Of a stretch of 64,000 nucleotides of DNA, positions 1 through 64,000 are shown piece after piece (within the stretch, counting starts at the first letter, position 1; each line of letters opens with the position of its first letter). The stretch is from Bacteroidota bacterium (lineage in GTDB: Bacteria; Bacteroidota; Bacteroidia; Flavobacteriales_F; PHOS-HE28): the NCBI GenBank assembly GCA_018267055.1, contig JAFDZF010000061.1, positions 24,739-88,738 of the forward strand. Direction: 5' to 3'. Made by a program: the position numbers and the translations under genes. Below the pieces are notes generated by a model that saw only the letters and a list, made by a program, of their open reading frames with translations, did not search any database and had not been told where the DNA came from.

Positions 1-1
1 G

Positions 2-1288
2 ACCAGCATCACGGACCTCAATGCCCTGCTGATCCAAGGCGGCGGAAGCATTTGTGCCAGCCTGGATATGGAAGGGGCGATGATCGCCGTGGCTTATTGC
101 TCCTTCTGCACCCCCGGCAATGACACGACGGTGACCCTGTGCTATACCGATCCCCCGGTGGCCCTGTTCGATCTGCTTGGGGGCGACCCCTGCCCGGGAG
201 GCATGTGGCTCCCTCCATTGCCAGCCGATACGTTCGATCCGGCGGTCGACTCGGCCGGTAGCTACTACTATTTCATACAGAGCGGCAACGACATGCTCAT
301 CGCCACCGTGATCGTGAACGTGGTCGAATGCCCGTCCTCCTGCACCGCGAACGCGGGCACCCTCTCCGCCGAGGTCGCCGAGGTGTGCCTGGTGGATGGC
401 CTGGGCCTGATGGCCGCAGCCCCGAACGGGGACGCCGTGGTGCCCGACGGCTATGAGGTGGCCTACGTGCTGACGCAAGGCCCGGACGGCGTGATCCGCA
501 ACATCGAGCCCGATCCGATGTTCGCCTGGCCGTTCACCGGCGCGTACGCCATCCATGCCTTCGTGTACGACCCGAACACCTTCGACATCACCAGCGATGT
601 GCAGCTGGACCTCAGCACGCTCGACGACCTGAACGCGCTGCTGGTGCAGGGCGGTGGCAGCATCTGCGCAGGTCTGGACCTCGTGGGCGCCTCCTTCACG
701 ATCCAGGAATGCCCCCCGCCCTGTGATGCCGGAGGCTCGGTCAGCGTGGTGGTCTGCTTCACCGATCCGCCCTTCGTCCTTTATGGGGCCCTGACGGGCG
801 CTCCCTGTCCGAACGGCTCGTGGACCGCCCCCGATGGCCAGGTGGTCGGCGGGCTTTTCGAGCCGGGCATCGATCCGCCGGGCGTATACCTCTATACCGT
901 CACGTACGACAACGGCACCATGGACACTGCCACGGTGACCGTGGACCTGGTCGAATGCCCCGATGAGGTGCAGGAGATGCGGGTACCCGCGCACCTGACC
1001 GGTAACAGCACGGCGACCGGCATCGATGCCGCTGGCCCGGGCACCCAGCTGGGCCTGTGGCCGAACCCCGCTGCCGATGCGGTGCGCGTGCGCCTGCCTT
1101 ACACGGCCGGTGCCGGCACGCGCGTGGACCTCTTCGATGCCACGGGCCGTACCGTGGGCGCCTCGGTGCGCTTCACGTCGGACGGCCTGCTGCTCGACGT
1201 CAGCCCGCTGGCGCCCGGCAGCTGGACCCTGCGCGTGACCAACGCCGACCAGGTGCTCACCGGCCGCTTCGTGCGCGCTGCGGAGTAA
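2..1288 (+). CDS. T9SS-sorted secreted protein, 5'-truncated by the window edge, built from repeated Cys-containing modules
   Basis: The frame is open from nt 2. The ATG at 68 is internal, because the residues before it (TSITDLNALLIQGGGSICASLD) repeat the DLNALLVQGGGSICAGLD module near nt 620. The C-terminus LGLWPNPAADAVRVRL...LAPGSWTLRVTN fits a Por/T9SS type A sorting domain. Confidence 0.8.
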   Translation, partial: TSITDLNALLIQGGGSICASLDMEGAMIAVAYCSFCTPGNDTTVTLCYTDPPVALFDLLGGDPCPGGMWLPPLPADTFDPAVDSAGSYYYFIQSGNDMLIATVIVNVVECPSSCTANAGTLSAEVAEVCLVDGLGLMAAAPNGDAVVPDGYEVAYVLTQGPDGVIRNIEPDPMFAWPFTGAYAIHAFVYDPNTFDITSDVQLDLSTLDDLNALLVQGGGSICAGLDLVGASFTIQECPPPCDAGGSVSVVVCFTDPPFVLYGALTGAPCPNGSWTAPDGQVVGGLFEPGIDPPGVYLYTVTYDNGTMDTATVTVDLVECPDEVQEMRVPAHLTGNSTATGIDAAGPGTQLGLWPNPAADAVRVRLPYTAGAGTRVDLFDATGRTVGASVRFTSDGLLLDVSPLAPGSWTLRVTNADQVLTGRFVRAAE

Positions 1289-1306
1289 GTGCCCGGCCGT
1301 TCCAGC

Positions 1307-1345
1307 GAAGGCCCGCCTCCCCAGGGATGCGGGCCTTCGCTTTTC
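1307..1345 (+). terminator. Rho-independent terminator
   Basis: Perfect 10-bp stem GAAGGCCCGC / GCGGGCCTTC (1307-1316 and 1329-1338) with a 12-nt loop, followed by GCTTTTCC, 19 nt after the stop at 1288. Confidence 0.6.
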
Positions 1346-1563
1346 CGCTCCGGCGGAACGGCGATGGTGGCTCGAAGAGCATCCGCATCGTTCGCTAACG
1401 TCGGGGCACGTACATTTGTGCCGGGGCAAGTCTTGTACGTCCAGCTCCTGCTGAACCCCCCAGGGCCGGAAGGCAGCAAGGGTAAGCGGTCGTAGCGGAG
1501 CGATGCGAGGAGCTTGCCCCACTTTTTTTGACCTCGGCGAAGCCTCCCGAACGTTCCCGCCCT

Positions 1564-2367
1564 ATGTCCACCTATACGAAGGTCGTGCTCGTCACCGGCG
1601 GGTCCAGCGGCATCGGCCAGGCCATCTGCAAGCGGTTGGCGGCGCAGGGACATACCGTGTTCGGCACCGCACGCAAGCCGGACCAGCAGCCTACCGGCTA
1701 CCGGCTGATCGCCATGGAGGTGACGGACGACGCCTCGGTGCAGCGCGCGGTGGACGAAGTGCTGCAGCAGGCCGGCCGCATCGACGTGCTGGTGAACAAT
1801 GCGGGCCTGGGCATCCAGGGACCGGCGGAGGACATCACGCCCGAGCAGGCACGTGCCCTTTTCGAGGCCAACGTGTTCGGCCCGCACCGCGTGTGCCGGG
1901 CGGTGCTGCCCGCGATGCGCGCGCAGGGCAGCGGGCTCATCATCAACATCAGCAGCCTGGCGGCCAACTTCGGCCTGCCCTACCGCAGCTTCTACAGCGC
2001 CAGCAAGGCCGCCCTGGAGCGCTACACGGAGACGCTCAGCATGGAAACGGCGCCGTTCGGCATCCACGTGGTGAGCCTCCAGCCCGGCGAATACCGGACC
2101 AACATCGCGAGCGCACGCCTGCGCCCCGCCAGCATCAGCGCCCCGTACCGCAAGGGCTATGAGCGCGCCATGGAGATCCTGGGCGGCAGCCTGCACGAGA
2201 GCCGCGACCCCGATGAGGTGGCCGTGCTGGTGCAGCGGATCATGGCCAGCCCGCGGCCGAAGAGCCTCTACCGCGCGGCGCACGGCATGCAGCTGGTCTC
2301 CGTCCTGCTCAAGAAGCTGCTGCCCGGCCGCCGCTTCGAGCGGATGGTGATGAAGCACTACCGTTAA
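1564..2367 (+). CDS. Short-chain dehydrogenase/reductase (SDR) family oxidoreductase
   Basis: N-terminal Rossmann motif VLVTGGSSGIGQA, NNAG motif, and SASKAAL (YxxxK region). I prefer the ATG at 1564 (MSTYTKVVLVTGG) over the track start at 1528. Confidence 0.85.
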   Translation: MSTYTKVVLVTGGSSGIGQAICKRLAAQGHTVFGTARKPDQQPTGYRLIAMEVTDDASVQRAVDEVLQQAGRIDVLVNNAGLGIQGPAEDITPEQARALFEANVFGPHRVCRAVLPAMRAQGSGLIINISSLAANFGLPYRSFYSASKAALERYTETLSMETAPFGIHVVSLQPGEYRTNIASARLRPASISAPYRKGYERAMEILGGSLHESRDPDEVAVLVQRIMASPRPKSLYRAAHGMQLVSVLLKKLLPGRRFERMVMKHYR

Positions 2368-2466
2368 GAAGATCCAACACCGCTCCCGGGCGGGCATCGG
2401 CTGTCCTACTTCGTATCGTCTCACCGGTGCATGCGCTTCGCGGCGCGCGCACCCCAACGAACAGCC

Positions 2467-4122
2467 ATGAAACACTTCTTCTCCTTCTCCCTGGCCTTGC
2501 TGGCCCTCCCGGGCCTCATGCAGGCCCAATGGACCACGCCCGACGTGAACACGATCGTCCGCGCGGCCGAAGGCAATGACGCCACCACCCCGCTGATCGC
2601 CGAGGGCCCCGACGGCAGCACCTACGTCTCCTGGTTCGAGAACGCGGACGGCGCCTATCAGCTGCGGATGCAACGGCTCGCCGCCGACGGCACGCGGGAA
2701 TGGGACGATGCCGGCCTGATCGTGAGCGCCCACCCGCAGAACAGCGCCATCTTCCGCTACGACCTGAAGGCCGACCTGGAGGGCAACGCCATCGTGGCCT
2801 TCCAGGACGAGCGCACCGGCGCGCTGGACATCGTGGCCTACAAGATCGGCCCCGACGGCAGCTTCCTCTGGGGCGCGGACGGCATCGAGCTGCCCACGCC
2901 CGGTACCACCGGCCTGGCCCCGGTGATCGGGGTGCTGTCGAACAACGATGCGGTGATCGCCTGGAACGCCGACGGCTCGCCGGACTTCATCGCCCTCCAG
3001 AAAGTGGGGGCTGATGGCACCGCGGCCTGGGGAAGCCCGATGACCATCACCGATGCCAGCCCGCTCGCCCGGCCGAAGGTGATCGCCAGCGGTACCGGCT
3101 TCATCGTCCAATACGTGCGGCAGGGCGCCACCTTCCTCGCACCCGGCACGATGTACGCCATGCGCTATGCGGACGATGCCACGCCGGTATGGGCGGGGCC
3201 GGTCGTCGTGTCCACCAAGACCATCGCGGGCTTCTTCTTCCCCGAGCCGGTATCCGACGGGCATGACGGCTTCTACCTCGCCTTCAACACCTCCAACCCC
3301 GTCAGCAACACGCTCACCGACGTGTACGCGCAGCGCGTCCGGGACGATGGCACCACCTGGTCCGCCGAAGGCACGCGGCTGGACGACAGCAACACCACGC
3401 AGAAGTTCACCGCCGGCAAGGCCCTGGCGCTCATCAGCGATGCGAACGGCCTGATGGTACCCTTGCAGGTGACGAACACGGCCCAAAGCCAGTCCGGCGT
3501 ATCGGTGCAGCGGCTGGACATCAACGGCGCATTGCAGCTGGGCACCACCGCCGTCACGGTCCTCCCCGTCAGCGCAACGGCCGTGTACCCGAGCGACATC
3601 ACGCCCGTGGCCGATGGCGCGGTGATCCTGCACACGACCGGCGATCTCGGCCAGGTGCACCTCGCCGCCACGCGCGTCGACCTCAGCGGCGGTGCGGTAT
3701 GGACCCCGGCCCAACTGGACCTCTCCACCGTGAACAGCAACAAGGACGACGTGCAGGTGACCGCCGTCCGGAACGAACAGGCCGTGGCGGTGTGGCAGGA
3801 CGACCGGACCATCAGCGGCCTTTACGCGCAACGCATCGCCGGCCTGGACGTCACGACCGGCGTGGCGGCCCATGCGAACGACAGCGGCATCCGCCTGGAG
3901 ACCAACCCATCGTCCATGCCGGTGCTCCTGGCCGCGGCCCCCATCCCGGCCGGGACGGACATCCGCGTGTGCGACGCCCAGGGCCGGATGGTGCTGCAAC
4001 GCACCGTGACCACGCAGCAACAGCGCATCCTTCTCCCCATCAGCGGTCTGGCCGAGGGGCTTTACACCGTCACGGTGGCCGACCCGGTCCATCCCACCGT
4101 GCTGCGCTGGGTGAACCGCTGA
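2467..4122 (+). CDS. Secreted repeat (beta-propeller-like) protein with T9SS C-terminal sorting domain
   Basis: Signal peptide MKHFFSFSLALLALPGLMQAQ at the internal ATG 2467. Repeated DG..W/GADG segments. The C-terminal ~80 aa (RLETNPSS...GLYTVTVAD...) resembles a T9SS CTD. Confidence 0.75.
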   Translation: MKHFFSFSLALLALPGLMQAQWTTPDVNTIVRAAEGNDATTPLIAEGPDGSTYVSWFENADGAYQLRMQRLAADGTREWDDAGLIVSAHPQNSAIFRYDLKADLEGNAIVAFQDERTGALDIVAYKIGPDGSFLWGADGIELPTPGTTGLAPVIGVLSNNDAVIAWNADGSPDFIALQKVGADGTAAWGSPMTITDASPLARPKVIASGTGFIVQYVRQGATFLAPGTMYAMRYADDATPVWAGPVVVSTKTIAGFFFPEPVSDGHDGFYLAFNTSNPVSNTLTDVYAQRVRDDGTTWSAEGTRLDDSNTTQKFTAGKALALISDANGLMVPLQVTNTAQSQSGVSVQRLDINGALQLGTTAVTVLPVSATAVYPSDITPVADGAVILHTTGDLGQVHLAATRVDLSGGAVWTPAQLDLSTVNSNKDDVQVTAVRNEQAVAVWQDDRTISGLYAQRIAGLDVTTGVAAHANDSGIRLETNPSSMPVLLAAAPIPAGTDIRVCDAQGRMVLQRTVTTQQQRILLPISGLAEGLYTVTVADPVHPTVLRWVNR

Positions 4123-4145
4123 GATGCACGCACCAAGCGATCCAA

Positions 4146-4170
4146 CGAGGCCGGGCGATGCCCGGCCTCG
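4146..4170 (+). terminator. Terminator-like GC hairpin without a clear T tract
   Basis: Perfect 11-bp stem CGAGGCCGGGC / GCCCGGCCTCG with a 3-nt loop, 24 nt after the stop at 4122. Confidence 0.4.
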
Positions 4171-4200
4171 TCCGCTTGGCGAGGCTGCTACCTTAGCGGC

Positions 4201-4875
4201 ATGAAATTCTTCATCGACACCGCCAGCCTCGCCCAGATCAAGGAAGCCCAGGACCTGGGCGTGCTCGACGGGGTGACCACGAACCCTTCGCTGATGGCCA
4301 AGGAAGGTATCAGCGGGCAGGACCGCGTGCTGAAGCACTACGTGGACATCTGCAACATCGTGGATGGCGACGTGAGCGCCGAGGTGATCGCCACCGACTT
4401 CGAAGGCATGGTGCGCGAGGGCGAGGACCTGGCCGCCCTGCACCCCAACATCGTGGTGAAGGTGCCGATGACCCGCGACGGGGTGAAGGCGATCAAGCAT
4501 TTCACCGGCAAGGGCATCAAGACCAACTGCACGCTGGTCTTCAGCGCGGGCCAGGCCCTCCTGGCCGCCAAGGCCGGCGCCACCTACGTATCCCCCTTCG
4601 TGGGGCGCCTGGACGACGTGAGCACCGACGGGGTGCAGCTGATCGAGCAGATCCGCACCATCTATGACAACTACGGCTACGACACCCGCATCCTTGCGGC
4701 CAGCATCCGCCACCCGATGCACATCATCCAGTGCGCCGAGGTGGGCGCCGACGTGGCCACCTGCCCGCTGAGCGCCATCCTGGCCCTCTTCGACCACCCG
4801 CTCACCACCATCGGCCTGGAGAAGTTCCTGGCGGACCACAAGAAGGCCGCCCAACAGAAAGCCACCGCGAAATAG
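4201..4875 (+). CDS. tal: Fructose-6-phosphate aldolase / short (type 3B) transaldolase
   Basis: [10 protein letters not shown]...GVTTNPSL...VVKVPMT (Schiff-base Lys region). The ~220-aa length is typical of the Fsa/TalC subfamily. Confidence 0.9.
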
Positions 4876-5496
4876 ATGCTGCTGGCGATCCATCCGAAGG
4901 ACCCCGAACCGCGGAAGATCAAGCAGGTGGTGGACCGCCTGCAGGACGGCGCGGTGGTGGTGTGCCCCACGGACACGGTGTACGCCTTCGTCTGCAGCGC
5001 CCACCAGCCGCGCGCCATCGAGGCCGTGGCGAAGCTGAAGCGCAAGCGCCCCGAGCGGGCCGACCTGTCGCTGATCTGCAAGGACCTGAGCCAGTTGAGC
5101 ACCTACGCCCGGGCCGTAAGCACGCCCGCCTTCCGCACCATGAAGAAGGCGCTGCCGGGTCCGTACACGTTCATCCTCCCGGCCAGCGGCGAGATCCCCA
5201 AGCTCTTCAAGAACAACAAGCGCACCGTGGGCATCCGCGTGCCCGACCACCCCATACCGCTCGCGCTGGTGGAAGGCCTGGACCATCCGCTGGTGGTGGC
5301 CAGCGTGCACGACCCGGACGACGTGGTGGACTACACCACGGATCCCGAGCGCATCGATGAGCACATCGGGTTCCAGGTCGCCCTGGTGATCGATGGCGGC
5401 ATCGGCGGGCTGGAGGCCTCCACGGTGATCGACCTCACCAGCGGGGAACCGCAGGTGCTGCGCATGGGCAAGGGCCCGGTGACCGACCTCTTCTAG
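4876..5496 (+). CDS. tsaC: L-threonylcarbamoyladenylate synthase (YrdC/TsaC family)
   Basis: YrdC-domain motifs VVVCPTDTVYAFVC, KRKRPERA and PGPYTFIL. The start abuts the tal stop. Confidence 0.8.
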   Translation: MLLAIHPKDPEPRKIKQVVDRLQDGAVVVCPTDTVYAFVCSAHQPRAIEAVAKLKRKRPERADLSLICKDLSQLSTYARAVSTPAFRTMKKALPGPYTFILPASGEIPKLFKNNKRTVGIRVPDHPIPLALVEGLDHPLVVASVHDPDDVVDYTTDPERIDEHIGFQVALVIDGGIGGLEASTVIDLTSGEPQVLRMGKGPVTDLF

Positions 5497-7007
5497 ACCA
5501 GGGCACGCAGCCGCAACCAGGCTTCGGGCAGCCGCTCGATCAGGTCGCTGACGGTCATGCCGTCCATGCCGCGTTCCGCGGCCGCGATATCGCCCGCAGA
5601 ACCATGCGCATGCACGCCCAGGATGGCCGCCTCCACGGGCGGCACGCCCTGTGCACGCAAGCCGGTGATGATGCCCGTGAGCGCATCGCCGCTGCCTCCC
5701 TTCGCCATGCCGGGGTTGCCGGTATCGTTGATGTGGACCTGGCCCGCAGGCGTGCAGACCGCGGTGTGCTCGCCTTTCAGCACCACCACCACGCCGAAGC
5801 GCACGGCCAGTTCCCGTGCCCGCATCAGCCGCTCATGGCCGCTGTGGCTGGCCTCGGTGAGGCGGTCGAGCTCCTTCGGATGCGGCGTCAGGATCGAACC
5901 CTTGGGCAAGAACGCCAGCCACGTCCGGTTGACGGCCAGGATATTGAGCGCATCGGCGTCCAACACCGGGGGGACGGGCGCCTGCTGGATCAGCAGCTTC
6001 AGCATCCGTGCGGTGCCCTCCGCCGTGCCCAGGCCCGGCCCGATCCCGATGGCGTTCGCCCGCTCGAAGGTGGGCAGTTGCTGCAGATGGTCCCCGTCCG
6101 TGTCGGAACTGAGGATGGCCTCCGGCACTGCGGCATGCATAAGCACCTCATGCCCACCGGGTACATGCACGGAGATCAACCCCGGGCCTGAACGGAGGCA
6201 TGCCCGCGCGGACAGGATGGCGGCCCCCATCTTGCCCCGGCCGCCGGCCAGCAACCAGGCGTGGCCGAAGGTGCCTTTATGGCCGGAACGGGGCCGGGGA
6301 GGCAGCAGCCGGGCGGCATCCACAGGCTCGGTGAGCAGGAACGTGGCCTTCACCGAGGCCAGGTAGTCCGGTGACAGCCCGATGGGCAGCACGGTCCAGT
6401 CGCCGACGTACCGCTCGTTCCCCGGGAGGACGAAGGCCAGCTTGGGCGCCTGGAAGGTGAGGGTCATCCGCGCCCGCACGATGGCCCCGGCGGGATCGCC
6501 CTCCCCATCGGCCAGCAGGCCCGAGGGCAGGTCGATGGCGACGATGGGGTTGGGCCGCGCATTGAGCGAACGGACGATCAAGGCCGTCCATCCCGTCAGG
6601 GGGCGATCCAACCCCGTTCCGAACAAGGCATCGATCACCACCTCGTTCCCAGCGAGTTCAGGCAGGCCCTGCCCTTCGCTCAACTCCTCGATGGGCACAC
6701 CGGCCGCCCGGGTCCGCTCGCGCTGCTGGAGGAAATCCGGGCTGCCGGTGGGCCGATGCGCGATGACGATGACCCGGGCCATGCGTCCCTGGGCGCTCAG
6801 GCGCCGCGCGATCGCCAGGCCATCGCCCCCGTTGTTCCCCAGCCCGGCCAGCACCACGAAAGGCACGTCGGGCGGGAACCGGACCATCAGCTGCTCCGTG
6901 CAGGCGGCGGCCGCGCGTTCCATCAGGTCCACGGAGGCGATGGGCTCCTCGGCGATCGTCCGTCGGTCGGCCTCGCGCAATTGCGCCGCGCTGAGCAGGG
7001 GGATCAT
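5493..7007 (-). CDS. nnr: Bifunctional NAD(P)H-hydrate repair enzyme (epimerase + ADP-dependent dehydratase)
   Basis: YjeF_N motif GLGNNGGDGLA in the N-terminal half. Carbohydrate-kinase-like half with KGGSGDALTGIITGL. Confidence 0.9.
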   Translation of the reverse strand: MIPLLSAAQLREADRRTIAEEPIASVDLMERAAAACTEQLMVRFPPDVPFVVLAGLGNNGGDGLAIARRLSAQGRMARVIVIAHRPTGSPDFLQQRERTRAAGVPIEELSEGQGLPELAGNEVVIDALFGTGLDRPLTGWTALIVRSLNARPNPIVAIDLPSGLLADGEGDPAGAIVRARMTLTFQAPKLAFVLPGNERYVGDWTVLPIGLSPDYLASVKATFLLTEPVDAARLLPPRPRSGHKGTFGHAWLLAGGRGKMGAAILSARACLRSGPGLISVHVPGGHEVLMHAAVPEAILSSDTDGDHLQQLPTFERANAIGIGPGLGTAEGTARMLKLLIQQAPVPPVLDADALNILAVNRTWLAFLPKGSILTPHPKELDRLTEASHSGHERLMRARELAVRFGVVVVLKGEHTAVCTPAGQVHINDTGNPGMAKGGSGDALTGIITGLRAQGVPPVEAAILGVHAHGSAGDIAAAERGMDGMTVSDLIERLPEAWLRLRALV

Positions 7008-7038
7008 GGGGCGAAAGATACCGGGATGGGAAGGGGGG

Positions 7039-7071
7039 AAAAAGCGAAAGCCCCCGTTGCCGGGGGCTTTC
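7039..7071 (-). terminator. Rho-independent terminator of the porin-like gene
   Basis: Perfect 11-bp stem GAAAGCCCCCG / CGGGGGCTTTC (7046-7056 and 7061-7071), followed on the minus strand by GCTTTTTCCCC. Confidence 0.65.
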
Positions 7072-7091
7072 GTTCCAGAAGCGGGATCCGC

Positions 7092-7937
7092 TTATTGGAA
7101 GTAGAAGTTCACACCGATGCGGGCACCGCTCACGCCGGTGTCGATGCTGAAGCTGCTGCTCTTGTCGGGGTTGCCGTCGTTGGGGACACCCTCGACCGTG
7201 GTGCTGGTCGTACCCGTGCCGTTCCACGATTCCACCGTGGTCTCGCTGGCACCCGAAGAGGTGAGGGCCAGGCCCCAGGTGTACTCACCGCTGAGGGAGA
7301 TCTTGGGGGCGCAGAACCATTCCACACCGGCGAAGGCGTTCAGGCCCACACCGAAGGTGGAACCGTTCTTCGTTTCGGTCGGACGGCTCACGGGGTTCGT
7401 GTTGCTGAGGGAGTTGCCGTACTCGTAGGTGGTCTTGCTGTTGCCGAAGCCCACGTTGAGCTCAGCACCGTACACACCCACCACGCGGGTCGAGCCCACG
7501 CGCTTCTCGATGCCGGCACCGAGGTTGATGGCCATGAAGTTGTTCTTCGTCACGTCCTCCACGGTAGCGGCGGGCGTGGGAGGAGGCGTCGGCTGAGGGT
7601 TCGCATCCACGAACTCGGTCAGCTTGGTGCTGCCGAAGCCGATGCGTACGCGACCACGGTAAGCCGTGTTGGCGTCCACCAGCTTCTTGCCGGCGATGAT
7701 GACCTGGGAACCGTTGTTGCTGCTCCAGAGGTTGTTCAGAGCGACACCACCGTTGTTGGTGTGGCCGTTGAACAGGTTACCTGCGTAGTTGAGCAGAGGC
7801 TGGGCATCGAACGTGAGGCCCCAATCCCCATCTTGCGACAGCCAGTTCTCGCCACGGTTGCTGGTGATCTCGCCCGTCTGGGCGGAAGCAGCCGTTACGG
7901 CGAAGAGCGCTGCGGCGAACAGTACAGTCTTCTTCAT
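7092..7937 (-). CDS. Outer-membrane beta-barrel (porin-family) protein
   Basis: Signal peptide MKKTVLFAAALFAVTAASAQ at the internal ATG (7937). Alternating beta-strand pattern. C-terminal GVNFYFQ (terminal aromatic). Confidence 0.75.
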   Translation of the reverse strand: MKKTVLFAAALFAVTAASAQTGEITSNRGENWLSQDGDWGLTFDAQPLLNYAGNLFNGHTNNGGVALNNLWSSNNGSQVIIAGKKLVDANTAYRGRVRIGFGSTKLTEFVDANPQPTPPPTPAATVEDVTKNNFMAINLGAGIEKRVGSTRVVGVYGAELNVGFGNSKTTYEYGNSLSNTNPVSRPTETKNGSTFGVGLNAFAGVEWFCAPKISLSGEYTWGLALTSSGASETTVESWNGTGTTSTTVEGVPNDGNPDKSSSFSIDTGVSGARIGVNFYFQ

Positions 7938-7992
7938 GACGTTTTGGTTTGACGTGTGCTTAACGTGTGGTTGTGTGCTTGCCTTGTCCGGC

Positions 7993-8022
7993 CAAAAGTA
8001 TCGGTTCGGGGCGGCAAACTTA
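7993..8022 (-). promoter_or_regulatory. Candidate Bacteroidota sigma-A -7 boxes (TAnnTTTG) for the porin-like gene
   Basis: On the minus strand: TAAGTTTG (8022-8015) and TACTTTTG (8000-7993), both inside an unusually AT-rich 221-nt spacer. Confidence 0.35.
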
Positions 8023-8158
8023 TGAACACCATCCGGACATATCAACCATTTTTTGTTGATCCCCGGTGAGTTTGTTCGTTGCCATGGCTCCGAAAAGCCG
8101 ACGCTTCTGACGAATTGCGGCGGCGAAAGTAGCACCTTCTTTGAATTCTCAAAACCGG

Positions 8159-8806
8159 TCAACTCACTTTATCCGTCAACATCGGCACGAAGCTGAACGC
8201 CCCGTGCTCCTCCGATCGGAACCCCTCGGCCGTGCGTACGATGCGCTGCATGGATTGGCCCTCCTCCCCTCCTACGGGGATCACCATGACGCCGCCCACC
8301 TTCAGTTGCGCCAGCAGCTCCCGGGGGAGCTCCGGCGCCCCGCAGGTCACGATGACCTTGTCGAACGGAGCATGCATGGGCAGCCCCTTGTACCCATCCC
8401 CGTGGGACAAGGTTGCACGGTAGCCCATGGCGGTGAGCCGCTGCTTGGTGGCCTGGTACAGGGGGCGGTGCCGCTCAAGGCTGAAGACCTTGGCGCCCAG
8501 CTCGCACAGCACGGCCGTCTGGTAGCCGCAGCCGGTGCCGATCTCGAGCACCTTCTCCCGCGGGGCCACCGCGAGCAGCTGGGACTGGAACGCGACCGTG
8601 TACGGCTGCGAGATGGTCTGGCCGCACCCGATGGGGAAGGCCTGGTCCGCATAGGCCAGTGACAGGAAGGCACTGTCGTCGATGAACTGGTGGCGGGGCA
8701 CCTTGCCGATGGCGGCCAGCACAGCGGGGTCGGAAATGCCTTTCCGCTGGAGCTCGGCCACCAAGTGGCGGCGCATGCCTTGATGGCGGTGGTCGTCGAT
8801 GAGCAT
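8159..8806 (-). CDS. pcm: Protein-L-isoaspartate O-methyltransferase
   Basis: TISQPYTVA, SAM motif VLEIGTGCGYQTAVL, and DKVIVTCGAPE. The true start is the internal ATG at 8806. The 463-aa track ORF upstream of it is antisense to the next gene. Confidence 0.9.
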   Translation of the reverse strand: MLIDDHRHQGMRRHLVAELQRKGISDPAVLAAIGKVPRHQFIDDSAFLSLAYADQAFPIGCGQTISQPYTVAFQSQLLAVAPREKVLEIGTGCGYQTAVLCELGAKVFSLERHRPLYQATKQRLTAMGYRATLSHGDGYKGLPMHAPFDKVIVTCGAPELPRELLAQLKVGGVMVIPVGGEEGQSMQRIVRTAEGFRSEEHGAFSFVPMLTDKVS

Positions 8807-8870
8807 GGAAGAGGGAGGCTGCAAAGCTACCCGCCGGTCGGGGCTCCGCCGTTGACGGCTTCGGCTACTT

Positions 8871-9866
8871 TTGCACGCCTTCATGGGAAGATCATTGCGT
8901 ATCGGCGTGCTCGGCGCGGGCCACCTGGGCCGGATCCACATCCAGCAGTTGCGTGAGGTGCCGGAGTTCGAGCTGGTCGGCTTCTTCGATCCGCACCCCG
9001 AGAAGCGTGCGGCCATCCAGGCGGAGTTCGGTGTGCCCGTGCTCAGCGGTCCTGAAGCGGTGATCGCCGCCGCCGACGTGGTGGACGTGGTGACCCCCAC
9101 CCTCGCCCACCACGCCTGCGCCATGCAGGCCCTGGCCGCCGGCAAGCACATCTTCATCGAAAAGCCCCTGACCCATACCGTGGCCGAGGGGCGCGAGCTG
9201 GTGGAGATGGTACGCCGCACCGGCCTGAAGGTGCAGGTGGGCCACGTGGAGCGCTTCAACCCCGCCTTCCTGGCGGCCCGGGCATCCCTGAAGGAGCCGA
9301 TGTTCATCGAGACGCACCGCCTGGCCCAGTTCGACCCGCGCGGGACGGACGTGAGCGTGGTGCTGGACCTGATGATCCACGACATCGACATCGTGCTGAA
9401 CGTGGTGGGCGCCCCGCTGAAGGACGTGCACGCGAGCGGCGTGGCCGTGGTGAGCGACACGCCCGACATCGCCAACGCCCGGCTCGCGTTCGCCAACGGC
9501 TGTGTGGCCAACCTCACCGCCAGCCGCATCAGCCTGAAGAAGATGCGCAAGAGCCGGTTCTTCCAGCGCGACGCCTACATCGCGGTGGACATGCTGGCGA
9601 AAAGCACCGAAGTGGTGCGCATGCGGACGGTGGAGACGCCCGACCCGTTCGCCATCACCATCGACCTGGGCAATGGCCGGGGCCACCGCGAGATCGGCTT
9701 CGAGAAGCCGGAGGTGCCGCCCACCAATGCCATCCGGGAGGAGCTGCGCGCGTTCGCCCGGGCCATCCTGGAGGACCGCACGCCCGAGGTGCCCGCCGCC
9801 GACGGCCTGGCCGCGCTGGAAGTGGCTCACCGTGTCCTGGACGCCATGGGGGTCGCCCACGCATGA
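8871..9866 (+). CDS. Gfo/Idh/MocA family NAD-binding oxidoreductase
   Basis: LRIGVLGAGHLGRIH Rossmann start and EKPL motif (IFIEKPLTHT). An alternative ATG lies at 8883. Confidence 0.8.
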   Translation: MHAFMGRSLRIGVLGAGHLGRIHIQQLREVPEFELVGFFDPHPEKRAAIQAEFGVPVLSGPEAVIAAADVVDVVTPTLAHHACAMQALAAGKHIFIEKPLTHTVAEGRELVEMVRRTGLKVQVGHVERFNPAFLAARASLKEPMFIETHRLAQFDPRGTDVSVVLDLMIHDIDIVLNVVGAPLKDVHASGVAVVSDTPDIANARLAFANGCVANLTASRISLKKMRKSRFFQRDAYIAVDMLAKSTEVVRMRTVETPDPFAITIDLGNGRGHREIGFEKPEVPPTNAIREELRAFARAILEDRTPEVPAADGLAALEVAHRVLDAMGVAHA

Positions 9867-9916
9867 CGAAGACCATACTGATCCCCGCGCCGGTGCGTTA
9901 CCCCCACAGGAACATC

Positions 9917-10786
9917 ATGACGCTTTTGTCCCGATCCGCCCCCCTTCGGATCGTGCCGGTCCTGCTTTTGGTCGCCGTGTCCGCGTGCAAGAAGGACGGC
10001 GGGACCCCGGCCTACATCCAGCTGACGCCGGCCGTGGTGCGTGCCGCCAACGGCGATACCATCTCCTCCAAGATCACCGACCTGTGGGTGTACGTGGACG
10101 ACCAGCCCGCGGGGGTATGGGAGAGCGGCCGGCGCGTGCCACTGCTGGGCAGCGGCACCTCCAACGTGAAGCTCATCGCCGGCGTGCGCAAGGACGGTGT
10201 GACGAACGACCGCATCCAATACCCCTTCTACGCCACGTGGTCGCAGGACCTGGCCCTGGTGCCCGAACAGGCCCTGACGGTGGCGCCGGTGTTCCATTAC
10301 TTCGAGGGGGTGGACATCTGGCTGCAGGATTTCGAGGCGGGCTTCCAGCTCGACACGGTGGACAGCAAGACCGACATCGTGACGGTGCCGGCCGATGGCT
10401 CGCTCGTGGGCCAGGGGGACTTCTCGGGCGCCATCACGCTCGATGCCCAGCATGACGTGTTCAAGTGCGTGAGCGGGGGCGATCCCTTCCTGGTGCCCAA
10501 CGGCACGGCCGCCTTCCTGGAGATGGACTACCGCAGCGACACGCGGATGCTGGTGGGCGTGCGCTACTCGGTGAGCGGCGTGCCGTATGAGGCGGCCCAT
10601 GTGTACGTGGCCCCCACGGGGACCTCGCCGGGCAATTGGACCTGGAACAAGATCTACATCGACCTGGCCTCCCCCTGGGGAGTGACGGGCGCCGTGGAGA
10701 AGCGGTTCTACATCCGGGCGCAGCTCGAGAACGGGGCCACGAGCGGCCATATCGAGCTGGACAACGTCAAGCTGGTAAGACCCTGA
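9917..10786 (+). CDS. Hypothetical lipoprotein
   Basis: Lipobox-like LLLVAVSAC after the internal ATG 9917. Overlaps or abuts its neighbours (9863/9866 and 10786/10789), which suggests an operon with the sugar transferase. Confidence 0.6.
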   Translation: MTLLSRSAPLRIVPVLLLVAVSACKKDGGTPAYIQLTPAVVRAANGDTISSKITDLWVYVDDQPAGVWESGRRVPLLGSGTSNVKLIAGVRKDGVTNDRIQYPFYATWSQDLALVPEQALTVAPVFHYFEGVDIWLQDFEAGFQLDTVDSKTDIVTVPADGSLVGQGDFSGAITLDAQHDVFKCVSGGDPFLVPNGTAAFLEMDYRSDTRMLVGVRYSVSGVPYEAAHVYVAPTGTSPGNWTWNKIYIDLASPWGVTGAVEKRFYIRAQLENGATSGHIELDNVKLVRP

Positions 10787-10788
10787 CG

Positions 10789-12204
10789 ATGGACAAGCGC
10801 GCCCAGGTGACGAAGTACGTGGTGGCCGACCTGCTCGGCACCGCCCTGGCCTGGACCCTGTTCTATCTCTTCCGCAAGGCCTACCTGGAGCCGATCAAGT
10901 TCGGGTACAAGGTGCCGGTGACGCTGGACAGCAATTACTGGCTCGGCCTGGTCCTCATCCCCGTGTTCTGGTGCGGCCTCTTCCTGGTGATCGGGGGCTA
11001 CGCGGACATCTACCGGCGCTACCGCATCAAGGAGCTGGGGCAGACGCTGCTGATCGCGCTGATCGGCTCGATGGTGATCTTCTTCGCGCTGCTGCTGGAC
11101 GACACGGTGGCGGAGCCGCGCTACTACTACCGGTCGTTCACCGCGCTCTTCCTGCTGGACTTCGGCATCCTCTTCCTGCTGCGCATCGTGCTCACGAGCC
11201 GCACGGTGCGCCAGGTGCACGACCGCCGGATCGGCTTCAACACGGTGCTGGTGGGCGGCAACGAGCGCGCGGTGGCCATCCACCAGGAGATCGAGGGCAT
11301 GCCGAAGTCGCCGGGCAACCGGTTCGTAGGCTTCGTGAACGTGAACGGGGGCGACCAGCAGCTGGCGGGCGTGGGCGTGCCGCGGCTGGGCAAGTGGCAC
11401 GAGCTGCGCGCGCTGATCCCCCAGCACGGCGTGGAAGAGGCCATCATCGCGGTGGAGAGCGGCGAGCACGAGCACATCAGCCGCATCCTGAACGAGCTGG
11501 AGGGCACGCAGGTGCGCATCAAGATCATCCCGGACATGTACGACATCATGGCCGGCAGCGTGAAGATGACCAGCATCTTCGGCGCCCCGCTGATCGAGGT
11601 GAACCCGCAGATCATGCCGGCGTGGCAGTTCGCCATCAAGCGGGCGATCGACGTGGCCTTCAGCGCGCTGGCCCTGGCGCTGCTCTCGCCCTTCATGCTG
11701 GTGGTGGCCGTGCTGGTGAAAGCCTCCTCCCCGGGCCCCGTGCTCTTCCGCCAGGAACGGGTGGGCCTGCAGCAGCGGCCCTTCCGCATCATCAAGTTCC
11801 GCAGCATGGTGGCCGACGCCGAGCGCAACGGCCCGCAGCTCAGCAGCGCCACCGACCCGCGCATCACCCCCATCGGCCGCTTCCTGCGCCGCACGCGCAT
11901 GGACGAGCTGCCCCAGTTCTGGAACGTGCTGAAGGGCGACATGAGCCTGGTGGGCCCCCGCCCGGAGCGCCAGCACTTCATCGACGAGATCACCCGGGTG
12001 GCCCCCCACTACCGCCACCTGCACAAGGTGCGGCCCGGCATCACCAGCTGGGGGCAGGTCAAGTTCGGCTATGCGGAGAACGTGGACCAGATGGTGCGCC
12101 GCCTGAAGTACGACATCCTCTACATCGAGAACATGAGCCTGGCGGTGGACCTGAAGATCCTGGCCTATACGCTGCTCATCATCCTCAAGGGGGACGGGAA
12201 GTAA
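10789..12204 (+). CDS. Polyprenyl-phosphate glycosylphosphotransferase (WbaP/EpsB-like priming sugar transferase)
   Basis: Multi-TM N-terminus plus C-terminal bacterial sugar-transferase motifs PGPVLFRQERVG...IIKFRSM...DELPQFWNVLKGDMSLVGPRP. Start at ATG 10789. Confidence 0.9.
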   Translation: MDKRAQVTKYVVADLLGTALAWTLFYLFRKAYLEPIKFGYKVPVTLDSNYWLGLVLIPVFWCGLFLVIGGYADIYRRYRIKELGQTLLIALIGSMVIFFALLLDDTVAEPRYYYRSFTALFLLDFGILFLLRIVLTSRTVRQVHDRRIGFNTVLVGGNERAVAIHQEIEGMPKSPGNRFVGFVNVNGGDQQLAGVGVPRLGKWHELRALIPQHGVEEAIIAVESGEHEHISRILNELEGTQVRIKIIPDMYDIMAGSVKMTSIFGAPLIEVNPQIMPAWQFAIKRAIDVAFSALALALLSPFMLVVAVLVKASSPGPVLFRQERVGLQQRPFRIIKFRSMVADAERNGPQLSSATDPRITPIGRFLRRTRMDELPQFWNVLKGDMSLVGPRPERQHFIDEITRVAPHYRHLHKVRPGITSWGQVKFGYAENVDQMVRRLKYDILYIENMSLAVDLKILAYTLLIILKGDGK

Positions 12205-12211
12205 GGTCCGT

Positions 12212-12266
12212 GGTCGGCAGGGGCAATGGGCAATTGGCATTCCACTGCCTACTGCCCCTGCCGACC
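12212..12266 (+). repeat. Perfect 14-bp inverted repeat with a 27-nt spacer (terminator or regulatory hairpin)
   Basis: GGTCGGCAGGGGCA (12212-12225) and TGCCCCTGCCGACC (12253-12266). GCCTACTG is duplicated on either side of the 3' arm. It lies between the transferase stop and the hbd start. Confidence 0.55.
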
Positions 12267-12300
12267 GCCTACTGTCGGAGACCCCTACTTTCGCCGCCGC

Positions 12301-13194
12301 ATGAAGCACATTTCCGTCATCGGTGCCGGCCAGATGGGCAACGGCATCGCGCACGTCTTCGCCCAGAGCGGATATCCGGTCACCCTCATCGACATCGCGC
12401 AGGACCGGCTGGACAAGGCCGTGGCCACCATCACCAAGAACCTGGACCGCCAGGTGGCGAAGGGCACGCTGACCGAGGCGCAGAAGGCCGCCGCACTGGC
12501 GCATGTGGCCACCTCCACCGACATGGCCACCGGTGTGCAGGGTGCCGACCTGGTGGTGGAGGCCGCCACGGAGAACGTGGATCTGAAGCTCCGCATCTTC
12601 AAGGACATCGACGCGCATGCGCCGGCATCGGCGATCCTGGCCACCAACACGAGCAGCATCAGCATCACGCGCATCGCCGCCGTCACCGGCCGCCCCGGCC
12701 AGGTCATCGGCATGCACTTCATGAACCCCGTGCCGGTGATGAAGCTGGTGGAGGTGATCCGCGGCTACAACACCACCGATGCGGTGACCAGGGCCATCAT
12801 GGACCTGAGCACGGCCATCGGCAAGACGCCGGTGGAGGTGAACGACTACGCGGGCTTCGTGGCCAACCGGATCCTGATGCCCATGATCAACGAGGCCATC
12901 CAGACGCTGTTCCAGGGCGTGGGCGGCGTGGCCGAGATCGACACGGTGATGAAGCTGGGCATGGCACACCCCATGGGGCCCCTGCAGCTGGCCGACTTCA
13001 TCGGCCTGGATACCTGCCTGGCGATCATGCGCGTGCTGCAGGAGGGCTTCGGCGACCCGAAGTACGCCCCCTGCCCGCTGCTGGTGCAGATGGTGACCGC
13101 GGGCAAGCTGGGCGTGAAGAGCGGCGAAGGCTTCTACGCCTACACGCCCGGCAGCAAGGACCTGGTGGTGGCACCGGCGTTCGCGCGCGGCTAG
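12301..13194 (+). CDS. hbd: 3-hydroxybutyryl-CoA / 3-hydroxyacyl-CoA dehydrogenase
   Basis: ISVIGAGQMGNGIAHV NAD motif, NTSSISIT, and HFMNPVPVMKLVEV. Start at ATG 12301. Confidence 0.9.
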   Translation: MKHISVIGAGQMGNGIAHVFAQSGYPVTLIDIAQDRLDKAVATITKNLDRQVAKGTLTEAQKAAALAHVATSTDMATGVQGADLVVEAATENVDLKLRIFKDIDAHAPASAILATNTSSISITRIAAVTGRPGQVIGMHFMNPVPVMKLVEVIRGYNTTDAVTRAIMDLSTAIGKTPVEVNDYAGFVANRILMPMINEAIQTLFQGVGGVAEIDTVMKLGMAHPMGPLQLADFIGLDTCLAIMRVLQEGFGDPKYAPCPLLVQMVTAGKLGVKSGEGFYAYTPGSKDLVVAPAFARG

Positions 13195-13201
13195 GCAGGC
13201 C

Positions 13202-13729
13202 ATGACCATCCGCCCCGCGACCCGGGACGATATCCCGGCCATCCGCACCATCGCCCATGCCGCCTGGCCCGTGGCCTATGGCACCATCCTCACCCCTGCC
13301 CAGCTCGCCTACATGCTGGAGCGGATGTACAGCACGGCCGCCCTCACGGAGCAGATGACCGGGCAGGGACATGCCTTCCTGCTCGCCGAGGAACACGGCA
13401 CGGCCTTCGGTTTCGCATCCTTCAGTGTCCACTACGAAGGCCGGCCGCACACGCGGCTGCACAAGCTCTACCTGCTTCCCCGGCACAAGGGCACGGGCGC
13501 CGGGAAGGCCCTGCTGGAGCACGTGGCCGGGGCCGGACAGGCCGCCGGGGACGGCATCCTGCAGCTGAACGTGAACCGCCACAACCCGTCCGTGGGCTTC
13601 TACCAGCGCCAGGGCTTCGCCATCGTGCGGGAGGAGGTGCTCGACATCGGCAGCGGCTACGTGATGGACGACTTCGTCATGGAACGGACGCTCCGGGGCA
13701 ACAGCCCCCGTGTACCTTCGGGTGCATGA
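13202..13729 (+). CDS. GNAT family N-acetyltransferase
   Basis: IRPATRDDIPAI..., an acetyl-CoA loop region (RHKGTGAGKALL), and FYQRQGF. Confidence 0.8.
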   Translation: MTIRPATRDDIPAIRTIAHAAWPVAYGTILTPAQLAYMLERMYSTAALTEQMTGQGHAFLLAEEHGTAFGFASFSVHYEGRPHTRLHKLYLLPRHKGTGAGKALLEHVAGAGQAAGDGILQLNVNRHNPSVGFYQRQGFAIVREEVLDIGSGYVMDDFVMERTLRGNSPRVPSGA

Positions 13730-14214
13730 AGCTCCGCGCCCCGCTCCCCCTGGCCGCCCTGATGCTCGCCGGTATCGGCGGCTGCGCCTCCCCTCCGACC
13801 GCACCCGGGGCCACCGCTCCGGACAGCACCGCCGTAAGCGACCTCTGCTACCGGAAGGTCACCACCGCACCCGCATCCATCAGCGGCACGGACACCATCC
13901 CTGGAACGACCGACTCGCTCATCGTCCGCCTGCACATCACGGGCGACCACGTCACCGGGGAGATGAGCCGGTTGCCCGGCGAGCGGGACCGCATGACCGG
14001 CACCCTGGTGGGGACCTTGCAGGGATCGCGCATCGTGGCCGTGTACCGCTACACGGCGGAGGGCCTCACGGCCAAGGAGGAGAAGATCATGCGCATCAGC
14101 GCCGATGGCCTCCACCTGAAGAACGGCGAACTGGAGGAGCGGGAAGGCATCTGGACCTTGAAGGACACGGCCACCGCGTACACGGAGGTGGTCCCGCTCG
14201 TGCCCTGCCGCTGA
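13726..14214 (+). CDS. Hypothetical lipoprotein
   Basis: Lipobox LAGIGGC. ATGA overlap with the GNAT gene. Confidence 0.6.
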   Translation: MKLRAPLPLAALMLAGIGGCASPPTAPGATAPDSTAVSDLCYRKVTTAPASISGTDTIPGTTDSLIVRLHITGDHVTGEMSRLPGERDRMTGTLVGTLQGSRIVAVYRYTAEGLTAKEEKIMRISADGLHLKNGELEEREGIWTLKDTATAYTEVVPLVPCR

Positions 14215-14221
14215 GCGGTCC

Positions 14222-14971
14222 TCAGTCGACGGATGCCTGGGGCAGCGACAGGCCGTAGCGCTTGTAGAGGCGTGCCTTGCGCTTCTCCAGGCGGGCCTGG
14301 GCCTTCTCGGTGCGCGCGGCGCGCGGCGCGGTGGCCAGCTCACCGTTCTCGATGCGGCGCACGATGCTCTCCACCACCTGGTCGTCGCCATTGGGGTCGT
14401 AATCGTCCTTCAGGTCGTTCCCGAAGAGCTTCGCCACGCCCTGCCACATCCAGGCCTGGAAGGAGCCGCGCAGCTGCTTCACCAGGTCGTAGCTGGTGTG
14501 GCCGGTCTCGCGATCGATCAGCTTGATGAGCACCCGTCCCTGGCTCATGGTCATGTTCTTCACCTCCTCCTCGAACTCGGCGCGCAGCTCGGCCTCGGCC
14601 AGCTTGATGTAGAGGTCCTTGTCCTTCTCGCGCGTCATGCCGGCCATGTCGTGCTCGTACTCGGCCAGCAGCTGGGCCGTAACGCGGGCGTACGGATAGA
14701 CCTTGACCACGTTGCGGGTGAGGCGGTCCAGCTTCTCCACCTTGCGGCGGAGCTGCGCATCCATCACGGCCTCCACGCGCAGGTCGGGCAGCATGTACAT
14801 CGGGATGGTATCGCCATCCTCCACGACCACGGGCACCAGCGCCGGGCCTTGCGCCCGGGCGGGCAGCACCCCGGCCAGAAGGCACCCCAATACGAAGGTC
14901 CGTACAGCGTTCACGTCCAGAAGGTCCTGAAGGTCAAGACAAAGGTAGGAACGCAGCGGGCGCGCGTCCAT
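14222..14971 (-). CDS. DUF4294-like secreted protein
   Basis: The motif block MSQGRVLIKLIDRETGHTSYDLVKQLRGSFQAWMWQ matches my memory of the Bacteroidota DUF4294 family. The start is uncertain; a GTG near 14914 is possible. Confidence 0.6.
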   Translation of the reverse strand: MDARPLRSYLCLDLQDLLDVNAVRTFVLGCLLAGVLPARAQGPALVPVVVEDGDTIPMYMLPDLRVEAVMDAQLRRKVEKLDRLTRNVVKVYPYARVTAQLLAEYEHDMAGMTREKDKDLYIKLAEAELRAEFEEEVKNMTMSQGRVLIKLIDRETGHTSYDLVKQLRGSFQAWMWQGVAKLFGNDLKDDYDPNGDDQVVESIVRRIENGELATAPRAARTEKAQARLEKRKARLYKRYGLSLPQASVD

Positions 14972-14989
14972 TGCGCCCCTTCTACCGGA

Positions 14990-16489
14990 TCAGCCCCGGC
15001 GGAGTTTCCAGCGCGAGGGTGCGGACGGCGGGGCGGGTACAACGGTCCGGTCCCGCTCCTGCTGCAGGTGGGCGGCCACGAGCGCTGCGGCCTCCCGCTC
15101 GCCCGGGTCGTCGCCGGCCAGCAGCTCCGGCTTGAAATGGTCGCGCACGAAATGGGTGTCGTACGCGCCGCTGCGGAAGCTGGGATGGCCCATCACGAAG
15201 CGGCAGAACGGCAGGGTGGTCTCCACCCCGGCGATGGCGTAATCGTCGATGGCGCGCTCCATGCGCTGGACGGCCTCTTCACGCGTGGCCCCGTGGACGA
15301 TCAGCTTGGCGATCATCGGGTCGTAGAAGATCGGGATGGACATGCCTTCCTCGAAGCCATCGTCCACGCGGACGCCCAGGCCCTGCGGTGGGCGGTAGGT
15401 GGTGAGGGTGCCGATGTCGGGCAGGAAGTTGTTCGTGGGGTCCTCCGCGTACACCCGCACCTCGATGGCATGGCCCTGGATCCTCAGGTCGTCCTGCGTG
15501 AAGGACAGCTGCTCGCCGCGTGCCACCTTGATCTGCTCCTTCACCAGGTCCAGCCCGCTGATCATCTCCGTGACGGGATGCTCCACCTGCAAGCGCGTGT
15601 TCATCTCCATGAAGTAGAAGCCGCCCTGCTCGTCGAGGAGGAACTCCACGGTGCCCGCGCCGACGTACCGCACGCTTTGGGCCACGGCCACCGCGGCCTC
15701 GCCCATCCGCTTCCGGAGGGCGGGCGTGAGCACGGCGCTGGGGGCCTCTTCCACCACCTTCTGGTGGCGGCGCTGGATGCTGCACTCGCGCTCGAACACG
15801 TACACGGTGTTGCCGTGCGTATCGGCCAGCACCTGCACCTCGATGTGCCGCGGTCCCGCCACGTACTTCTCGATGAACACGCTGCCATCGCCGAAGGCGT
15901 TCTGCGCTTCGCTGATGGCGCGCTCCAGGCCTTCCTTCAGTTCGTCCTCCGCGTTCACCACGCGCATGCCCTTGCCTCCCCCGCCGGCCGCGGCCTTGAT
16001 GAGGATGGGGAACGTGATCGTCCTCGCCACGCGCAAGGCCTCGTCCAGGTCGCTCACGGCCCCCTCGGTACCCGGCACCAGCGGCACGCCGAAACCTTTC
16101 ACGGCCTCCTTGGCGGCCAGCTTGTCGCCCATCACGTGCATGGCTTCGGGCGACGGTCCGATGAAGAGGACGCCCGCCTGCTCCAAGGCCTTGCAGAAGT
16201 CGCCGTTCTCGCTGAGGAAGCCGTAGCCGGGATGCACCGCGTCCACCTGCAGGTCCTTGCACACCTGCACCAGCCGGTCGATCACCAAATAGCTTTCCTT
16301 GCTGGGCGCGGGCCCGATGTGCACGGCCTCATCGGCGAAGCGCACGAAGGGCGCGTTGCGATCGGCATCGGAGTACACGGCCACGGTGCGGATGCCCATC
16401 TCGCGGGCGGAGCGCATCACGCGCAGGGCGATCTCACCGCGGTTGGCGACCAGGATCTTCCCGATCGGACGGACAGGCCTTTTGCTCAT
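14990..16489 (-). CDS. accC: Biotin carboxylase subunit of acetyl-CoA (acyl-CoA) carboxylase
   Basis: ILVANRGEIALRV, GGGGKGMRVV and EMNTRLQVEHPVTE. Start at the internal ATG 16489 (MSKRPVRPIGK). Confidence 0.9.
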   Translation of the reverse strand: MSKRPVRPIGKILVANRGEIALRVMRSAREMGIRTVAVYSDADRNAPFVRFADEAVHIGPAPSKESYLVIDRLVQVCKDLQVDAVHPGYGFLSENGDFCKALEQAGVLFIGPSPEAMHVMGDKLAAKEAVKGFGVPLVPGTEGAVSDLDEALRVARTITFPILIKAAAGGGGKGMRVVNAEDELKEGLERAISEAQNAFGDGSVFIEKYVAGPRHIEVQVLADTHGNTVYVFERECSIQRRHQKVVEEAPSAVLTPALRKRMGEAAVAVAQSVRYVGAGTVEFLLDEQGGFYFMEMNTRLQVEHPVTEMISGLDLVKEQIKVARGEQLSFTQDDLRIQGHAIEVRVYAEDPTNNFLPDIGTLTTYRPPQGLGVRVDDGFEEGMSIPIFYDPMIAKLIVHGATREEAVQRMERAIDDYAIAGVETTLPFCRFVMGHPSFRSGAYDTHFVRDHFKPELLAGDDPGEREAAALVAAHLQQERDRTVVPAPPSAPSRWKLRRG

Positions 16490-16691
16490 GGTGGGGGCTT
16501 CCTCGGAACGGCCCTTGCCACGGGGCGGACCAGGGGGCGAAGATGCGGAACGCATCGGATCGGATGCATGGGCAGGGATATCTTCGCGACGACCGTCTTC
16601 CCGATCATGAGGCAGGCGGCGGCCGGATGCGGATCGTACGCGCGCGTTCCTCCGGCCTTCACCCGGAACCTGATAGCCCTTCGACGCATAG

Positions 16692-18929
16692 ATGACCCAC
16701 CTCCCCGCCCTGATCGCTGACCTTGGTCTGATCCTTTCCGTGGCCGCCGTGACCACGCTGGTGTTCAAGAAGATCAAGCAGCCCCTGGTGCTGGGCTACA
16801 TCATCGCGGGCGTGCTGGTCGGGCCGCACGTGGGGTTCATCCCCACGGTGATCGATGAGGCGAGCATCAGCGTGTGGTCCGAGATCGGCGTGATCTTCCT
16901 GCTGTTCAGCCTGGGGCTGGAGTTCAGCTTCAAGAAGGTGGCCCAGGTGGGCGGCACGGCGAGCGTCACCACGATCACCACGGTGGTCTTCATGCTGGCG
17001 GCGGGCTACTTCACCGGGCATTTCCTAGGCTGGGGCACGATGGACAGCATCTTCCTCGGCGGCATCCTCTCCATTTCCTCCACCACCATCATCATCCGCG
17101 CGTTCGAGGAGCTGGGCCTGAAGACGCAGGGCTTCGCCGGCCTGGTGTTCGGCGTGCTGGTGATCGAGGACCTGGTGGCCATCCTGCTGCTGGTGCTGCT
17201 GAGCACGGTGGCGGTGAGCCAGCATTTCTCCGGCGGGGCCATGCTGATGGAGCTGGGCAAGCTGGGCTTCTTCCTCATCCTGTGGTTCGCGGGGGGCATC
17301 TTCCTCATCCCCACCATCCTCACCCGCACCCGGAAGCTGATGAACGACGAGACCCTGCTGGTGGTGTCCATCGCGCTGTGCCTCACCATGGTGTTCCTGG
17401 CCGTGGAGGCCGGCTTCAGCGCCCCGCTCGGCGCGTTCATCATGGGCTCGCTGCTGGCGGAGACGGTGTTCGCCGAGCGCATCGAGCACCTGGTGAAGCC
17501 GGTGAAGGACCTGTTCGGGGCCATCTTCTTCGTGTCCGTGGGCATGCTGATCGATCCCGGCGTGCTGGTGACGCACTGGCTGCCGGTGCTCGTGCTGTCC
17601 CTGGTGGTGCTGGTGGGCCAGCCGATGAGCAGCATGGCCGGCGCCCTGCTCGCCGGGCAGCCGCTGCGGCGGTCCGTGCGGGCGGGCATGAGCCTCTCGC
17701 AGATCGGCGAGTTCTCGTTCATCATCGCCACGTTGGGCATGTCCCTGGGCGTCACCAGCGACTTCCTCTACCCCATCGCCGTGGCGGTCTCGGCCATCAC
17801 CACGTTCACCACGCCCTACATGATCAAGCTGTCCGCGCCGTTCGCGGACATGCTGGAGCGGGCGCTGCCGCAACGCTGGACCCAGGCGATCGAGCAGTAC
17901 AGCAGCCAGACCGACCGCGTGAAGGCCACCAGCGACTGGCGCACGCTGCTGCGCTCCTACATCGTCAACGTGGCCATCTTCTCCGTGCTGTCGCTGGCGG
18001 TCATCATGCTCGGGGGGCCCTACCTCGCCCAGCTCTTCGGCGACGGGTTCATGGGCCTGAGCGGCCGCGTACTGGCGGGGCTGATGACCCTGGTGCTGGT
18101 GCTCCCCTTCATCTGGGCCATGTCCTTCCGCCGGATCAAGCGCGCCGCCTACCGCCACCTGTGGCTGAACAAGCGCCAGCTGCGCGGCCCCCTGGTGACC
18201 ATCGAGCTGGTGCGCGTGCTGGCGGCGGTGCTGATGCTGGTGCTGCTGGTGAACGAGTTCTTCAGCACGGGCTGGGCCCTGCTGGCCGCGGTGGTCTTCA
18301 CGGTGCTGGTGACGATCGTCTTCCGCCGCCGCCTGCACGCGTTCTACCTGCGCATGGAGGACCGCTTCTTCACCAACCTGAACCAGCGCGAGCAGCAGAA
18401 GAAGCGCACGGACCTGGCCCCCTGGGACATGCACCTGGCCGAGCTGGAGGTGAAAGCGGAGTCCATCGTGGTGGGCCGCAGCCTGCTGGAACTGGGGCTG
18501 CGCGAGAAGCACGGCGTGAACATCGTGCTGATCGAGCGGGGCGATCGCACCATCCCCGCCCCCAGCCGGGACGAGCGCCTGCTGCCCGGCGACAACCTGC
18601 TCATCATCGGCACCGACGAACAGCTCGTGGACCTCAACCGGACGCTGGACACGATGATCCCGGACGATACGCCGAAGCCGCTGCAGAAGGAGAGCATCCG
18701 CCTGGAGAAGTACCGCGTGCTGCCCCGGTCGCCCCTCATCGGGCAGACGATCAGCAGCACGGGACTGCGCAAGAAGGGCGGCGCCCTCGTGGCCGGCATC
18801 GAACGGGGCGAACAGCGGATGATGAACCCCGAGAGCAGCCTCACCTTCGAACAGAACGACCTGGTCTGGCTGGTGGGCGACGCGGACCACATCCACGGCT
18901 TCATGGAAGGGAAGGCGTCACGGGAGTGA
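16692..18929 (+). CDS. CPA2-family cation:proton antiporter with two C-terminal RCK_C (TrkA-C) domains
   Basis: About 12 TM segments (LVLGYIIAGVLVGP...). Two repeats of the type VVGRSLLELGLREKHGVNIVLIERG / LIGQTISSTGLRKKGGALVAGIERG. Confidence 0.85.
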   Translation: MTHLPALIADLGLILSVAAVTTLVFKKIKQPLVLGYIIAGVLVGPHVGFIPTVIDEASISVWSEIGVIFLLFSLGLEFSFKKVAQVGGTASVTTITTVVFMLAAGYFTGHFLGWGTMDSIFLGGILSISSTTIIIRAFEELGLKTQGFAGLVFGVLVIEDLVAILLLVLLSTVAVSQHFSGGAMLMELGKLGFFLILWFAGGIFLIPTILTRTRKLMNDETLLVVSIALCLTMVFLAVEAGFSAPLGAFIMGSLLAETVFAERIEHLVKPVKDLFGAIFFVSVGMLIDPGVLVTHWLPVLVLSLVVLVGQPMSSMAGALLAGQPLRRSVRAGMSLSQIGEFSFIIATLGMSLGVTSDFLYPIAVAVSAITTFTTPYMIKLSAPFADMLERALPQRWTQAIEQYSSQTDRVKATSDWRTLLRSYIVNVAIFSVLSLAVIMLGGPYLAQLFGDGFMGLSGRVLAGLMTLVLVLPFIWAMSFRRIKRAAYRHLWLNKRQLRGPLVTIELVRVLAAVLMLVLLVNEFFSTGWALLAAVVFTVLVTIVFRRRLHAFYLRMEDRFFTNLNQREQQKKRTDLAPWDMHLAELEVKAESIVVGRSLLELGLREKHGVNIVLIERGDRTIPAPSRDERLLPGDNLLIIGTDEQLVDLNRTLDTMIPDDTPKPLQKESIRLEKYRVLPRSPLIGQTISSTGLRKKGGALVAGIERGEQRMMNPESSLTFEQNDLVWLVGDADHIHGFMEGKASRE

Positions 18930-18954
18930 CGGCGCGGCGTACCGCCGCATTCCT

Positions 18955-19641
18955 CTACCCTTCCCGACCCGCCCAGAACATGGCGAGGGCGGGCAGCAGG
19001 AGCCCGGGATCCACGCGGTCCACCGGATGCTTGGTGCGCGGCAGGATGAGCACGCCCGCATCGCGCATCCGTGCAGCGGCCCGGAGCGCATCGGCCGGCA
19101 GGGCCGTATCGTCCTGGTCGCCCGCGCAGATCAACACCGGGCACTCCACCCGGGCGAGCACGTCCGGCGTGAGCATCGGCGCATGGAAATCCCGGGACAC
19201 GAGGTCGGCGGTGGCCTTCACCAGGTAACGCCAGCGGGGATCGCCATGATCGGCGGCAAGCCGTTCCGCATACTTGGGCACGTGCTTCGCGATGGCGTCG
19301 GCATCCAGGCGCTGCAACAGGGCCTCCAGGCCGGCGGTATCCCACAGCAGCTTGCTCCCGAGGGTGACCACGCTCGCGACCCGCTCCGGATGCCGCGCGG
19401 CATAGCACAGGGCCGCATAGCCGCCCATGCTGTAACCGAACAAGTGGACCATCCCTTCGTTGGCCCTTGCGGCGTCGATATCCGAGAGGAAATGTTCGTA
19501 CGACAGGCCTTCCGCCGGGATGACGCTTCGGCCGTGGCCGGTGAGCTCGATGCACCGCACGGCCCGCGGGGCGAGCCGTTCCGCAAGGGGCTTCAGTTGC
19601 TCGGCGTTCCCGAGCGCGCCGTGGATCAGCAGGAGGTCCAT
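18955..19641 (-). CDS. Alpha/beta-fold hydrolase
   Basis: HG oxyanion motif (LLLIHGALG), nucleophile elbow GYSMGG, and a C-terminal His region. Start at the internal ATG 19641. Confidence 0.75.
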
Positions 19642-19676
19642 GTGCCCCACGTGCTTATCGGTCCATGGGCGACCGG

Positions 19677-20870
19677 CTATTTCGCCAGCACCTCCTTCAC
19701 CCGGTCGGCGGCCTCCTGCAGGGCCACGGCGCTCAGCACCTTCAGGCCGCTCTTGTCGATGAGCTGCTTGGCCTCCTCGGCGTTGGTGCCTTGCAGGCGC
19801 ACGATGATGGGTACCTGGATGTCGCCGATGTTCTTGTAGGCGTCCACGATGCCCTGGGCCACGCGGTCGCAGCGCACGATGCCGCCGAAGATGTTGACGA
19901 GGATCGCCTTCACGCGCGGGTCCTTGAGGATGATGCGGAAGGCCTTCTCCACCCGGGCCGCATCGGCCGTACCGCCCACGTCGAGGAAGTTGGCCGGCTC
20001 GCCGCCGCTGAGCTTGATGATGTCCATGGTGGCCATGGCCAGGCCGGCGCCGTTCACCATGCAGCCCACGTTGCCGTCGAGCTTCACGTAGTTGAGCCCC
20101 GCTTCGCCGGCCTCCACCTCGATGGGGTCCTCCTCGGTCTTGTCGCGCATCTCCACCAGGTCGGGGTGGCGGTAGAGCGCATTGCCGTCGAGGCGCACCT
20201 TGGCGTCCACGGCCACCACGCGGTCGTCGCTGGTCTTCAGCACCGGGTTGATCTCGAACATGGCGGCATCGCAGCCTTCGTAGGCCCGGTAGAGCGCGGC
20301 CACGAACTTGACCATCTCCTTCTTGGCCGCCCCGGTGACGCCCAGGTTGGTGGCGATCTTGTTGCACTGGAAGGGACGCAGGCCCACGCGGGGGTCCACC
20401 TCCTCCTTGAAGATCTTGTCCGGGGTGTGCTCGGCCACCTCCTCGATGTCCATGCCGCCCTCGGTGCTGTACATGATGATGTTCTTCGCGCTGGCGCGGT
20501 CGAGCAGCACGCTCATATAGTACTCCTTGGTGGGGCTGGCGCCGGGGTAGTACATGTCCTCGGCGATGAGCACCTTGTTCACGCGCTTGCCGGTGGGCGG
20601 GGTCTGCGGGGTGACCAGCTGCATGCCGATGATCGCGTTGGCCTTCTCGCGCACCTCGTCGATGGTCTTGGCCAGTTTCACGCCTCCCCCCTTGCCACGG
20701 CCGCCGGCGTGGATCTGGGCCTTCACCACCCAGAACTTGGTGCCGGTCTCCTGCGTGAGGCGCTTGGCCTGGTCGACGGCCTCATCGGCGTTGTAGGCCA
20801 CCAGACCGCGCTGGACGGCGACGCCGTAGTTGCTCAGGATGCTCTTGCCTTGGTATTCGTGGAGGTTCAT
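19677..20870 (-). CDS. sucC: Succinate--CoA ligase (ADP-forming) beta subunit
   Basis: [12 protein letters not shown]..., an ATP-grasp region, and [10 protein letters not shown]. Confidence 0.95.
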
Positions 20871-21005
20871 GGGCGGGTGAAGTCGGCGCGAATGTACATG
20901 CTCGGTGTTTCAGTGGTCGGTGGACAGGGGGGCATGTGGAGGGCCGTGGGCCGGCGGTGGGCGGCGGCCGGTCGTCCGCTTCGGAGAAGGCTTTTCTTTG
21001 CGGCC

Positions 21006-21653
21006 ATGATCATCGCCACGGCGTTGCGCAAGCGCTTCGGCACGCTCGACGTGCTGAAGGGCGTGGACCTGCACGTGGCGAAAGGCGAGGTGGTGAGCAT
21101 CGTGGGCGCCAGCGGCGCCGGCAAGACCACCCTGCTGCAGATCCTCGGCACCCTGGAGAAGGCCGACAGCGGCACCCTGCGGATCAACGGCGAGGAGGTC
21201 ACCGCGCTGTCGAGCCGGGCCTTGAGCGCCTTCCGGAACCGGCACATCGGCTTCGTCTTCCAGTTCCACCAGCTGCTGCCCGAGTTCACGGCCCTGGAGA
21301 ACGTGATGATGCCGGGGCTGATCGCCGGCCGCAGCAAGGCCGACTGCATCCCGCGCGCCGAGGAGCTGCTGGACCGCCTGAACGTGCTGCCCCGCCAGGA
21401 GCACAAGCCCAACCAGCTGAGCGGCGGCGAGCAACAGCGGGTGGCCGTGGCCCGCGCGCTGTTCAATGGGCCGAGCATCGTGCTGGCCGACGAGCCCAGC
21501 GGCAACCTCGACTCCGCCCATGCCCGCGAGCTGCACCAGCTCTTCTTCGCCCTGCGGAAGGAGCTCGGCCAGACCTTCGTGATCGTGACGCACAACGAGG
21601 AGCTGGCCGACATGGCCGACCGGAAGCTGACGATCAGGGACGGCGTGATCTGA
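21006..21653 (+). CDS. lolD: ABC transporter ATP-binding protein, LolD-like
   Basis: Walker [12 protein letters not shown], signature [13 protein letters not shown], Walker [13 protein letters not shown]. Start at ATG 21006. Confidence 0.85.
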
Positions 21654-21656
21654 GCC

Positions 21657-23168
21657 ATGGCAAGTTTCTTGCCCGGGCACGGGACCTTCGCCACCGCCAT
21701 GCGTTCCCTGCTCTTCCTGCTGCTGTCGGCCGCCTTCGCCCACGCCCGTGCCCAGCCCGTTCCGGACAGCATGGAGCGGTTGCCGGCCTGGATGCTGGAG
21801 CGCCTGTCGCTGCCCATGCCCGCCAAGCCGTATAAGCCGTCGGGCCCGGCATTGCACAAGAACGCGTTCACCGGCACCTGGGTGATGCGGTGCCCGGGCG
21901 GCAAGCGCATCGAATACTGGGGCGACGCCGACCGGATGATCTTCCGGGAGATGCGGGACACGGCCCTCCTCCGCGCCACACTGGTGGACCTGACCGCCAA
22001 CGTGCGCATCAGCGTGAGCGGCGACCGCGGGGCGGAGGTGACGGTCGCGGACCTGTACATCCCGCAAAGCGGCTATTTCCTCACACTGTGGAGCGAGAAG
22101 GTGACGGATACGGGCCGCACCGACACGGTGATGGGCGTGCGCTGCACCGAGCGCATCGGCGTGGACGACAACCGCGATACCACCGTGTACTGGCACACCG
22201 ATGCGCAACCGAAGCTCTTCGCCGACCTGGACGCCTGGGCCGCCTGGCTCTGCCGCGATGGCCAGCTGGAATACCTGAGCGCGTTCAATGACCCGAAAGC
22301 CGGGCCAGCGCTGCGCATCCGGTGGCACGCGCGGCAGTTCGAGCCCGCCGGTGAGATGGCCTTCGTGCGGATCACGCCCGGGCAACGGCCGATGCCCGCC
22401 GTGCAATGGCACCCCGACCGGGTGCTGGAGGACCGCTTCGCCTGGACGAACAGCTACCGCCTGGGACGCCTGCCGGCCTGGATGCGCGAACGCATCAACC
22501 CGCTGCCGCCGGACCCGCGCGTGGTGGACCGCACGCCTGCGGCCGTGGACCGCGGCATACCGGACAATGCGTTCATCGGCACGTTCACGGCCGAAGTGTC
22601 GCGCCTTCTCCTCGGGGAGAAGAAGGACACCATCGTGCGGGTGGCGCGCTACACGTACTGGGCCGATGCGCGCCGTGCGCTGGTGCGGCTGGACGCCCCG
22701 GAGGACAAAGGCATCATCACCTACCTCGTGGACCTGGACGCGGACGTGGTGGTCACCGCCGTGGACGAGCAGCACAACGTGATCCCCAAGCTGTACATCG
22801 ACCCCTTGGACAGGATCGGCACCACAGGCCCCGATCGTGGATCAGGACCGGAGCTCACCCCCACCGGCACGTTCAACACCATCCTGGGCCACCGCTGCGA
22901 GCGCTACACGCTCGGCAGCGCGCCCCAGCCCCCCATCTGGATCTCCGACGTGCAACAGAAGCCCGGCCCCGACATGGCCCGCTGGCTGAACGAGGGGTTC
23001 GCGCAGCACTTCAAGGACCTGCTGCTCTTCGATGTGGCGGGCAAGCCGATGCCGTTCGTGATGGGCCGCATGCAGCTCACCGCGTTCACGCTCGGCAGCA
23101 TGGTGCCGCCGGCCATCGACCTCAGCACCTACCGGGTGAACGACGAGCGGCTGGGCCGCCGCCGCTGA
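21657..23168 (+). CDS. Secreted protein with two tandem DUF4412-like domains
   Basis: Signal peptide at MRSLLFLLLSAAFAHARAQ (alternative start 21699). Internal duplication: RLPAWMLERL...NAFTGTW... and RLPAWMRERI...NAFIGTF... Confidence 0.65.
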   Translation: MASFLPGHGTFATAMRSLLFLLLSAAFAHARAQPVPDSMERLPAWMLERLSLPMPAKPYKPSGPALHKNAFTGTWVMRCPGGKRIEYWGDADRMIFREMRDTALLRATLVDLTANVRISVSGDRGAEVTVADLYIPQSGYFLTLWSEKVTDTGRTDTVMGVRCTERIGVDDNRDTTVYWHTDAQPKLFADLDAWAAWLCRDGQLEYLSAFNDPKAGPALRIRWHARQFEPAGEMAFVRITPGQRPMPAVQWHPDRVLEDRFAWTNSYRLGRLPAWMRERINPLPPDPRVVDRTPAAVDRGIPDNAFIGTFTAEVSRLLLGEKKDTIVRVARYTYWADARRALVRLDAPEDKGIITYLVDLDADVVVTAVDEQHNVIPKLYIDPLDRIGTTGPDRGSGPELTPTGTFNTILGHRCERYTLGSAPQPPIWISDVQQKPGPDMARWLNEGFAQHFKDLLLFDVAGKPMPFVMGRMQLTAFTLGSMVPPAIDLSTYRVNDERLGRRR

Positions 23169-23243
23169 GCGGCCCGGAACGGGACCGCCAGGGCGCACAA
23201 CGGCACAGGAGCCCGGTGCGTCAAGGGAACATATGCCCCTCCC

Positions 23244-24956
23244 ATGGCCCACTTCTTCCCGTTCCGTCCGCTCCTTGTCCCCATCCTGTTCCTATACGCC
23301 TCCGCCGGCTTCGCCCAAAGCTGGTCGTGGGCCCTCACCGGCGGCGGGTCCGCGGACGCCCTCTTCGCCGGCGTAGGCCCCGATGCGGTGAACGACATCA
23401 CTACGGACGCGCATGGCCATGTGTACGTGCTGTCCACCTTGAGCGGGGCCGATGCCCAGGTGGACGGCCATCCGGTGCCCGCCGAGAACGGGGAGGTGGT
23501 CCTGTCCAGCTTCCGCTGCGACGGCAGCTTCCGGTGGTCGCGGGCCTTCGGCACGCCCCTGGGCGCGGACCACGGCCGCAGCATCCGCACGGACGCCGAG
23601 GGCGGGGTCTACGTGGCCGCCTGGCTCGCCTACAACCTCGGCGGCGTCGGCACGGATACCACGTGGTCGTGGCTCTACCTCAGCTCCTTCGTGATGAAGT
23701 TCGACAGCACCGGCGCGTTCCAGTGGCTGCGCTCACCGGAACCGGTCACGTTCGCGGCCATGCCGCAGAACTATCCGATGGACATGGACGTGGACGCGGA
23801 AGGCAACAGCTACTTCCTGTGCGACATCAAGGATCCCGGCACATACGGTGACGGAGCGGCGGTCATCGACCAGCCGGGCGTGCACATCTTCACGTACGAC
23901 CGCAATGGGGTCTTCCTGGAGGACATCGCCCTGCCCATGGCGGTGGACGGGCCGCATGCCCGGAGCGTCTCGATGCGCAGGGACCCGGCCACCGGACGCT
24001 TCGTCCTCTGCGGGTACCGTTTCATCGGGTACGGCGTGGTCATCGGCGGGCAGCCGGTGATGCACCCGATGTACGTGGCGAGCTTCGATGCGCAAGGCGG
24101 GCTGCTCTGGGAGCGTGAGAACACGAGCGCCTTCGCCAACGGGTTCACCGCGCGCCCGGCCATCGACGCGCAGGGCGGCATCTACCTCGCGGGCTCCAGC
24201 TCGCATGGGGACGATTTCCTGGGCTACGCCTTCGTGAACACCATCACCACGATGGGCCACGTGGGCCCGCTGGTCGTGAAGCTGAACGCGGCCGGCGAAC
24301 TGCAATGGGGCATCAACGGCTCCACCGACGCGGCCACTTCCGTGACGAGCGTGGCCCTGAGCGGGAACGACGTGGTGGTCTCCGGCCAGTACCCCGGCAT
24401 GCTCTCCTTCCCCGGCGCGGACCGGCCGCTGGCGCATGCGCTCGACCAGGGCCTGGACATCTTCACGGCACGTTTCTCCCGGCAGACCGGCGCCTTGCAG
24501 CGGATCGATACCATCCCCAGTCCCAGCGGCATGGACGAGGAGGTGGGCGCCACCGCGACCGACGGCCACGGCGACCTCTACCTCGGCGCCTCTTTCGCCG
24601 GCAGCGTGACGATCGGCGGCCAGCAGCTGCACACCAGCGGAGGCGACCAGGACATCCTGGTGGCGAAGCTGGGCACGAACAGCTGCACGGTGCCCACGGG
24701 CCTCGCCGATGCCGCGCCACGTCCGACGTTCCGCTTGTTCCCGGTACCGGCCACGGACCATGTGACGCTGCAAGGGGCCCGGGCCGGCCAACGGCTGGTG
24801 CTCTGCGACGCGCTGGGCCGCACGGTCCGGGAGGAGGTCCTTCGCACGGACGACCCGGTGCTGGACATCGGCGCACTGACGCCCGGCACCTACCTGGTGC
24901 AGGTGGCGACCGGCCTTGGAACGCAAGCCGCCGCGCGGATCCTGAAGAAGCCCTGA
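23244..24956 (+). CDS. Beta-propeller (SBBP-like repeat) protein with T9SS C-terminal sorting domain
   Basis: Signal peptide ending ASAGFAQ. Repeated D..G..Y(V/L) blades. C-terminal FRLFPVPATDHVTL...LTPGTYLVQV CTD. Confidence 0.75.
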   Translation: MAHFFPFRPLLVPILFLYASAGFAQSWSWALTGGGSADALFAGVGPDAVNDITTDAHGHVYVLSTLSGADAQVDGHPVPAENGEVVLSSFRCDGSFRWSRAFGTPLGADHGRSIRTDAEGGVYVAAWLAYNLGGVGTDTTWSWLYLSSFVMKFDSTGAFQWLRSPEPVTFAAMPQNYPMDMDVDAEGNSYFLCDIKDPGTYGDGAAVIDQPGVHIFTYDRNGVFLEDIALPMAVDGPHARSVSMRRDPATGRFVLCGYRFIGYGVVIGGQPVMHPMYVASFDAQGGLLWERENTSAFANGFTARPAIDAQGGIYLAGSSSHGDDFLGYAFVNTITTMGHVGPLVVKLNAAGELQWGINGSTDAATSVTSVALSGNDVVVSGQYPGMLSFPGADRPLAHALDQGLDIFTARFSRQTGALQRIDTIPSPSGMDEEVGATATDGHGDLYLGASFAGSVTIGGQQLHTSGGDQDILVAKLGTNSCTVPTGLADAAPRPTFRLFPVPATDHVTLQGARAGQRLVLCDALGRTVREEVLRTDDPVLDIGALTPGTYLVQVATGLGTQAAARILKKP

Positions 24957-25028
24957 CCGGGAGCGCGCCACGCCTCCGCGGAGGGGTCCGGGGGACATGC
25001 CTACTTTCATGGACCCAACGCCCCTGCC

Positions 25029-25778
25029 ATGCGTTCCCTCGCCCTGCTCCTCGCCGCCACCTTCGCCTCCTTCACCAGCGCCCAAACAGGCGCCGACCGG
25101 ACGCCCCTCCCCGGCCCCGTCGGCACCACGCTGGAGGACGACAACGACCCCTTCGTGCCCAATGCCTTCATCGGCAGCTTCCGCATGGAGATGCACCGCT
25201 TCCACGGCGGTACGGAGGACAGGACCGGACCGACGAACATGCGCTTCTGGAGCAGTGCCGACAGGACGCTCCACCAATTGGAGATGCCGGGCGGCCAGGG
25301 CGCGGGCATGAAGGTGATGACCGACCTGAAGGGCAAGTGGAGCTACACCTTGGTCGACGACGGGAAGGGCAAGCGCATCGCCATGAAGAGCCGCAAGAAG
25401 AAGCCGGTGCTGACGGCGGACGCGCCCGACGGCGAAAAGCCCATGATCACGGTGACCGAGGAGACCAAGGCCATCGACGGCCATGCCTGCACGAAGGTGA
25501 TCGCGAAGAGCAAGGAAGGCACCTGGACCGGCTGGGTGGCCCAGGACATCGCCATGCCCTTCTCCGACCTGATGCGCAACCTGCAGCGCGGCCGGCCGGA
25601 CCCGGCGATGGAAGCCTGGAAGGACGTGAAGGGGTTCCCGCTCGAATACGAATGGACGGACCAGGACGGCAGCCGCATGGTGGTGTACATGAAGGACCTG
25701 GAGCTGGGCGACGTGGATAGCTCAGTGTTCTCCCTGGACGGATACGAAGTGCGCGAGATGCCGGCCCTCGGCCGCTGA
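25029..25778 (+). CDS. DUF4412-like secreted protein
   Basis: Signal peptide MRSLALLLAATFASFTSAQ. PNAFIGSFRMEM... has the same domain signature as the halves of 21657-23168. Confidence 0.65.
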   Translation: MRSLALLLAATFASFTSAQTGADRTPLPGPVGTTLEDDNDPFVPNAFIGSFRMEMHRFHGGTEDRTGPTNMRFWSSADRTLHQLEMPGGQGAGMKVMTDLKGKWSYTLVDDGKGKRIAMKSRKKKPVLTADAPDGEKPMITVTEETKAIDGHACTKVIAKSKEGTWTGWVAQDIAMPFSDLMRNLQRGRPDPAMEAWKDVKGFPLEYEWTDQDGSRMVVYMKDLELGDVDSSVFSLDGYEVREMPALGR

Positions 25779-25790
25779 GCCCGACGGGAA

Positions 25791-26189
25791 ATGCCGCACC
25801 TCGCCATCCTGGTCTGCGCCCTGAGCATCTTCGCCCTGGGCGGCCTGTGGTATTCGCCCGCGCTCTTCGGCCGGGCCTGGGGCCGCGCGAACGGCCTGCC
25901 GACAGGCCCGAAAGCAGGCAAGGCCAAGCATCCGGCAAGCGTGTACGGCGTGGCCTTCCTCATGGCCTGGCTCGCGGCCTATGCCTTCGTCATCCTGGTG
26001 GGCCATGGCGCGGCGACCCTTCACCATTGGCTGCACCATGGCTTCGTCTGCGGGCTGGGCATCGCGGCCACCAGCTTCGCCATCAACTACCGGTTCGCCG
26101 ACAGGAGCACCACCCTCCTGCTCATCGACGGTGGGTACCACACCGTGCAGTTCACGCTGTACGGGCTTATCCTGGGGCTTTGGACGTGA
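25791..26189 (+). CDS. DUF1761-like small membrane protein
   Basis: GGLWYSPALFGRAWG motif and four hydrophobic segments. Confidence 0.6.
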   Translation: MPHLAILVCALSIFALGGLWYSPALFGRAWGRANGLPTGPKAGKAKHPASVYGVAFLMAWLAAYAFVILVGHGAATLHHWLHHGFVCGLGIAATSFAINYRFADRSTTLLLIDGGYHTVQFTLYGLILGLWT

Positions 26190-26629
26190 ACGTTCCCAAT
26201 GGCCTCATCATCGCCGGCGGCATCGGGCAGATCTTCACCGCGCTCGTGTATCCGTACATCCGCCACGTGGTGTTCGACTGGTACAACGACGTGAAGAAGC
26301 TGAAGCCGCTGAACCAGGAGATCGCCAAGACCTACGGCCGGTACATCCAGGGACTGAACTTCGCCTTCGGGCTCATCGCCCTGCTGTTCACCAGCGAACT
26401 GAAGGACGGTACCGGCCTGGCCGTAGCGCTCACCGGCCTGATCGCCGCCTATTGGGTGGGCAAGGTGGCCACCCAGTTCAGCTACTACCCCATGTACACC
26501 ATCCCGAAGAAGACGATCTTCAAGATCGGCGAGGTAGGCATGAACGCACTGTTCCTGTTCTTCGCCGCCACCTACACTTGGTTGTTCATCCAGAACGTGC
26601 GCATGCATTACGGCGTTCTCGCCCCCTGA
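26186..26629 (+). CDS. Hypothetical membrane protein (GTG or TTG start)
   Basis: A clean hydrophobic-helix pattern (LIIAGGIGQIFTALVY..., FAFGLIALLF..., ALFLFFAATYTWLF) begins only after the DUF1761 stop. There is no in-frame ATG nearby. Candidate starts are GTG 26186 and TTG 26180. Confidence 0.55.
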   Translation: MNVPNGLIIAGGIGQIFTALVYPYIRHVVFDWYNDVKKLKPLNQEIAKTYGRYIQGLNFAFGLIALLFTSELKDGTGLAVALTGLIAAYWVGKVATQFSYYPMYTIPKKTIFKIGEVGMNALFLFFAATYTWLFIQNVRMHYGVLAP

Positions 26630-26636
26630 CCGTTCG

Positions 26637-27485
26637 ATGCCCCGCGCTCCCCTCTCCCCTGCCGACCTGCGGGCCCTATTGGAAGACGCCTACGAGCGCT
26701 TCGCCCGCCCCGCCTTCATCACCGACGATCCGATCCAGGTGCCGCGCGCCTTCGCCAAGCGCGAGGACGCCGAAGCCATCGGCTTCCTCACCGCCACCAT
26801 CGCCTGGGGCCAGCGCAAGACCATCATCGCCAATGCCTGGAAGCTGGTGCGCCTGATGGACGAGGCCCCGCACGACTTCATCCGCCATGCCGGCCCGGCG
26901 GACCTGGACCGGCTGGACCGCTTCGTGCATCGCACGTTCAACGGCATCGACCTGCGTCATTTCGTCCTTGCACTGCGGCACCTGCATGCAGCCCATGGCG
27001 GGCTGGAAGGCGCCTTCCTCGCGAACGGTGCCTTCGGTGACGCGGGCACCGCCATCGCGCGCTTCAAGGAGCGGTTCTTCGCGATCCCGCATGCGGCGCG
27101 CACCCGCAAGCACGTGGCCGATCCGTTGCGCGGCAGCAACGCGAAGCGCATCAACATGTACCTGCGCTGGATGGTGCGGCCGGCCGACCGCGGCGTGGAC
27201 CTGGGCCTGTGGGAACGGATCCCCGCCTCCGCCCTGCACGTGCCGCTCGACGTGCACACGGGCCGGGTGGCCCGCGAGCTGGGCTTGCTGCATCGTTCCC
27301 AGGACGACTGGAAAAGCGTGGTCGAGCTGACGGAGGCGCTCCGCCGGCTCGACCCGCAGGATCCGATCAAGTACGATATCGCGCTCTTCGCCCTCGGTGT
27401 GGAGGGGAAGGCCGGCGATCAGCGCTGGAAGACCACGCGGGCCGTGCGCACAGCGCCCCGCTCGTCCGTGGCGCGCACCAGGTAG
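26637..27485 (+). CDS. TIGR02757 (DUF2400) family protein
   Basis: FITDDPIQVP...FLTATIAWGQRKTII...RKHVADP...KRINMYLRWMVR matches my memory of this family. The 3' end overlaps the convergent gene by 67 nt. Confidence 0.6.
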   Translation: MPRAPLSPADLRALLEDAYERFARPAFITDDPIQVPRAFAKREDAEAIGFLTATIAWGQRKTIIANAWKLVRLMDEAPHDFIRHAGPADLDRLDRFVHRTFNGIDLRHFVLALRHLHAAHGGLEGAFLANGAFGDAGTAIARFKERFFAIPHAARTRKHVADPLRGSNAKRINMYLRWMVRPADRGVDLGLWERIPASALHVPLDVHTGRVARELGLLHRSQDDWKSVVELTEALRRLDPQDPIKYDIALFALGVEGKAGDQRWKTTRAVRTAPRSSVARTR

Positions 27486-29857
27486 ACCCCGTCCGGCAGG
27501 CCCTCGCCGGCCAGCACCACCGTGTCCGAGCGGCGGGTGATGCTGTGCACGAGGCGGCCCGTGCCGTCCAGCAGGTCCACGGTCACGCGCCCCTGGAGGT
27601 CACCGCCCAGATGCACCGTCACCGGTCCTTGCGCCGGGTTGGGATACACCGCGATGCGGCCATCGGCCACCGGCTCCGCGATGCCGACGGTGCCGGCCTC
27701 GGTGGAGAAGGTGTTGAACGTGGTGTTGGTGATCACCGGCGCATTGTTGTCGAAGTAGATGGCGGCGGTGTTGTGCGCCACGGTCCCTTCGGCCAGTCCC
27801 GGCAGCGGCGCGATGCTGAAGCGCACGAAGCCCTGGCTGCCCATGGGATCGCTCGCGCTGTCCGGCAGGTTGATATCGGCGAAGTCGAAGCGGAGCACCC
27901 CCTCATGGGTGAGCAGGCTGTGCTGGGCATGGCTCGCCTCCAGCACCTTCAGTGTGGAGAGGTCGAGGTCGCTGTCCAGCGTATCCACGATGGCCACGTG
28001 CCAGGCCTCGGCGTTGCCGGTGTTCTGGAAGCGCACCGTGTACGTGAGCACCTGGCCCATCGCCGTGAGGTGCTCGGGGCCTTCACCCATGGGAGAGGCG
28101 ACCTTGTCGTTCGGGTCGATGGCGCAGAGGAGCGTGGGATCGTAGTGCACGGTGTGCGTGCTCAGCGGCTCGCCGCCTTGCAGGGCCACGGCCCGCAGTT
28201 CGTCGTGCAGCACTTCGCCCACGTGCTCCGAGCCCGGCAGGTGCGCCACCACATGGATGGAGCGCTGGTGCGTGGGCTGCAGGCCCGGGAAGTCCCAGGT
28301 GGGATGGCCGTCCACGATGGCCGTGGGGGCCGGGTCGGACCAGACGAAGGTGGACAGCGGGTCCAGCAGCAGGGTCGCGCGCACGTCGCTCACCTGGTTG
28401 CCGGTGTTGGCCACGCCGGCCCAGTAGGAGATCTCCGTGCCGCAGCGCAGGGGCGCGCTGGTCAGCGTCGGTTGCAGCACGCTGAGCACCTCGTCCGCAT
28501 GCAGGCCGAAATCGTTGTCGTGCGCGGAGCCGTTCTCGGGCACCACCACATGGTAAAGGCCGGGCGTGGTCAGCGTCCAGCCCGCCACCGGAGGCAGCCA
28601 GACGTCGTATTCGCTGGGCACCACGCTGAACCAGTACATGCCGCTCGCATTGGTGTAGGTGGCCCCCACGTCGGAGGCCTCCACGCGGACGTTCATCAGG
28701 CCGTGGTCGTTGCCGTTGAAGATGCCGTCGCCGTTGAGGTCGTTGAACACGCGGCCCGTGATGCGCCCTTCGGCATTGGCCAGGCTGGTGTACCAGATCA
28801 CCTTGTTCAGGTCGGTGCTGGCCACGAAGAGGTCGGCATCGCCGTCACCGTCCACATCACCGCCCGCGAAGGCGTATACCCCCGGCAGGTCGAAGCCCAC
28901 CGTCTGGCGCGGGCCATAGTTGCCGTGGCCGTCGGTGTTCTCGAACCAGGCCACCTCATCGGTCATCAGGGAGGTCACCACCGCGTCCATATCGCCGTCC
29001 CCGTCCAGGTCGCAAGCGCCCACCTTGGCAGGCCCTTGGAAAGCCGCATCGAGGACCTGCGGCCCACCCAGCACGCCGTTGTCGCCGGTATTGCGCTGCC
29101 AGAACACGCTGCCTTGGGCCGCGTTCGCCAGCAGCACGTCCACCAGGCCGTCGTTGTCCAGGTCGCGGGCCACGCCATGGCCGGCGATGGTCAGGGTCTG
29201 CGGGGTATCGAACGTGCCCTGGATGTTGGCGCACATGTGCACTTCCTCTTCCGTCGTGGAGGAGTACACCAGGTCGAGGTCGAGGTCACCGTCCATGTCC
29301 ACGGCGTCCACGTAGGCCAGGCCGGGCAGGGAAGCCAGCACCAGCGGGGTGGCGAAGCCGCCGACCGCATTGGCATTGTAGCACAGCACCAGGCGGCCGT
29401 CGTCCGTGGCGAAGTAGAGGTCCTGGTCGCCGTCGCCGTCCACATCGGCGTACCGCAGCTCATTGGCGCTGAAGCCGGGCACGATCAGCTGGCCCGCATC
29501 GAAGGTGCCGTCACCGTCGTTCCGGTACATGTAGATCCCTCCGCCCAGTTCCCGGCTGCCCACCAGGTCCGGCAGGCCGTCCCCGTCCACGTCCATCATG
29601 CAGCCCACCGTTTCATTGGGGGTGATGGTGACCGGCGCGGCGAACTGCCCCTGGCCGTTCTGGTTGATGTAGACGCTCAGGCCCTCGCGGTAGCCCACCA
29701 TCATGTCGAGGTCACCGTCGCCATCGACGTCCTCGAGCGCCAGGCTGCGCGGTCCCGGGCAGAAGTACTGGTATTGCGGACCGAACTGGGCGGCGACGTG
29801 CGCCGCGGGCAAGGCACCAAGCACGGCACACAACAGGAAGGGGCGCCACAAGCGCAT
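27419..29857 (-). CDS. FG-GAP/VCBS-repeat protein with T9SS C-terminal sorting domain
   Basis: Repeated DVDGDGDxD Ca-binding FG-GAP loops. C-terminal IAVYPNPAQGPVTVHL...LPDGVYLVRATD CTD. Signal peptide at the internal ATG 29857. Confidence 0.85.
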   Translation of the reverse strand: MRLWRPFLLCAVLGALPAAHVAAQFGPQYQYFCPGPRSLALEDVDGDGDLDMMVGYREGLSVYINQNGQGQFAAPVTITPNETVGCMMDVDGDGLPDLVGSRELGGGIYMYRNDGDGTFDAGQLIVPGFSANELRYADVDGDGDQDLYFATDDGRLVLCYNANAVGGFATPLVLASLPGLAYVDAVDMDGDLDLDLVYSSTTEEEVHMCANIQGTFDTPQTLTIAGHGVARDLDNDGLVDVLLANAAQGSVFWQRNTGDNGVLGGPQVLDAAFQGPAKVGACDLDGDGDMDAVVTSLMTDEVAWFENTDGHGNYGPRQTVGFDLPGVYAFAGGDVDGDGDADLFVASTDLNKVIWYTSLANAEGRITGRVFNDLNGDGIFNGNDHGLMNVRVEASDVGATYTNASGMYWFSVVPSEYDVWLPPVAGWTLTTPGLYHVVVPENGSAHDNDFGLHADEVLSVLQPTLTSAPLRCGTEISYWAGVANTGNQVSDVRATLLLDPLSTFVWSDPAPTAIVDGHPTWDFPGLQPTHQRSIHVVAHLPGSEHVGEVLHDELRAVALQGGEPLSTHTVHYDPTLLCAIDPNDKVASPMGEGPEHLTAMGQVLTYTVRFQNTGNAEAWHVAIVDTLDSDLDLSTLKVLEASHAQHSLLTHEGVLRFDFADINLPDSASDPMGSQGFVRFSIAPLPGLAEGTVAHNTAAIYFDNNAPVITNTTFNTFSTEAGTVGIAEPVADGRIAVYPNPAQGPVTVHLGGDLQGRVTVDLLDGTGRLVHSITRRSDTVVLAGEGLPDGVYLVRATDERGAVRTARVVFQR

Positions 29858-29921
29858 GGGCTGAAGAGTTTGGGCCCGTTCTACGTGATCGCCTCCGATT
29901 GGTTCCGCGAAATGCCGGACC

Positions 29922-29959
29922 AACAAAAAGAAAGACCCGACGAACGGTCGCCGGGTCTT
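29922..29959 (-). terminator. Rho-independent terminator of guaB
   Basis: Minus strand: AGACCCG(GC)GAC-CGTTC-GTCCGGGTCT-type stem (10 bp with a 2-nt bulge), followed by TTCTTTTTGTTGG. Confidence 0.6.
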
Positions 29960-29977
29960 CCAGGAGCGGAGGGCCGC

Positions 29978-31510
<1,533 letters not shown>

Positions 31511-31574
31511 AAGTATGGATCCGGGCGATCCGATCGGTGTTCCCTGGTCCGGCGGGGGCTCCGGAAGGTCGCGG

Positions 31575-33635
31575 TCACTCGAGCCCGGCGATGAAGGTCA
31601 CCGTGCCCCGCCGCTCGAACTTCTTGCCCGCCCCGTTCTGGAAGGAGCAGAAGTAGGCGTACACGCCCTGCGGAACGAAGTTCCCGTCCACCCGGCCGTC
31701 CCAGGCCTGATCGGGGTCGGTGGTGCTCCAGATGGACTGGCCCCAGCGGTTGAAGATGGTGAACCCGTACTGGCGCACGTCCACATAGGCCAGCACCGGC
31801 TTGAACAGGTTGTTCACCCCGCCGGCGATGAAGGCATTGGGGATCCAGACCTCCTCCTCCTGCACCGCGCAGGCGATGTTGCTCAGCGAGGTGGCATCGA
31901 TCAGCGAGGCGTTGCCGGCCTCCACCGCTTCCACATAGTAGCAGAACAGGCCGTTGCCCGCGGTGAAGGCGCGCACATCGTCGGTATAGCTCCACTCCCC
32001 GGGCGGGTTCACGGCGATGGGTGCGAACGGGCCATTGTCCAGGCTGCGGTAGATAGTGTAGCCGCTCACCAGGCCGGCCCATTGGACGTAGCCGTTCCAG
32101 CGCAGGCGGTTGGTGCCGTCCAGCTCGCCCTGGGCCAGCAGCAGCATGGAGGTGCCCACGTTGCTGGTGAGGGCCGCCACGCCGCAGCTGTCGTCCACCA
32201 CCACGCGGTAGGTGTAGCTGCGCTCCTGCGTCAAGGCGTCAAGGTCGTTGAAGACCACGGTCGGCGCGATGCCCCCCGGGACGGAGGCCACCTCTTCCCA
32301 GGGCCCACCGTTGAAGGTGCGCTCCAGGCGGTAGCGGCGCGCGGTGGCGGAGAGGTCCACGCTGTCGACGATCATCACGTGCCCGGGCCCTTCCACCGTG
32401 GCCATGCGCAGGTAGTTCCACTGCGGCACGGCGGGATAGGCGGTGGTGCGGCACACCTTGTTGGAGAGCGCCACGTGCACGGGCGTGTCGCCGCGCGCCT
32501 TGATCACATAGCAATAGGTGCGGTCGGGATCGACGTTCGCGTGCAGGTAGGTGCGCACGTTCGCGGCGAAGGTGCCCAGCAGGATGGATGGCCCGCCGTC
32601 GATATAGGTGTAAAGGTCATAGCCCGCCACCGGCCAGCCCTGGTAGGCGGTCCAATCCAGGCGCACGTTGCCGGCGCACCGGTCATAGGCGGAGGTCAGG
32701 TACACCGAGGTGTGGGGCGGGTCGGTGGCACTGGTGTTCGGGCTGGGCGGCGTCCCTTTCCAGCAGGTATCGATGGCCGCGATGGTGTACGATTCGGGTC
32801 CCGAGCCGGCATCGCTGAACAGCCAGGTGTACTGGGTGTTGAACTGGCCGTAGATCGTGTCCAGGATCACATTGCCCGTTTCGGTCACCAGCACGATGAT
32901 GTAGCCGTCGGTATCGGGCTCGGGGCTGGGGTCCCAGTCCACCACGCTCTGGTTGGTGGCGGTGTCCACGCTCACCGTCACCACGATGGGGACGCTGGGC
33001 GGGGTGACGTCCTGGAACATCGCGCCAGTGATGTTGCTGCTGTTGACGCAGCCGCTCGCGTCGGGCAGGTCGATGCGGAAGGAGAGCGAATCCTCGCAGA
33101 TGCTCACCACCTGCGCCGCGAAATGGCCCGTGTTCACCACCCGCTCCACCTCGCTCCAGACGCCGAGGGGGTATTCCATGTGCACCTGGAAGCTGTCGGC
33201 CGCGGTGGCCAGCGGCGGCAGGTGCGGCAGGGTCCAGTCCTGCACGGCGCTGCCCAGGGGCACGCTCAGGTTCACCTGCAGGAAGATCGTGGCGAGGGTA
33301 TCGCTGGGCACGGACACGTTCGGGGAGGCCGAGGTGGACGTGGTGGTGAGGTAGTAGTACTGGGGCCCCGTACCCGCGGCAGCGCCAGCATGGACGAAGG
33401 TGGTCTGCGCCAGGACGCCCACCGTGGAGAGGAGCGTGAACGGTCCGCCGGCGGCCGACGCGTGATAGATGTCGTACTGGAGGAACTCGCCCGTGGGGTC
33501 GGCCGGGGGCACCCAGGTGAGGGTGACGTCGCCGGCCAGGTCCACGGACAGGCAGCGCAGGGAGGGCGGGTCGAGCACGGTGGCCCGGGCACCCGCCGCC
33601 CACAGGAGGACGGCCGCCATGGCGAGGGGACGCAT
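31575..33635 (-). CDS. Large Fn3/Ig-like surface protein with gliding-type (T9SS type B) C-terminal domain
   Basis: C-terminal [19 protein letters not shown]...[12 protein letters not shown]...[17 protein letters not shown] signature. Signal peptide at the internal ATG 33635. Confidence 0.85.
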
Positions 33636-33721
33636 CTTGCAAGAACGCGGGACCTGCATGATCCTTGCTGGTAGGAAGACGGCCGGAAGGCCGCTCCTGT
33701 TGCCGCGCTGCACGGACCGGT

Positions 33722-34675
33722 TCACGGGGCGGTGGGCACGGGGGAAAGGGCCGCCCGTGCCTGCTCGTATTCGGACAGCACCCGGCGCAGGATGTCACCG
33801 GCGGGCGCAATGTCGCGGATGGCGCCGCCCACCTGGCCGATCTCCAGCTCGCCCTGCTCCAGGTCGCCCTCGAACATGCCGCGCTTGGCGCGGGCGCGGC
33901 CGAGCAGGGCCTTGAGCTCGTCCACGGAGGCGCACCGGGCATAGGCGGCCTGCACCTCGGCGAAGAAGGCGTTCCGCATCATGCGAACGGGGGCCAGTTC
34001 CTTGAGCGTGAGGAGGGTATCCCCTTCCTGACTGGCGATGATGCGCTGCTTGAAGGCGGGGTGGCCGCTGGATTCCTCGGAGCAGACGAAACGGCTGCCC
34101 ATCTGCACCCCATCGGCCCCCAGGGCCATGGCGGCGAGCATGGCGCGGCCATCGGCGATGCCGCCCGCGGCGATCACCGGCACCTGCACGGCATCGCGGA
34201 CCATGGGCACCAGCACCAGGGTGGTGGTCTCCTCGCGCCCATTGTGGCCGCCGGCCTCGAAGCCCTCGGCCACCACGGCGTCCACCCCGGCGGCCTCGGC
34301 CTTGCGGGCGAACTTCACGCTGGCGATCACGTGCACCACGGTGATGCCCCGCTCTTTTAGCCAGCCGGTCCAGGTGGCCGGGTTGCCGGCGCTGGTGAAC
34401 ACGATGCGCACGCCCTCTTCCGCGATGATCGCCAGGTGCTTGTCCACATCGGGGTACAGCATGGGCACGTTCACGGCGAAGGGCTTGTCGGTGGCCGCCT
34501 TGCACTTGCGGATGTGCTCCCGAAGCACGTCGGGGTACATGGAGCCGGACCCGATGATGCCCAGGCCGCCCGCCTGGCTGACGGCGGCGGCGAGCCGCCA
34601 CCCCGAGCACCAGATCATGCCCGCCTGGACAACCGGGTACCGGACCCCGAGCAGGGAAGTAAGACGGTTGGTCAC
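33722..34675 (-). CDS. Nitronate monooxygenase / FabK-like FMN-dependent oxidoreductase (NMO family)
   Basis: YPVVQAGMIW, GGLGIIG, and GFEAGGHNG...VIAAGGIADG. Confidence 0.85.
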   Translation of the reverse strand: MTNRLTSLLGVRYPVVQAGMIWCSGWRLAAAVSQAGGLGIIGSGSMYPDVLREHIRKCKAATDKPFAVNVPMLYPDVDKHLAIIAEEGVRIVFTSAGNPATWTGWLKERGITVVHVIASVKFARKAEAAGVDAVVAEGFEAGGHNGREETTTLVLVPMVRDAVQVPVIAAGGIADGRAMLAAMALGADGVQMGSRFVCSEESSGHPAFKQRIIASQEGDTLLTLKELAPVRMMRNAFFAEVQAAYARCASVDELKALLGRARAKRGMFEGDLEQGELEIGQVGGAIRDIAPAGDILRRVLSEYEQARAALSPVPTAP

Positions 34676-34785
34676 GCGCGCCGGGCCTGGGAAAGAAGGC
34701 GGGCGAAGTTAGCGCCCGTCGGATCGCCACATCGATGTTGATATCCCGTTGATCGCCAACTCCGTACAAGAGCAGCGACTTTTCC

Positions 34786-34793
34786 TAAGTTTG
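34786..34793 (+). promoter_or_regulatory. Candidate -7 promoter box TAAGTTTG
   Basis: Exact TAnnTTTG match 13 nt upstream of ATG 34806 (28-37 nt upstream of the alternative ATGs at 34821 and 34830). Confidence 0.4.
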
Positions 34794-34805
34794 CCCGTCC
34801 ACGAT

Positions 34806-35795
34806 ATGGACACGCTCCGGATGCGCGCACGGATGATCAAAGGGGCCTTGGTGCTCGGACTGGTGACGGTCCTGGGCGCGGACGTGCAGGCGCAGTACGC
34901 CTGGGACATCGGCTTCCACCTGGGCGGCGCGAACTACCTGGGCGAGATGGGCGGCAAGGAGAAGCCGCGGCGCGACTTCATCTGGGACCTGAAGATGAAC
35001 CAGACGCGCTGGGCCATCGGCGGCTTCGCGCGGCGGAAGATCAACCGCTTCCTTTCGATCAACGGCGGCCTCCTCTATTTCCGCATCCAGGGCGCCGACG
35101 CCAACAGCGAGAACCCCGCCCGTGTAGGCCGCAACCTGAATTTCCGCAACGACATGTTCGAGCTGTACGTGCGGCCGGAGTTCACCCTGTTCCAGGACAA
35201 CGACCTGGGTGGGCACGGCCGGTACCGCACGGACTTCCGCTTGTTCGCCTACGTGGGGGCCGCGCTGTACTACAGCAATCCCAAGGCGCGGCTGAACGGA
35301 GAAGGTGATTTCGTGCCGCTGCGCGACCTCAAGACCGAGATGGCGGACTACTCCAACCTCGGCGTAGCCATCCCGGCCGGCATGGGCTTCCACTTCACCA
35401 TCCGGCGCCGCCACCGCATCGGCTGGGACTTCGGCTGGCGCACCACCTTCTCGGACTACATCGACGACGCCAGCACCACCTATGCCGACCCCGCGCTGCT
35501 CCAGGGGCAGCAGGCCGTCGACATGGCGAACCAGCGCCCCTACCTGGTGGACGTGGACCCCGGCACCCCGGGCGACCAGGTGGAAACGCAGAACGGGACC
35601 ATCGTCACCGTACCGAACGCCATCCAGTACACCAAGGGGCTGAAGCGCGGCGATCCCACGCACAACGACAGCTACCTCACGATGACCTTCACGTACAGCT
35701 ATGTGCTGAGGGGGCAATCGAACTTCTACCACCAGCGCTACAACTGGATGCGCGGCAAGAAGCGCATCGGCCGCAAGAGCCGGGCGAAGTTCTAA
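34806..35795 (+). CDS. Outer-membrane beta-barrel protein (DUF6089-like)
   Basis: Signal peptide ...LGLVTVLGADVQAQ, an alternating beta pattern, and a C-terminal aromatic (KF). The start is ambiguous: 34806, 34821 or 34830. Confidence 0.55.
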   Translation: MDTLRMRARMIKGALVLGLVTVLGADVQAQYAWDIGFHLGGANYLGEMGGKEKPRRDFIWDLKMNQTRWAIGGFARRKINRFLSINGGLLYFRIQGADANSENPARVGRNLNFRNDMFELYVRPEFTLFQDNDLGGHGRYRTDFRLFAYVGAALYYSNPKARLNGEGDFVPLRDLKTEMADYSNLGVAIPAGMGFHFTIRRRHRIGWDFGWRTTFSDYIDDASTTYADPALLQGQQAVDMANQRPYLVDVDPGTPGDQVETQNGTIVTVPNAIQYTKGLKRGDPTHNDSYLTMTFTYSYVLRGQSNFYHQRYNWMRGKKRIGRKSRAKF

Positions 35796-35816
35796 GCGAC
35801 GTCCGAACGATACAGG

Positions 35817-35840
35817 AAGGGGCTTCGGCCCCTTTCTTCT
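35817..35840. terminator. Bidirectional terminator hairpin between convergent genes
   Basis: AAGGGGC-TTCG-GCCCCTT stem-loop followed by TCTTCTT. It lies between the stops at 35795 (+) and 35878 (-). Confidence 0.5.
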
Positions 35841-35877
35841 TGGATATCCCGTCCCGGCTGTTCCGCTGGAAGGCGGG

Positions 35878-37767
35878 CTATACCTCAATCGCGTTGCGCT
35901 CCAGCCAATCCTCCAACACCACCAAGTGCCAAAGGCGCGCCCAGCTGATCCGCATATCTCCGGCCAAAAAGCCCCCCCACGTGCGGTCCAGGGCTTCGGG
36001 ATGGAGAACGCCACGCCTTCCCAATGCTTCCAGGCGTACCGCGCAGAATTCCCGTAACGCCCCCCTCATCCATTGGATCCAGGGAAGGGCGAAGCCCATC
36101 TTGGGCCGCTCCACGATCTCCCGCGGCAGCAGGTCGCCCAATGCGCGCACCAGAAGGGGTTTCGGGGTATGTGGGTACTTGAGGGCATCGCCGATGCCGA
36201 GCACCAGCTCCACCAACTCGTGGTCCAGGAAGGGCACGCGCACTTCCAGGGCATGGGCCATGCTCATCTGGTCCGTGTCGCGCAGGAGGATGTTGGGCAG
36301 GTAGGTGCTCAGCTCGCCCAGGGATACCTGGCTCAGCAGCGGCAGGCGATGGCCCTGCTGCTCACGCAGGAGCGTGCGCATGATCCCCTGGACCCGGTCC
36401 GGTGGCAACGGGGAACCGGTCAGCTCGGCCAGGTCCTGGTCGTTGAGGATGCGGCGGGAAAGCGGATACGTGTCGTCGATGGCGGCGACCCCGCTCCGCA
36501 GCAGCTCGGCCATGCGCAGGCGGGTGCGGGAAGGTTTCACCGCGGTGAGCAGGGCGGCCGCGCCGCGGCGGGCCACCGAGGGCACCCGCGTTAACCACCG
36601 TGCCCGTTGGATCGCCAGGCTGCGCTTGAAGACCGGGTAGCCAGCGAAGATCTCGTCGCTGCCGAGCCCCGACAGGGCCATCGTGATGCCCGCACGCTTG
36701 GTGACCTTGCTGACGACGTAGGTGTTCGGCCCGTCACCGCTCGGATGGTCCATGGCCGCGAACACATCGGGCAGTTCCGCCAGGATGTCCTCCGGCCGCA
36801 AGCGGATCGCGGTATGGTGCGTGCCGAACCGGCCCGCCACGATCCGTGCGAACCGCTCCTCGCTGAACTCGGACTCGTCGAACACCACCGAGAAGGTGTG
36901 CAGGGGCGCATGGCTCACTTCCGCCATCAGGCCGACGATGGCGCTGGAGTCGATGCCGCCGGACAGGAAGGCCCCGAAGGGCACATCGGCCACCAAGCGC
37001 CGCTCCACCGCCCGGGCCAGGTGCTCGCGCACCTCCTTCAGCGCGCGTTCCGGCGAGAGCCCGGCCGCATCGGTGCGGACACTGGTGATCGGGTCCCACC
37101 AGCACTGCTGCTCGATGCGTCCCTGTCCCACCCGCAGCCAGTGGCCGGGCATCAGCATCCGAACGCCGCGCACGATCGTCGCGGGCGCATGCACGGTCTG
37201 GTAGCGCACGTAATCGACCAGGGAAGCGGGATCGAGCTTCCGCGGCACCAGGCCCGAGGCGAGCAACGCCCGCAGCTCGCTGGCGAACAGGAGGCGCCCG
37301 TCGCTTTCATGGATGTACAGCGGCTTCACGCCGAGGCGGTCGCGGGCGATGAACAGCTCCCGCTGCGCACGGTCCCAAATGGCGAAGGCGAACATCCCCT
37401 TCAAGCGGGGAAGGCACGCGGCGCCCCAGGTGGCGTAAGCGGCCAGGAGGACCTCCGTGTCGGAGCGCGTGCGGAAGGCCGGTGGAACAGGCGCCTGCCG
37501 CTCCAGCTCCGCGCGCAGTTCCTGGTAGTTGTAGATCTCACCGTTGAAGGCGATGACGTACCGGCCGTCCGCGCTGTGGAACGGCTGGTCCGAGGCGTGC
37601 GACAGGTCGATGATGCTCAGGCGGCGATGGCCCAGGGCCACCGCATCGTCCGTCCAGGCGCCCTCGGCATCGGGGCCGCGGTGGGCCAGCGCATCCGTCA
37701 TGTGGCGTACCAACCGCCCGGGATCATCGATCCCCCGCAGCCCATGGACGCCCGCGATGCCGCACAT
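35878..37767 (-). CDS. asnB: Asparagine synthase (glutamine-hydrolysing)-family amidotransferase
   Basis: Ntn start MCGIAG at the internal ATG 37767. PP-loop SGGIDSS. About 630 aa. Its position in a polysaccharide locus suggests a sugar amidotransferase role. Confidence 0.85.
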   Translation of the reverse strand: MCGIAGVHGLRGIDDPGRLVRHMTDALAHRGPDAEGAWTDDAVALGHRRLSIIDLSHASDQPFHSADGRYVIAFNGEIYNYQELRAELERQAPVPPAFRTRSDTEVLLAAYATWGAACLPRLKGMFAFAIWDRAQRELFIARDRLGVKPLYIHESDGRLLFASELRALLASGLVPRKLDPASLVDYVRYQTVHAPATIVRGVRMLMPGHWLRVGQGRIEQQCWWDPITSVRTDAAGLSPERALKEVREHLARAVERRLVADVPFGAFLSGGIDSSAIVGLMAEVSHAPLHTFSVVFDESEFSEERFARIVAGRFGTHHTAIRLRPEDILAELPDVFAAMDHPSGDGPNTYVVSKVTKRAGITMALSGLGSDEIFAGYPVFKRSLAIQRARWLTRVPSVARRGAAALLTAVKPSRTRLRMAELLRSGVAAIDDTYPLSRRILNDQDLAELTGSPLPPDRVQGIMRTLLREQQGHRLPLLSQVSLGELSTYLPNILLRDTDQMSMAHALEVRVPFLDHELVELVLGIGDALKYPHTPKPLLVRALGDLLPREIVERPKMGFALPWIQWMRGALREFCAVRLEALGRRGVLHPEALDRTWGGFLAGDMRISWARLWHLVVLEDWLERNAIEV

Positions 37768-37768
37768 C

Positions 37769-38707
37769 TCAATCGAGGATGAAGCGCGTGTCGGCAAGCA
37801 CGCGCTGCAGGCCCTCGCGCAGCGGCAACAGGTCGCGGCCGAGCAGGCGGCGCATCTGGGTGATGTCGGGCATGCGGCGCGTCATGTCCCCTTCGGCCAG
37901 GGGCGGCAGGTGCACGATGCGCGACGTGCTCCCGGTGAGCTCCACGATAGCCTGCGCCAGGTCCAGGATGGTGATCTCCTGGTCGCTGCCGATGTTCACC
38001 ACGTCGTTCACCACCTGGTCCGTGCGGAAGGCCGCGAGGCAGGCGTCCACGTTGTCGTCGATGTAGCAGAAGGTGCGCGTCTGCCGGCCGTCGCCGTAGA
38101 GAGTGATGTCCGTCCCCGTGAGCGCGGCCCGGATGAACTTGCTCACCACGAAGTCCTTGCTCTGCTTGGGGCCGTAGGTATTGAAGAAGCGGAACACGGT
38201 GTAGTCCAGGCCGTACTCCTTGCGGTAGCTGCGCAGGAAGGCCTCACCGATGTTCTTCACGATGGCATAGGGCAGCTTGCTGTTGAGGGGCGTGGTGTGC
38301 TCGTTCTGCGGGATCTGCACCGGCTCGCCGTACACTTCGCTGCTGCTGCTGAAGAAGACGCGCTTCACGCCGGTGTTCTTGCACAGGTCGAGCACGTTTC
38401 GGATGCCATCGATGTCGCGCAGCACCATCACCGGATGGTCCGTGGTGCGCTTCACCCCCACCACCGCCGCGCAGTGGAAGACGTATTCGAAACGGTAGGC
38501 ATAGAACACGCTGCTGATGTCCTCGAAGCGGTTGACGTCGCACTTGATGAAGTGCAGGTTCGGGAGCGTGTCCAGCGGCAGCTTCCGCAGGTCGCCGGTC
38601 AGCAGGTTGTCCACGGCCACCACCTCGTTCGCCGGGTCTTGGGCCAGGCGCGACGCCAGCTCACTGGGGATGAAACCTGCGCCACCGGTAACAAGGATGC
38701 GTGCCAT
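37769..38707 (-). CDS. NAD-dependent epimerase/dehydratase, UDP-glucuronate decarboxylase (UXS)-like
   Basis: [14 protein letters not shown], YxxxK (PYAIVKN), and GDGRQTRTFCYIDD. Confidence 0.8.
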   Translation of the reverse strand: MARILVTGGAGFIPSELASRLAQDPANEVVAVDNLLTGDLRKLPLDTLPNLHFIKCDVNRFEDISSVFYAYRFEYVFHCAAVVGVKRTTDHPVMVLRDIDGIRNVLDLCKNTGVKRVFFSSSSEVYGEPVQIPQNEHTTPLNSKLPYAIVKNIGEAFLRSYRKEYGLDYTVFRFFNTYGPKQSKDFVVSKFIRAALTGTDITLYGDGRQTRTFCYIDDNVDACLAAFRTDQVVNDVVNIGSDQEITILDLAQAIVELTGSTSRIVHLPPLAEGDMTRRMPDITQMRRLLGRDLLPLREGLQRVLADTRFILD

Positions 38708-38728
38708 CGGGTCCGAAACTACGGCGCG

Positions 38729-39745
38729 CTAAAGGAAGCGGCGCAGCAGCCGGCGCACGATCCAGCCGAGCACCAGCGTGACCGCCACGCCCCACCAGAA
38801 AGCGCGGTGTGTCACGGTGGTCGTGATCAGGTAGGGCAGCAGGCGCCAGCGGAAGCCTTCGCCCCCGCCCTGGTTCGCGCTCCACCACGCCGCATCGTAC
38901 TGTTCGACGGGGAGCAGCTGCTGACCGGTAAGCGAGAGGCCGGTCCACCGGACGGTATCGGGCGACACGTCGGCGATCAGCAGGGCGTCGCGCGGCTCGT
39001 CCCGCAAGGCGCACTGGATGTAGGTGATGCCCGGCGCATCCGGCTGGAAGAAGATGCTGCTGGGGGCCGTGCCGCCCATGCTGCCGCTGATCCAGTAGAT
39101 GCGCATATGCATCGCAATCCGCTGCAGGAGCGGACGGATGTCCTTCGTGAAATTGGTGCCGGTGAGCGAACGGGTGTTGCCGCGGAAGCGGGGACCGTAC
39201 CGATCATCGTCCTCGGCCCAGATGGGGCGGTGCGAAAGGATGAGCAGCTGGCGCAGGCCCGGCGTAGGAGCGTCGGCCAGCGCGCGGAGCACATCGAGGT
39301 CCGCTGCACCCAATGAGCCGCCGTTCGCTTCCGTGTCGAAGAGCAGCACCTGGGTGCCCGCCCCGCCGATCGCGATGGGACCGAGCCCGGGGGCTTCCGC
39401 TCCGCGCGCCACGTCGTGGTTGCCGGGCACGTTGAAGAAGGGCATCCGCAGCCGGTGGAAAAAGGCTCGGTCGTACCGCGGCCGGTCGGCCACCGGGTCC
39501 ATGAAGAGGTCGCCCGTGCTCAGGAACAGGCCGGCACCGAGCGCGTTGATGGTGTCCAGTCCCGCCAGGAGCGTGGCGGCCGGAAAGCCGCTGCGGTTGG
39601 TGCTTTCCCCGTGGAAGTGCCCGCCGATCAGGATCCGGAAATGGCCGGTGCTGTCCGCCGCACCCACCTCCAGGCCGTTGAACGGGCTGCGTTGCGCGCT
39701 CGCGCCAACGGCGAGCAGGAGCCCGATGGCGGCCAGGGCCCTCAT
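38729..39745 (-). CDS. Membrane-anchored calcineurin-like metallophosphoesterase
   Basis: Signal peptide MRALAAIGLLLAVGASAQ. Metallophosphatase motifs GGHFHG, TGDLF and PGNHD. C-terminal TM FWWGVAVTLVLGWIV. ATGA overlap with the upstream gene. Confidence 0.7.
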   Translation of the reverse strand: MRALAAIGLLLAVGASAQRSPFNGLEVGAADSTGHFRILIGGHFHGESTNRSGFPAATLLAGLDTINALGAGLFLSTGDLFMDPVADRPRYDRAFFHRLRMPFFNVPGNHDVARGAEAPGLGPIAIGGAGTQVLLFDTEANGGSLGAADLDVLRALADAPTPGLRQLLILSHRPIWAEDDDRYGPRFRGNTRSLTGTNFTKDIRPLLQRIAMHMRIYWISGSMGGTAPSSIFFQPDAPGITYIQCALRDEPRDALLIADVSPDTVRWTGLSLTGQQLLPVEQYDAAWWSANQGGGEGFRWRLLPYLITTTVTHRAFWWGVAVTLVLGWIVRRLLRRFL

Positions 39746-42219
39746 TCGGCGGCCGTGTTCATGGCATCCCGTACCGGCCGGCCGTCCACATCGATCACGC
39801 CGCCGGCGCCGATGTCGTACGCCCCGGGCCCGTCCGGCACGGCCACGTTCTCCAGGCGGATCCGCGGGGGGCCGTAGCGCATCTCGCTCTTGCCGGCATG
39901 GGCGGCCGGCGCCCCGCGGAGCGTCCCGCCCTGCATCGTGATCAGCGCCCCCTGCTTGCTTTCCAGCCCCGCTCCCCCGCTCGCCACCGCACAGCCGGTG
40001 AGCGCCACTTGCGCATGGACGGACGCCTTGCAGCCGATCCCGGAGGCGCCTTCCACGGCCCCGTTGGATACCGAGAGCCCGCCGCCTTCCACGGTGATGG
40101 CATCGTCGGCCGCACCGGCGAAACGCGTGGCCGAGAGCTGTGCCTGCGCGAAGTGCGTCCGCAACTGGTCGCCTCCCCGCTCGAACGAGCAGGCGTCCAT
40201 CCGCAGCTCGCCGAGCGCCACGTCGAGGACGGTGCTGGCCGTGCCCCGGAACACCACGTGCTCGAGCGTCGCATCGGAGCGGTAGAACGACAGGTCGGCC
40301 CGTGCGCCGGACTTCCGCTGGAGCGTCAGGAGGTGCACGTGCTCCAGCCGGGAACGGCCTCCGGCCTCCAGCACATGGATGCCCTTGGAACTGCTGTCCG
40401 GGCTGGTGATGAGGATGGGGGCATCCGCGGTGGCCACCCATTGCAGGGGCGAGCGGCTGATCACTTCCGCCCCGCCCACCACCGACAGCTTCAAGGGCGC
40501 GAAGGCGTTCACCACGTAGCCGGCCGGGATCACCAGGTCGCGGTCGATGGTCCAGGCCCCCGGGGGGATCGTGATCGTGCGCGCCCGTTCATCCACCACC
40601 AGGAAGGGGAACGACGGCACGTTGGGCGCCTTGTGCGCATCGAGGCGCGCATCCTCCACGGCTTCCAGCGCGAAGGGGAAGACCTCCACCTGCTTGCGCA
40701 CGGAAGCGCCCGGGATATGGCAACCCAGCTTCATCCCCAGGGCCAGCAGGCTGTCGGTGGCCCCGGGCACCGCGAACCGCACCGCCATCGGCCGGCCCAC
40801 CTGGCCGCGTTGGCGCGCGGGCAGGACCGTGGGCGTTGCCGCGGCGATGCGCCGGCCATCGGCCAGCTCAAGACTGTCCATTTGCACGGGCAGGCTTTCC
40901 ACGGGCACGAGCAGCAGGTCGAGCGTGTCGTGCTTCAGGCCCTGGGCATAGGCGTGGAACCCTTTCGGCAGCCCCAGCAGGGTGCGGATCGCCTCCTGGT
41001 TCTTGTAGTACAGGCCGCGGTCCAGTTCCTTGTAGGGGAACTCGCCATACAGCGTGGCGCTGGCCGTGTCCAGGGCCCCGGACAGGGCGCTGAAGGCGCT
41101 GTCCAGGTAGGCGGTGCGCCCCATGCGCTCAAGGTGGTGCACGTACGCGGCGAAGATCGCCGGGGCCTTGAAGAGCGCGGTGTGCAGCTCGTCGTCGGGC
41201 CGGAACGGACCGGTGCAGCGGTAGGCGGCTCCCAACTCGCGCAACGGGAAGGCGCTGAAGCTCTCATAGCTCACCGGCTCGAGCCGCTGCATGGCGGGAT
41301 CGAAGTAGAACTTCACGTCGCTCCAATCCATGCTGCGGTACCCGCCGATGAGGTCGAGGAGGGCGAGGCGGCGCGCGGTGCGGTCCACGTCGAAGACGGC
41401 GCTCGCAGGCAGTTCACCGTTCCGGAACGCCTCCATCACGGCCAGGGCCTGCTCGAACTGCTTCCGCTGCTTGGGGTCGGCAGCGATGTCCTTGGTCCCA
41501 TAAGCATCGAGGGCCGCCGCCTGATAGGCGCCATAGGCATCGTCCACCTTGATGCCTTCCACGCCGTTGAGGCGATGCCGCCAGAACAGGCCGGGATCGA
41601 AACGGACCAGGGGACCTTCCAGCCGGCCATTGTTCTCCAGCAGCTCCGGCCCGAAATGCTCTTCGTAGGCATAGATGCCGAGGTCCTCGCCGTTCAGCTC
41701 CACGCGGCAGAAGCCATAGCGCAAGGCCACCAGCCCCTCCCCCTTCATCAGGCGGTGGTAGAACCAGTCGCAGAGGTAGTTGCGCGTGCCGGGGTGCTGC
41801 AGCGAGAAGCGCTTCATGCCGAGGAAGCCGCCGTCCTTGCGGGCCGTCACGCGGAAGCTCCATTTCCGCCCCTTCACGTGGTCGGTCATCTTGCCCTTGA
41901 TGCGCAGCTTGCCCTTGAAGGCCTGGCCGTCCGCCTCGAACCGGCCGGGCACTTCGCCCCCCTCCTCCTGCTCGATCACGCCCGCCTCCCTCGCGCGCTC
42001 CACCACGGCCTCCAGCACCGCCATGTCCTGCTCATCCACGGTGATGCGGATCACCGGCGGGTCCACCGCGAAGCTCTTCGGGTAGTTGCGCGCCCACTGG
42101 CCCAGGAAGGTCGCCAGGCCGGGATGTCCGCGCCGGTGCAGCGCACGGTCGCCGAGGAAGGCGCCCGCCGCCAGGGCGACGAGCAGGGTCGATAGGATCC
42201 AGGGCCAGCGTTTGCGCAT
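39742..42219 (-). CDS. CotH kinase-family protein fused to a C-terminal parallel beta-helix region
   Basis: N-terminal TM anchor (MRKRWPWILSTLLVALAAGAF). A CotH-like block (KGKLRIKGKMTDHVKGRKWSFRV...FSLQHPGTRNYLCDWFYHRL...VELNGEDLGIYAYEEHF). The last ~300 aa have G/A-rich PbH1-like repeats. Confidence 0.7.
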   Translation of the reverse strand: MRKRWPWILSTLLVALAAGAFLGDRALHRRGHPGLATFLGQWARNYPKSFAVDPPVIRITVDEQDMAVLEAVVERAREAGVIEQEEGGEVPGRFEADGQAFKGKLRIKGKMTDHVKGRKWSFRVTARKDGGFLGMKRFSLQHPGTRNYLCDWFYHRLMKGEGLVALRYGFCRVELNGEDLGIYAYEEHFGPELLENNGRLEGPLVRFDPGLFWRHRLNGVEGIKVDDAYGAYQAAALDAYGTKDIAADPKQRKQFEQALAVMEAFRNGELPASAVFDVDRTARRLALLDLIGGYRSMDWSDVKFYFDPAMQRLEPVSYESFSAFPLRELGAAYRCTGPFRPDDELHTALFKAPAIFAAYVHHLERMGRTAYLDSAFSALSGALDTASATLYGEFPYKELDRGLYYKNQEAIRTLLGLPKGFHAYAQGLKHDTLDLLLVPVESLPVQMDSLELADGRRIAAATPTVLPARQRGQVGRPMAVRFAVPGATDSLLALGMKLGCHIPGASVRKQVEVFPFALEAVEDARLDAHKAPNVPSFPFLVVDERARTITIPPGAWTIDRDLVIPAGYVVNAFAPLKLSVVGGAEVISRSPLQWVATADAPILITSPDSSSKGIHVLEAGGRSRLEHVHLLTLQRKSGARADLSFYRSDATLEHVVFRGTASTVLDVALGELRMDACSFERGGDQLRTHFAQAQLSATRFAGAADDAITVEGGGLSVSNGAVEGASGIGCKASVHAQVALTGCAVASGGAGLESKQGALITMQGGTLRGAPAAHAGKSEMRYGPPRIRLENVAVPDGPGAYDIGAGGVIDVDGRPVRDAMNTAAE

Positions 42220-42296
42220 CCGGTGGTTCGCGAAGCGTGCAAAAGTAGCCGGGTTCCGGGGTGCGCAGGCCGCGCGCCCAAGGGCACACCCGGACC

Positions 42297-43676
42297 TCAG
42301 CGGGCGGGCAGGATCAATGTCGGCGCCTGTTCCGGCTCGGGCGGTGCTTCCTCGCCCGCTCCCTCCACTTCCTCCCGCTCCCGCCACAGCACGATCTCAT
42401 CCTCTGTGATCACCGTGATGAGAATGATGAGGATGATGGTGAAGGGATTGAGCGAACCGGTGAGCCAGCTCTCGTACATCACCGAGAAGAGCACGGAGAA
42501 CATCACGGCGAAGGCGATGGGCACCCGTTTGTTCGCCTTGAAGAAAATGAGCACGAAGCTGCGCAGGTACAAGGCCAGGCCAATGACCCCCGTATTGAAC
42601 CAGAGCGTGAGGTAACTGTTGTGCACGCCGCCCTGATGCCCCATACTACGCAGGTACGGATAGTTCTGCCGCATGACGTACTCGTCATTGGAGAACCCCC
42701 CTCCGATGAGGAAATGCCCTCCTTCGTTAATCTTCTGCCAGGCGAACCCCCAGGCGAAGTAGCGTCCGGAGCCGTCCTCCAGGGTGTTCACGCGGAAATA
42801 GTCCTGCAATCCCAATGCGGTGAGGATGGCGGGCAGGTTGTTGGCCACCAGTTCCGAGACGCCGATGAAGGCCAGGAAGGCGATGAAGCCGATGAAAGGG
42901 GAGAGCGCGAAGAACCGCGAGAACAACAAGAACATCAGCGTGGAGACGATCGATGTGCGGGAACCGCACTTGATGAGAAAATAAGCAAGAACGCCATAGA
43001 TGAACAGCTTGGTCCATCCCCCGAAGAGATCGCGCTTCACCTTATCAAGCACGGCGACCAACATCAAGAACAGGAAACAGAAGATGGCCAGGCCATTGGG
43101 GTTCCCGAAGTAGCCCCGGAAGCGTCCACCCACGAACGACCACCAGCCCGGTCCGATGAAAGGCATCACCCATTGGGAGAGCAGCACGGTCAGAAGGAAC
43201 AGGACCAAGTGTTTGAAGAACATCCATCCCTGGCGACGATAGGCAAAGAGCACGTAATTGGGGATCACCAAATAGAGCAAGGCATAGGAAAGCGTCTTCT
43301 GGATGGAGGTGATCGGATCGGCGGCCCGCACGATGGGGATCAGAGCGAACACGAAAAAGGGCATGAACACGCGGAAGACCGATGCGTGCGGCTGCATGCG
43401 GACCTGGTCCATGAGGAAGATCAGCGAAAGCGCCACGATGTAGGTGTACTTGGCGGTCTTCACCACCCGCATCGCCACGATGCCTGGGTTCATGTCAGAC
43501 ACCACCAGGACGATGATGAAGCCGAAGAGCATGTCGGGCCACATCTCCCGCCGGCGCATGAGGAACACGCTGACGGGCAATACCAGATAGAGCAATGGCC
43601 CCATGAACACAGTGGTGGCCAGCCAGAACAGGATGAGCCCGAAGAGCTGGAGATGGTCTCGGAAGAACCCGCTCAT
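42297..43676 (-). CDS. O-antigen ligase / Wzy-like polymerase family membrane protein
   Basis: About 10-12 TM segments, a large loop, and the pattern GNPNGLA...GSRTS...HNSYLTLWFNTGVIG typical of the Wzy_C domain. GC is visibly lower (~52-55%) than the flanks. Confidence 0.75.
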   Translation of the reverse strand: MSGFFRDHLQLFGLILFWLATTVFMGPLLYLVLPVSVFLMRRREMWPDMLFGFIIVLVVSDMNPGIVAMRVVKTAKYTYIVALSLIFLMDQVRMQPHASVFRVFMPFFVFALIPIVRAADPITSIQKTLSYALLYLVIPNYVLFAYRRQGWMFFKHLVLFLLTVLLSQWVMPFIGPGWWSFVGGRFRGYFGNPNGLAIFCFLFLMLVAVLDKVKRDLFGGWTKLFIYGVLAYFLIKCGSRTSIVSTLMFLLFSRFFALSPFIGFIAFLAFIGVSELVANNLPAILTALGLQDYFRVNTLEDGSGRYFAWGFAWQKINEGGHFLIGGGFSNDEYVMRQNYPYLRSMGHQGGVHNSYLTLWFNTGVIGLALYLRSFVLIFFKANKRVPIAFAVMFSVLFSVMYESWLTGSLNPFTIILIILITVITEDEIVLWREREEVEGAGEEAPPEPEQAPTLILPAR

Positions 43677-45331
43677 CGGTCAGGCACTGGGGTTGATGTC
43701 CGACGTCCACCGGACGGATGCATCTCTCCGGCCACTTGGGGCCCGCGCTCATGGGCGAACGTGAAGAGCGCGTCGACATGACCCTGCCAGGTCTCCATCG
43801 TAAGCGGCCTGCGCCAGCGGCGGATATGACGGGGCATCTCTGCGGCGATGGCATCGCGCATGGCCCTGGCCTCGGCCTCCATACGCCCTGCGCTCAAGGG
43901 GCCCTTCAACAGCCGCTCCAGGGTATCCGCGAAGCGCGCTTGCAGCTCTGGCGACCGCATGCAGGCCTTATAGAGCCGGGCCGTCGGCGAGGCATGCCGC
44001 ATCAGGTGCTTCACCATGTCATAACCCGGGCTGGTGGCCATCCCCAACCCCATGTCGCTGTCGCCCATCAGGAAGCGCCAGCGGCCATCGCGCACGCCCA
44101 CCGTGTCGGCAGGCCCCGTATAGCGCCACCACTTCACGTTCTGGTCCGGCCAGTCGATATTGCCCAGGACCACCTGTGCGGCGATGTAGGTGAGGAAGCC
44201 GTCCACATCGAGGGAACGGGCAAGGCTGTCCATGAAAGCGGGACCGCTGGCGTCCCACCGTTCGGCCTTCGTCAGGAACCGGCCGAACCGCCGGACCTCC
44301 GCGCTATCCCCATCGTAGAGCTCGAGCCGGTCGGCCAGGATGGTCACCTGCTTCGCCCGCAGCCCGTACCGCCGGGCGATCTCTTTCGCGTTCATCCGTG
44401 GGCGGATGTTGTGCAGGCCCCAGTAGGCCCCATTGACGTAGACCACGCAGGGCACGTACCCGGCGGTGCCGAACGGCAGGTCCTTGCACAGCCGGTGCTG
44501 CAAGGCATCGCGGAAGAAGGTGCGGTCCTGGTCGTTCCCCGAGGCCCGCAGGATGAGCGCATGCGGTCCCTTCGCCCCTCCATCCCCGAAGAGGTCGAAT
44601 ACCGGATCGTCGGCCAGGGTCACCCGCAGGGCATGCTGCGGAAAGCCGCGCGTGTTGTTGCCATTGATGCGCAAGGCACAATCGCTGCTGAACACGGGAA
44701 CGCCATCGCGGTCGAAGTAGTCCAGGTGGGCCTGCCGCTGCCAGCGCTTGCCCTTGAACTGGAAGTTCCCCGGGTACTTCCACCATTTCTGCGAGCGGGG
44801 ATAGCGCTGCACGACTTCCTCATCGGTGTGGAAGATGGCATGCCCCACCACGTAGATGCCCGTGTCCGGATCGAACAGCGCCCCGGGCGGAAGGGTCAGC
44901 GCCACCACCGGCAAGGCCCCCCCCCGAGGCACGAACACCCGTTCGGTGAGCGCGCCGCTGCGCCCATGCGCGTCCACCGCGCAGGCACGCACCGTCAAGG
45001 CCTCGGGGAAATCGCCGATGGGGTGACGCCACTGCACGGACGTCGGCGTGTGGATCAGGCGCTCGATCGCATGGGATCCCTCCGGCACGAAAGGACCGGC
45101 ATAGACCGGGCTGCCGGCGTCGGGCGATGTGCCATCGAGCGTATAATGGATCGTGCTCCCTGCCGGGCCTTCGATGCGGACCCGGCCTTCCGCATCCCGG
45201 GCGATGGACGGGGCCTCCAGGTCGCACCGTCCACTGTGGGCCTTGGAGCGTGGCAACGCTGCGGTGAGCAGGACCGCCAAGCCGACCAGGGCCGCAAGCA
45301 CGGATGCCGAACGGAGATCGCCGCGCTGCAT
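43673..45331 (-). CDS. CotH kinase-family protein (secreted or anchored), second copy
   Basis: N-terminal anchor, an Fn3-associated-like TIHYTLDGTSPDAGSPVY, and a CotH core (LRINGNNTRGFPQHALRV...LILRASGNDQDRTFFRDAL...VVYVNGAYWGLHNIR). ATGA overlap with the wzy-like gene. Confidence 0.75.
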   Translation of the reverse strand: MQRGDLRSASVLAALVGLAVLLTAALPRSKAHSGRCDLEAPSIARDAEGRVRIEGPAGSTIHYTLDGTSPDAGSPVYAGPFVPEGSHAIERLIHTPTSVQWRHPIGDFPEALTVRACAVDAHGRSGALTERVFVPRGGALPVVALTLPPGALFDPDTGIYVVGHAIFHTDEEVVQRYPRSQKWWKYPGNFQFKGKRWQRQAHLDYFDRDGVPVFSSDCALRINGNNTRGFPQHALRVTLADDPVFDLFGDGGAKGPHALILRASGNDQDRTFFRDALQHRLCKDLPFGTAGYVPCVVYVNGAYWGLHNIRPRMNAKEIARRYGLRAKQVTILADRLELYDGDSAEVRRFGRFLTKAERWDASGPAFMDSLARSLDVDGFLTYIAAQVVLGNIDWPDQNVKWWRYTGPADTVGVRDGRWRFLMGDSDMGLGMATSPGYDMVKHLMRHASPTARLYKACMRSPELQARFADTLERLLKGPLSAGRMEAEARAMRDAIAAEMPRHIRRWRRPLTMETWQGHVDALFTFAHERGPQVAGEMHPSGGRRTSTPVPDR

Positions 45332-45338
45332 GCGGTGC

Positions 45339-45755
45339 TCAAGAAGGGTCGGCGGCGGAGGACCAGCGGAGCAGCAGGGCCACCGGGACCATCAGCACGA
45401 GGGCGACAAGCGCGGCGCTGGAACCGCATCCGATACCGATGACCACCGCCGCCAACCGGGGCAGGGATGAGCGCCAGGTGCCCTCCTGCGGCGCGGACAG
45501 CCCTGGGCGGACGAGAAGCGCCACCCCGACCAGCGCAATGCTCAACGGCACCGACGCCCGCACGAAGAGCACGGCCAGCGCCACCAAGGCGGCCAGCACC
45601 GCCAGGTGCTTCGGGGCGCTGTCGCCCGAGGCCCGGCCGACGAGCCCTGCCACGAACGCGAGCAACGCGGCCAGCAGGACGGCGAGCACGCCATTGCCGA
45701 TGTCATACGGGGTGAACGCACCCATCTGGTCGGCCAGCATTCCTTTCAGATCCAT
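45339..45755 (-). CDS. Hypothetical small integral membrane protein
   Basis: 138 aa from the internal ATG 45755, with three or four hydrophobic helices. It is the first gene of the minus-strand CotH/Wzy operon. Confidence 0.5.
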   Translation of the reverse strand: MDLKGMLADQMGAFTPYDIGNGVLAVLLAALLAFVAGLVGRASGDSAPKHLAVLAALVALAVLFVRASVPLSIALVGVALLVRPGLSAPQEGTWRSSLPRLAAVVIGIGCGSSAALVALVLMVPVALLLRWSSAADPS

Positions 45756-45842
45756 GGGCAGGGATTTCGCGGAGCGGAGCGGCCAAATGTAGGCAAGGGC
45801 CCAACCCGCGTTCCCACTACCTTCGGCGCGCCTCTTCCACCG

Positions 45843-46745
45843 ATGCGCAGCATCCCCACCGGCCTTTTCCTGCTCCTGGCGTTCCTCGCCCGGAACGCGT
45901 CCGCGCAGATGGTCACCACCGCGGGCACGACGCTCGCGATCGATGCGGGCACCTCGCTCCGCGTGGAAACGCCCCTGACCTGGTCCATCGCCGACGGGGC
46001 CACCGTGGTGAACAACGGCACCATCGTCCTCGGGCCGGAGGCCGACCTCCAGGAAGCCTTGGGCGCCCCCATCACCGGCGGTGGCACCGAGCGCACCACG
46101 CGGACACTGGCAGGCCCGTTGAACGCGGAAGCGCCGGGAGGGCTCGGCCTGGCGATCACCACCGATGCCGCCTTGGGCACCACCACCGTGGTGCGCGGCC
46201 ACCTCTCCCATACCGATACGTCCGATGCGGTCTCCATCGCCCGGTGGTACCGCGTGCTGCCCGCCAACAACAGCGGACTGAACGCCATGCTGGGCTTCGG
46301 TTACGATGCCACCGAGCTCAATGGCATCACCGAGCTTGGGCAGGTGGTGCACATCGCCACCTCGGGCGACACCGTCTGGTCACCGCTGAGCAGCTCGGTC
46401 CTGCCGGTGGCCAGCACCGTGAACGCCGGTCCGGTGGACAGCCTGGGGCATTTCACCACCTTCGAAGGGGAGGTGCCCATGGACATCGGCGCAGCGCATG
46501 CGGCCGGCGCGCTCCCTTACCTCGTGCCGACCGTGGCCACGGACCGCGTCTTCCTGCACCTGCCCGAAGGCATGCGCATCTCGCGGATCGAGGTGATCGC
46601 CATGGACGGACGGATGCTCCAGCGCATCACCGGCGACCTGCATGCGCAGGCGGGCGGAACGCCCATCGACATCGACAGGCTGCCGCCGGGACGCTACGTG
46701 CTGCGGCTTGACGGCCGTACCACGTTGGACCTCATCAAGCGATGA
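45843..46745 (+). CDS. Secreted protein with T9SS C-terminal sorting domain
   Basis: Signal peptide MRSIPTGLFLLLAFLARNASAQ at the internal ATG 45843. C-terminal VFLHLPEGMRISRIEVIAMDGRML...LPPGRYVLRL CTD. Confidence 0.7.
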   Translation: MRSIPTGLFLLLAFLARNASAQMVTTAGTTLAIDAGTSLRVETPLTWSIADGATVVNNGTIVLGPEADLQEALGAPITGGGTERTTRTLAGPLNAEAPGGLGLAITTDAALGTTTVVRGHLSHTDTSDAVSIARWYRVLPANNSGLNAMLGFGYDATELNGITELGQVVHIATSGDTVWSPLSSSVLPVASTVNAGPVDSLGHFTTFEGEVPMDIGAAHAAGALPYLVPTVATDRVFLHLPEGMRISRIEVIAMDGRMLQRITGDLHAQAGGTPIDIDRLPPGRYVLRLDGRTTLDLIKR

Positions 46746-47524
46746 AGCGGTCGATCCTCCTCCTTGCCGGATGCGGCCTGCTGGCCGGCATGACGCACGC
46801 CCAGTGGGAGGTCCCCACGAGCGTGGTGCTGGACGGTGCCGACCCCGCGCAGCGCCAGGTGACCGGGTTGAGCGCCCCCACCGGGGAAGCGAACGGTGCC
46901 AACCTCGACGCGGACCGTTACCGGACCACCAGCTTCGGCGTGGCGGAAGGCGATGGGGCGCTCACGCTCCACCTCACCCCCTCCTTGCAGGCCTATGTTC
47001 CGGGACTGCGCCTCACCATTTCGCCGCAAACCGTCAATCAGGGCGATGTCACCTTGGACGTGGACGGCCTGGGGCCGGTGCCGGTGCGGAAATACCTGAC
47101 CCTGCCCCTGGACAGCGGCGACCTGGTGCCCGGCATCCCGGTGGACCTGATCTACGACGGGGCCGTGTTCCAAGTAAACAATCAATTATACCCCGCTTGT
47201 CCACCCGGCATGACCGCGATCGGCCGTGAGGCCTGCATCGAGCTGACAACGAACGAGGCAGCGAACTGGTATGCAGCCGGCACCCGCTGTGTCAATCGCG
47301 GGTTGCGGCTCTGTTCATTCAGCGAATGGATGACCGGATGCCTGAACGACCCCTCGTTCATCACCACCGTTTCCGACTACGAGTGGGTGGATGATGCCGC
47401 CAATCTGTACAATTCAGCAAAGACGATGGGGATCAGCAATATCACCTCCCTGATCGATTGCAGAGGCGGAGGACATCGGGATCCGCTCGGCCAAGCCCCT
47501 TACCGCTGTTGCTCCAGCCGATGA
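46742..47524 (+). CDS. Secreted Cys-rich protein, paralogue 1 (unknown N-terminal domain + mini FGE/SUMF1-like C-terminal domain)
   Basis: Signal peptide. 8 conserved Cys. Motifs CPPG, RLCSFSEW, DYEWVDD and terminal RCC. ATGA overlaps on both sides. Confidence 0.7.
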   Translation: MKRSILLLAGCGLLAGMTHAQWEVPTSVVLDGADPAQRQVTGLSAPTGEANGANLDADRYRTTSFGVAEGDGALTLHLTPSLQAYVPGLRLTISPQTVNQGDVTLDVDGLGPVPVRKYLTLPLDSGDLVPGIPVDLIYDGAVFQVNNQLYPACPPGMTAIGREACIELTTNEAANWYAAGTRCVNRGLRLCSFSEWMTGCLNDPSFITTVSDYEWVDDAANLYNSAKTMGISNITSLIDCRGGGHRDPLGQAPYRCCSSR

Positions 47525-48300
47525 AGATCGCAATGACAGCACTGTGGACGATGTGCACCGTGGTCGTTCAGGCACAAGTACACCTGGATCGCTCACTGGT
47601 CCTGACCGGTACGAACGGAGCGGCACACAGTATGGACGGATTGGCCCCGGCGGAACAAGGAAGCGCGTTAATCACGCTGGGCAGTGCCCGCAATGGTGAC
47701 CACACATGGGCGCAAACGGGCGGAACACCCATGACGATCACCTTGAACATGACCCCTCCTTGCACAGCCTATACCCCAGGCTTGTCGATCACGTTCATGC
47801 CGAACGCAGATGCCGCAGGACCTATCCTGCTCAATGTGGACGGGCTCGGCCCGCGCCGACTGCTAAGGGGCGATCGTGGGGCAGTGGATTTCGGCCAGAT
47901 CGGACCAGGGAGGGTCGTCCAGGTGATCTATGCGGATACCTGTTTCGTGCTGAAGGACCGCCCCCGGGAAGGATGCCCGGCAGGGTTCCTGGCAGCGAAC
48001 GACCGCTTGTGCATCCAACAGAACGACACCTTGTTCGTTTCCATCTATAGTGCAAGCAAATGGTGCCTCCAACGCGGGGCTCGCTTATGTACCTGGGACG
48101 AATACATCCAAGGCTGCACAGCTACCCAAGCCCAGTTGCTGGGATTGTTCGACGATTGGGAGTGGGTGGATGACAGCAGCGACCACACCCATACTGCTGA
48201 CCAAGTGGGGCGATACTCCTGCCGAGGACTGCGGAACACCGGAGCGGTCGAGACCCCGAACAATTATGGCGGCGTGCGCTGCTGCTATCATCCCCGATGA
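47521..48300 (+). CDS. Secreted Cys-rich protein, paralogue 2
   Basis: Start at ATG 47521 (MKIAMTALW...). Motifs CPAG, RLCTWDEY, DWEWVDD and terminal RCC. ATGA overlaps. Confidence 0.7.
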   Translation: MKIAMTALWTMCTVVVQAQVHLDRSLVLTGTNGAAHSMDGLAPAEQGSALITLGSARNGDHTWAQTGGTPMTITLNMTPPCTAYTPGLSITFMPNADAAGPILLNVDGLGPRRLLRGDRGAVDFGQIGPGRVVQVIYADTCFVLKDRPREGCPAGFLAANDRLCIQQNDTLFVSIYSASKWCLQRGARLCTWDEYIQGCTATQAQLLGLFDDWEWVDDSSDHTHTADQVGRYSCRGLRNTGAVETPNNYGGVRCCYHPR

Positions 48301-49088
48301 GCCCTTGGATACCCTGCGCTCTGCTGGTGACCGTTCTGGCCCTGCAAAGCGACCTCTCCGCACAAGTGCATATCGATCGACCCATCCGGCTGGAAGGATC
48401 GGATGCCGCGAACCGTCAGGTCGTCGGCCTGCGTGATGGTGATGGCGAGAGCGACGCCCTGAACGCGGGCACCCTCCGTGCCGCACCCTACCGGTATGCA
48501 GAAGTGGCCGGCACCACGCAATGGGACGTCACCTTGACACCCACAGTGTCCGAAGCACACGAAGGACTTTGCCTGCTACTGCTCAGCAACGATGGGAACA
48601 GCGGCCCGGTCATCATTGGACTAAGCTCGGCAGGGAGCTTCCCTTTGCTGAAAGGGCCTGGTCTCCCTCTCCAGGCCGGAGATGTGCTGCCGGGTGAATT
48701 GGTAAGCGCCGTGTTCGACGGCACCACTTTCCAATTGATCGCCGCCCGAAGACAGGATATCCGCCCCTGCCCTTCAGGCAGCGTAGCCGTGAACGAACAG
48801 TACTGCATCGAGATCGCGCAGCACGATACGGCGGAGTTCGACGTGGCCAGCATCGCCTGCGGGCAACAGAACGGTCGCATGTGTACCTGGTCCGAGTGGT
48901 GGGTCGCCTGTAATAAGCTGAGCACCCTGGGCCTTCAGGACATGGTGGGCGATTGGGAATGGACCAACAATGCCGCCAATGCGGATGGCTACGTGCGCGT
49001 GGTCGGTCAAAGCTCATGCACGCAGGCGGCCACTTCCGTAGGCTGGGGAGGATTGCAGCGCAGCTTCCGCTGTTGCTACCGGCGGTAG
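48297..49088 (+). CDS. Secreted Cys-rich protein, paralogue 3
   Basis: Signal peptide ...LQSDLSAQ. Motifs CPSG, RMCTWSEW, GLQDMVGDWEWTNN and terminal RCC. Confidence 0.7.
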   Translation: MSPWIPCALLVTVLALQSDLSAQVHIDRPIRLEGSDAANRQVVGLRDGDGESDALNAGTLRAAPYRYAEVAGTTQWDVTLTPTVSEAHEGLCLLLLSNDGNSGPVIIGLSSAGSFPLLKGPGLPLQAGDVLPGELVSAVFDGTTFQLIAARRQDIRPCPSGSVAVNEQYCIEIAQHDTAEFDVASIACGQQNGRMCTWSEWWVACNKLSTLGLQDMVGDWEWTNNAANADGYVRVVGQSSCTQAATSVGWGGLQRSFRCCYRR

Positions 49089-49089
49089 C

Positions 49090-50121
49090 TCATCCCAAAG
49101 CCTGGTCGTAGAGCGCCACCAGCCGCTGGTTGCGCACGCGGAGGTCGAACTTCTCCCGCACCACCGCCAGGCTCTCCGCTCCCATCCGGGCCAGCAGCGC
49201 CGGATCGTCCATCAGCTGCCGCACGTGCTCCGCGATGCGGTCGGCGATCGCGTCGCTCGGCACGCCGGCCACCGGCAGCAGCCAGCCGTTGCGCCCCTCC
49301 TGCACCACCTCCGGAAGCGAGCTGGTGGCCGAACAGATCACCGGCAGCTGGGCCCCCATGGCCTCCAGGATGGTGTTGTTGAAGGGATCGCTGAAGGTGG
49401 TGCTCACGAACACGTGCGCCTTTCGCATGAGCTGCAGCAGGCCGGCATGGGGCAGGCCCCGGTGCAGGGTGATGCGCGGGTCCTCCGCGATGGTGCGCTC
49501 GGCCCAGGCGATGTCCTCCGCGGACGGGAACACGCCCCAGTCCACCTCCAGGTTGCTTACGATCCAGAGCTGCGCGTCGGGGCGGCCGAGCCGTTGGAAA
49601 GCCTTGAGCAGCTCCACACCGCCTTTGCGGTAGAACCCGTTGCCGGCGAAGAGGACGGTGAAGCGGCCGGGGTCCTTGGCGCCGGGCAGGTACTGCTCCA
49701 CCGCCCGGTAGATCACGGTCATCTTCGCCGGGTCCACCCCCGCGGCCGCCAGCTTGTCGCGGTTCAGCCCCAGCGTGTGGTGGCTGGTGAACAGCAGCCA
49801 CTTGCAGTCCTTGTCCGCCAGGCGGCGAAGCCCCCACTGGAACAGCGGGTTCCGCTCCGACATCGGCTTGTAGCGCGGCAGATAGCTCTCCACCTCGATC
49901 ACCCACGGGCGGTGGTTGGCCACCACGCTGTTGTAGGTATGGTAGAGGTCGGCCGGCTTCAGCGGGAAGAAGAGCTTGGTGTGCGCGAGGAACTGGCGCT
50001 CGATGTGCAGCACGTGCCAGGGGATGTCCACCATGCGCGAATAGCGGTAGCCCTCCGGCGGATTGCTGAAGCAGTAGTGCTGCCAGTAACGGGTCCGGTT
50101 GCTGATGCCGACGACGCGCAT
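49090..50121 (-). CDS. Glycosyltransferase (GT4-like, GT-B fold)
   Basis: C-terminal GT1/GT4 signature: FVSTTFSDPFNNTILEAMGAQLPVICS...EVVQEGRNGWL. Confidence 0.8.
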   Translation of the reverse strand: MRVVGISNRTRYWQHYCFSNPPEGYRYSRMVDIPWHVLHIERQFLAHTKLFFPLKPADLYHTYNSVVANHRPWVIEVESYLPRYKPMSERNPLFQWGLRRLADKDCKWLLFTSHHTLGLNRDKLAAAGVDPAKMTVIYRAVEQYLPGAKDPGRFTVLFAGNGFYRKGGVELLKAFQRLGRPDAQLWIVSNLEVDWGVFPSAEDIAWAERTIAEDPRITLHRGLPHAGLLQLMRKAHVFVSTTFSDPFNNTILEAMGAQLPVICSATSSLPEVVQEGRNGWLLPVAGVPSDAIADRIAEHVRQLMDDPALLARMGAESLAVVREKFDLRVRNQRLVALYDQALG

Positions 50122-50159
50122 GAGGGGTCCACCGTCCGTGCCCGGACGGGGCGTCGAAA

Positions 50160-51155
50160 TTAGCCGGCCGGCCGTGCCTGGGCCCGGTCGTGCTCCCGCT
50201 CGGCATACCAGGTGTGGAACCGGGCCAGTCCCTCGGGCAGGGCGGTCAGCGGCCGGTAGCCGAAATGGGCGTGGGCCTTGCTGATGTCCGCGTAGGTCTG
50301 GGGTACGTCACCGGGCTGCTCCGGCCGCCGGTCGATCAGGGCGGTGCGGCCGGCCTCCCGCTCGATGGCCGCGATGAGGTCGCGCAGGGGGACGGTATCG
50401 GAATTCCCCAGGTTGTACACCTCGAAGAGCCCGCCCTGGACACGGTCCATCGCCGCGCGCACCCCGTGGATGATGTCGGCGATGAACGTATAGTCGCGGC
50501 GTGTGCTCCCATCGCCGAACTGCTGGATGGGCAGGCCCTCGCTGATCTTCCGGAAGAACTGGTGGATGGCCAGGTCGGGTCGCTGGCGCGGGCCATAGAC
50601 GGTGAAGAACCGCAGCGCGGTCACCTTCAGCCCATGCAGGTGCGCGTGCACCTGCGCGAACTGCTCGGCGGCGAGCTTGGTGGCCGCATAGGGGCTGATG
50701 GGCTGGATGCCGCGCTCGCGCTCCTTCCAAGGCACGTGGGGATCCTCCCCGTAGACGCTGCTGCTGCTGGCCAGGACGAAATGGGCGATCCCCTTCCGGC
50801 GGGCCTGCTCCAGGAGCTTCAGGTTACCGGTCACGTTCACGCGGTGGTAGCCGAGGGGATCGGCGATGCTGGGCCGCACGCCCGCCTTGGCCGCGATGTG
50901 CACCACCGTGGCGCCCGCGGCATCAGCGAACGCCTCCTCCAGCACGGTGTCGTCCAGGATGTCCCCTTCGATGAGGCAGTAGCCCGGGTGGGCCCGGTGG
51001 CCGGCGATGTTGGCCTCCTTCACCGCGCGGGGATAGAAGGGATCGAAGTTGTCGATCGCCGTCACGCGCTGCCCTTCCGCGAGCAGCCGGTCCACCAGGT
51101 GGCTGCCGATGAAGCCGGCGCCGCCGGTGACGATCACGTGACGGGAAGTGCTCAT
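50160..51155 (-). CDS. NAD-dependent epimerase/dehydratase (UDP-glucuronate 4-epimerase-like)
   Basis: [21 protein letters not shown], and YAATKLAAE (YxxxK). Confidence 0.8.
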
Positions 51156-51162
51156 GGCGGGC

Positions 51163-51915
51163 TCAGGCGCGCAGGGCGTCCTTGAGGAAGCCGGGCAGCA
51201 GGGACTTCAGCCGGTACCGGCCCAGCAGGCGCTTGTACTCGGGCAGGTTCTCGCGGTAGGAACGGGCCAGGAACTCGTCCGCATGCACCATGGCGGGATC
51301 GAAGAACAGCCCGAAGACGGAGCGCTCGAGCTTCACCGGCAGAAAGGGGACGCCCTCCCGGCCGAGCCCGCGCACGATGTCCATCAATGCAGGGAAGACG
51401 ATGTAGAGATCATGGAACAGGATGACGCCGCCCTCGGCCAGGCGCGAGCGGCACAGCGCATGGTCGCGCAGCACGGCGGCGCGCGTGTGCTCGCCATCGA
51501 TGAACGCGAGGTGCAGCGGGCGGGCCAGCTGGTCGCGGGGCACGTCCTTCGAATCCATGTCGAAGGTCCTGATCTTCTCCACGGACCCTTCGCCCATGCC
51601 GCGGAGGTTCTGCAGCATCCGCTCGGTGCTGTTGTCCTTGAAGGCCTTCACGAAATCCTTGCCCCGGTCGTCCGGCGCGGTCTGGGGACGCAGGTCGATG
51701 GAGTCGATATGGGCGCAGCGCGGGTCGCGCACGTGCGGCTGCAGGCTCCCGCCCAGGTGCGAGCCGATCTCCAGGTAGTTGTACGCGCCGAACCGCCGGG
51801 CCACGGCGCGCTGCACCGCGAGGAGCGATCGTTTTTCCGCGTCGGAGGTCTGCGAGGGGACGACGTCGAAGACGGAAAGGTCCAGGCCGTCGATCCGTTC
51901 GGTGATGGGGCGCAT
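51163..51915 (-). CDS. Class I SAM-dependent methyltransferase (Methyltransf_24-like)
   Basis: YLEIGSHLGGS and AFIDGEHT...GGVILFHD. Start at the internal ATG 51915. The upstream part of the 562-aa track ORF is antisense to the next gene. Confidence 0.65.
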   Translation of the reverse strand: MRPITERIDGLDLSVFDVVPSQTSDAEKRSLLAVQRAVARRFGAYNYLEIGSHLGGSLQPHVRDPRCAHIDSIDLRPQTAPDDRGKDFVKAFKDNSTERMLQNLRGMGEGSVEKIRTFDMDSKDVPRDQLARPLHLAFIDGEHTRAAVLRDHALCRSRLAEGGVILFHDLYIVFPALMDIVRGLGREGVPFLPVKLERSVFGLFFDPAMVHADEFLARSYRENLPEYKRLLGRYRLKSLLPGFLKDALRA

Positions 51916-52002
51916 GCGGGGCGTGCGGAAAACGAGGCGGAAGATAGACAGGATCCCCCGTGCCCCCCGATGGGAAGGCCCGTCTACCTTCGCCCGCAAC
52001 GC

Positions 52003-53280
52003 ATGCGGACCGGCGAACACCTGCTCATCGTCAGCCATACGTTCCCCCCCTATCGCGGCATCGGCGGGCGGCGCTGGGCCAAGTTCGCCAAGGAGCTGGC
52101 GCGGCGGGGGTACATCGTGCACGTGGTCCACAGCGCGGGCGGCGATGACCTCAAGGGCTCGCTGTGGACGGACGATATCGCGCATCCCGGCATCCGGCCG
52201 CATCCGCTGCCGCAGCGCTACCCCTCGGTGCTGTTCAAGCGGCCGCTCACGTCCTTCCGCGAGAAGGTGATGTACCGGGTGTGGCGGCGCCTGCTCCCCC
52301 TGGTGACGCGCGGCAACTGGCTGGACAAGGGCGTGCGCTGGCGCGGCATGCTGGTGCGGAAGGCGAGCGCGCTGATCGAGGCGCACGGCATCCGCAACGT
52401 GGTGGTCACCGGGGCTCCGTTCAGCCTGATGGCGCACCTCACGGAGCTCCGCACCCGGCATCTCGCTGTGAACCTGGTCGCGGACTTCCGCGACCCGTGG
52501 ACCTGGGGCGACTACTATGGCCAGGGCCTGCTGGGCGAAGCACGCATCGCCGTGGAGCGCGCGCACGAGGCCGCCGTGGCCCGCACCTACGACCGCCTCC
52601 TCTCCCCCGCCCCCAGCATCGTGGAGCATCTCCGCGCCACCTATGGCGGTCCGCCGGAACGTTACCTGCGCATCCCCCACGCGATCGACCCGGAGGAGAT
52701 CGGCACCCACCCCGCTCCTCCCGCCGACGGCCGCTTCCGGATGATCTATGCGGGCAGCCTCTACGGCGCGCAGGAGGCCGAAGCCTATTTCGAGGAGGTG
52801 CTGAAGGCCTTCGAAGCGCTCCGCCGGGACCGCCCCGACCGCTTCCCGCACGTACAGCTAGACCTCTTCATCACCGGCCACGACACTTCGGCCTATGCCG
52901 CACGCGTGGCGGAGCGCGGATTGGTGGAGCACATCCGCTTCCATGCGCCGCTGCCGGCGAAGGACATCTTCCCGCATATCGCTGCGGCCGACCTGGTGCT
53001 CATCTTCATCCCCACGGCGAACAAGGATTTCCTCGGCACCAAGTTCACCGAGATCTTCCACTTAAGGCGACCCGTGCTGCACGTAGGCGTCCCGGGCTTC
53101 GTGAGCACGACCATCACCGGGAAGCGGCTGGGCGGCTCCATCCGGGTGGAAGAGGTGGCCCGGGAACTGCCGCGCATCCTCAGCGGCGAGCGCACCATCA
53201 CCCTTGATCCCACGGTGGACCTGAGCGAGCACCTGCTGGCCACCATCACCGACCGCTTGCTGGCCGAGGTGCTGCGCTAG
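52003..53280 (+). CDS. Glycosyltransferase (GT-B fold, GT4-like)
   Basis: LLIVSHTFPPYRGIGGRRWAKFAKELARRGYIVHVV N-terminal pattern. Alternative ATG at 51970. It is the only plus-strand gene in this block. Confidence 0.65.
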   Translation: MRTGEHLLIVSHTFPPYRGIGGRRWAKFAKELARRGYIVHVVHSAGGDDLKGSLWTDDIAHPGIRPHPLPQRYPSVLFKRPLTSFREKVMYRVWRRLLPLVTRGNWLDKGVRWRGMLVRKASALIEAHGIRNVVVTGAPFSLMAHLTELRTRHLAVNLVADFRDPWTWGDYYGQGLLGEARIAVERAHEAAVARTYDRLLSPAPSIVEHLRATYGGPPERYLRIPHAIDPEEIGTHPAPPADGRFRMIYAGSLYGAQEAEAYFEEVLKAFEALRRDRPDRFPHVQLDLFITGHDTSAYAARVAERGLVEHIRFHAPLPAKDIFPHIAAADLVLIFIPTANKDFLGTKFTEIFHLRRPVLHVGVPGFVSTTITGKRLGGSIRVEEVARELPRILSGERTITLDPTVDLSEHLLATITDRLLAEVLR

Positions 53281-54503
53281 CCGGGCACGGCCACTTCGCG
53301 CAGCAGCCGGAGGGTCTTCTCCGTGGCCACCGGCCAACTGAACAGCTCGCGCACCCGATCGAAGCTGGCCTGTCCCATGCGCGCACGGATGTCGGGCCGG
53401 CGCTCCGCGAAGGCGAGCAGGGCGTCCGTCAGTGCGGCCGCATCCCCGGGCGGAAGCAGGTAGCCGTTGTGCATGTCCACCAGCTCGCGGGTGGCGCCCA
53501 CGTCGCTCACGAAGACGGGCTTGGCCTGGGCCATGGCCTCGAGCACCACGGTGGGCATGCCCTCGAACCGCGTGGGCAGCAGCAGGGCATCGCATGCCCG
53601 ATAGAGCGCGCGCAGGCGGTCATCGTCCACCCGTCCGAGCAGCTCCACGTTCACCGGCAGGCCCGCCTGCTGGTAGGCGGCGAGCAGGGGACCGTCGCCC
53701 GCCAGCTGGAACCGGAAGCGATCACCCCGGCCTTCCGCCACGAGGCGCCGGGCCACGTCCATCAGCACGTCCAGGCCCTTGTTGAAGGCGAAGCGGCCCA
53801 CGAACAGGATCCGCAAGGGCTCCGTCGCGGACCGCGATGGCAGCGGCGGAGGCGCTGCGGGCACATCCACGGCGTTCGGCACCACCACGATCCGGGGCAC
53901 GGCACCGTTCACGAGCGCCTGCAGGATGCCGGTGAGCCGGCCGCCGAGCGAGATGCAGGCCGCGCTGTGCCGCACGATGTACGCCAGCGACCAGCGGAAA
54001 GGCGCGCCCAGCAGCCGCTCCTTCCGGGTGATGCCCTGGAACATCTCCAGGCCATGCGGATGCACCACCAGGCGGTCCCGGTGGCGGGCGATGCCCTTCC
54101 ACACGCAGAAGCCCTGGGAGAGGATGACGTCCGGCCGGAGCGTGTCCAGCGCCTGGTCCATGCGCCCGCTGTAGCGCCAGAGTTCGCGCAGGTACAGCCC
54201 GCGGGGATCGATCGGCGCCACCGGCACTTCGGTGATGCCCAGGGAAGGATCGAAGACGCCCGCCGCGTGCGGATGCAGCACGGTGAGCTGCACCTGTCCG
54301 CTGCGCGCCAGGTGCTCCGCGAGCAGGCGCGAATGCCGCTGCATGCCGCCCACCGCATGTGGGAAAAGACCGTCGGTGCAAAGGGCTACGCGCACGGGAA
54401 GGATGCTGTGGATGCGCGCGAGGAGGAGCGGCGGATCGTCCGCACCGGGCCCATCGTCCGCATCGCCTTCATCGTCCTTGCAGCAAGGTGGCCACACCGG
54501 CAT
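53277..54503 (-). CDS. Glycosyltransferase family 4
   Basis: GGMQRHSRLLAEHL..., and RFEGMPTVVLEAMAQAKPVFVSDVGATRELV (EX7E). The start is uncertain. ATG 54503 overlaps the upstream gene by 35 nt; GTG 54395 (VRVALCTDG) is the alternative. Confidence 0.8.
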   Translation of the reverse strand: MPVWPPCCKDDEGDADDGPGADDPPLLLARIHSILPVRVALCTDGLFPHAVGGMQRHSRLLAEHLARSGQVQLTVLHPHAAGVFDPSLGITEVPVAPIDPRGLYLRELWRYSGRMDQALDTLRPDVILSQGFCVWKGIARHRDRLVVHPHGLEMFQGITRKERLLGAPFRWSLAYIVRHSAACISLGGRLTGILQALVNGAVPRIVVVPNAVDVPAAPPPLPSRSATEPLRILFVGRFAFNKGLDVLMDVARRLVAEGRGDRFRFQLAGDGPLLAAYQQAGLPVNVELLGRVDDDRLRALYRACDALLLPTRFEGMPTVVLEAMAQAKPVFVSDVGATRELVDMHNGYLLPPGDAAALTDALLAFAERRPDIRARMGQASFDRVRELFSWPVATEKTLRLLREVAVPG

Positions 54504-55392
54504 CGATGCTCCACTGCGGCTCCCAGCCCGTGGCCTGCTTGAGCTTGCGCACGTCGGCGAGCAGGTGCGGGCGCTCCACCTTGCGCACGCGCGCCGGGTC
54601 CACCTCGATCCGCAGCTCTTCGCCGAGCTGGCGCTGGAAGGCCTCCACCACCTCACGCACGCTGTACTCGATGCCGCGGCCGATGTTGAACACCTCGAAG
54701 CCTTGCAGCGCCTTGTCCAGCAAGGCGCCCATCGCACGGCCCATGTCGGCGGTGTGGATGTAATCGCGCTTGGGGTCGAGGTTGCCGAGCTTCAGGGTAC
54801 GGGCACCGGCCAGCACCTGGCGCTGGATCTCGGGAAAGAGGTGCGGGTTGGTCTCGTTGGGGCCGAAAGCATTGAAGAACCGGCCGACCACCACCGGGAT
54901 GCGGCTGCGCAGGTGGAACTCGCTCGCGATCTTCTCAGTGGCCAGCTTCGTGGTGCCGTAGATGTCCATCGGTCCCAACGGATGCTCCTCGCCCAGCGCA
55001 CCTTCGGCCACGGGATAGACCGCGGCGGTGCTGGCCACGAACACCTGTTCCAGGCTGCCCTTGCTCCCCGCCGTGTCCAGCACGTTGATGGTGCCGTTGA
55101 TGTTGATGTCCGCGGCCTCGGCCGGGTGCTGGTTGCAATAGGGGATGAAATGGACGGCGGCCAGGTGCAGCACCCAGTTGGGACGGGTGGCGTCCATCAC
55201 CTGCTGCACGGCATCGCGGTGCCGGATGTCCACCTGGAAGAAGCGCGCATCGGGCACACCGGCCAGGGCCCGCTTGCCGAAGGAAAGGTCGTCGAGGACG
55301 AAGACCTCGTGGCCGGCCTCCTGGAGCTGTGCGCTGAGGGCCGACCCGATGAAGCCGGCACCGCCGGTGATGAGGACCTTCTTCGGCATCAT
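54469..55392 (-). CDS. NAD-dependent epimerase/dehydratase (GalE-like SDR)
   Basis: [20 protein letters not shown], and YGTTKLATE (YxxxK). Start at ATG 55392. Confidence 0.8.
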   Translation of the reverse strand: MMPKKVLITGGAGFIGSALSAQLQEAGHEVFVLDDLSFGKRALAGVPDARFFQVDIRHRDAVQQVMDATRPNWVLHLAAVHFIPYCNQHPAEAADININGTINVLDTAGSKGSLEQVFVASTAAVYPVAEGALGEEHPLGPMDIYGTTKLATEKIASEFHLRSRIPVVVGRFFNAFGPNETNPHLFPEIQRQVLAGARTLKLGNLDPKRDYIHTADMGRAMGALLDKALQGFEVFNIGRGIEYSVREVVEAFQRQLGEELRIEVDPARVRKVERPHLLADVRKLKQATGWEPQWSIDAGVATLLQGR

Positions 55393-55438
55393 GGATCCCG
55401 CCTGGCGGCGGACAGGCGCGAAAGTAGGCCGGTCGCGC

Positions 55439-56578
55439 TCAGCTGGCCATCGCTTTCCGCACGGCCGCATAGTCGGCCTCGAAGGCCTGCTTGGTGAACC
55501 GCTGCCGGGCGTACCGCTGGAGCCGCTCCTTTTCCCCGGGCAGCACCTTCTGCAGCACGGGCGGCCCGGAGCCGGGGTCGAACACCAGGCCCAGGTCATC
55601 GGCCTCCACCTGCGCGCTGAAGTCGCCGAGCCGCGGGGAAATGATGATGCGCAGGCCGGCCGCCAGGTACTCGGCGAACTTGGTCGGCGAAGCCACGCGG
55701 TTGGTCACCGTGTCCTCGCGCACCAGGATGCCGTGGTCGCCGGCGCAAAGCACCTGCTGCACCGCGTCCGGCGAAAGCCAGGAGCAGTGGATCCGTCCGG
55801 GGAACGCTTCGGCCAGGGCATCCACTTCGGCCGCGCGGCGGCTGAGGAACACGACATGGGCCCGGGGATCCGCGTGCAGGGCCCGGGTCAGCAACGCTTT
55901 CAGCAGCGCGAAGGACTGCCATCCGGCGACGGAGCCGGAATAGACCAGCAGCACCGCATCCGGCGGGATGCCGGCGGCAGTGGTCCAGGCGGACGCATCC
56001 GTCGCAGGGATCCGTTCATGGTCCTTCCCCAAGGTGCAGGGGATCACCACGTGGTCCTCTCCCCGGTATCCGTAGCGCTCCCGCCAATGGTCCACCAGGG
56101 CATGGCTCACCGCGATGCGAAGGTCGCTCCGGCCCACGGCCGCTTCTTCCAGCGGCCGGAACCCGGCGATCAAGGCCGCGTCATCGATGATGCGGTATTC
56201 CTCCCACTCCGCCGCGTAGGCGCCCCGGCCGTCGAAGCATACCCGCCGGACGAGCCCGCGGTCGCGCATGCGCAGGGCCATCCACGTCGCCATCACGCCG
56301 CGGGCGATGATGCCCGTGGGGCGCAGCAGGCGGCACACCGCGGCCAGGACGGGGATGTTCCATTTCCAACGGCGCATGGTGGGCACCATCGGCAGCACCC
56401 AGGCCGAAGGGCTGTGCGCCTTGATCGCGCGTCGCGTCCGCCGGAAACCGCGCGCGCTGACGAAGGCCACCAGCCGCACACGCCCCCCGCCCGGCGTGTC
56501 CAGGTGCGCGACCACGTCGGTCACCTGGCTCCAGTAGACGCCGCTCGGCTGGTCGTTGTAGGTGAGGTACAGGATCAC
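55439..56578 (-). CDS. Putative glycosyltransferase (GT-B-like)
   Basis: Size and position in the locus, plus the C-terminal ASPTKFAEYLAAGLRIIISP pattern resembling the GT1/GT4 acceptor half. This is a weak motif-level call. Confidence 0.5.
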   Translation of the reverse strand: MILYLTYNDQPSGVYWSQVTDVVAHLDTPGGGRVRLVAFVSARGFRRTRRAIKAHSPSAWVLPMVPTMRRWKWNIPVLAAVCRLLRPTGIIARGVMATWMALRMRDRGLVRRVCFDGRGAYAAEWEEYRIIDDAALIAGFRPLEEAAVGRSDLRIAVSHALVDHWRERYGYRGEDHVVIPCTLGKDHERIPATDASAWTTAAGIPPDAVLLVYSGSVAGWQSFALLKALLTRALHADPRAHVVFLSRRAAEVDALAEAFPGRIHCSWLSPDAVQQVLCAGDHGILVREDTVTNRVASPTKFAEYLAAGLRIIISPRLGDFSAQVEADDLGLVFDPGSGPPVLQKVLPGEKERLQRYARQRFTKQAFEADYAAVRKAMAS

Positions 56579-57666
56579 AGCACGCGGTCAAGAACGTCGA
56601 ACACCCGTTCCGTGGCGTGCCCGTCCCAGAGCGGGGGCACCGTGCCCGGCTTGAAGCGGCCCGAGCGGATGCGGCCGATGGCATCGGCCAGGCGGTCCAG
56701 GTCGAGGTCGATCAGCTCGTTGGTGCCGGCGGTGATGGTGATGGGCCGCTCGGTGTTGGGCCGCAGGGTGAGGCAGGGGATCCGGCGGTAGGTGGTCTCT
56801 TCCTGGATGCCGCCGCTGTCGGTGATGACGAAGGCGCAGGTGGCGATGAGCTTCTGGAAGCCGAAGTAGTCCATGGGCTCATGCATCCGCACGTTCTTCA
56901 GGCCGGAGAAGCGCTCCAGCAGGCCGTAGCGGGCCAAGTTGGCGGTGGTGCGCGGGTGCACGGGGAAGACCACGGGATGCTCCCGGGCCACGAAGGCCAC
57001 CAAGTCCACGAGGCGGGCCAGCTGTTCGGGCACGTCCACGGTGGCGGGGCGATGGATGGTCATCAGCACATGCCCGCCGGTGCCGAGGCGCAGCTCCTCC
57101 AGCACGGGCGACGCCTGGATCCGGTCCTCGTAGGCCACGAGGGTATCGATCATGGTGTTGCCCGTGAAATGGATGCGCGCGGGGTCGCGGCCTTCCGCCT
57201 TCAAGTGGTCGATGCCGCTCTGCTCGGTCACGAAGAACGCATCGGTGATGCGGTCGGTGAGGATGCGGTTGATCTCCTCCGGCATGCCCGTATCGCCGCT
57301 GCGCAGGCCGCTTTCCAGGTGCGCCAGCGGCAGGCCCATCTTGTTGGCCACCAGCGCGCCGGCCAGGGTGCTGTTCACGTCGCCCACCACCATCAGCATA
57401 TGTGGGCGCTCTTCGGCGGCCACGCCGGCGAGGGCGGCCATGATGTGGCCCATCTGCACGGCGGGTGCGCCGGGCGGCGTATCCAGCCAGTGGTCGGGGG
57501 CCAGGCCGAACTGCTCGAAGAAGACCGTGCTCATCCGGTCGTCGAAGTGCTGGCCGGTGTGGACCAGCCGCACGTCGATGCCGCCACGGGCCGCGGCCAC
57601 GTGCTTGAAGCGGGTGACCTTGATGAAATTGGGCCGGGTGCCCACCACCACCATCAGCTTCCTCAT
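56575..57666 (-). CDS. wecB: UDP-N-acetylglucosamine 2-epimerase (non-hydrolysing)
   Basis: VVGTRPNFIK, HLESGLRS, and ITDSGGIQEE. Start at the internal ATG 57666. ATGA overlap with the upstream gene. Confidence 0.9.
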   Translation of the reverse strand: MRKLMVVVGTRPNFIKVTRFKHVAAARGGIDVRLVHTGQHFDDRMSTVFFEQFGLAPDHWLDTPPGAPAVQMGHIMAALAGVAAEERPHMLMVVGDVNSTLAGALVANKMGLPLAHLESGLRSGDTGMPEEINRILTDRITDAFFVTEQSGIDHLKAEGRDPARIHFTGNTMIDTLVAYEDRIQASPVLEELRLGTGGHVLMTIHRPATVDVPEQLARLVDLVAFVAREHPVVFPVHPRTTANLARYGLLERFSGLKNVRMHEPMDYFGFQKLIATCAFVITDSGGIQEETTYRRIPCLTLRPNTERPITITAGTNELIDLDLDRLADAIGRIRSGRFKPGTVPPLWDGHATERVFDVLDRVL

Positions 57667-58256
57667 CCGAGCACGGGCTTCTGGCTGCGGGTGGCGATGA
57701 TGTATTCGCGGGAGCCGGTGTCGCTGATCTTCCGCGCGGGCGCCCCGGCGATGGTCATGTTGCCTTCGGGGAACGAGCGGTTCACCACGCTGTTGGCACC
57801 GATGGCCGTGTCGGGCCCGATGACGATGTCGCCGAAGATCTTGCTGCCGGGCCCGATGTAGCAGTTGTCGCCGATGGAGGGCACGCGTTCCTCGGGGCCG
57901 GGGCGGGTCCCGATCACCACGTCCACGTGGAGGCGGCAGTTGGCCCCCACCCGCGCGTCGGGATGCACCACGATGGTGCCGCGGTGCGCGATGCTGAGCC
58001 CGGGACCGAAGACGTTGGGCGGGATGTCGAACCCGCAGCGCACGCTCTGGGCATGGAACCGCAGCGAGTACCACTTGTGCAGCAGCCGCCAGAACGGGCC
58101 CCGGTGCTTCTTGCAGTTGGTGAGGTACTCCACCCGGCGGAGCAGCCGCTGGAACTTCCACACCTCATCGTAGATCAGGTGCACGCTGTAGGTGCGCCGC
58201 AGGGCGATGCGGTCCGCCTCGCGGTAGTCGAGCATGTCCTGGTGCGAGGCGATCAT
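57663..58256 (-). CDS. Hexapeptide-repeat (LbH) O-acetyltransferase, serine-acetyltransferase-like
   Basis: Hexapeptide repeats: IGDNCYIGPGSKIFGDIVIGPDTAIGANSVV. Confidence 0.8.
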   Translation of the reverse strand: MIASHQDMLDYREADRIALRRTYSVHLIYDEVWKFQRLLRRVEYLTNCKKHRGPFWRLLHKWYSLRFHAQSVRCGFDIPPNVFGPGLSIAHRGTIVVHPDARVGANCRLHVDVVIGTRPGPEERVPSIGDNCYIGPGSKIFGDIVIGPDTAIGANSVVNRSFPEGNMTIAGAPARKISDTGSREYIIATRSQKPVLG

Positions 58257-59191
58257 GGGCGCTTGCCCCGCACCACGCCGAGCAGGCGCTCCGTGGTGGC
58301 GAAGCCGAACAAGTTATGGAAGAGGGCATAGCGCTCCGTGATGGCGCGCCCCACTTCCGGGGTGAAGCCGCGGCCGATGCTGCGGCGATACTCGGCCACG
58401 GCCTTCCCGCGGTCGTGCGGGGCCACGATGCGCAGCGCCATGAAGATGTACTGCCGCAGGGCCTCGATCTCCGCGGCATGGGCATCGGCCCCCAGCGCGG
58501 TGAGGTGGTCCTTGATGGCGCGCCGCAGGGCGATGTAACGGTCCCAGTTCTCCATCACGTCGGTGCGGCTGATGGAGCCGGTGGCCCGCTTGAGCACCCG
58601 CGTGCGGATGTGGCGGTCCCAGGCAACGCGCGCCCCGCCCTTCAGCAGGCGGAACGCCAGTTCATAGTCCTGGCTGCTGGCCAGCTGCTCGTTCCAGCCG
58701 CCCGCCCGCTCCAGCGCCGCGCGCCCCCACAAATTGGCGCTGGTGGTGCCCAGCCGGGTGCGGATCAGCGCCATCCAGGGCCGGTCGTACAGGGCCAGGG
58801 CGGGCAGCAGCAGGCCGTCGGGCATCACCTGCTCGAAATCGCCCACCACCAGGTCGGGCCGGCCGTTGGCCTCCGCCAGGGCCACCTGCGCAGCGATCTT
58901 GTCGGGGTCCAGCCGGTCGTCCGCATCGAGGAACTGCACGTACGCGCCTTCGGTGGCGGCCAGGCCGGCGTTGCGCGCGGCGGACGCCCCCCGGTTGGGC
59001 TGCTCGATGCTGCGGAGCCGGCCGGAGGACCGGCGGACGTGCTCCGCGATGACGGCCCGGGTGGCGTCGGTGCTGCCGTCGTCCACGCAGACCACGTCCA
59101 GGTCGGCGTGCGTCTGGGCGAACACCGAGGCGAGGGCCTGGGGCAGGTGTTCAGCGACGTTGAAGCAGGGGATGACGACGGCGACCCGCAT
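58253..59191 (-). CDS. Glycosyltransferase family 2
   Basis: VVIPCFNVAEHL, VDDGSTD, and FLDADD (DxD). Confidence 0.9.
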   Translation of the reverse strand: MRVAVVIPCFNVAEHLPQALASVFAQTHADLDVVCVDDGSTDATRAVIAEHVRRSSGRLRSIEQPNRGASAARNAGLAATEGAYVQFLDADDRLDPDKIAAQVALAEANGRPDLVVGDFEQVMPDGLLLPALALYDRPWMALIRTRLGTTSANLWGRAALERAGGWNEQLASSQDYELAFRLLKGGARVAWDRHIRTRVLKRATGSISRTDVMENWDRYIALRRAIKDHLTALGADAHAAEIEALRQYIFMALRIVAPHDRGKAVAEYRRSIGRGFTPEVGRAITERYALFHNLFGFATTERLLGVVRGKRP

Positions 59192-59266
59192 GGGCGGCGA
59201 AAGTAGGCCTTGGTCCGGCTGCCGGACCTCATGACCGGTACCCCGCCGTTCGTGGTGGATCGGCCG

Positions 59267-59755
59267 CTAATGCCCTTCCGTGGTGGACGGCTCCCGATCG
59301 GTCCGTCTCCCCCGCCCCAGCGCCGCTGCCAGCACGAACAGCAGCGGCACGGGGTACTGGAGCATGTGGAGCACCTGCACCGAGACGCGCTCCAGGGCCG
59401 GCACCCAGTGCGCCAGCCCATGCAGGACCAGCGCCAGCACCGCGAAGGCGATGGTCGCCAGCAGGATCGCGCGGGCGTGCCGGAAGGAACCGAAACACGT
59501 CCGCGCCAAGGCGATGGTGAGCCCGCACATGGCAGCGATGAAGGCGCAGGCCAGCGCCCACTTCAGCACCAGCAGCCCACGCAGGCCCAGGCCGCCCGTC
59601 CATCCCTGGAAGAGCGAGTGCGCATAGGAGAAGGCCGTGTGCCGCGCCACATGGTCGAGCTGGTAGTTCAGGTTGAGGAAGAGGAACTCGCGCAGCGCGC
59701 CCAGGGCCACGCCGGCCAGTATCAGCAAGAGCACCAGGCCGCGGCGCGCGCTCAT
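59267..59755 (-). CDS. Exosortase F system-associated membrane protein
   Basis: 162 aa with four hydrophobic helices, translationally coupled (ATGA) directly downstream of xrtF. This is the invariant genomic partner position. Confidence 0.65.
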   Translation of the reverse strand: MSARRGLVLLLILAGVALGALREFLFLNLNYQLDHVARHTAFSYAHSLFQGWTGGLGLRGLLVLKWALACAFIAAMCGLTIALARTCFGSFRHARAILLATIAFAVLALVLHGLAHWVPALERVSVQVLHMLQYPVPLLFVLAAALGRGRRTDREPSTTEGH

Positions 59756-60306
59756 GGCCGGGGCCGGGCGGCCGGAGCGAAGCGTTTCACCCACACGTAC
59801 CAGAGCAGGAAGACCCAGCCATAGACGATGACATAGAAGGTATAGTCGTGGTTGAAGTTCAGCCACTCGTAATCGATGCGCACGATGATGCAGAGGGCCG
59901 CCACGCGCAAGGCGTTCACCAGGTGGATGGACAGCAGGCCCAAGGCGCCGAACCAGAGCTTGTGCCTCCAGGGGCCCGCATAGGCGATGAGGAAGACCAG
60001 GAACACGGCGAAGAGGCCCACCCCGTTGCAGGGATCGCCGATCCAGAGCAGGTGCCCGCCCTCGACCCCGATGGTGCGGAGCTGCTCCGCGTTGGCCGGT
60101 TCGGGGATGAGGGTGTAGCCGAGCGCGCGCAGGATGGCGCCGGACCACCGGATGAGCTGGTCGATGACGGCCCGGTCGAGGGCGCCCCAGGGATGGAGCA
60201 CCAAGGCATAGAGCAGGTACCAGCCGGCATAGAGCGCGGCCGACAATAGAAGGAAGCGGACGAGCGGGTCACGTCCCGCCGAGGCAGGGGACGCGTGGGC
60301 GGGCAT
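59752..60306 (-). CDS. xrtF: Exosortase family protein XrtF
   Basis: 184 aa, polytopic, with candidate catalytic residues Cys (IGDPCNG), Arg (VNALRV) and His (NFNHD) in exosortase order. Short Bacteroidota-type form. Start at the internal ATG 60306. Confidence 0.8.
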   Translation of the reverse strand: MPAHASPASAGRDPLVRFLLLSAALYAGWYLLYALVLHPWGALDRAVIDQLIRWSGAILRALGYTLIPEPANAEQLRTIGVEGGHLLWIGDPCNGVGLFAVFLVFLIAYAGPWRHKLWFGALGLLSIHLVNALRVAALCIIVRIDYEWLNFNHDYTFYVIVYGWVFLLWYVWVKRFAPAARPRP

Positions 60307-60554
60307 CAAAGCACGCGCTTGCGGGCCTGCCCGCCGGACAGGCGGGCACGTCGGGCATCCAGGGCCTTCTTGCCGCCGAGCAGTACGCCAGCGCCGATCA
60401 GCAGGGAAAGACCGCCGTCGATGGGGATGCAGGGCGGGGGCCAGCAGGGCGGCTGACCACCGACGGGAGGCCCGCCCGTCTGGGCGAGCAAGGAGCCCAT
60501 GAAGGGAACGGCTGCGAACAGCAGTACCAGGGTCGCACGGGATACCGTCCTCAT
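60306..60554 (-). CDS. 82-aa pre-protein: signal peptide + Pro/Cys-rich 20-mer + PIDGG-TM-basic C-terminal sorting-like signal
   Basis: MRTVSRATLVLLFAAVPFMGSLLAQ | TGGPPVGGQPPCWPPPC | IPIDGG-LSLLIGAGVLLGG-KKALDARRARL... About 80% G/C at third codon positions. Its stop overlaps the xrtF start (TGATG). Confidence 0.6.
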   Translation of the reverse strand: MRTVSRATLVLLFAAVPFMGSLLAQTGGPPVGGQPPCWPPPCIPIDGGLSLLIGAGVLLGGKKALDARRARLSGGQARKRVL

Positions 60555-60579
60555 GGTCGCTAGAGCAATGTGAGCGTGC

Positions 60580-60587
60580 CAAATGTA
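60580..60587 (-). promoter_or_regulatory. Candidate -7 promoter box TACATTTG for the mini-ORF/xrtF operon
   Basis: Exact TAnnTTTG match on the minus strand, 26-33 nt upstream of ATG 60554. Confidence 0.4.
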
Positions 60588-60782
60588 GAAAGATCACCGA
60601 ACGGACTTCCAGCGGCCCGTGCTCATTTCTATCAACGATCCCCAGGCCCCGCGGGCGCCCGGGCCCGGGCACGTCGCGATCGGCCCGCGGCGAGGCGCGA
60701 TGCATATATTCGCAGCCTTCCAAGAAAGCGGCACCGGGCGCTGGCGGCAGCGGCGCAGGCGCCTCCCCCCGAAGCGAGCACT

Positions 60783-63191
60783 ATGGCAGCAGCGGCAGGC
60801 CCCAAAGCGGGGATCATCGACGTCAACGACCTCCGCTACTTCCTCCGGATCTTCTCGAAGAACTGGTACTTCGTGGTGGTGGCCGTCATCCTCTCGGCCG
60901 TCCTCTCCTACCTCTACTCCTACAAGATCCCCGACGTGTACGGGGCCAGCACCCAGATCCTCCTACAGGACCGGGAGTCGTACAACTACCAGACCCAGGT
61001 CTACCAGAACATCGGTTACGTGGGGGCCTATGGCGACATCGTGAACCAGAAGCGGGTGCTCACCAGCTATGACCTGATCGACCGCACGCTGGACAAACTG
61101 GATTTCGACGTCTCATACTACATCATCGGCCGGTTCAAGACCTCGGAGGTCTATGGCTCGCTTCCGTTCTCGGTGCAGATACAGCCCTTGAACGCCAGGC
61201 TTTTCGAGAAGCCGTTCGACCTGCGGATCGTGGATGCGGACCAGTTCGAGCTGAGCTACGATCCTGGTTCAGGGCTGGTGACCAAGACATTCCCGTTCAA
61301 CACCGACATCGCGGACAGCGATTTCACCCTTCGCGTGCAGAAGACGCAGCAGCTCCTGCCGTCCACCCTGCGGAAGTTCAGCGAGAGCGATTACCGTTTC
61401 ATCCGGCATGGCAGGCCCTGGCTGGTGGCCAAGTATGGCTCGGGCATGGACGTGGTGAACCTTGACTACACCACCATCCTTCATGTGACGGTGGAGGACG
61501 AGATCCCCGCACGGGCGAAGATGTTCCTGGATACGCTCAGCCAGGAATACATCCGCTATACGCTGCAGAGCGAGTTCGACATCAATGAGAACACGCTAGG
61601 CTATATCGACAAGCAGCTGGATGAAGTATCGGTGATCCTGAACAATTATGAGGACGATCTGCAGCGCTTCATGCTGAGCAAGAACATCCTCGACCTCGGC
61701 AAGGAGAACGACCGGTACTTCGACCAACTGGTGGGATACGATTCCCGGAAACGCCAGCTGGAGATGATGATCGAGAGCGTGGACGCGCTGGAGAACTACA
61801 TCCTGGCCCTGGGCGATGAGAAGCTCATCCCGCCTTCCTTCTATATCCTGGATGACGATGTATTCCTGAAGAGCACGCTGACCGAGCTATATACCATGCA
61901 GATGGACCGGAACCGGAAGCTGTACGACGCCACGCCGGACAACCGGGCCATCAATACCTTGGATGAGACCATTCAGCTCACCCGGGCCAACCTTCTGGTG
62001 TACTTGAAGAACACCCGCAAGGCCATACGGGAAAAGATCGCTGACGTGGAGAAGCAGATCAGCGATTACAACCAGCTGATCCGGGCGGTGCCGCAGAACC
62101 AGCGGGACATCCTGAACTTCCAGCGGAAAGTGAGCGTGAACGAGCGGCTCTATGAGTTCCTATTGGAGAAGCGGGCCAATACGGTGATCGCACGCGCAGG
62201 CATCATCCCGCAGACGAAAGTGATCGAGGCGGCCCGGATCCTGGGCGTTGTACGGCCGGACAAGATGAAGATCCTGTACACCTTCGCTATCGGCGGTCTT
62301 CTCATCTCCATGGTGCTGGTGTTCCTCCGGGTGCTCTTCTATGACCGCCTCGAGAACGCCGACCAGCTGCGCCAGGTGACGCAATTGCCGGTGTTCGGCG
62401 AGATCATCGCCAGCGAGAAGGCCGAGGAGAACTACGTGGTGGTGGACAGTGACCCGAAATCGGCCATCACCGAGAGCTTCCGTACGATCCGCACCAACCT
62501 GGAGTACCTGCCGGCCACCGAGCAGGGCAAGGTGGTGATGGTGACGAGCTACCGCCCGAACGAAGGCAAGACCTTCTGCTCGGTGAACCTCTCGGCCATC
62601 CTGGCCAAGGCCGGGAAGCGGGTGCTGCTGCTCGAGCTGGACCTGCACAAGCCCAAGGTGGCGGTGGGCCTGGGCATGAACAGCGCGGTGGGCCTCAGCA
62701 ACATCCTGGTGGGCAAGGCCGGGTTCGAGGAGTGCATGCTGCCCACCCAGATCGAGAACTTCCACGTAATCCTCTCGGGCCCCACGCCGCCGAACGCCTC
62801 GGAGCTGGTGCTGAGCAAGCGCCTGCCGGAGCTCTTCGAGTTCGGGCGCCGCCACTTCGACTACGTGCTCATCGACACTCCCCCCGTGGGCCTCATCACC
62901 GACGCCCTGCTGATGATGCGCCATGTTGACGCCACCCTCTTCGTGATCAACACGCGCTTCGCCAACAAGGACCACATCCGGAACGCGCTCGAGGTGCACC
63001 AGAGCAACGCGGCGAAGAACTTCGGCTTCATCCTCAACGGCGTGCGGATGAAGAAGAGCAAGTACTACTACAACACCAACTACGGCTACGGCTACCGTTA
63101 CGCCTACGGCTATGGCTACGGGTACGGCTACGGCAACAAGGGCCGCAAGAGCGAACAGCGCCGCGCCTCGACCAAGAACCAGAACACGTGA
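60783..63191 (+). CDS. wzc: Polysaccharide-biosynthesis tyrosine autokinase (Wzc/GumC-type chain-length determinant + BY-kinase)
   Basis: N-terminal TM + Wzz-like periplasmic coiled-coil region + second TM. Walker A VTSYRPNEGKT, Walker A' LLLELDLHKP, Walker B VLIDTPP. C-terminal Tyr cluster. Start at ATG 60783. Confidence 0.9.
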   Translation: MAAAAGPKAGIIDVNDLRYFLRIFSKNWYFVVVAVILSAVLSYLYSYKIPDVYGASTQILLQDRESYNYQTQVYQNIGYVGAYGDIVNQKRVLTSYDLIDRTLDKLDFDVSYYIIGRFKTSEVYGSLPFSVQIQPLNARLFEKPFDLRIVDADQFELSYDPGSGLVTKTFPFNTDIADSDFTLRVQKTQQLLPSTLRKFSESDYRFIRHGRPWLVAKYGSGMDVVNLDYTTILHVTVEDEIPARAKMFLDTLSQEYIRYTLQSEFDINENTLGYIDKQLDEVSVILNNYEDDLQRFMLSKNILDLGKENDRYFDQLVGYDSRKRQLEMMIESVDALENYILALGDEKLIPPSFYILDDDVFLKSTLTELYTMQMDRNRKLYDATPDNRAINTLDETIQLTRANLLVYLKNTRKAIREKIADVEKQISDYNQLIRAVPQNQRDILNFQRKVSVNERLYEFLLEKRANTVIARAGIIPQTKVIEAARILGVVRPDKMKILYTFAIGGLLISMVLVFLRVLFYDRLENADQLRQVTQLPVFGEIIASEKAEENYVVVDSDPKSAITESFRTIRTNLEYLPATEQGKVVMVTSYRPNEGKTFCSVNLSAILAKAGKRVLLLELDLHKPKVAVGLGMNSAVGLSNILVGKAGFEECMLPTQIENFHVILSGPTPPNASELVLSKRLPELFEFGRRHFDYVLIDTPPVGLITDALLMMRHVDATLFVINTRFANKDHIRNALEVHQSNAAKNFGFILNGVRMKKSKYYYNTNYGYGYRYAYGYGYGYGYGNKGRKSEQRRASTKNQNT
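63063..63134 (+). repeat. Imperfect TAC-GGC hexanucleotide tract encoding the BY-kinase tyrosine cluster
   Basis: Codons TAC TAC TAC AAC ACC AAC, then nine (TAY-GGN-like) units, giving YYYNTNYGYGYRYAYGYGYGYGYG (12 Tyr in 24 aa). Confidence 0.7.
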
Positions 63192-64000
63192 GCGAGCAGG
63201 GCCGCACCGCGGGGCATGCCCACCTTGCAGATGACTGGGATGTCGTCATCCGCCCCCACCGCATGTTCTGGCACCTGGACCTGAAGGAGCTCTGGCACTA
63301 CCGCGACCTGGTGGGGCTGCTCACCCGGCGGGACATCGTCACCGTGTACCAACAGACCGTCCTAGGGCCGCTCTGGGTACTCCTGCAACCCCTGCTCACC
63401 ACCTTTGTCTTCACGCTGGTGTTCGGCCGGGCGGCCGGACTGGCCCCTCCCGGCCTGCCACCGATGCTCTTCTACATGTCGGGCATCGTGCCATGGTATT
63501 TCTTCTCCACGGTGATCACCAAGACCTCGCGCACCTTCATCACCGGGGCGCAGATCATGAGCAAGGTGTATTTCCCCCGGCTGGCGATGCCGCTGAGCAG
63601 CACCCTTTCCACCCTCTTCACCTTCGCCGTACAGTTCGTCGCCTTTCTGGTGATGCTGGCCATCTATGCGGTGATGGACCCCGGTTTCCACTGGCAGGCC
63701 CTTCCGGCATTGGCCCTAGTACCCATGCTGGTGCTATTGATGCTGCTCCTGGGCCTGGGCCTCGGCATCCTCATCACGGCCATCACCACGAAATACCGTG
63801 ACCTTTCTTTCCTCGTGGCCTTCGGCGTACAGCTGCTCATGTATGCCAGCCCCGTGCTCTTCCCGATGGCGCGCCTGCAGCAGATGCCCCTGCTGCTGGC
63901 TCTGTTCCGCCTCAACCCCATGACCGCGCCCATCGAGGCCACGCGAGCCGCATTCTTCGGCGGCCCACTGCCCTGGGGAGGGCTGCTCTACACCACGGTG
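63188..64000 (+). CDS. ABC-2 type polysaccharide/O-antigen export permease (Wzm/KpsM-like), 3'-truncated by the window edge
   Basis: Not in the ORF track because it has no stop in the window. The frame is open from GTG 63188 (GTGA overlap with the wzc stop) to nt 64000. LKELWHYRDLVGLLTRRDIVTVYQQTVLGPLWVLLQPLL is the classic ABC-2 N-terminal motif, followed by TM helices. The first in-frame ATG is at 63263. Confidence 0.8.
   Translation, partial: MSEQGRTAGHAHLADDWDVVIRPHRMFWHLDLKELWHYRDLVGLLTRRDIVTVYQQTVLGPLWVLLQPLLTTFVFTLVFGRAAGLAPPGLPPMLFYMSGIVPWYFFSTVITKTSRTFITGAQIMSKVYFPRLAMPLSSTLSTLFTFAVQFVAFLVMLAIYAVMDPGFHWQALPALALVPMLVLLMLLLGLGLGILITAITTKYRDLSFLVAFGVQLLMYASPVLFPMARLQQMPLLLALFRLNPMTAPIEATRAAFFGGPLPWGGLLYTTV

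Follow-up and report, generated by a model that had tools for sequence, protein, structure and literature searches.

Bdellovibrio has 21 mosaic adhesive trimer (MAT) fibres, and in one of them, Bd2740 of B. bacteriovorus, the C-terminal tip domain (8OKS) has a lectin fold, is without a Ca site and shares its trimer mode with a single homologue, Mtd (PMC10769870). A bead module present in gp47, a tail-fibre protein of Pseudomonas phage Pa193 (9B45), is repeated in many long fibre proteins, and trimers are obligate for gp47 (PMC11456595) as they are for Bd2740 (PMC10769870). In the DSLV2 virophage, three consecutive fibre-tip paralogues that cluster by gene position have been shown biochemically to form a 1:1:1 heterotrimer that binds LPS (PMC12724248). 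We infer that the three tandem paralogues described here, P1, P2 and P3, are an additional form of fibre-type adhesin. In collectins, which are trimeric, a stalk bears the lectin heads, and in C1q three tandem paralogous genes give rise to a heterotrimeric head; both are useful models of how the trio may work, although the trio has no collagen stalk, is related to them only via the CTLD superfamily, and lacks the canonical Ca/sugar motifs.

The trio makes up the last three genes of a plus-strand operon at 45843-49088 of the window, the 64,000-nt stretch of DNA from a sludge bacterium that is analyzed here. The four ORFs reported by a first-pass annotation are all present, namely gene 1 (45843-46745, 300 aa), P1 (46742-47524, 260 aa), P2 (47521-48300, 259 aa) and P3 (48297-49088, 263 aa), as are the ATGA stop/start overlaps it described at 46742-46745 (gene 1/P1), 47521-47524 (P1/P2) and 48297-48300 (P2/P3), and gene calling done independently on a Logan assembly contig with the same locus recovers the same four genes. 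In nearly all of 75 loci the gene junctions overlap or lie a few nt apart, a 4-nt overlap being the commonest class, and with overlapping stop and start codons, a shared strand and no internal terminator the genes have the organization of a translationally coupled operon. It is these conserved overlaps that support probable co-expression of the four genes, and translational coupling would favor equimolar synthesis of their products. The first gene, proposed earlier to encode a type IX secretion system (T9SS) cargo, is a genuine but divergent one, as borne out by TIGR04183, PF18962 and the fold of its C-terminal domain (CTD). A signal peptide (~aa 1-21) and an invariant Q22 precede an all-beta N-terminal domain (~aa 23-210), a linker of low confidence (212-221) and a T9SS type-A C-terminal sorting domain (~aa 225-300, nt ~46515-46742), in a model whose overall pLDDT is 87.8. 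The window copy scores E 0.026 against TIGR04183, which alone is below threshold; the same model matches 7 of 10 orthologues, two of them above its curated cutoff, and precomputed PF18962 matches exist for several homologues. The last ~75 aa of the structural model superpose on the T9SS substrate CTDs 8glk_D (TMt 0.74) and 8gl8_D, while structure comparison of the N-terminal domain with the PDB gave no significant match. Gene 1 is present in 60 of the 69 loci with room to see it.

The remaining three genes are indeed paralogous, since P2 and P3 are each 31% identical to P1 and the three share 47 invariant columns including 8 Cys, which are found in the mature protein in most of the 250 family members. 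Each mature chain consists of a ~40-aa N-terminal segment, a beta bead and a compact Cys-rich lectin-like domain. For P1 the signal peptide spans aa 1-20 with Q21 following, the bead aa ~62-147 (nt ~46925-47182), and the C-type-lectin-like domain with its 8 Cys aa ~150-260 (nt ~47189-47521). In P2 the signal peptide covers aa 1-18 and is followed by Q19, with aa ~61-146 (nt ~47701-47958) forming the bead and aa ~150-259 (nt ~47968-48297) the lectin-like domain. In P3 the signal peptide covers aa 1-21 and is followed by Q22, with aa ~62-150 forming the bead and aa ~155-263 (nt ~48759-49085) the lectin-like domain, in which Cys158 is the first Cys. The signal peptides recognized in the first reading extend across the family: a presequence of ~20 aa (median 19-21 aa) ends in a small residue and is followed by Gln, which occupies +1 in 250/250 members. 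The invariant Gln at +1 and the small residue at -1 mean that P1-P3 fit the Q-rule documented for signal peptidase I substrates in Bacteroidota (PMC5837995). A conserved lipobox was not found, a lipobox-like motif occurring in only 22 of 250 members, and profile search for a T9SS CTD gave no match at E <= 1 in P1, P2 or P3, whose chains finish in the RCC motif of the lectin domain. Because no recognizable route across the outer membrane (T9SS CTD, lipobox or other) was found in the trio, it could be purely periplasmic. Pfam and NCBIfam searches returned no match to any of the three paralogues; the family has no model in either collection, has not been described before, and is called "hypothetical protein" wherever a source names a member.

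Profile and fold searches resolve both paralogue domains. The N-terminal one, for which the first-pass annotation had no name, can be named as a phage tail-fibre bead. Together with a preceding DA-x-N-like segment it aligns to residues 233-323 of Pa193 gp47 (9b45) with E 7e-11 in profile search against the PDB, and the two beads are homologous. In the same type of search the lectin domain aligns to Bd2740 (8oks_B; E 6e-4), a lectin tip homologous by both profile and fold with which it also shares a CPxG...C...C...G.xLC...C pattern. Foldseek ranks 9b45_2 first, followed by 8oks A/B (TMt 0.72-0.76, E 4.6e-4) and then, with probability 1.0, by dozens of CTLDs such as aggretin, CLEC9A, LOX-1 and MR CRD4 (TMt 0.5-0.76). 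There are 50 matches among viral predicted structures, in the main tail fibres, P1 matches phrog_4900 (tail protein) at E 1e-4, and long proteins that also bear Peptidase_S74 or Gly_rich_2 contain up to 14 bead copies each. The CTLD fold is an alpha/beta one in which two helices pack on beta sheets, and the P2 model (pLDDT 88) contains the helices at 175-184 and 192-205. None of the three orthogroup consensus sequences contains the EPN/QPD or WND Ca2+/sugar motifs, and the Cys-rich domain is therefore a CTLD by fold and not a canonical C-type lectin. The C-terminal domain/DUF1566 of Legionella Lcl resembles it in that there is a match between the lectin domain and a viral model of DUF1566 (TMt 0.74) and the bacterial adhesin context is similar, whereas PF07603 has no match at E <= 1 and the Cys pattern differs.

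The proposal that these proteins are binding or enzymatic modules is sharpened by this assignment, in that a C-type-lectin-like fold favors binding. The fold is common to FGE and sulfoxide-synthase enzymes, and a Cys-rich domain of such a type, acting catalytically on polysaccharide, might explain the presence of EgtB among the Foldseek matches (rank 40, E 0.026) and of invariant residues that include the His-x-His of a conserved loop specific to P2, WEW(I/V)DDxSxHTHTAxQxGR. We consider a catalytic role very improbable, however, given that the domain of ~110 aa is far smaller than FGE-type enzymes, that its best matches are adhesive tips and lectins, and that no catalytic-looking set of residues is common to all three paralogues. 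Like the MAT fibres, the trio consists of cellular proteins of phage-fibre modules with a Ca-independent lectin-fold tip and mosaic evolution at domain boundaries. MAT proteins, however, have 600 to over 1000 aa, form homotrimers and come from single genes scattered in a predator, whereas the trio comprises three order-locked paralogues of 259-263 aa with one bead each, encoded in a polysaccharide locus of non-predatory Flavobacteriales. The trio differs from phage tail fibres in having Sec signal peptides and neither a baseplate-attachment region nor a phage context.

The trio recurs in 75 non-redundant loci from uncultured Flavobacteriales, and this recurrence places the arrangement far beyond chance. 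Of these, 56 loci have the order 123 and 10 the order 123123; none of the 75 is permuted, and the other 9 are truncated at a contig end, are incomplete, or have one member too many or too few. The P1, P2 and P3 orthogroups are perfectly monophyletic (83, 85 and 82 members, respectively), with loop signatures that are conserved within, and peculiar to, each of them. A and B trios are ~40% identical to one another, as compared with up to 85% for A trios across species, and the whole trio was evidently duplicated anciently as one unit. That the three genes appear as ancient order-locked orthogroups, duplicating and recombining as a set, points to a hetero-oligomer. Our preferred reading, on which we are evenly balanced, is that the trio is exported by Sec and forms a 1:1:1 heterotrimeric lectin knob linked to the surface glycan of the locus. 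The three proteins would be exported and their disulfides formed in the periplasm, after which P1, P2 and P3 would join, one copy each, to give a short heterotrimeric fibre or knob of 1:1:1 composition. Its stalk would consist of the N-terminal segments and beads, and its asymmetric glycan-binding tip of the three different lectin domains. Such a complex might bind a cell-surface glycan, either to hold or organize the polymer that the flanking genes produce or to act as an adhesin, with the T9SS cargo encoded by gene 1 as the likely link to the cell surface. For a 1:1:1 assembly the nearest functional parallel is DSLV2, where a fibre tip that is normally homotrimeric has given rise to three consecutive paralogues, likewise grouped into orthogroups by gene position. 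The DSLV2 proteins differ in being viral and in having a T4 gp37-like tip fold, no sequence relationship to the trio is to be expected, and the heterotrimer is demonstrated there, while for the trio we infer 1:1:1 stoichiometry from the genomics and by analogy. Should the heterotrimer prove real, bacteria would have an equivalent of the heteromeric lectin heads seen in molecules of the C1q or collectin type, and there would be a cellular case of three paralogues replacing a homotrimer, so far shown for the virophage fibre.

The known homologues Bd2740, gp47 and Mtd are homotrimers, an observation that points against a heterotrimer. The trio might accordingly be three separate homotrimeric lectin knobs of differing specificity, merely co-transcribed as a small binding repertoire, comparable to the several receptor-binding proteins of one phage or to the 21 MAT fibres. 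This is an unlikely but substantial alternative: every solved homologue is homotrimeric, orthogroup-specific loops could mean different ligands, and the extra trios in some genomes resemble repertoire expansion. In a repertoire one would nonetheless expect copy number and order to vary, whereas the genes are found strictly one each, in fixed order and with duplication always of the whole set, and translational coupling favors equimolar synthesis.

The heterotrimeric lectin reading ties the trio to a glycan because of where the genes lie. The trio is embedded in a Wzx/Wzy-type surface polysaccharide locus and adjoins a conserved, minus-strand module that begins with TM133, a small conserved membrane protein of 133 aa with no family match (45339..45740). 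It continues with a secreted CotH-kinase-family protein of 552 aa (43673..45331; PF08757, E 2.4e-39) that has N-terminal CHB_HEX_C_1 and Fn3_assoc domains, a Wzy_C-domain membrane protein of 459 aa of the O-antigen ligase/polymerase family (42297..43676; PF04932, E 1.6e-10), and a second, divergent CotH-like protein of 825 aa (39742..42219; PF08757, E 1.3e-7). The 87-nt spacer given initially for this divergent arrangement holds if the upstream gene begins at 45755 and becomes 102 nt with the gene caller's start at 45740. On the other side, a convergent GT4-type glycosyltransferase gene (49090..50121, minus strand, 343 aa) ends the operon, and its stop codon is 1 nt from that of P3, as had been noted. 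Among the 55 loci with enough upstream DNA, TM133 lies upstream of the trio in 49, and the trio is divergent from TM133-CotH-Wzy_C in 48; a GT4-type gene is downstream in 34 of 63. Orphan trios, which lack CotH or Wzy_C, neighbor GT2, UDP-GlcNAc 2-epimerase or MBOAT genes. The link to a cell-surface glycan put forward from the single sequence thus has very strong genomic association behind it, with CotH and Wzy_C upstream in 48/55 loci and orphans also among glycan genes, and across genomes the trio family does co-occur with polysaccharide loci. The locus also draws attention to secreted CotH-family kinases that are paired with a Wzy_C protein.

Some members of the Wzy_C family are protein O-oligosaccharyltransferases, and Bacillus uses CotH kinases to phosphorylate its coat proteins. 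Given the tight adjacency of such genes, the trio could be structural cargo that is O-glycosylated by the Wzy_C-family protein, phosphorylated by CotH, or both, and built into a surface layer. The Bacteroidota sequon D-(S/T)-(A/I/L/V/M/T) is modestly enriched in the family (1.46 vs 0.88 per protein), and LDSADL occurs in 78% of P1 members. This reading is improbable in our judgment, as the enrichment is weak, P1 of the window has LDSGDL, which is not a sequon, orphan trios exist without CotH or Wzy_C, and the fold is a classic binding fold. The structural-cargo and heterotrimeric lectin readings are not mutually exclusive.

Comparison with close strains identifies an anciently diverged allele in the segment 47190..49088 (plus strand), which runs from the bead/lectin boundary of P1 to the end of the operon. 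As far as 47172, identity to strain X3 is 98.3%, and beyond that point no alignment is possible. Nucleotide identity to close strains within the segment is 56-82% in 150-nt windows and 62-79% by gene domain, as compared with 84-96% for the rest of the locus, and dS is 1.07-1.73 in the segment vs 0.15-0.50 in flanking genes. GC3 falls from 0.83-0.94 to 0.55-0.71. This dS contrast indicates that the lectin cassettes differ by recombinational replacement, and not through the action of a diversity-generating retroelement (DGR). Bordetella phage Mtd (Foldseek match 1yu4) and other DGR variable proteins are similar in having a trimeric fibre-tip CLec fold, and the trio is also strain-variable, but its variation arises by allele replacement with saturated dS. 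No reverse transcriptase was found among the 31 window proteins scanned against Pfam/NCBIfam, which lie outside ~13.7-27.3 kb, and no repeat family, and hence no DGR template/variable pair, touches 46742-49088; with the saturated dS, these results led us to reject a DGR as the source of variation.

The lowered GC3 relative to neighboring genes and the phage-like bead might also suggest a degraded prophage or tailocin remnant whose tail-fibre genes came to lie in a polysaccharide locus by chance. This explanation is effectively refuted by the absence of phage genes nearby, the same position in >70 species, signal peptides that obey the Bacteroidota Q-rule, and purifying selection (dN/dS 0.08-0.25), and single-sequence searches with the trio found no relative in 2.9 million viral contigs or in GenBank phages. 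Exchange of the cassette at a domain boundary, as in phage fibre tips, suggests that it is an exposed specificity determinant, and recombination at that boundary would pass the lectin cassette between strains. Strains with strongly different lectin cassettes have glycosyltransferases that are 91-96% conserved, which argues against the polymer of the locus as the sole ligand. A more far-reaching proposal, which we offer tentatively and regard as less probable than its opposite, is that the trio forms an obligate heterotrimeric lectin of phage-fibre ancestry serving as the dedicated strain-variable part of a Flavobacteriales system, not described before, that assembles surface glycan (or glycoprotein) and depends on CotH kinase and Wzy_C. 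This lectin would be displayed via gene 1, and strains would swap it as a specificity cassette in the service of cell-cell adhesion, of floc formation, or of phage or predator evasion. The family and the CotH/Wzy_C module are kept in >70 Flavobacteriales species from sludge, lake and soil, and provide a handle on surface polysaccharide organization and recognition in abundant activated-sludge bacteria that is relevant to floc formation, with the swapped cassette as a natural marker of strain-level surface diversity.

The divergent spacer also contains a perfect copy of the Bacteroidota -7 promoter motif TAnnTTTG, TACATTTG (45784..45791, minus strand), which points toward the TM133-CotH-Wzy_C operon. 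No perfect copy was found on the plus strand upstream of gene 1, where the nearest approximation, judged by eye, is TACCTTCG (45817-45824). Across the 64,000-nt window TAnnTTTG occurs 11 times against an expected 2.85, a count reached in 0/100 shuffles.

The three secreted proteins encoded behind gene 1 (45843-46745, +), namely P1 (46742-47524, +), P2 (47521-48300, +) and P3 (48297-49088, +), are best described as a fibre-type adhesin or lectin variant that is minimal, tripartite, predicted to be Sec-exported, and integral to a conserved polysaccharide locus. The first-pass annotation had described four + strand ORFs joined by ATGA overlaps, the last three of them paralogues. Gene calling on a Logan contig of the same locus independently returned the same genes, and P2 and P3 are each 31% identical to P1, with 47 invariant columns that include the 8 Cys. 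The convergent GT4-type gene is likewise confirmed, its stop beginning at 49090 where the P3 stop ends at 49088. The divergent arrangement on the other side also stands; its spacer, originally put at 87 nt, keeps that length or extends to 102 nt according to where the gene of the small membrane protein is taken to start. Matches to TAnnTTTG, the -7 promoter motif of Bacteroidota, are over-represented in the window (11 versus 2.85 expected), with copies on the - strand at the start of the unit encoding a 133-aa membrane protein, CotH and Wzy_C (45784-45791) and at the start of an 825-aa CotH-like gene (42240-42247), and 9 further sites; the motif scan of the window found no perfect copy for the four-gene + strand operon. 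A sigma-70 promoter scan carries no information for Bacteroidota. The only RNA-labelled run, a wastewater sample designated RNA-Seq, yielded a 258-nt contig 100% identical to 48105-48362, bridging the P2/P3 overlap; the run covers the locus sparsely, and DNA carry-over is possible.

P1-P3 have no Pfam or NCBIfam match at E <= 1, and the roughly 100 homologues of P2, each about 260 aa long and each from uncultured Flavobacteriales, are hypothetical wherever they are named. Profile and fold searches, as suggested at first pass, place both domains. In a profile built from 50 family members, the stretch 49-138 aligns with residues 233-323 of gp47, a tail fibre of Pseudomonas phage Pa193 (9b45; E 7e-11) that is trimeric and beaded (PMC11456595), and the stretch 147-201 hits the C-terminal domain of Bd2740 from Bdellovibrio (8oks; E 6e-4) with four Cys aligned. 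The Bd2740 tip is likewise trimeric, and among its homologues only the phage protein Mtd shares that trimer mode (PMC10769870). Searching by fold with an AlphaFold model (pLDDT 88) again gave gp47 and Bd2740 as the top two matches, followed by dozens of C-type-lectin-like domains at probability 1.0, and viral predicted structures gave 50 significant matches, tail fibres for the most part. The domain composition, a gp47-type bead followed by a Bd2740-type C-type-lectin-like tip, is thus established. Canonical Ca/sugar motifs of C-type lectins were not found in the family, which sets it apart from true C-type lectins; each orthogroup has its own conserved loop following a common WEW motif, that of P2 being DDxSxHTHTA. 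An exhaustive search with the bead profile recovered 22,549 representatives at E <= 1e-3, with up to 14 copies in long proteins, some of which additionally carry Peptidase_S74 or Gly_rich_2; the two-domain 260-aa form is a far smaller set. The bead appears to be a widespread repeat domain that has no existing model. Three giant proteins of the representative library (P0103, P0105 and P0106; 1232-1869 aa) match the profile in 10-14 separate stretches and lack meaningful Pfam annotation.

The three genes behave as one unit. A scan of 185,579 species genomes yielded 74 loci, every one from Flavobacteriales or Bacteroidota MAGs, and synteny was counted by tblastn over 75 non-redundant loci drawn from the scan and from other fetched loci. 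The order is P1-P2-P3 in 56 and P1-P2-P3-P1-P2-P3 in 10; the remaining 9 are cut by contig ends, partial, or have an extra or missing member, and a permuted order occurs in none of the 75. With few exceptions among the loci, adjacent genes overlap or come close to doing so. Neighbour-joining of 250 members groups them by position into three perfectly monophyletic classes (83, 85 and 82 members), so the triplication is older than all these species and every class has persisted. Where a locus has two trios, A and B, these share about 40% identity, while each resembles its counterpart elsewhere, A with A across species at up to 85% and B with B, which indicates one ancient duplication of the whole set. 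A 486-aa protein from an AT-rich relative (P0104), with a P3-type and a P1-type gene in one ORF, was considered as a Rosetta-stone fusion and rejected as read-through of a P3-to-P1 junction, since its first unit is missing the Cys cluster at the end and its second still carries a signal peptide; it is probably a frameshift or gene-calling artefact. Its AT-rich source shows that low-GC organisms, too, have the family and P3-to-P1 junctions between duplicated trios.

Both domains derive from obligately trimeric fibre modules, and in the virophage DSLV2 three consecutive fibre-tip paralogues form a 1:1:1 LPS-binding heterotrimer, as demonstrated biochemically (PMC12724248). Together with the set behaviour, this makes a 1:1:1 heterotrimer of P1, P2 and P3 the most economical reading, one that proceeds by analogy. 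The organisation resembles that of the DSLV2 heterotrimer, which is demonstrated, whereas here we infer it. The tip is homologous to that of the mosaic adhesive trimer (MAT) fibres of Bdellovibrio, but the trio has neither the length of a MAT fibre nor its encoding in a single gene. The bead is homologous to the shaft module of beaded phage tail fibres, but the trio does not lie in a phage context, and a prophage origin is rejected. Mtd-type CLec tips are among the closest families, but the RT/TR of a DGR target is missing here. The trio belongs to none of these four systems.

In all 250 family members extracted, Gln directly follows a presequence some 20 aa long, in keeping with the Q-rule that Bacteroidota proteins cleaved by signal peptidase I obey (PMC5837995, PMC10653852). 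Sequence signals thus establish Sec/SPI export as the predicted route. A conserved lipobox was not found among the 250 members; the LLAGC of the window occurs in only 8 of 83 P1 members, and a lipoprotein anchor for P1 was rejected on that account. The hexamer LDSADL, in which D-S-A is an O-glycosylation sequon of Bacteroidota, is present in 78% of P1 members, and window P1 has LDSGDL instead (residues ~122-127, nt ~47105-47122). Sequons are modestly enriched (1.46 versus 0.88 per protein), too weakly to be retained as evidence. Gene 1 is T9SS cargo, as first proposed. The window copy falls below threshold for TIGR04183, which 7 of 10 diverse orthologues match, 2 exceeding the cutoff; several homologues carry PF18962, and in a model of pLDDT 88 the C-terminal ~75 residues superpose on substrate CTDs whose structures were solved with the translocon (8glk_D, TMt 0.74). 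For its N-terminal beta domain a solved relative was not found. The window encodes further T9SS cargo at 68-1288 (Por_Secre_tail, E 3.6e-10), 27419-29926 (an FG-GAP/DUF7619 protein with Por_Secre_tail) and 31575-33725 (a 716-aa protein with a CHU_C sorting domain).

The operon had been placed within a polysaccharide locus, and both the gene content of the window and the neighbours in relatives bear this out. The locus is a complete Wzx/Wzy-type cluster, with a priming phosphoglycosyltransferase (10636-12204), a Wzc-like chain-length/tyrosine-kinase protein (60570-63191), and Asn-synthase-like, epimerase, dehydratase, UDP-GlcNAc 2-epimerase, GT2 and GT4 genes. Its conserved core module (39742-45740, -) encodes the 133-aa membrane protein, a secreted CotH-family kinase (CHB_HEX_C/Fn3_assoc), a Wzy_C membrane protein and the second, 825-aa CotH-like protein, together with a 338-aa secreted protein for which a family match was not found; a literature search on CotH kinases in polysaccharide loci returned nothing relevant. 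The association predicted at first pass is firm: CotH and Wzy_C lie divergently upstream of the trio in 48 of 55 loci with enough DNA, and gene 1 is found in 60 of 69. Directly downstream is a GT4 gene in 34 of 63 loci and an MBOAT gene, usually with an SGNH-like gene, in 18 of 63. An MBOAT acyltransferase and SGNH/GDSL-like pair, typical of polysaccharide O-acylation, follows the trio in many relatives, among them the loci L001 (11608-14027) and L002 (11596-14029); the window has no such pair, the GT4 gene abutting P3. Even where CotH/Wzy_C is lacking, the trio has GT2, UDP-GlcNAc 2-epimerase or MBOAT genes for neighbours. One orphan trio (L047, 4927-8844) adjoins a TPR-adenylate/guanylate cyclase and a multicopper oxidase with a T9SS sorting domain. 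In the mechanism we propose, disulfides of P1-P3 would form in the periplasm, and the proteins would assemble 1:1:1 into a short stalk of N-segments and beads with an asymmetric tip of three lectin domains. The assembly would bind a putative surface glycan and may be presented through, or work with, gene 1 and the CotH/Wzy_C module.

Up to 47172, the boundary of the P1 bead and lectin domains, a related sludge strain (sequencing run X3) shares 98.3% identity with the window; past that point the strain is not alignable over most of the P1 lectin part, P2 and P3. Against a further related contig (L079), identity is 84-96% elsewhere in the 20-kb locus versus 56-82% in 150-nt windows (62-79% by gene domain) across ~47190-49088, where dS is saturated at 1.07-1.73, compared with 0.15-0.50 in flanking genes, and dN/dS is 0.08-0.25. 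Recombination at the domain boundary has put an old, functional allele in place of the lectin cassette, which is how phage fibre and MAT proteins evolve. Decay or recent positive selection as the source of the divergent segment was rejected, as was DGR mutagenesis, template/variable repeats not being found at the trio genes. GC3 of the trio is below that of its neighbours (0.68-0.79 versus 0.83-0.94), dropping from the P1 domain boundary, and is likewise lower in distant species (L044, L047, L077); foreign alleles imported time and again, or a constraint on codon usage, may account for this. Because glycosyltransferases are almost unchanged between these strains, which differ in the cassette, it is probably not the structure of the polymer made by the locus to which the cassette responds, a hint that it may be exposed at the surface. 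In species pairs, all secreted products of the locus (CotH, gene 1 and P1-P3) diverge faster than the membrane and cytoplasmic enzymes (Wzy_C, the glycosyltransferase), and the sharp cassette swap is documented for the window's lineage only.

Follow-up and report, generated by a model that had tools for sequence, protein, structure and literature searches.

What is the function of an 82-aa open reading frame placed directly 5′ of a small exosortase gene, and what would the enzyme do with its product? This question is raised by a minus-strand cassette in the window (the whole stretch of 64,000 nucleotides that was analysed), whose host is an uncultured high-GC Flavobacteriales bacterium.

A coupled three-gene cassette

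When coordinates were recomputed from the window, three translationally coupled minus-strand genes spanned positions 60554-59267. ORF1 (60306..60554, 82 aa) was assigned as a PID-CTERM mini-protein from model NF046080, synteny and codon pattern; ORF2 (59752..60306, 184 aa) as the exosortase XrtX from NF046081 and TIGR04178; and ORF3 (59267..59755, 162 aa) as an XrtX-associated four-TM membrane protein from its position and a sub-threshold match to NF046082. The XrtX ATG takes its A from the ORF1 TGA, giving a TGATG junction with a 1-nt overlap, and the ORF3 start overlaps the XrtX stop by 4 nt (ATGA at 59752-59755). An earlier note on this DNA had described the same three coupled ORFs and both junctions, and its coordinates were reproduced here. 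Gene callers likewise report ORF1 as an 82-aa gene.

GC3 was 0.80 for ORF1, 0.90 for ORF2 and 0.91 for ORF3. The sequence TAnnTTTG is the -7 consensus of Bacteroidota sigma-A promoters, and a box of this type, TACATTTG, was read from the minus strand at 60580..60587, -33 to -26 from the ORF1 ATG. Of 75 orthologous loci, 71 have TAnnTTTG at 19-46 nt 5′ of the ORF1 ATG, where chance would give about 1% per locus. The expression cues cited in the earlier note (the ORF1 GC3 and the box at 60587-60580) were thereby recovered.

ORF2 is an XrtX-type exosortase

ORF2 scored 48.1 bits with the exosortase/archaeosortase signature TIGR04178 (cut-off 23) and 170.8 bits with the XrtX model NF046081, a marginal pass over the cut-off of 170. 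The earlier identification of ORF2 as an exosortase is borne out by the signature score and by the conserved motifs described below. Its XrtF label, the sole error in the earlier description, did not hold: with TIGR04128, ORF2 reached 78.4 bits, under the cut-off of 90, and XrtX was higher by >90 bits. XrtF was the second-best curated model for ORF2 and, judged by sequence, XrtX is the closest relative of XrtF among the curated models. Pfam PF09721 gave 15.9 bits against a threshold of 25.7 locally; the precomputed annotation lists PF09721 for ORF2 and likewise for homologues.

The motifs DPC93NG, NALR134V and NFNH153D place the putative catalytic residues on the minus strand at 60030-60028 (Cys93), 59907-59905 (Arg134) and 59850-59848 (His153). 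In alignments these three residues were invariant across 24 close and 22 distant homologues, therefore implying an active enzyme that has a substrate. The protein is polytopic, with about five hydrophobic (TM) helices, and its AF2 model is an all-helical membrane protein (pLDDT 86.9). No sequence relatives of XrtX were found in the PDB, and Foldseek with the AF2 model returned no significant neighbour; the best matches, V-ATPase c-ring subunits at E 1.0, are meaningless. XrtX is directly adjoined on both sides, by the gene for a PID-CTERM protein and by that for an XrtX-associated membrane protein.

ORF1 encodes a PID-CTERM mini-protein

On the minus strand, ORF1 is predicted to encode a signal peptide (residues 1-24, 60554-60483), an exported peptide QTGGPPVGGQPPCWPPPCI (residues 25-43, 60482-60426) and a PID-CTERM sorting signal made of PIDGG, a TM helix and a Lys/Arg tail (residues 44-82, 60425-60309), followed by the stop codon at 60308-60306. 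The N-terminal hydrophobic segment covers residues 7-23 and is followed by LLA and Q, a putative cleavage context. PIDGG begins at 60425, the TM helix spans residues 43-59, and the C-terminal order is PIDGG, then LSLLIGAGVLLGG, then KKALDARRAR. ORF1 has a motif abutting a TM helix, a basic cluster and a predicted N-terminal signal peptide, the architecture of a tripartite sorting substrate. The PID_CTERM model NF046080 matched residues 44-65 of 82 at 27.1 bits (cut-off 26), and a near-identical copy of the product on another contig carries a weak annotation with PF28310 (PID_CTERM); that assignment comes from precomputed annotations, the local Pfam copy having no model for ORF1. These matches confirm the PIDGG-TM-basic signal proposed earlier, together with the existence of the PID-CTERM model mentioned in the earlier note. 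No NCBIfam model other than PID_CTERM, and hence not the PEP-CTERM model (TIGR02595), matched ORF1 at E<=1.

The exported part is predicted to be 19 aa in the window, in agreement with the mature part of about 20 aa estimated previously, and 13-20 aa across the family. This segment consists of 44% Pro, 18% Gly and 13% Cys, with Ser/Thr near nil. A classical Ser/Thr-rich glycosylated cargo was considered for ORF1 and rejected, the segment being nearly without Ser/Thr.

The mini-protein is conserved as an amino acid sequence

Among GTDB species representatives, a 68-82 aa ORF1 orthologue lay directly 5′ of XrtX in 78/78 related loci, the count comprising those loci having upstream DNA. Distant XrtX relatives from metagenomes, which share about 30-51% identity with the window protein and lie in DNA of 28-50% GC, gave 76 informative loci with enough upstream DNA, and in 65 of them an ORF1-type small ORF adjoined XrtX on the 5′ side. 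A small ORF upstream of the exosortase, for which the earlier note had suggested a synteny check, is accordingly a recurrent feature. In the window and in at least 39/78 close loci the ORF1 stop overlaps the XrtX start. The other 11 of the 76 distant loci (L081-L087, L104, L112, L145, L150) have an XrtX-like gene without a PID ORF within 5 kb; adjacency thus does not hold everywhere, and XrtX may have targets elsewhere or of another kind.

A core of 14 codons was invariant at the amino acid level in 68/75 loci with nearly all synonymous codons used. Its invariant block reads C-W-P-P-P-C-I-P-I-D-G-G, and its synonymous sites vary freely and are saturated. Fixed amino acids over saturated synonymous sites point to purifying selection on the motif. 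The Cys pair is kept in 50/52 distinct distant mini-proteins. C-x-P-P-P-C-x-P-x-D-G-G is the true signature of the module. At the predicted cleavage context, Ala is conserved in 100% and Gln in 87%. Searching 5.8 billion proteins returned 164 homologues, and the 120 listed are all 67-129 aa long.

Spurious ORFs are abundant in high-GC windows, and ORF1 could in principle be a chance ORF, or a regulatory upstream ORF whose peptide is irrelevant. This account is almost certainly wrong: orthologues occur in 143 loci with GC ranging from 28 to 70%, their amino acids are fixed while synonymous codons are free, and a curated HMM is passed. With the ORF present in 78/78 loci and the core invariant in 68/75 despite varied codons, the pattern is far beyond chance, and the comparison indicates that ORF1 is a genuine gene.

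Conservation also reaches into the TM helix, which has an invariant L, A and two G, and into the tail. As such conservation is typical of protein-protein contacts, ORF1 might instead belong stably, as a single-pass subunit or regulator, to a membrane complex of XrtX, ORF3 and perhaps Wzc, with the PID motif docking in the active site without turnover. The stoichiometric expression predicted from translational coupling would suit a subunit, and some XrtX-like loci function without an adjoining mini gene. Against this, the XrtX catalytic triad is invariant, ORF1 has a full cleavable-signal architecture that passes a curated sorting-domain model, and genuine dedicated signals such as JDVT-CTERM also conserve TM residues (bioRxiv 10.1101/2023.06.07.544157). 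We regard a subunit role as quite unlikely and consider ORF1 below as a sorting substrate.

ORF3 is a divergent XrtX-associated partner

Hydropathy analysis of ORF3 gave four hydrophobic peaks. The model NF046082 aligned to it over the full model length at 29.9 bits (E 3.8e-7), under the equivalog cut-off of 75. An ORF3 gene lies 3′ of XrtX in 80/80 close loci, and an HMM built from the close clade recovered an ORF in the same position in 58/59 distant loci; these distant ORFs match NF046082 at 27-75 bits and form intermediate sequences. The E-value, full-length alignment, fixed position and intermediates together support homology of ORF3 to the XrtX-associated membrane protein despite its sub-threshold score. 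ORF3 had previously been described as an XrtF-associated partner: the conserved four-TM partner stands, whereas the XrtF association does not, as TIGR04127 (XrtF-associated) had no match to ORF3 at E<=1 and was matched only weakly (E 1e-3) by a single distant homologue. Homologue searches with ORF3 brought up nothing but unnamed proteins of its own clade, annotated as 'hypothetical'. Because ORF3 scores 29.9 against 75 and XrtX barely passes, the window clade is, by these sequence scores, a divergent branch of the XrtX system.

The cassette heads a Wzc-associated polysaccharide locus

A Wzc-like polysaccharide co-polymerase/tyrosine kinase of 802 aa (Pfam Wzz, GNVR, AAA_31) is encoded on the plus strand at 60783..63191, and a divergent wzc lies on the opposite strand 5′ of ORF1 in 73/74 loci with a match. 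On the 3′ side, Pfam matches identified polysaccharide-biosynthesis genes on the same strand as the cassette (49090..59191, minus): GT2, hexapeptide acyltransferase, UDP-GlcNAc 2-epimerase, GT4, dehydratase/epimerase, GT1, methyltransferase, epimerase and GT1. Any single one of the downstream polysaccharide genes is common to only 1-21 of 80 related loci. As judged from synteny, the conserved module is the divergent wzc followed by mini-protein, XrtX and partner; the downstream biosynthesis genes are variable context outside it, and the cassette opens a Wzc-associated polysaccharide operon.

This neighbourhood bears on the reading advanced in the earlier note, in which the locus is an XrtF cassette and the mini-protein serves as carrier or primer peptide for assembly of the locus polysaccharide. 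The linkage of wzc and glycosyltransferase genes to the cassette would suit that reading, as would the close relationship of XrtX to XrtF and the weak XrtF-associated match of one distant partner protein. It is nonetheless very improbable, given that ORF2 misses the XrtF cut-off and fits XrtX by >90 bits more, that the glycosyltransferases downstream do not accompany the cassette consistently in related loci, and that the exported peptide has no Ser/Thr/Asn glycosylation sites.

Relationship to known sorting systems

The three gene products and their order are the same as in the system defined by NF046080 (PF28310), NF046081 and NF046082, from which the window cassette differs in the low score of ORF3 (29.9 against 75) and the bare pass of XrtX. 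The cassette is a further member of this curated, unpublished PID-CTERM/XrtX system, which is already in the databases. The literature that was searched contained no paper on PID-CTERM or XrtX and describes neither the extended, invariant C-x-P-P-P-C signature nor the lack of a cargo domain; both are documented here.

XrtF of Flavobacterium johnsoniae (TIGR04128/TIGR04127) is similar in that both enzymes are short Bacteroidota exosortases of ~175-185 aa, and in each case a small polytopic partner comes next. That species requires XrtF and the partner protein to form biofilms and colonise surfaces (PMC10936215), and no target protein of XrtF is known (PMC12188702, PMC10936215), whereas XrtX has an obvious adjoining candidate. 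In PEP-CTERM/XrtA (EpsH) systems (Haft 2006, PMC1569441), as in the XrtX cassette, a tripartite signal is combined with an N-terminal signal peptide, and the exosortase gene sits in an EPS locus alongside genes for chain-length determinants and glycosyltransferases. PEP-CTERM systems are, however, one-to-many; their cargo is often rich in Ser/Thr, and their exosortase has at least 8 TM helices (PMC1569441). The XrtX cassette has a single target, the motif P-I-D-G-G and an enzyme of 184 aa that spans the membrane about five times.

A parallel in organisation is JDVT-CTERM with its CPBP-type myxosortase, where one target also lies beside, and co-oriented with, the enzyme (bioRxiv 10.1101/2023.06.07.544157). 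Like PID-CTERM, JDVT-CTERM has conserved residues inside the signal TM helix and a Cys in the signature region. Its enzyme is a glutamic CPBP protease, whereas XrtX is a Cys/Arg/His exosortase, and PID-CTERM differs further in having two Cys with C-x-P-P-P-C spacing and in comprising nothing but the signal and a 13-20 aa linker.

A probable dedicated PID-CTERM/XrtX sorting system

A dedicated one-to-one sorting system is defined by a single adjacent target (Haft 2023, bioRxiv 10.1101/2023.06.07.544157). Neither a second PID-CTERM ORF in any locus nor a PID-CTERM signal on a long ORF was found in ~1.3 Mb of loci and the 64-kb window, the search taking in 64 kb from the source genome and, for relatives, flanks no longer than 12.5 kb. 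The earlier note had held that a lack of other signal-bearing proteins in the genome would speak against its proposal; this expectation is inapplicable because one-to-one systems are by definition those with a single adjacent target.

We consider it likely that the PID-CTERM/XrtX cassette, heading a Wzc-associated polysaccharide operon, encodes a dedicated protein-sorting system with one enzyme and one target. In favour are the passing of both curated models, adjacency, which is the accepted criterion for such systems (bioRxiv 10.1101/2023.06.07.544157), coupling, the single target, purifying selection on the motif, the Cys pair, the invariant catalytic residues, the partner, the promoter and the wzc link. 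The functional product would then be the short peptide itself, with no cargo domain. Counting against it, the exported segment has almost no Ser/Thr and in this departs from classical PEP-CTERM cargo, so that a comparison with glycosylated exosortase substrates is less apt. XrtX scores just over its cut-off and ORF3 well under its own, which also counts against it, as do the 11 distant loci that have no PID ORF within 5 kb of XrtX.

In the mechanism that we propose for this dedicated system, the promoter 26-33 nt upstream would drive ORF1, xrtX and orf3 as one coupled unit, as the anatomy of the locus suggests. The Sec pathway would export ORF1, signal peptidase I would cleave it between LLA and Q, and the new N-terminal Gln would probably become pyroglutamate, in line with the conserved Ala-Gln context and the Bacteroidetes Q-rule. 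The tripartite architecture suggests that the C-terminal helix would tether the peptide in the inner membrane with the Lys/Arg tail in the cytoplasm. XrtX, through Cys93/Arg134/His153, would recognise C-W-P-P-P-C-I-P-I-D-G-G at the periplasmic face of the membrane and, by analogy with archaeosortase A and rhombosortase, may cleave in or beside P-I-D-G-G via an acyl-enzyme. More speculatively, a ~19-residue Pro/Gly-rich peptide, probably disulfide-looped, could be passed on to an acceptor in the envelope (candidates being a lipid head-group and the polysaccharide of the locus) or released, and the four-TM ORF3 could assist this step.

A bolder form of the proposal is that XrtX transfers a ribosomal ~16-19-residue peptide, pyroGlu-(Pro/Gly)n-[Cys-Trp-Pro-Pro-Pro-Cys]-Ile-Pro-Ile-Asp with a disulfide loop, covalently onto lipid or the Wzc-dependent polysaccharide. 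We put this forward as possible though doubtful. If true, an encoded mini-peptide and not a protein would be the stoichiometric unit of a surface glycoconjugate or lipopeptide; it would be the first minimal, chemically synthesisable exosortase substrate, and it would give a clue to the cryptic type of target in the substrate-less XrtF systems on which F. johnsoniae depends to form biofilm.

XrtX might alternatively act solely as a hydrolytic maturation protease, freeing a ~2-kDa Pro-rich disulfide-loop signal or bioactive peptide in a RiPP-like manner. What is conserved is indeed a short peptide whose core is invariant and which carries a Cys pair, and one-step transpeptidation by exosortases and archaeosortases is still open (bioRxiv 10.1101/2023.06.07.544157). 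But the conserved site heading polysaccharide loci, divergent from wzc, suggests an envelope or EPS role, ArtA and rhombosortase, which are the closest analogues to have been characterised, leave behind an adduct of lipid type (bioRxiv 10.1101/2023.06.07.544157), and the conserved module has no modification enzymes of the RiPP-cluster type. This purely hydrolytic reading is rather unlikely.

Because the XrtX system combines a small exosortase with a single adjoining target whose exported part has 13-20 residues and an invariant core, it is about the simplest imaginable exosortase test-bed and a possible minimal model for exosortase chemistry, where the cleavage site, transpeptidation and the identity of the acceptor are at stake. 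A synthetic or tagged peptide and two membrane proteins should suffice for cleavage-site mapping and for identifying the acceptor by mass spectrometry.

Distribution and annotation of the XrtX module

The XrtX module is widespread in Bacteroidota, with 379 clusters at 50% identity (E<=1e-10); 20/20 sequences checked among the best 150 50%-identity representatives were XrtX-like. The curated cut-offs in use miss most of the XrtX partners, and annotation pipelines give the enzyme the wrong name, XrtF: labels in the window clade are mostly 'hypothetical', 'archaeosortase/exosortase family' or 'XrtF'. One public record names the ORF1 orthologue 'PID-CTERM protein-sorting domain-containing protein'.

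The cassette encodes an exosortase X system

The cassette comprises three minus-strand genes, ORF1 (60306-60554, 82 aa), ORF2 (59752-60306, 184 aa) and ORF3 (59267-59755, 162 aa). The A of the ORF2 ATG is the A of the ORF1 TGA, and ORF3 shares an ATGA overlap with ORF2, reproducing the coordinates and coupled junctions of the earlier note. By hydropathy, ORF1 has two hydrophobic segments, one near each terminus, ORF2 approximately five and ORF3 four; GC3 was 0.80, 0.90 and 0.91, respectively. From N- to C-terminus ORF1 reads MRTVSRATLVLLFAAVPFMGSLLA, QTGGPPVGGQPPCWPPPCI, PIDGG, LSLLIGAGVLLGG and KKALDARRARLSGGQARKRVL, and a TACATTTG box (60587-60580) lies 33-26 nt upstream of its ATG. When all six reading frames of the 64-kb window were translated, PIDGG preceded a helix and a stop codon at one site only. 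The basic tail of ORF1 (…RLSGGQARKRVL; 60309-60340) extends approximately 10 residues beyond the 71-72 aa consensus of its clade, as it also does in P0121, a 96%-identical database protein.

The best NCBIfam match of ORF2 was exosortase X (XrtX; NF046081, 170.8 bits, cut-off 170), and the general exosortase/archaeosortase signature was also passed (48.1 bits versus 23). The enzyme is thus an exosortase, as had been proposed; its assignment to XrtF was rejected, as the score against that model was 78.4 bits (cut-off 90). ORF1 passed the 25-position PID_CTERM model NF046080 (27.1 bits versus 26, residues 44-65), identifying the NCBIfam model mentioned in the earlier note. ORF1 had no match in a local Pfam copy; PF28310, named PID_CTERM, is present on ORF1 homologues in precomputed annotations. 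ORF3 had been taken for an exosortase-associated partner of the XrtF type; the first part held, and its full-length, sub-threshold match is to the XrtX-associated membrane protein NF046082 (29.9 bits, cut-off 75). A literature search found no mention of PID-CTERM or XrtX in published papers. ORF1-XrtX-ORF3 belongs to a system that NCBIfam and Pfam already cover with curated models, yet unpublished and uncharacterised, of which the window's clade is a divergent branch.

In public records XrtX-clade proteins are often mislabelled as XrtF or hypothetical: enzymes appear as 'XrtF' (JGI) or 'archaeosortase/exosortase family protein' (NCBI), and partners as hypothetical. No relative of XrtX was found in the PDB by sequence, nor a structural neighbour of its confident AF2 model (pLDDT 86.9).

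Selection acts on the ORF1 peptide

XrtX homologues of at least 62% identity are abundant in uncultured Flavobacteriales. Among 80 species-representative genome loci, 78 had upstream DNA, and all 78 carried a small ORF whose end either overlaps the XrtX start or lies 0-39 nt ahead of the XrtX match, with the stop/start overlap of the window in at least 39. Sequences with an ATG at the expected distance (68-82 aa) were aligned for 74 of these loci and the window, four loci without such an ATG being left out. The block PPCWPPPCIPIDGG was identical in 68 of the 75 sequences, and the residues from C through D-G were invariant, except that the Ile of P-I-D is once replaced by Val. All synonymous codons are used in this block (e.g. 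Pro CCA/CCC/CCG/CCT, 13/22/22/18), indicating selection on the peptide and not on the DNA. The last residue of the signal peptide is always Ala, and the residue after it is Gln in 87%, in agreement with the Q-rule that describes substrates of signal peptidase I in Bacteroidetes (PMC5837995). In 71/75 loci a TAnnTTTG box was found 19-46 nt 5′ of the ATG.

The cassette in distant relatives

Scanned in full with HMMER, 1.84 billion cluster representatives yielded 1045 XrtX relatives (379 at E<=1e-10), and XrtX was the best model for 20/20 distant relatives classified (124-189 bits). Eighty metagenome loci (GC 28-50%; marine, freshwater and sludge samples) were analyzed. The synteny seen in close relatives extended to 65 of these, where a small ORF lies directly upstream of XrtX; four had no upstream DNA, and in 11 no mini-ORF was found within 5 kb when the whole fetched locus was searched. 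Of the 52 distinct mini-proteins, 50 were 58-82 aa (of the other two, one is truncated at the end of its contig and one had no recorded length). They share a signal peptide, a Pro/Gly-rich stretch, C-[WIFVN]-P-P-P-C-[IVM]-P-[IVF]-D-G-G, a helix and a Lys-rich tail, and both cysteines are kept in 50/52. Two are atypical, L144 (C-D-G-P-F-G-P-V-C-P-I-D-G-G, wider Cys spacing) and L158 (single Cys, N-C-N-P-N-I-P-I-D-G-G); these natural variants could reveal whether the Cys pair is needed.

The 11 loci that have an XrtX-like gene but no PID-CTERM ORF within 5 kb include L145 and L150 (4853-5498), where both the divergent wzc and the partner gene are retained and the intergenic gap is just 124 nt, and L081-L087, which adjoin secG; L082, the one locus of this latter group with ORFs listed, has no partner gene after XrtX. 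The Cys/Arg/His triad is intact in both groups. The gene for their target may lie elsewhere or have been lost, or the target may differ.

XrtX and the partner were each present in 80/80 close loci. As the close-clade partner HMM matched the ORF 3′ of XrtX in 58/59 distant loci, the partner family is a real one. Distant partners (L083-L159) scored 27-75 bits against NF046082; at its equivalog cut-off of 75 bits, almost every partner protein tested, including ORF3, goes undetected. One distant partner, L083, also matched the XrtF-associated model TIGR04127 (E 1e-3), a hint that the two partner families are related.

ORF1 is a putative dedicated substrate of XrtX

The XrtX triad (C93, R134, H153) is invariant in the alignments of close and distant homologues. 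No PID-CTERM signal on a long ORF, and no second PID-CTERM ORF, was seen in any fetched locus, and all 120 listed of the 164 ORF1 homologues found in a 5.8-billion-protein database were 67-129 aa. ORF1 is the single adjacent candidate target; adjacency is Haft's criterion for dedicated one-to-one sorting systems (bioRxiv 10.1101/2023.06.07.544157). The earlier note's observation was confirmed and its interpretation supported in part. ORF1 is probably a dedicated XrtX substrate; its proposed role as a primer peptide found no specific support.

ORF1 would be exported by Sec, cut between Ala and Gln, and tethered in the membrane by its C-terminal helix. XrtX would then recognise the extended C-x-P-P-P-C-x-P-x-D-G-G signature and cleave, and the product, a peptide of 13-20 residues (19 for ORF1), would be released or transferred to an acceptor; one-step transpeptidation by exosortases/archaeosortases is still unproven (bioRxiv 10.1101/2023.06.07.544157). 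The predicted exported peptides contain 44% Pro, 18% Gly and 13% Cys and hardly any Ser/Thr. The value of the system lies in offering a minimal model of exosortase chemistry and a lead for substrate-less XrtF systems (PMC10936215, PMC12188702).

Genomic neighbourhood

The conserved module order is a divergent Wzc-like gene, mini-protein, XrtX and partner, the Wzc-like gene lying approximately 200 nt from ORF1 and on the opposite strand in 73/74 loci with a match. Directly after it, an ABC-2 type (Wzm-like) permease gene (~63200-64000, plus strand) runs off the window, so that the locus joins Wzc-type and ABC-transporter-type export components. Downstream of the cassette are GT2, acetyltransferase, UDP-GlcNAc 2-epimerase, GT4, dehydratase, GT1 and methyltransferase genes, ordinary and variable polysaccharide genes each common to at most 21/80 loci. 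At the far end of this region, minus-strand CotH-kinase-like ORFs (39742-42387 and 43673-45331, the second also with chitobiase-C/Fn3-associated domains) flank a Wzy_C/O-antigen-ligase-like ORF (42297-43676, minus). Four consecutive plus-strand ORFs within the polysaccharide region (45606-49088; 379, 260, 280 and 263 aa) had no Pfam match at E<=1e-5; the first two show gene-like codon bias (GC3 0.84 and 0.80). The window contains no tRNAs, and its sole Rfam match is a Bacteroidales-type small SRP RNA (RF04183, 1417-1523, plus strand, 102.6 bits), which fits an origin in Bacteroidota even at a GC content of 67%.
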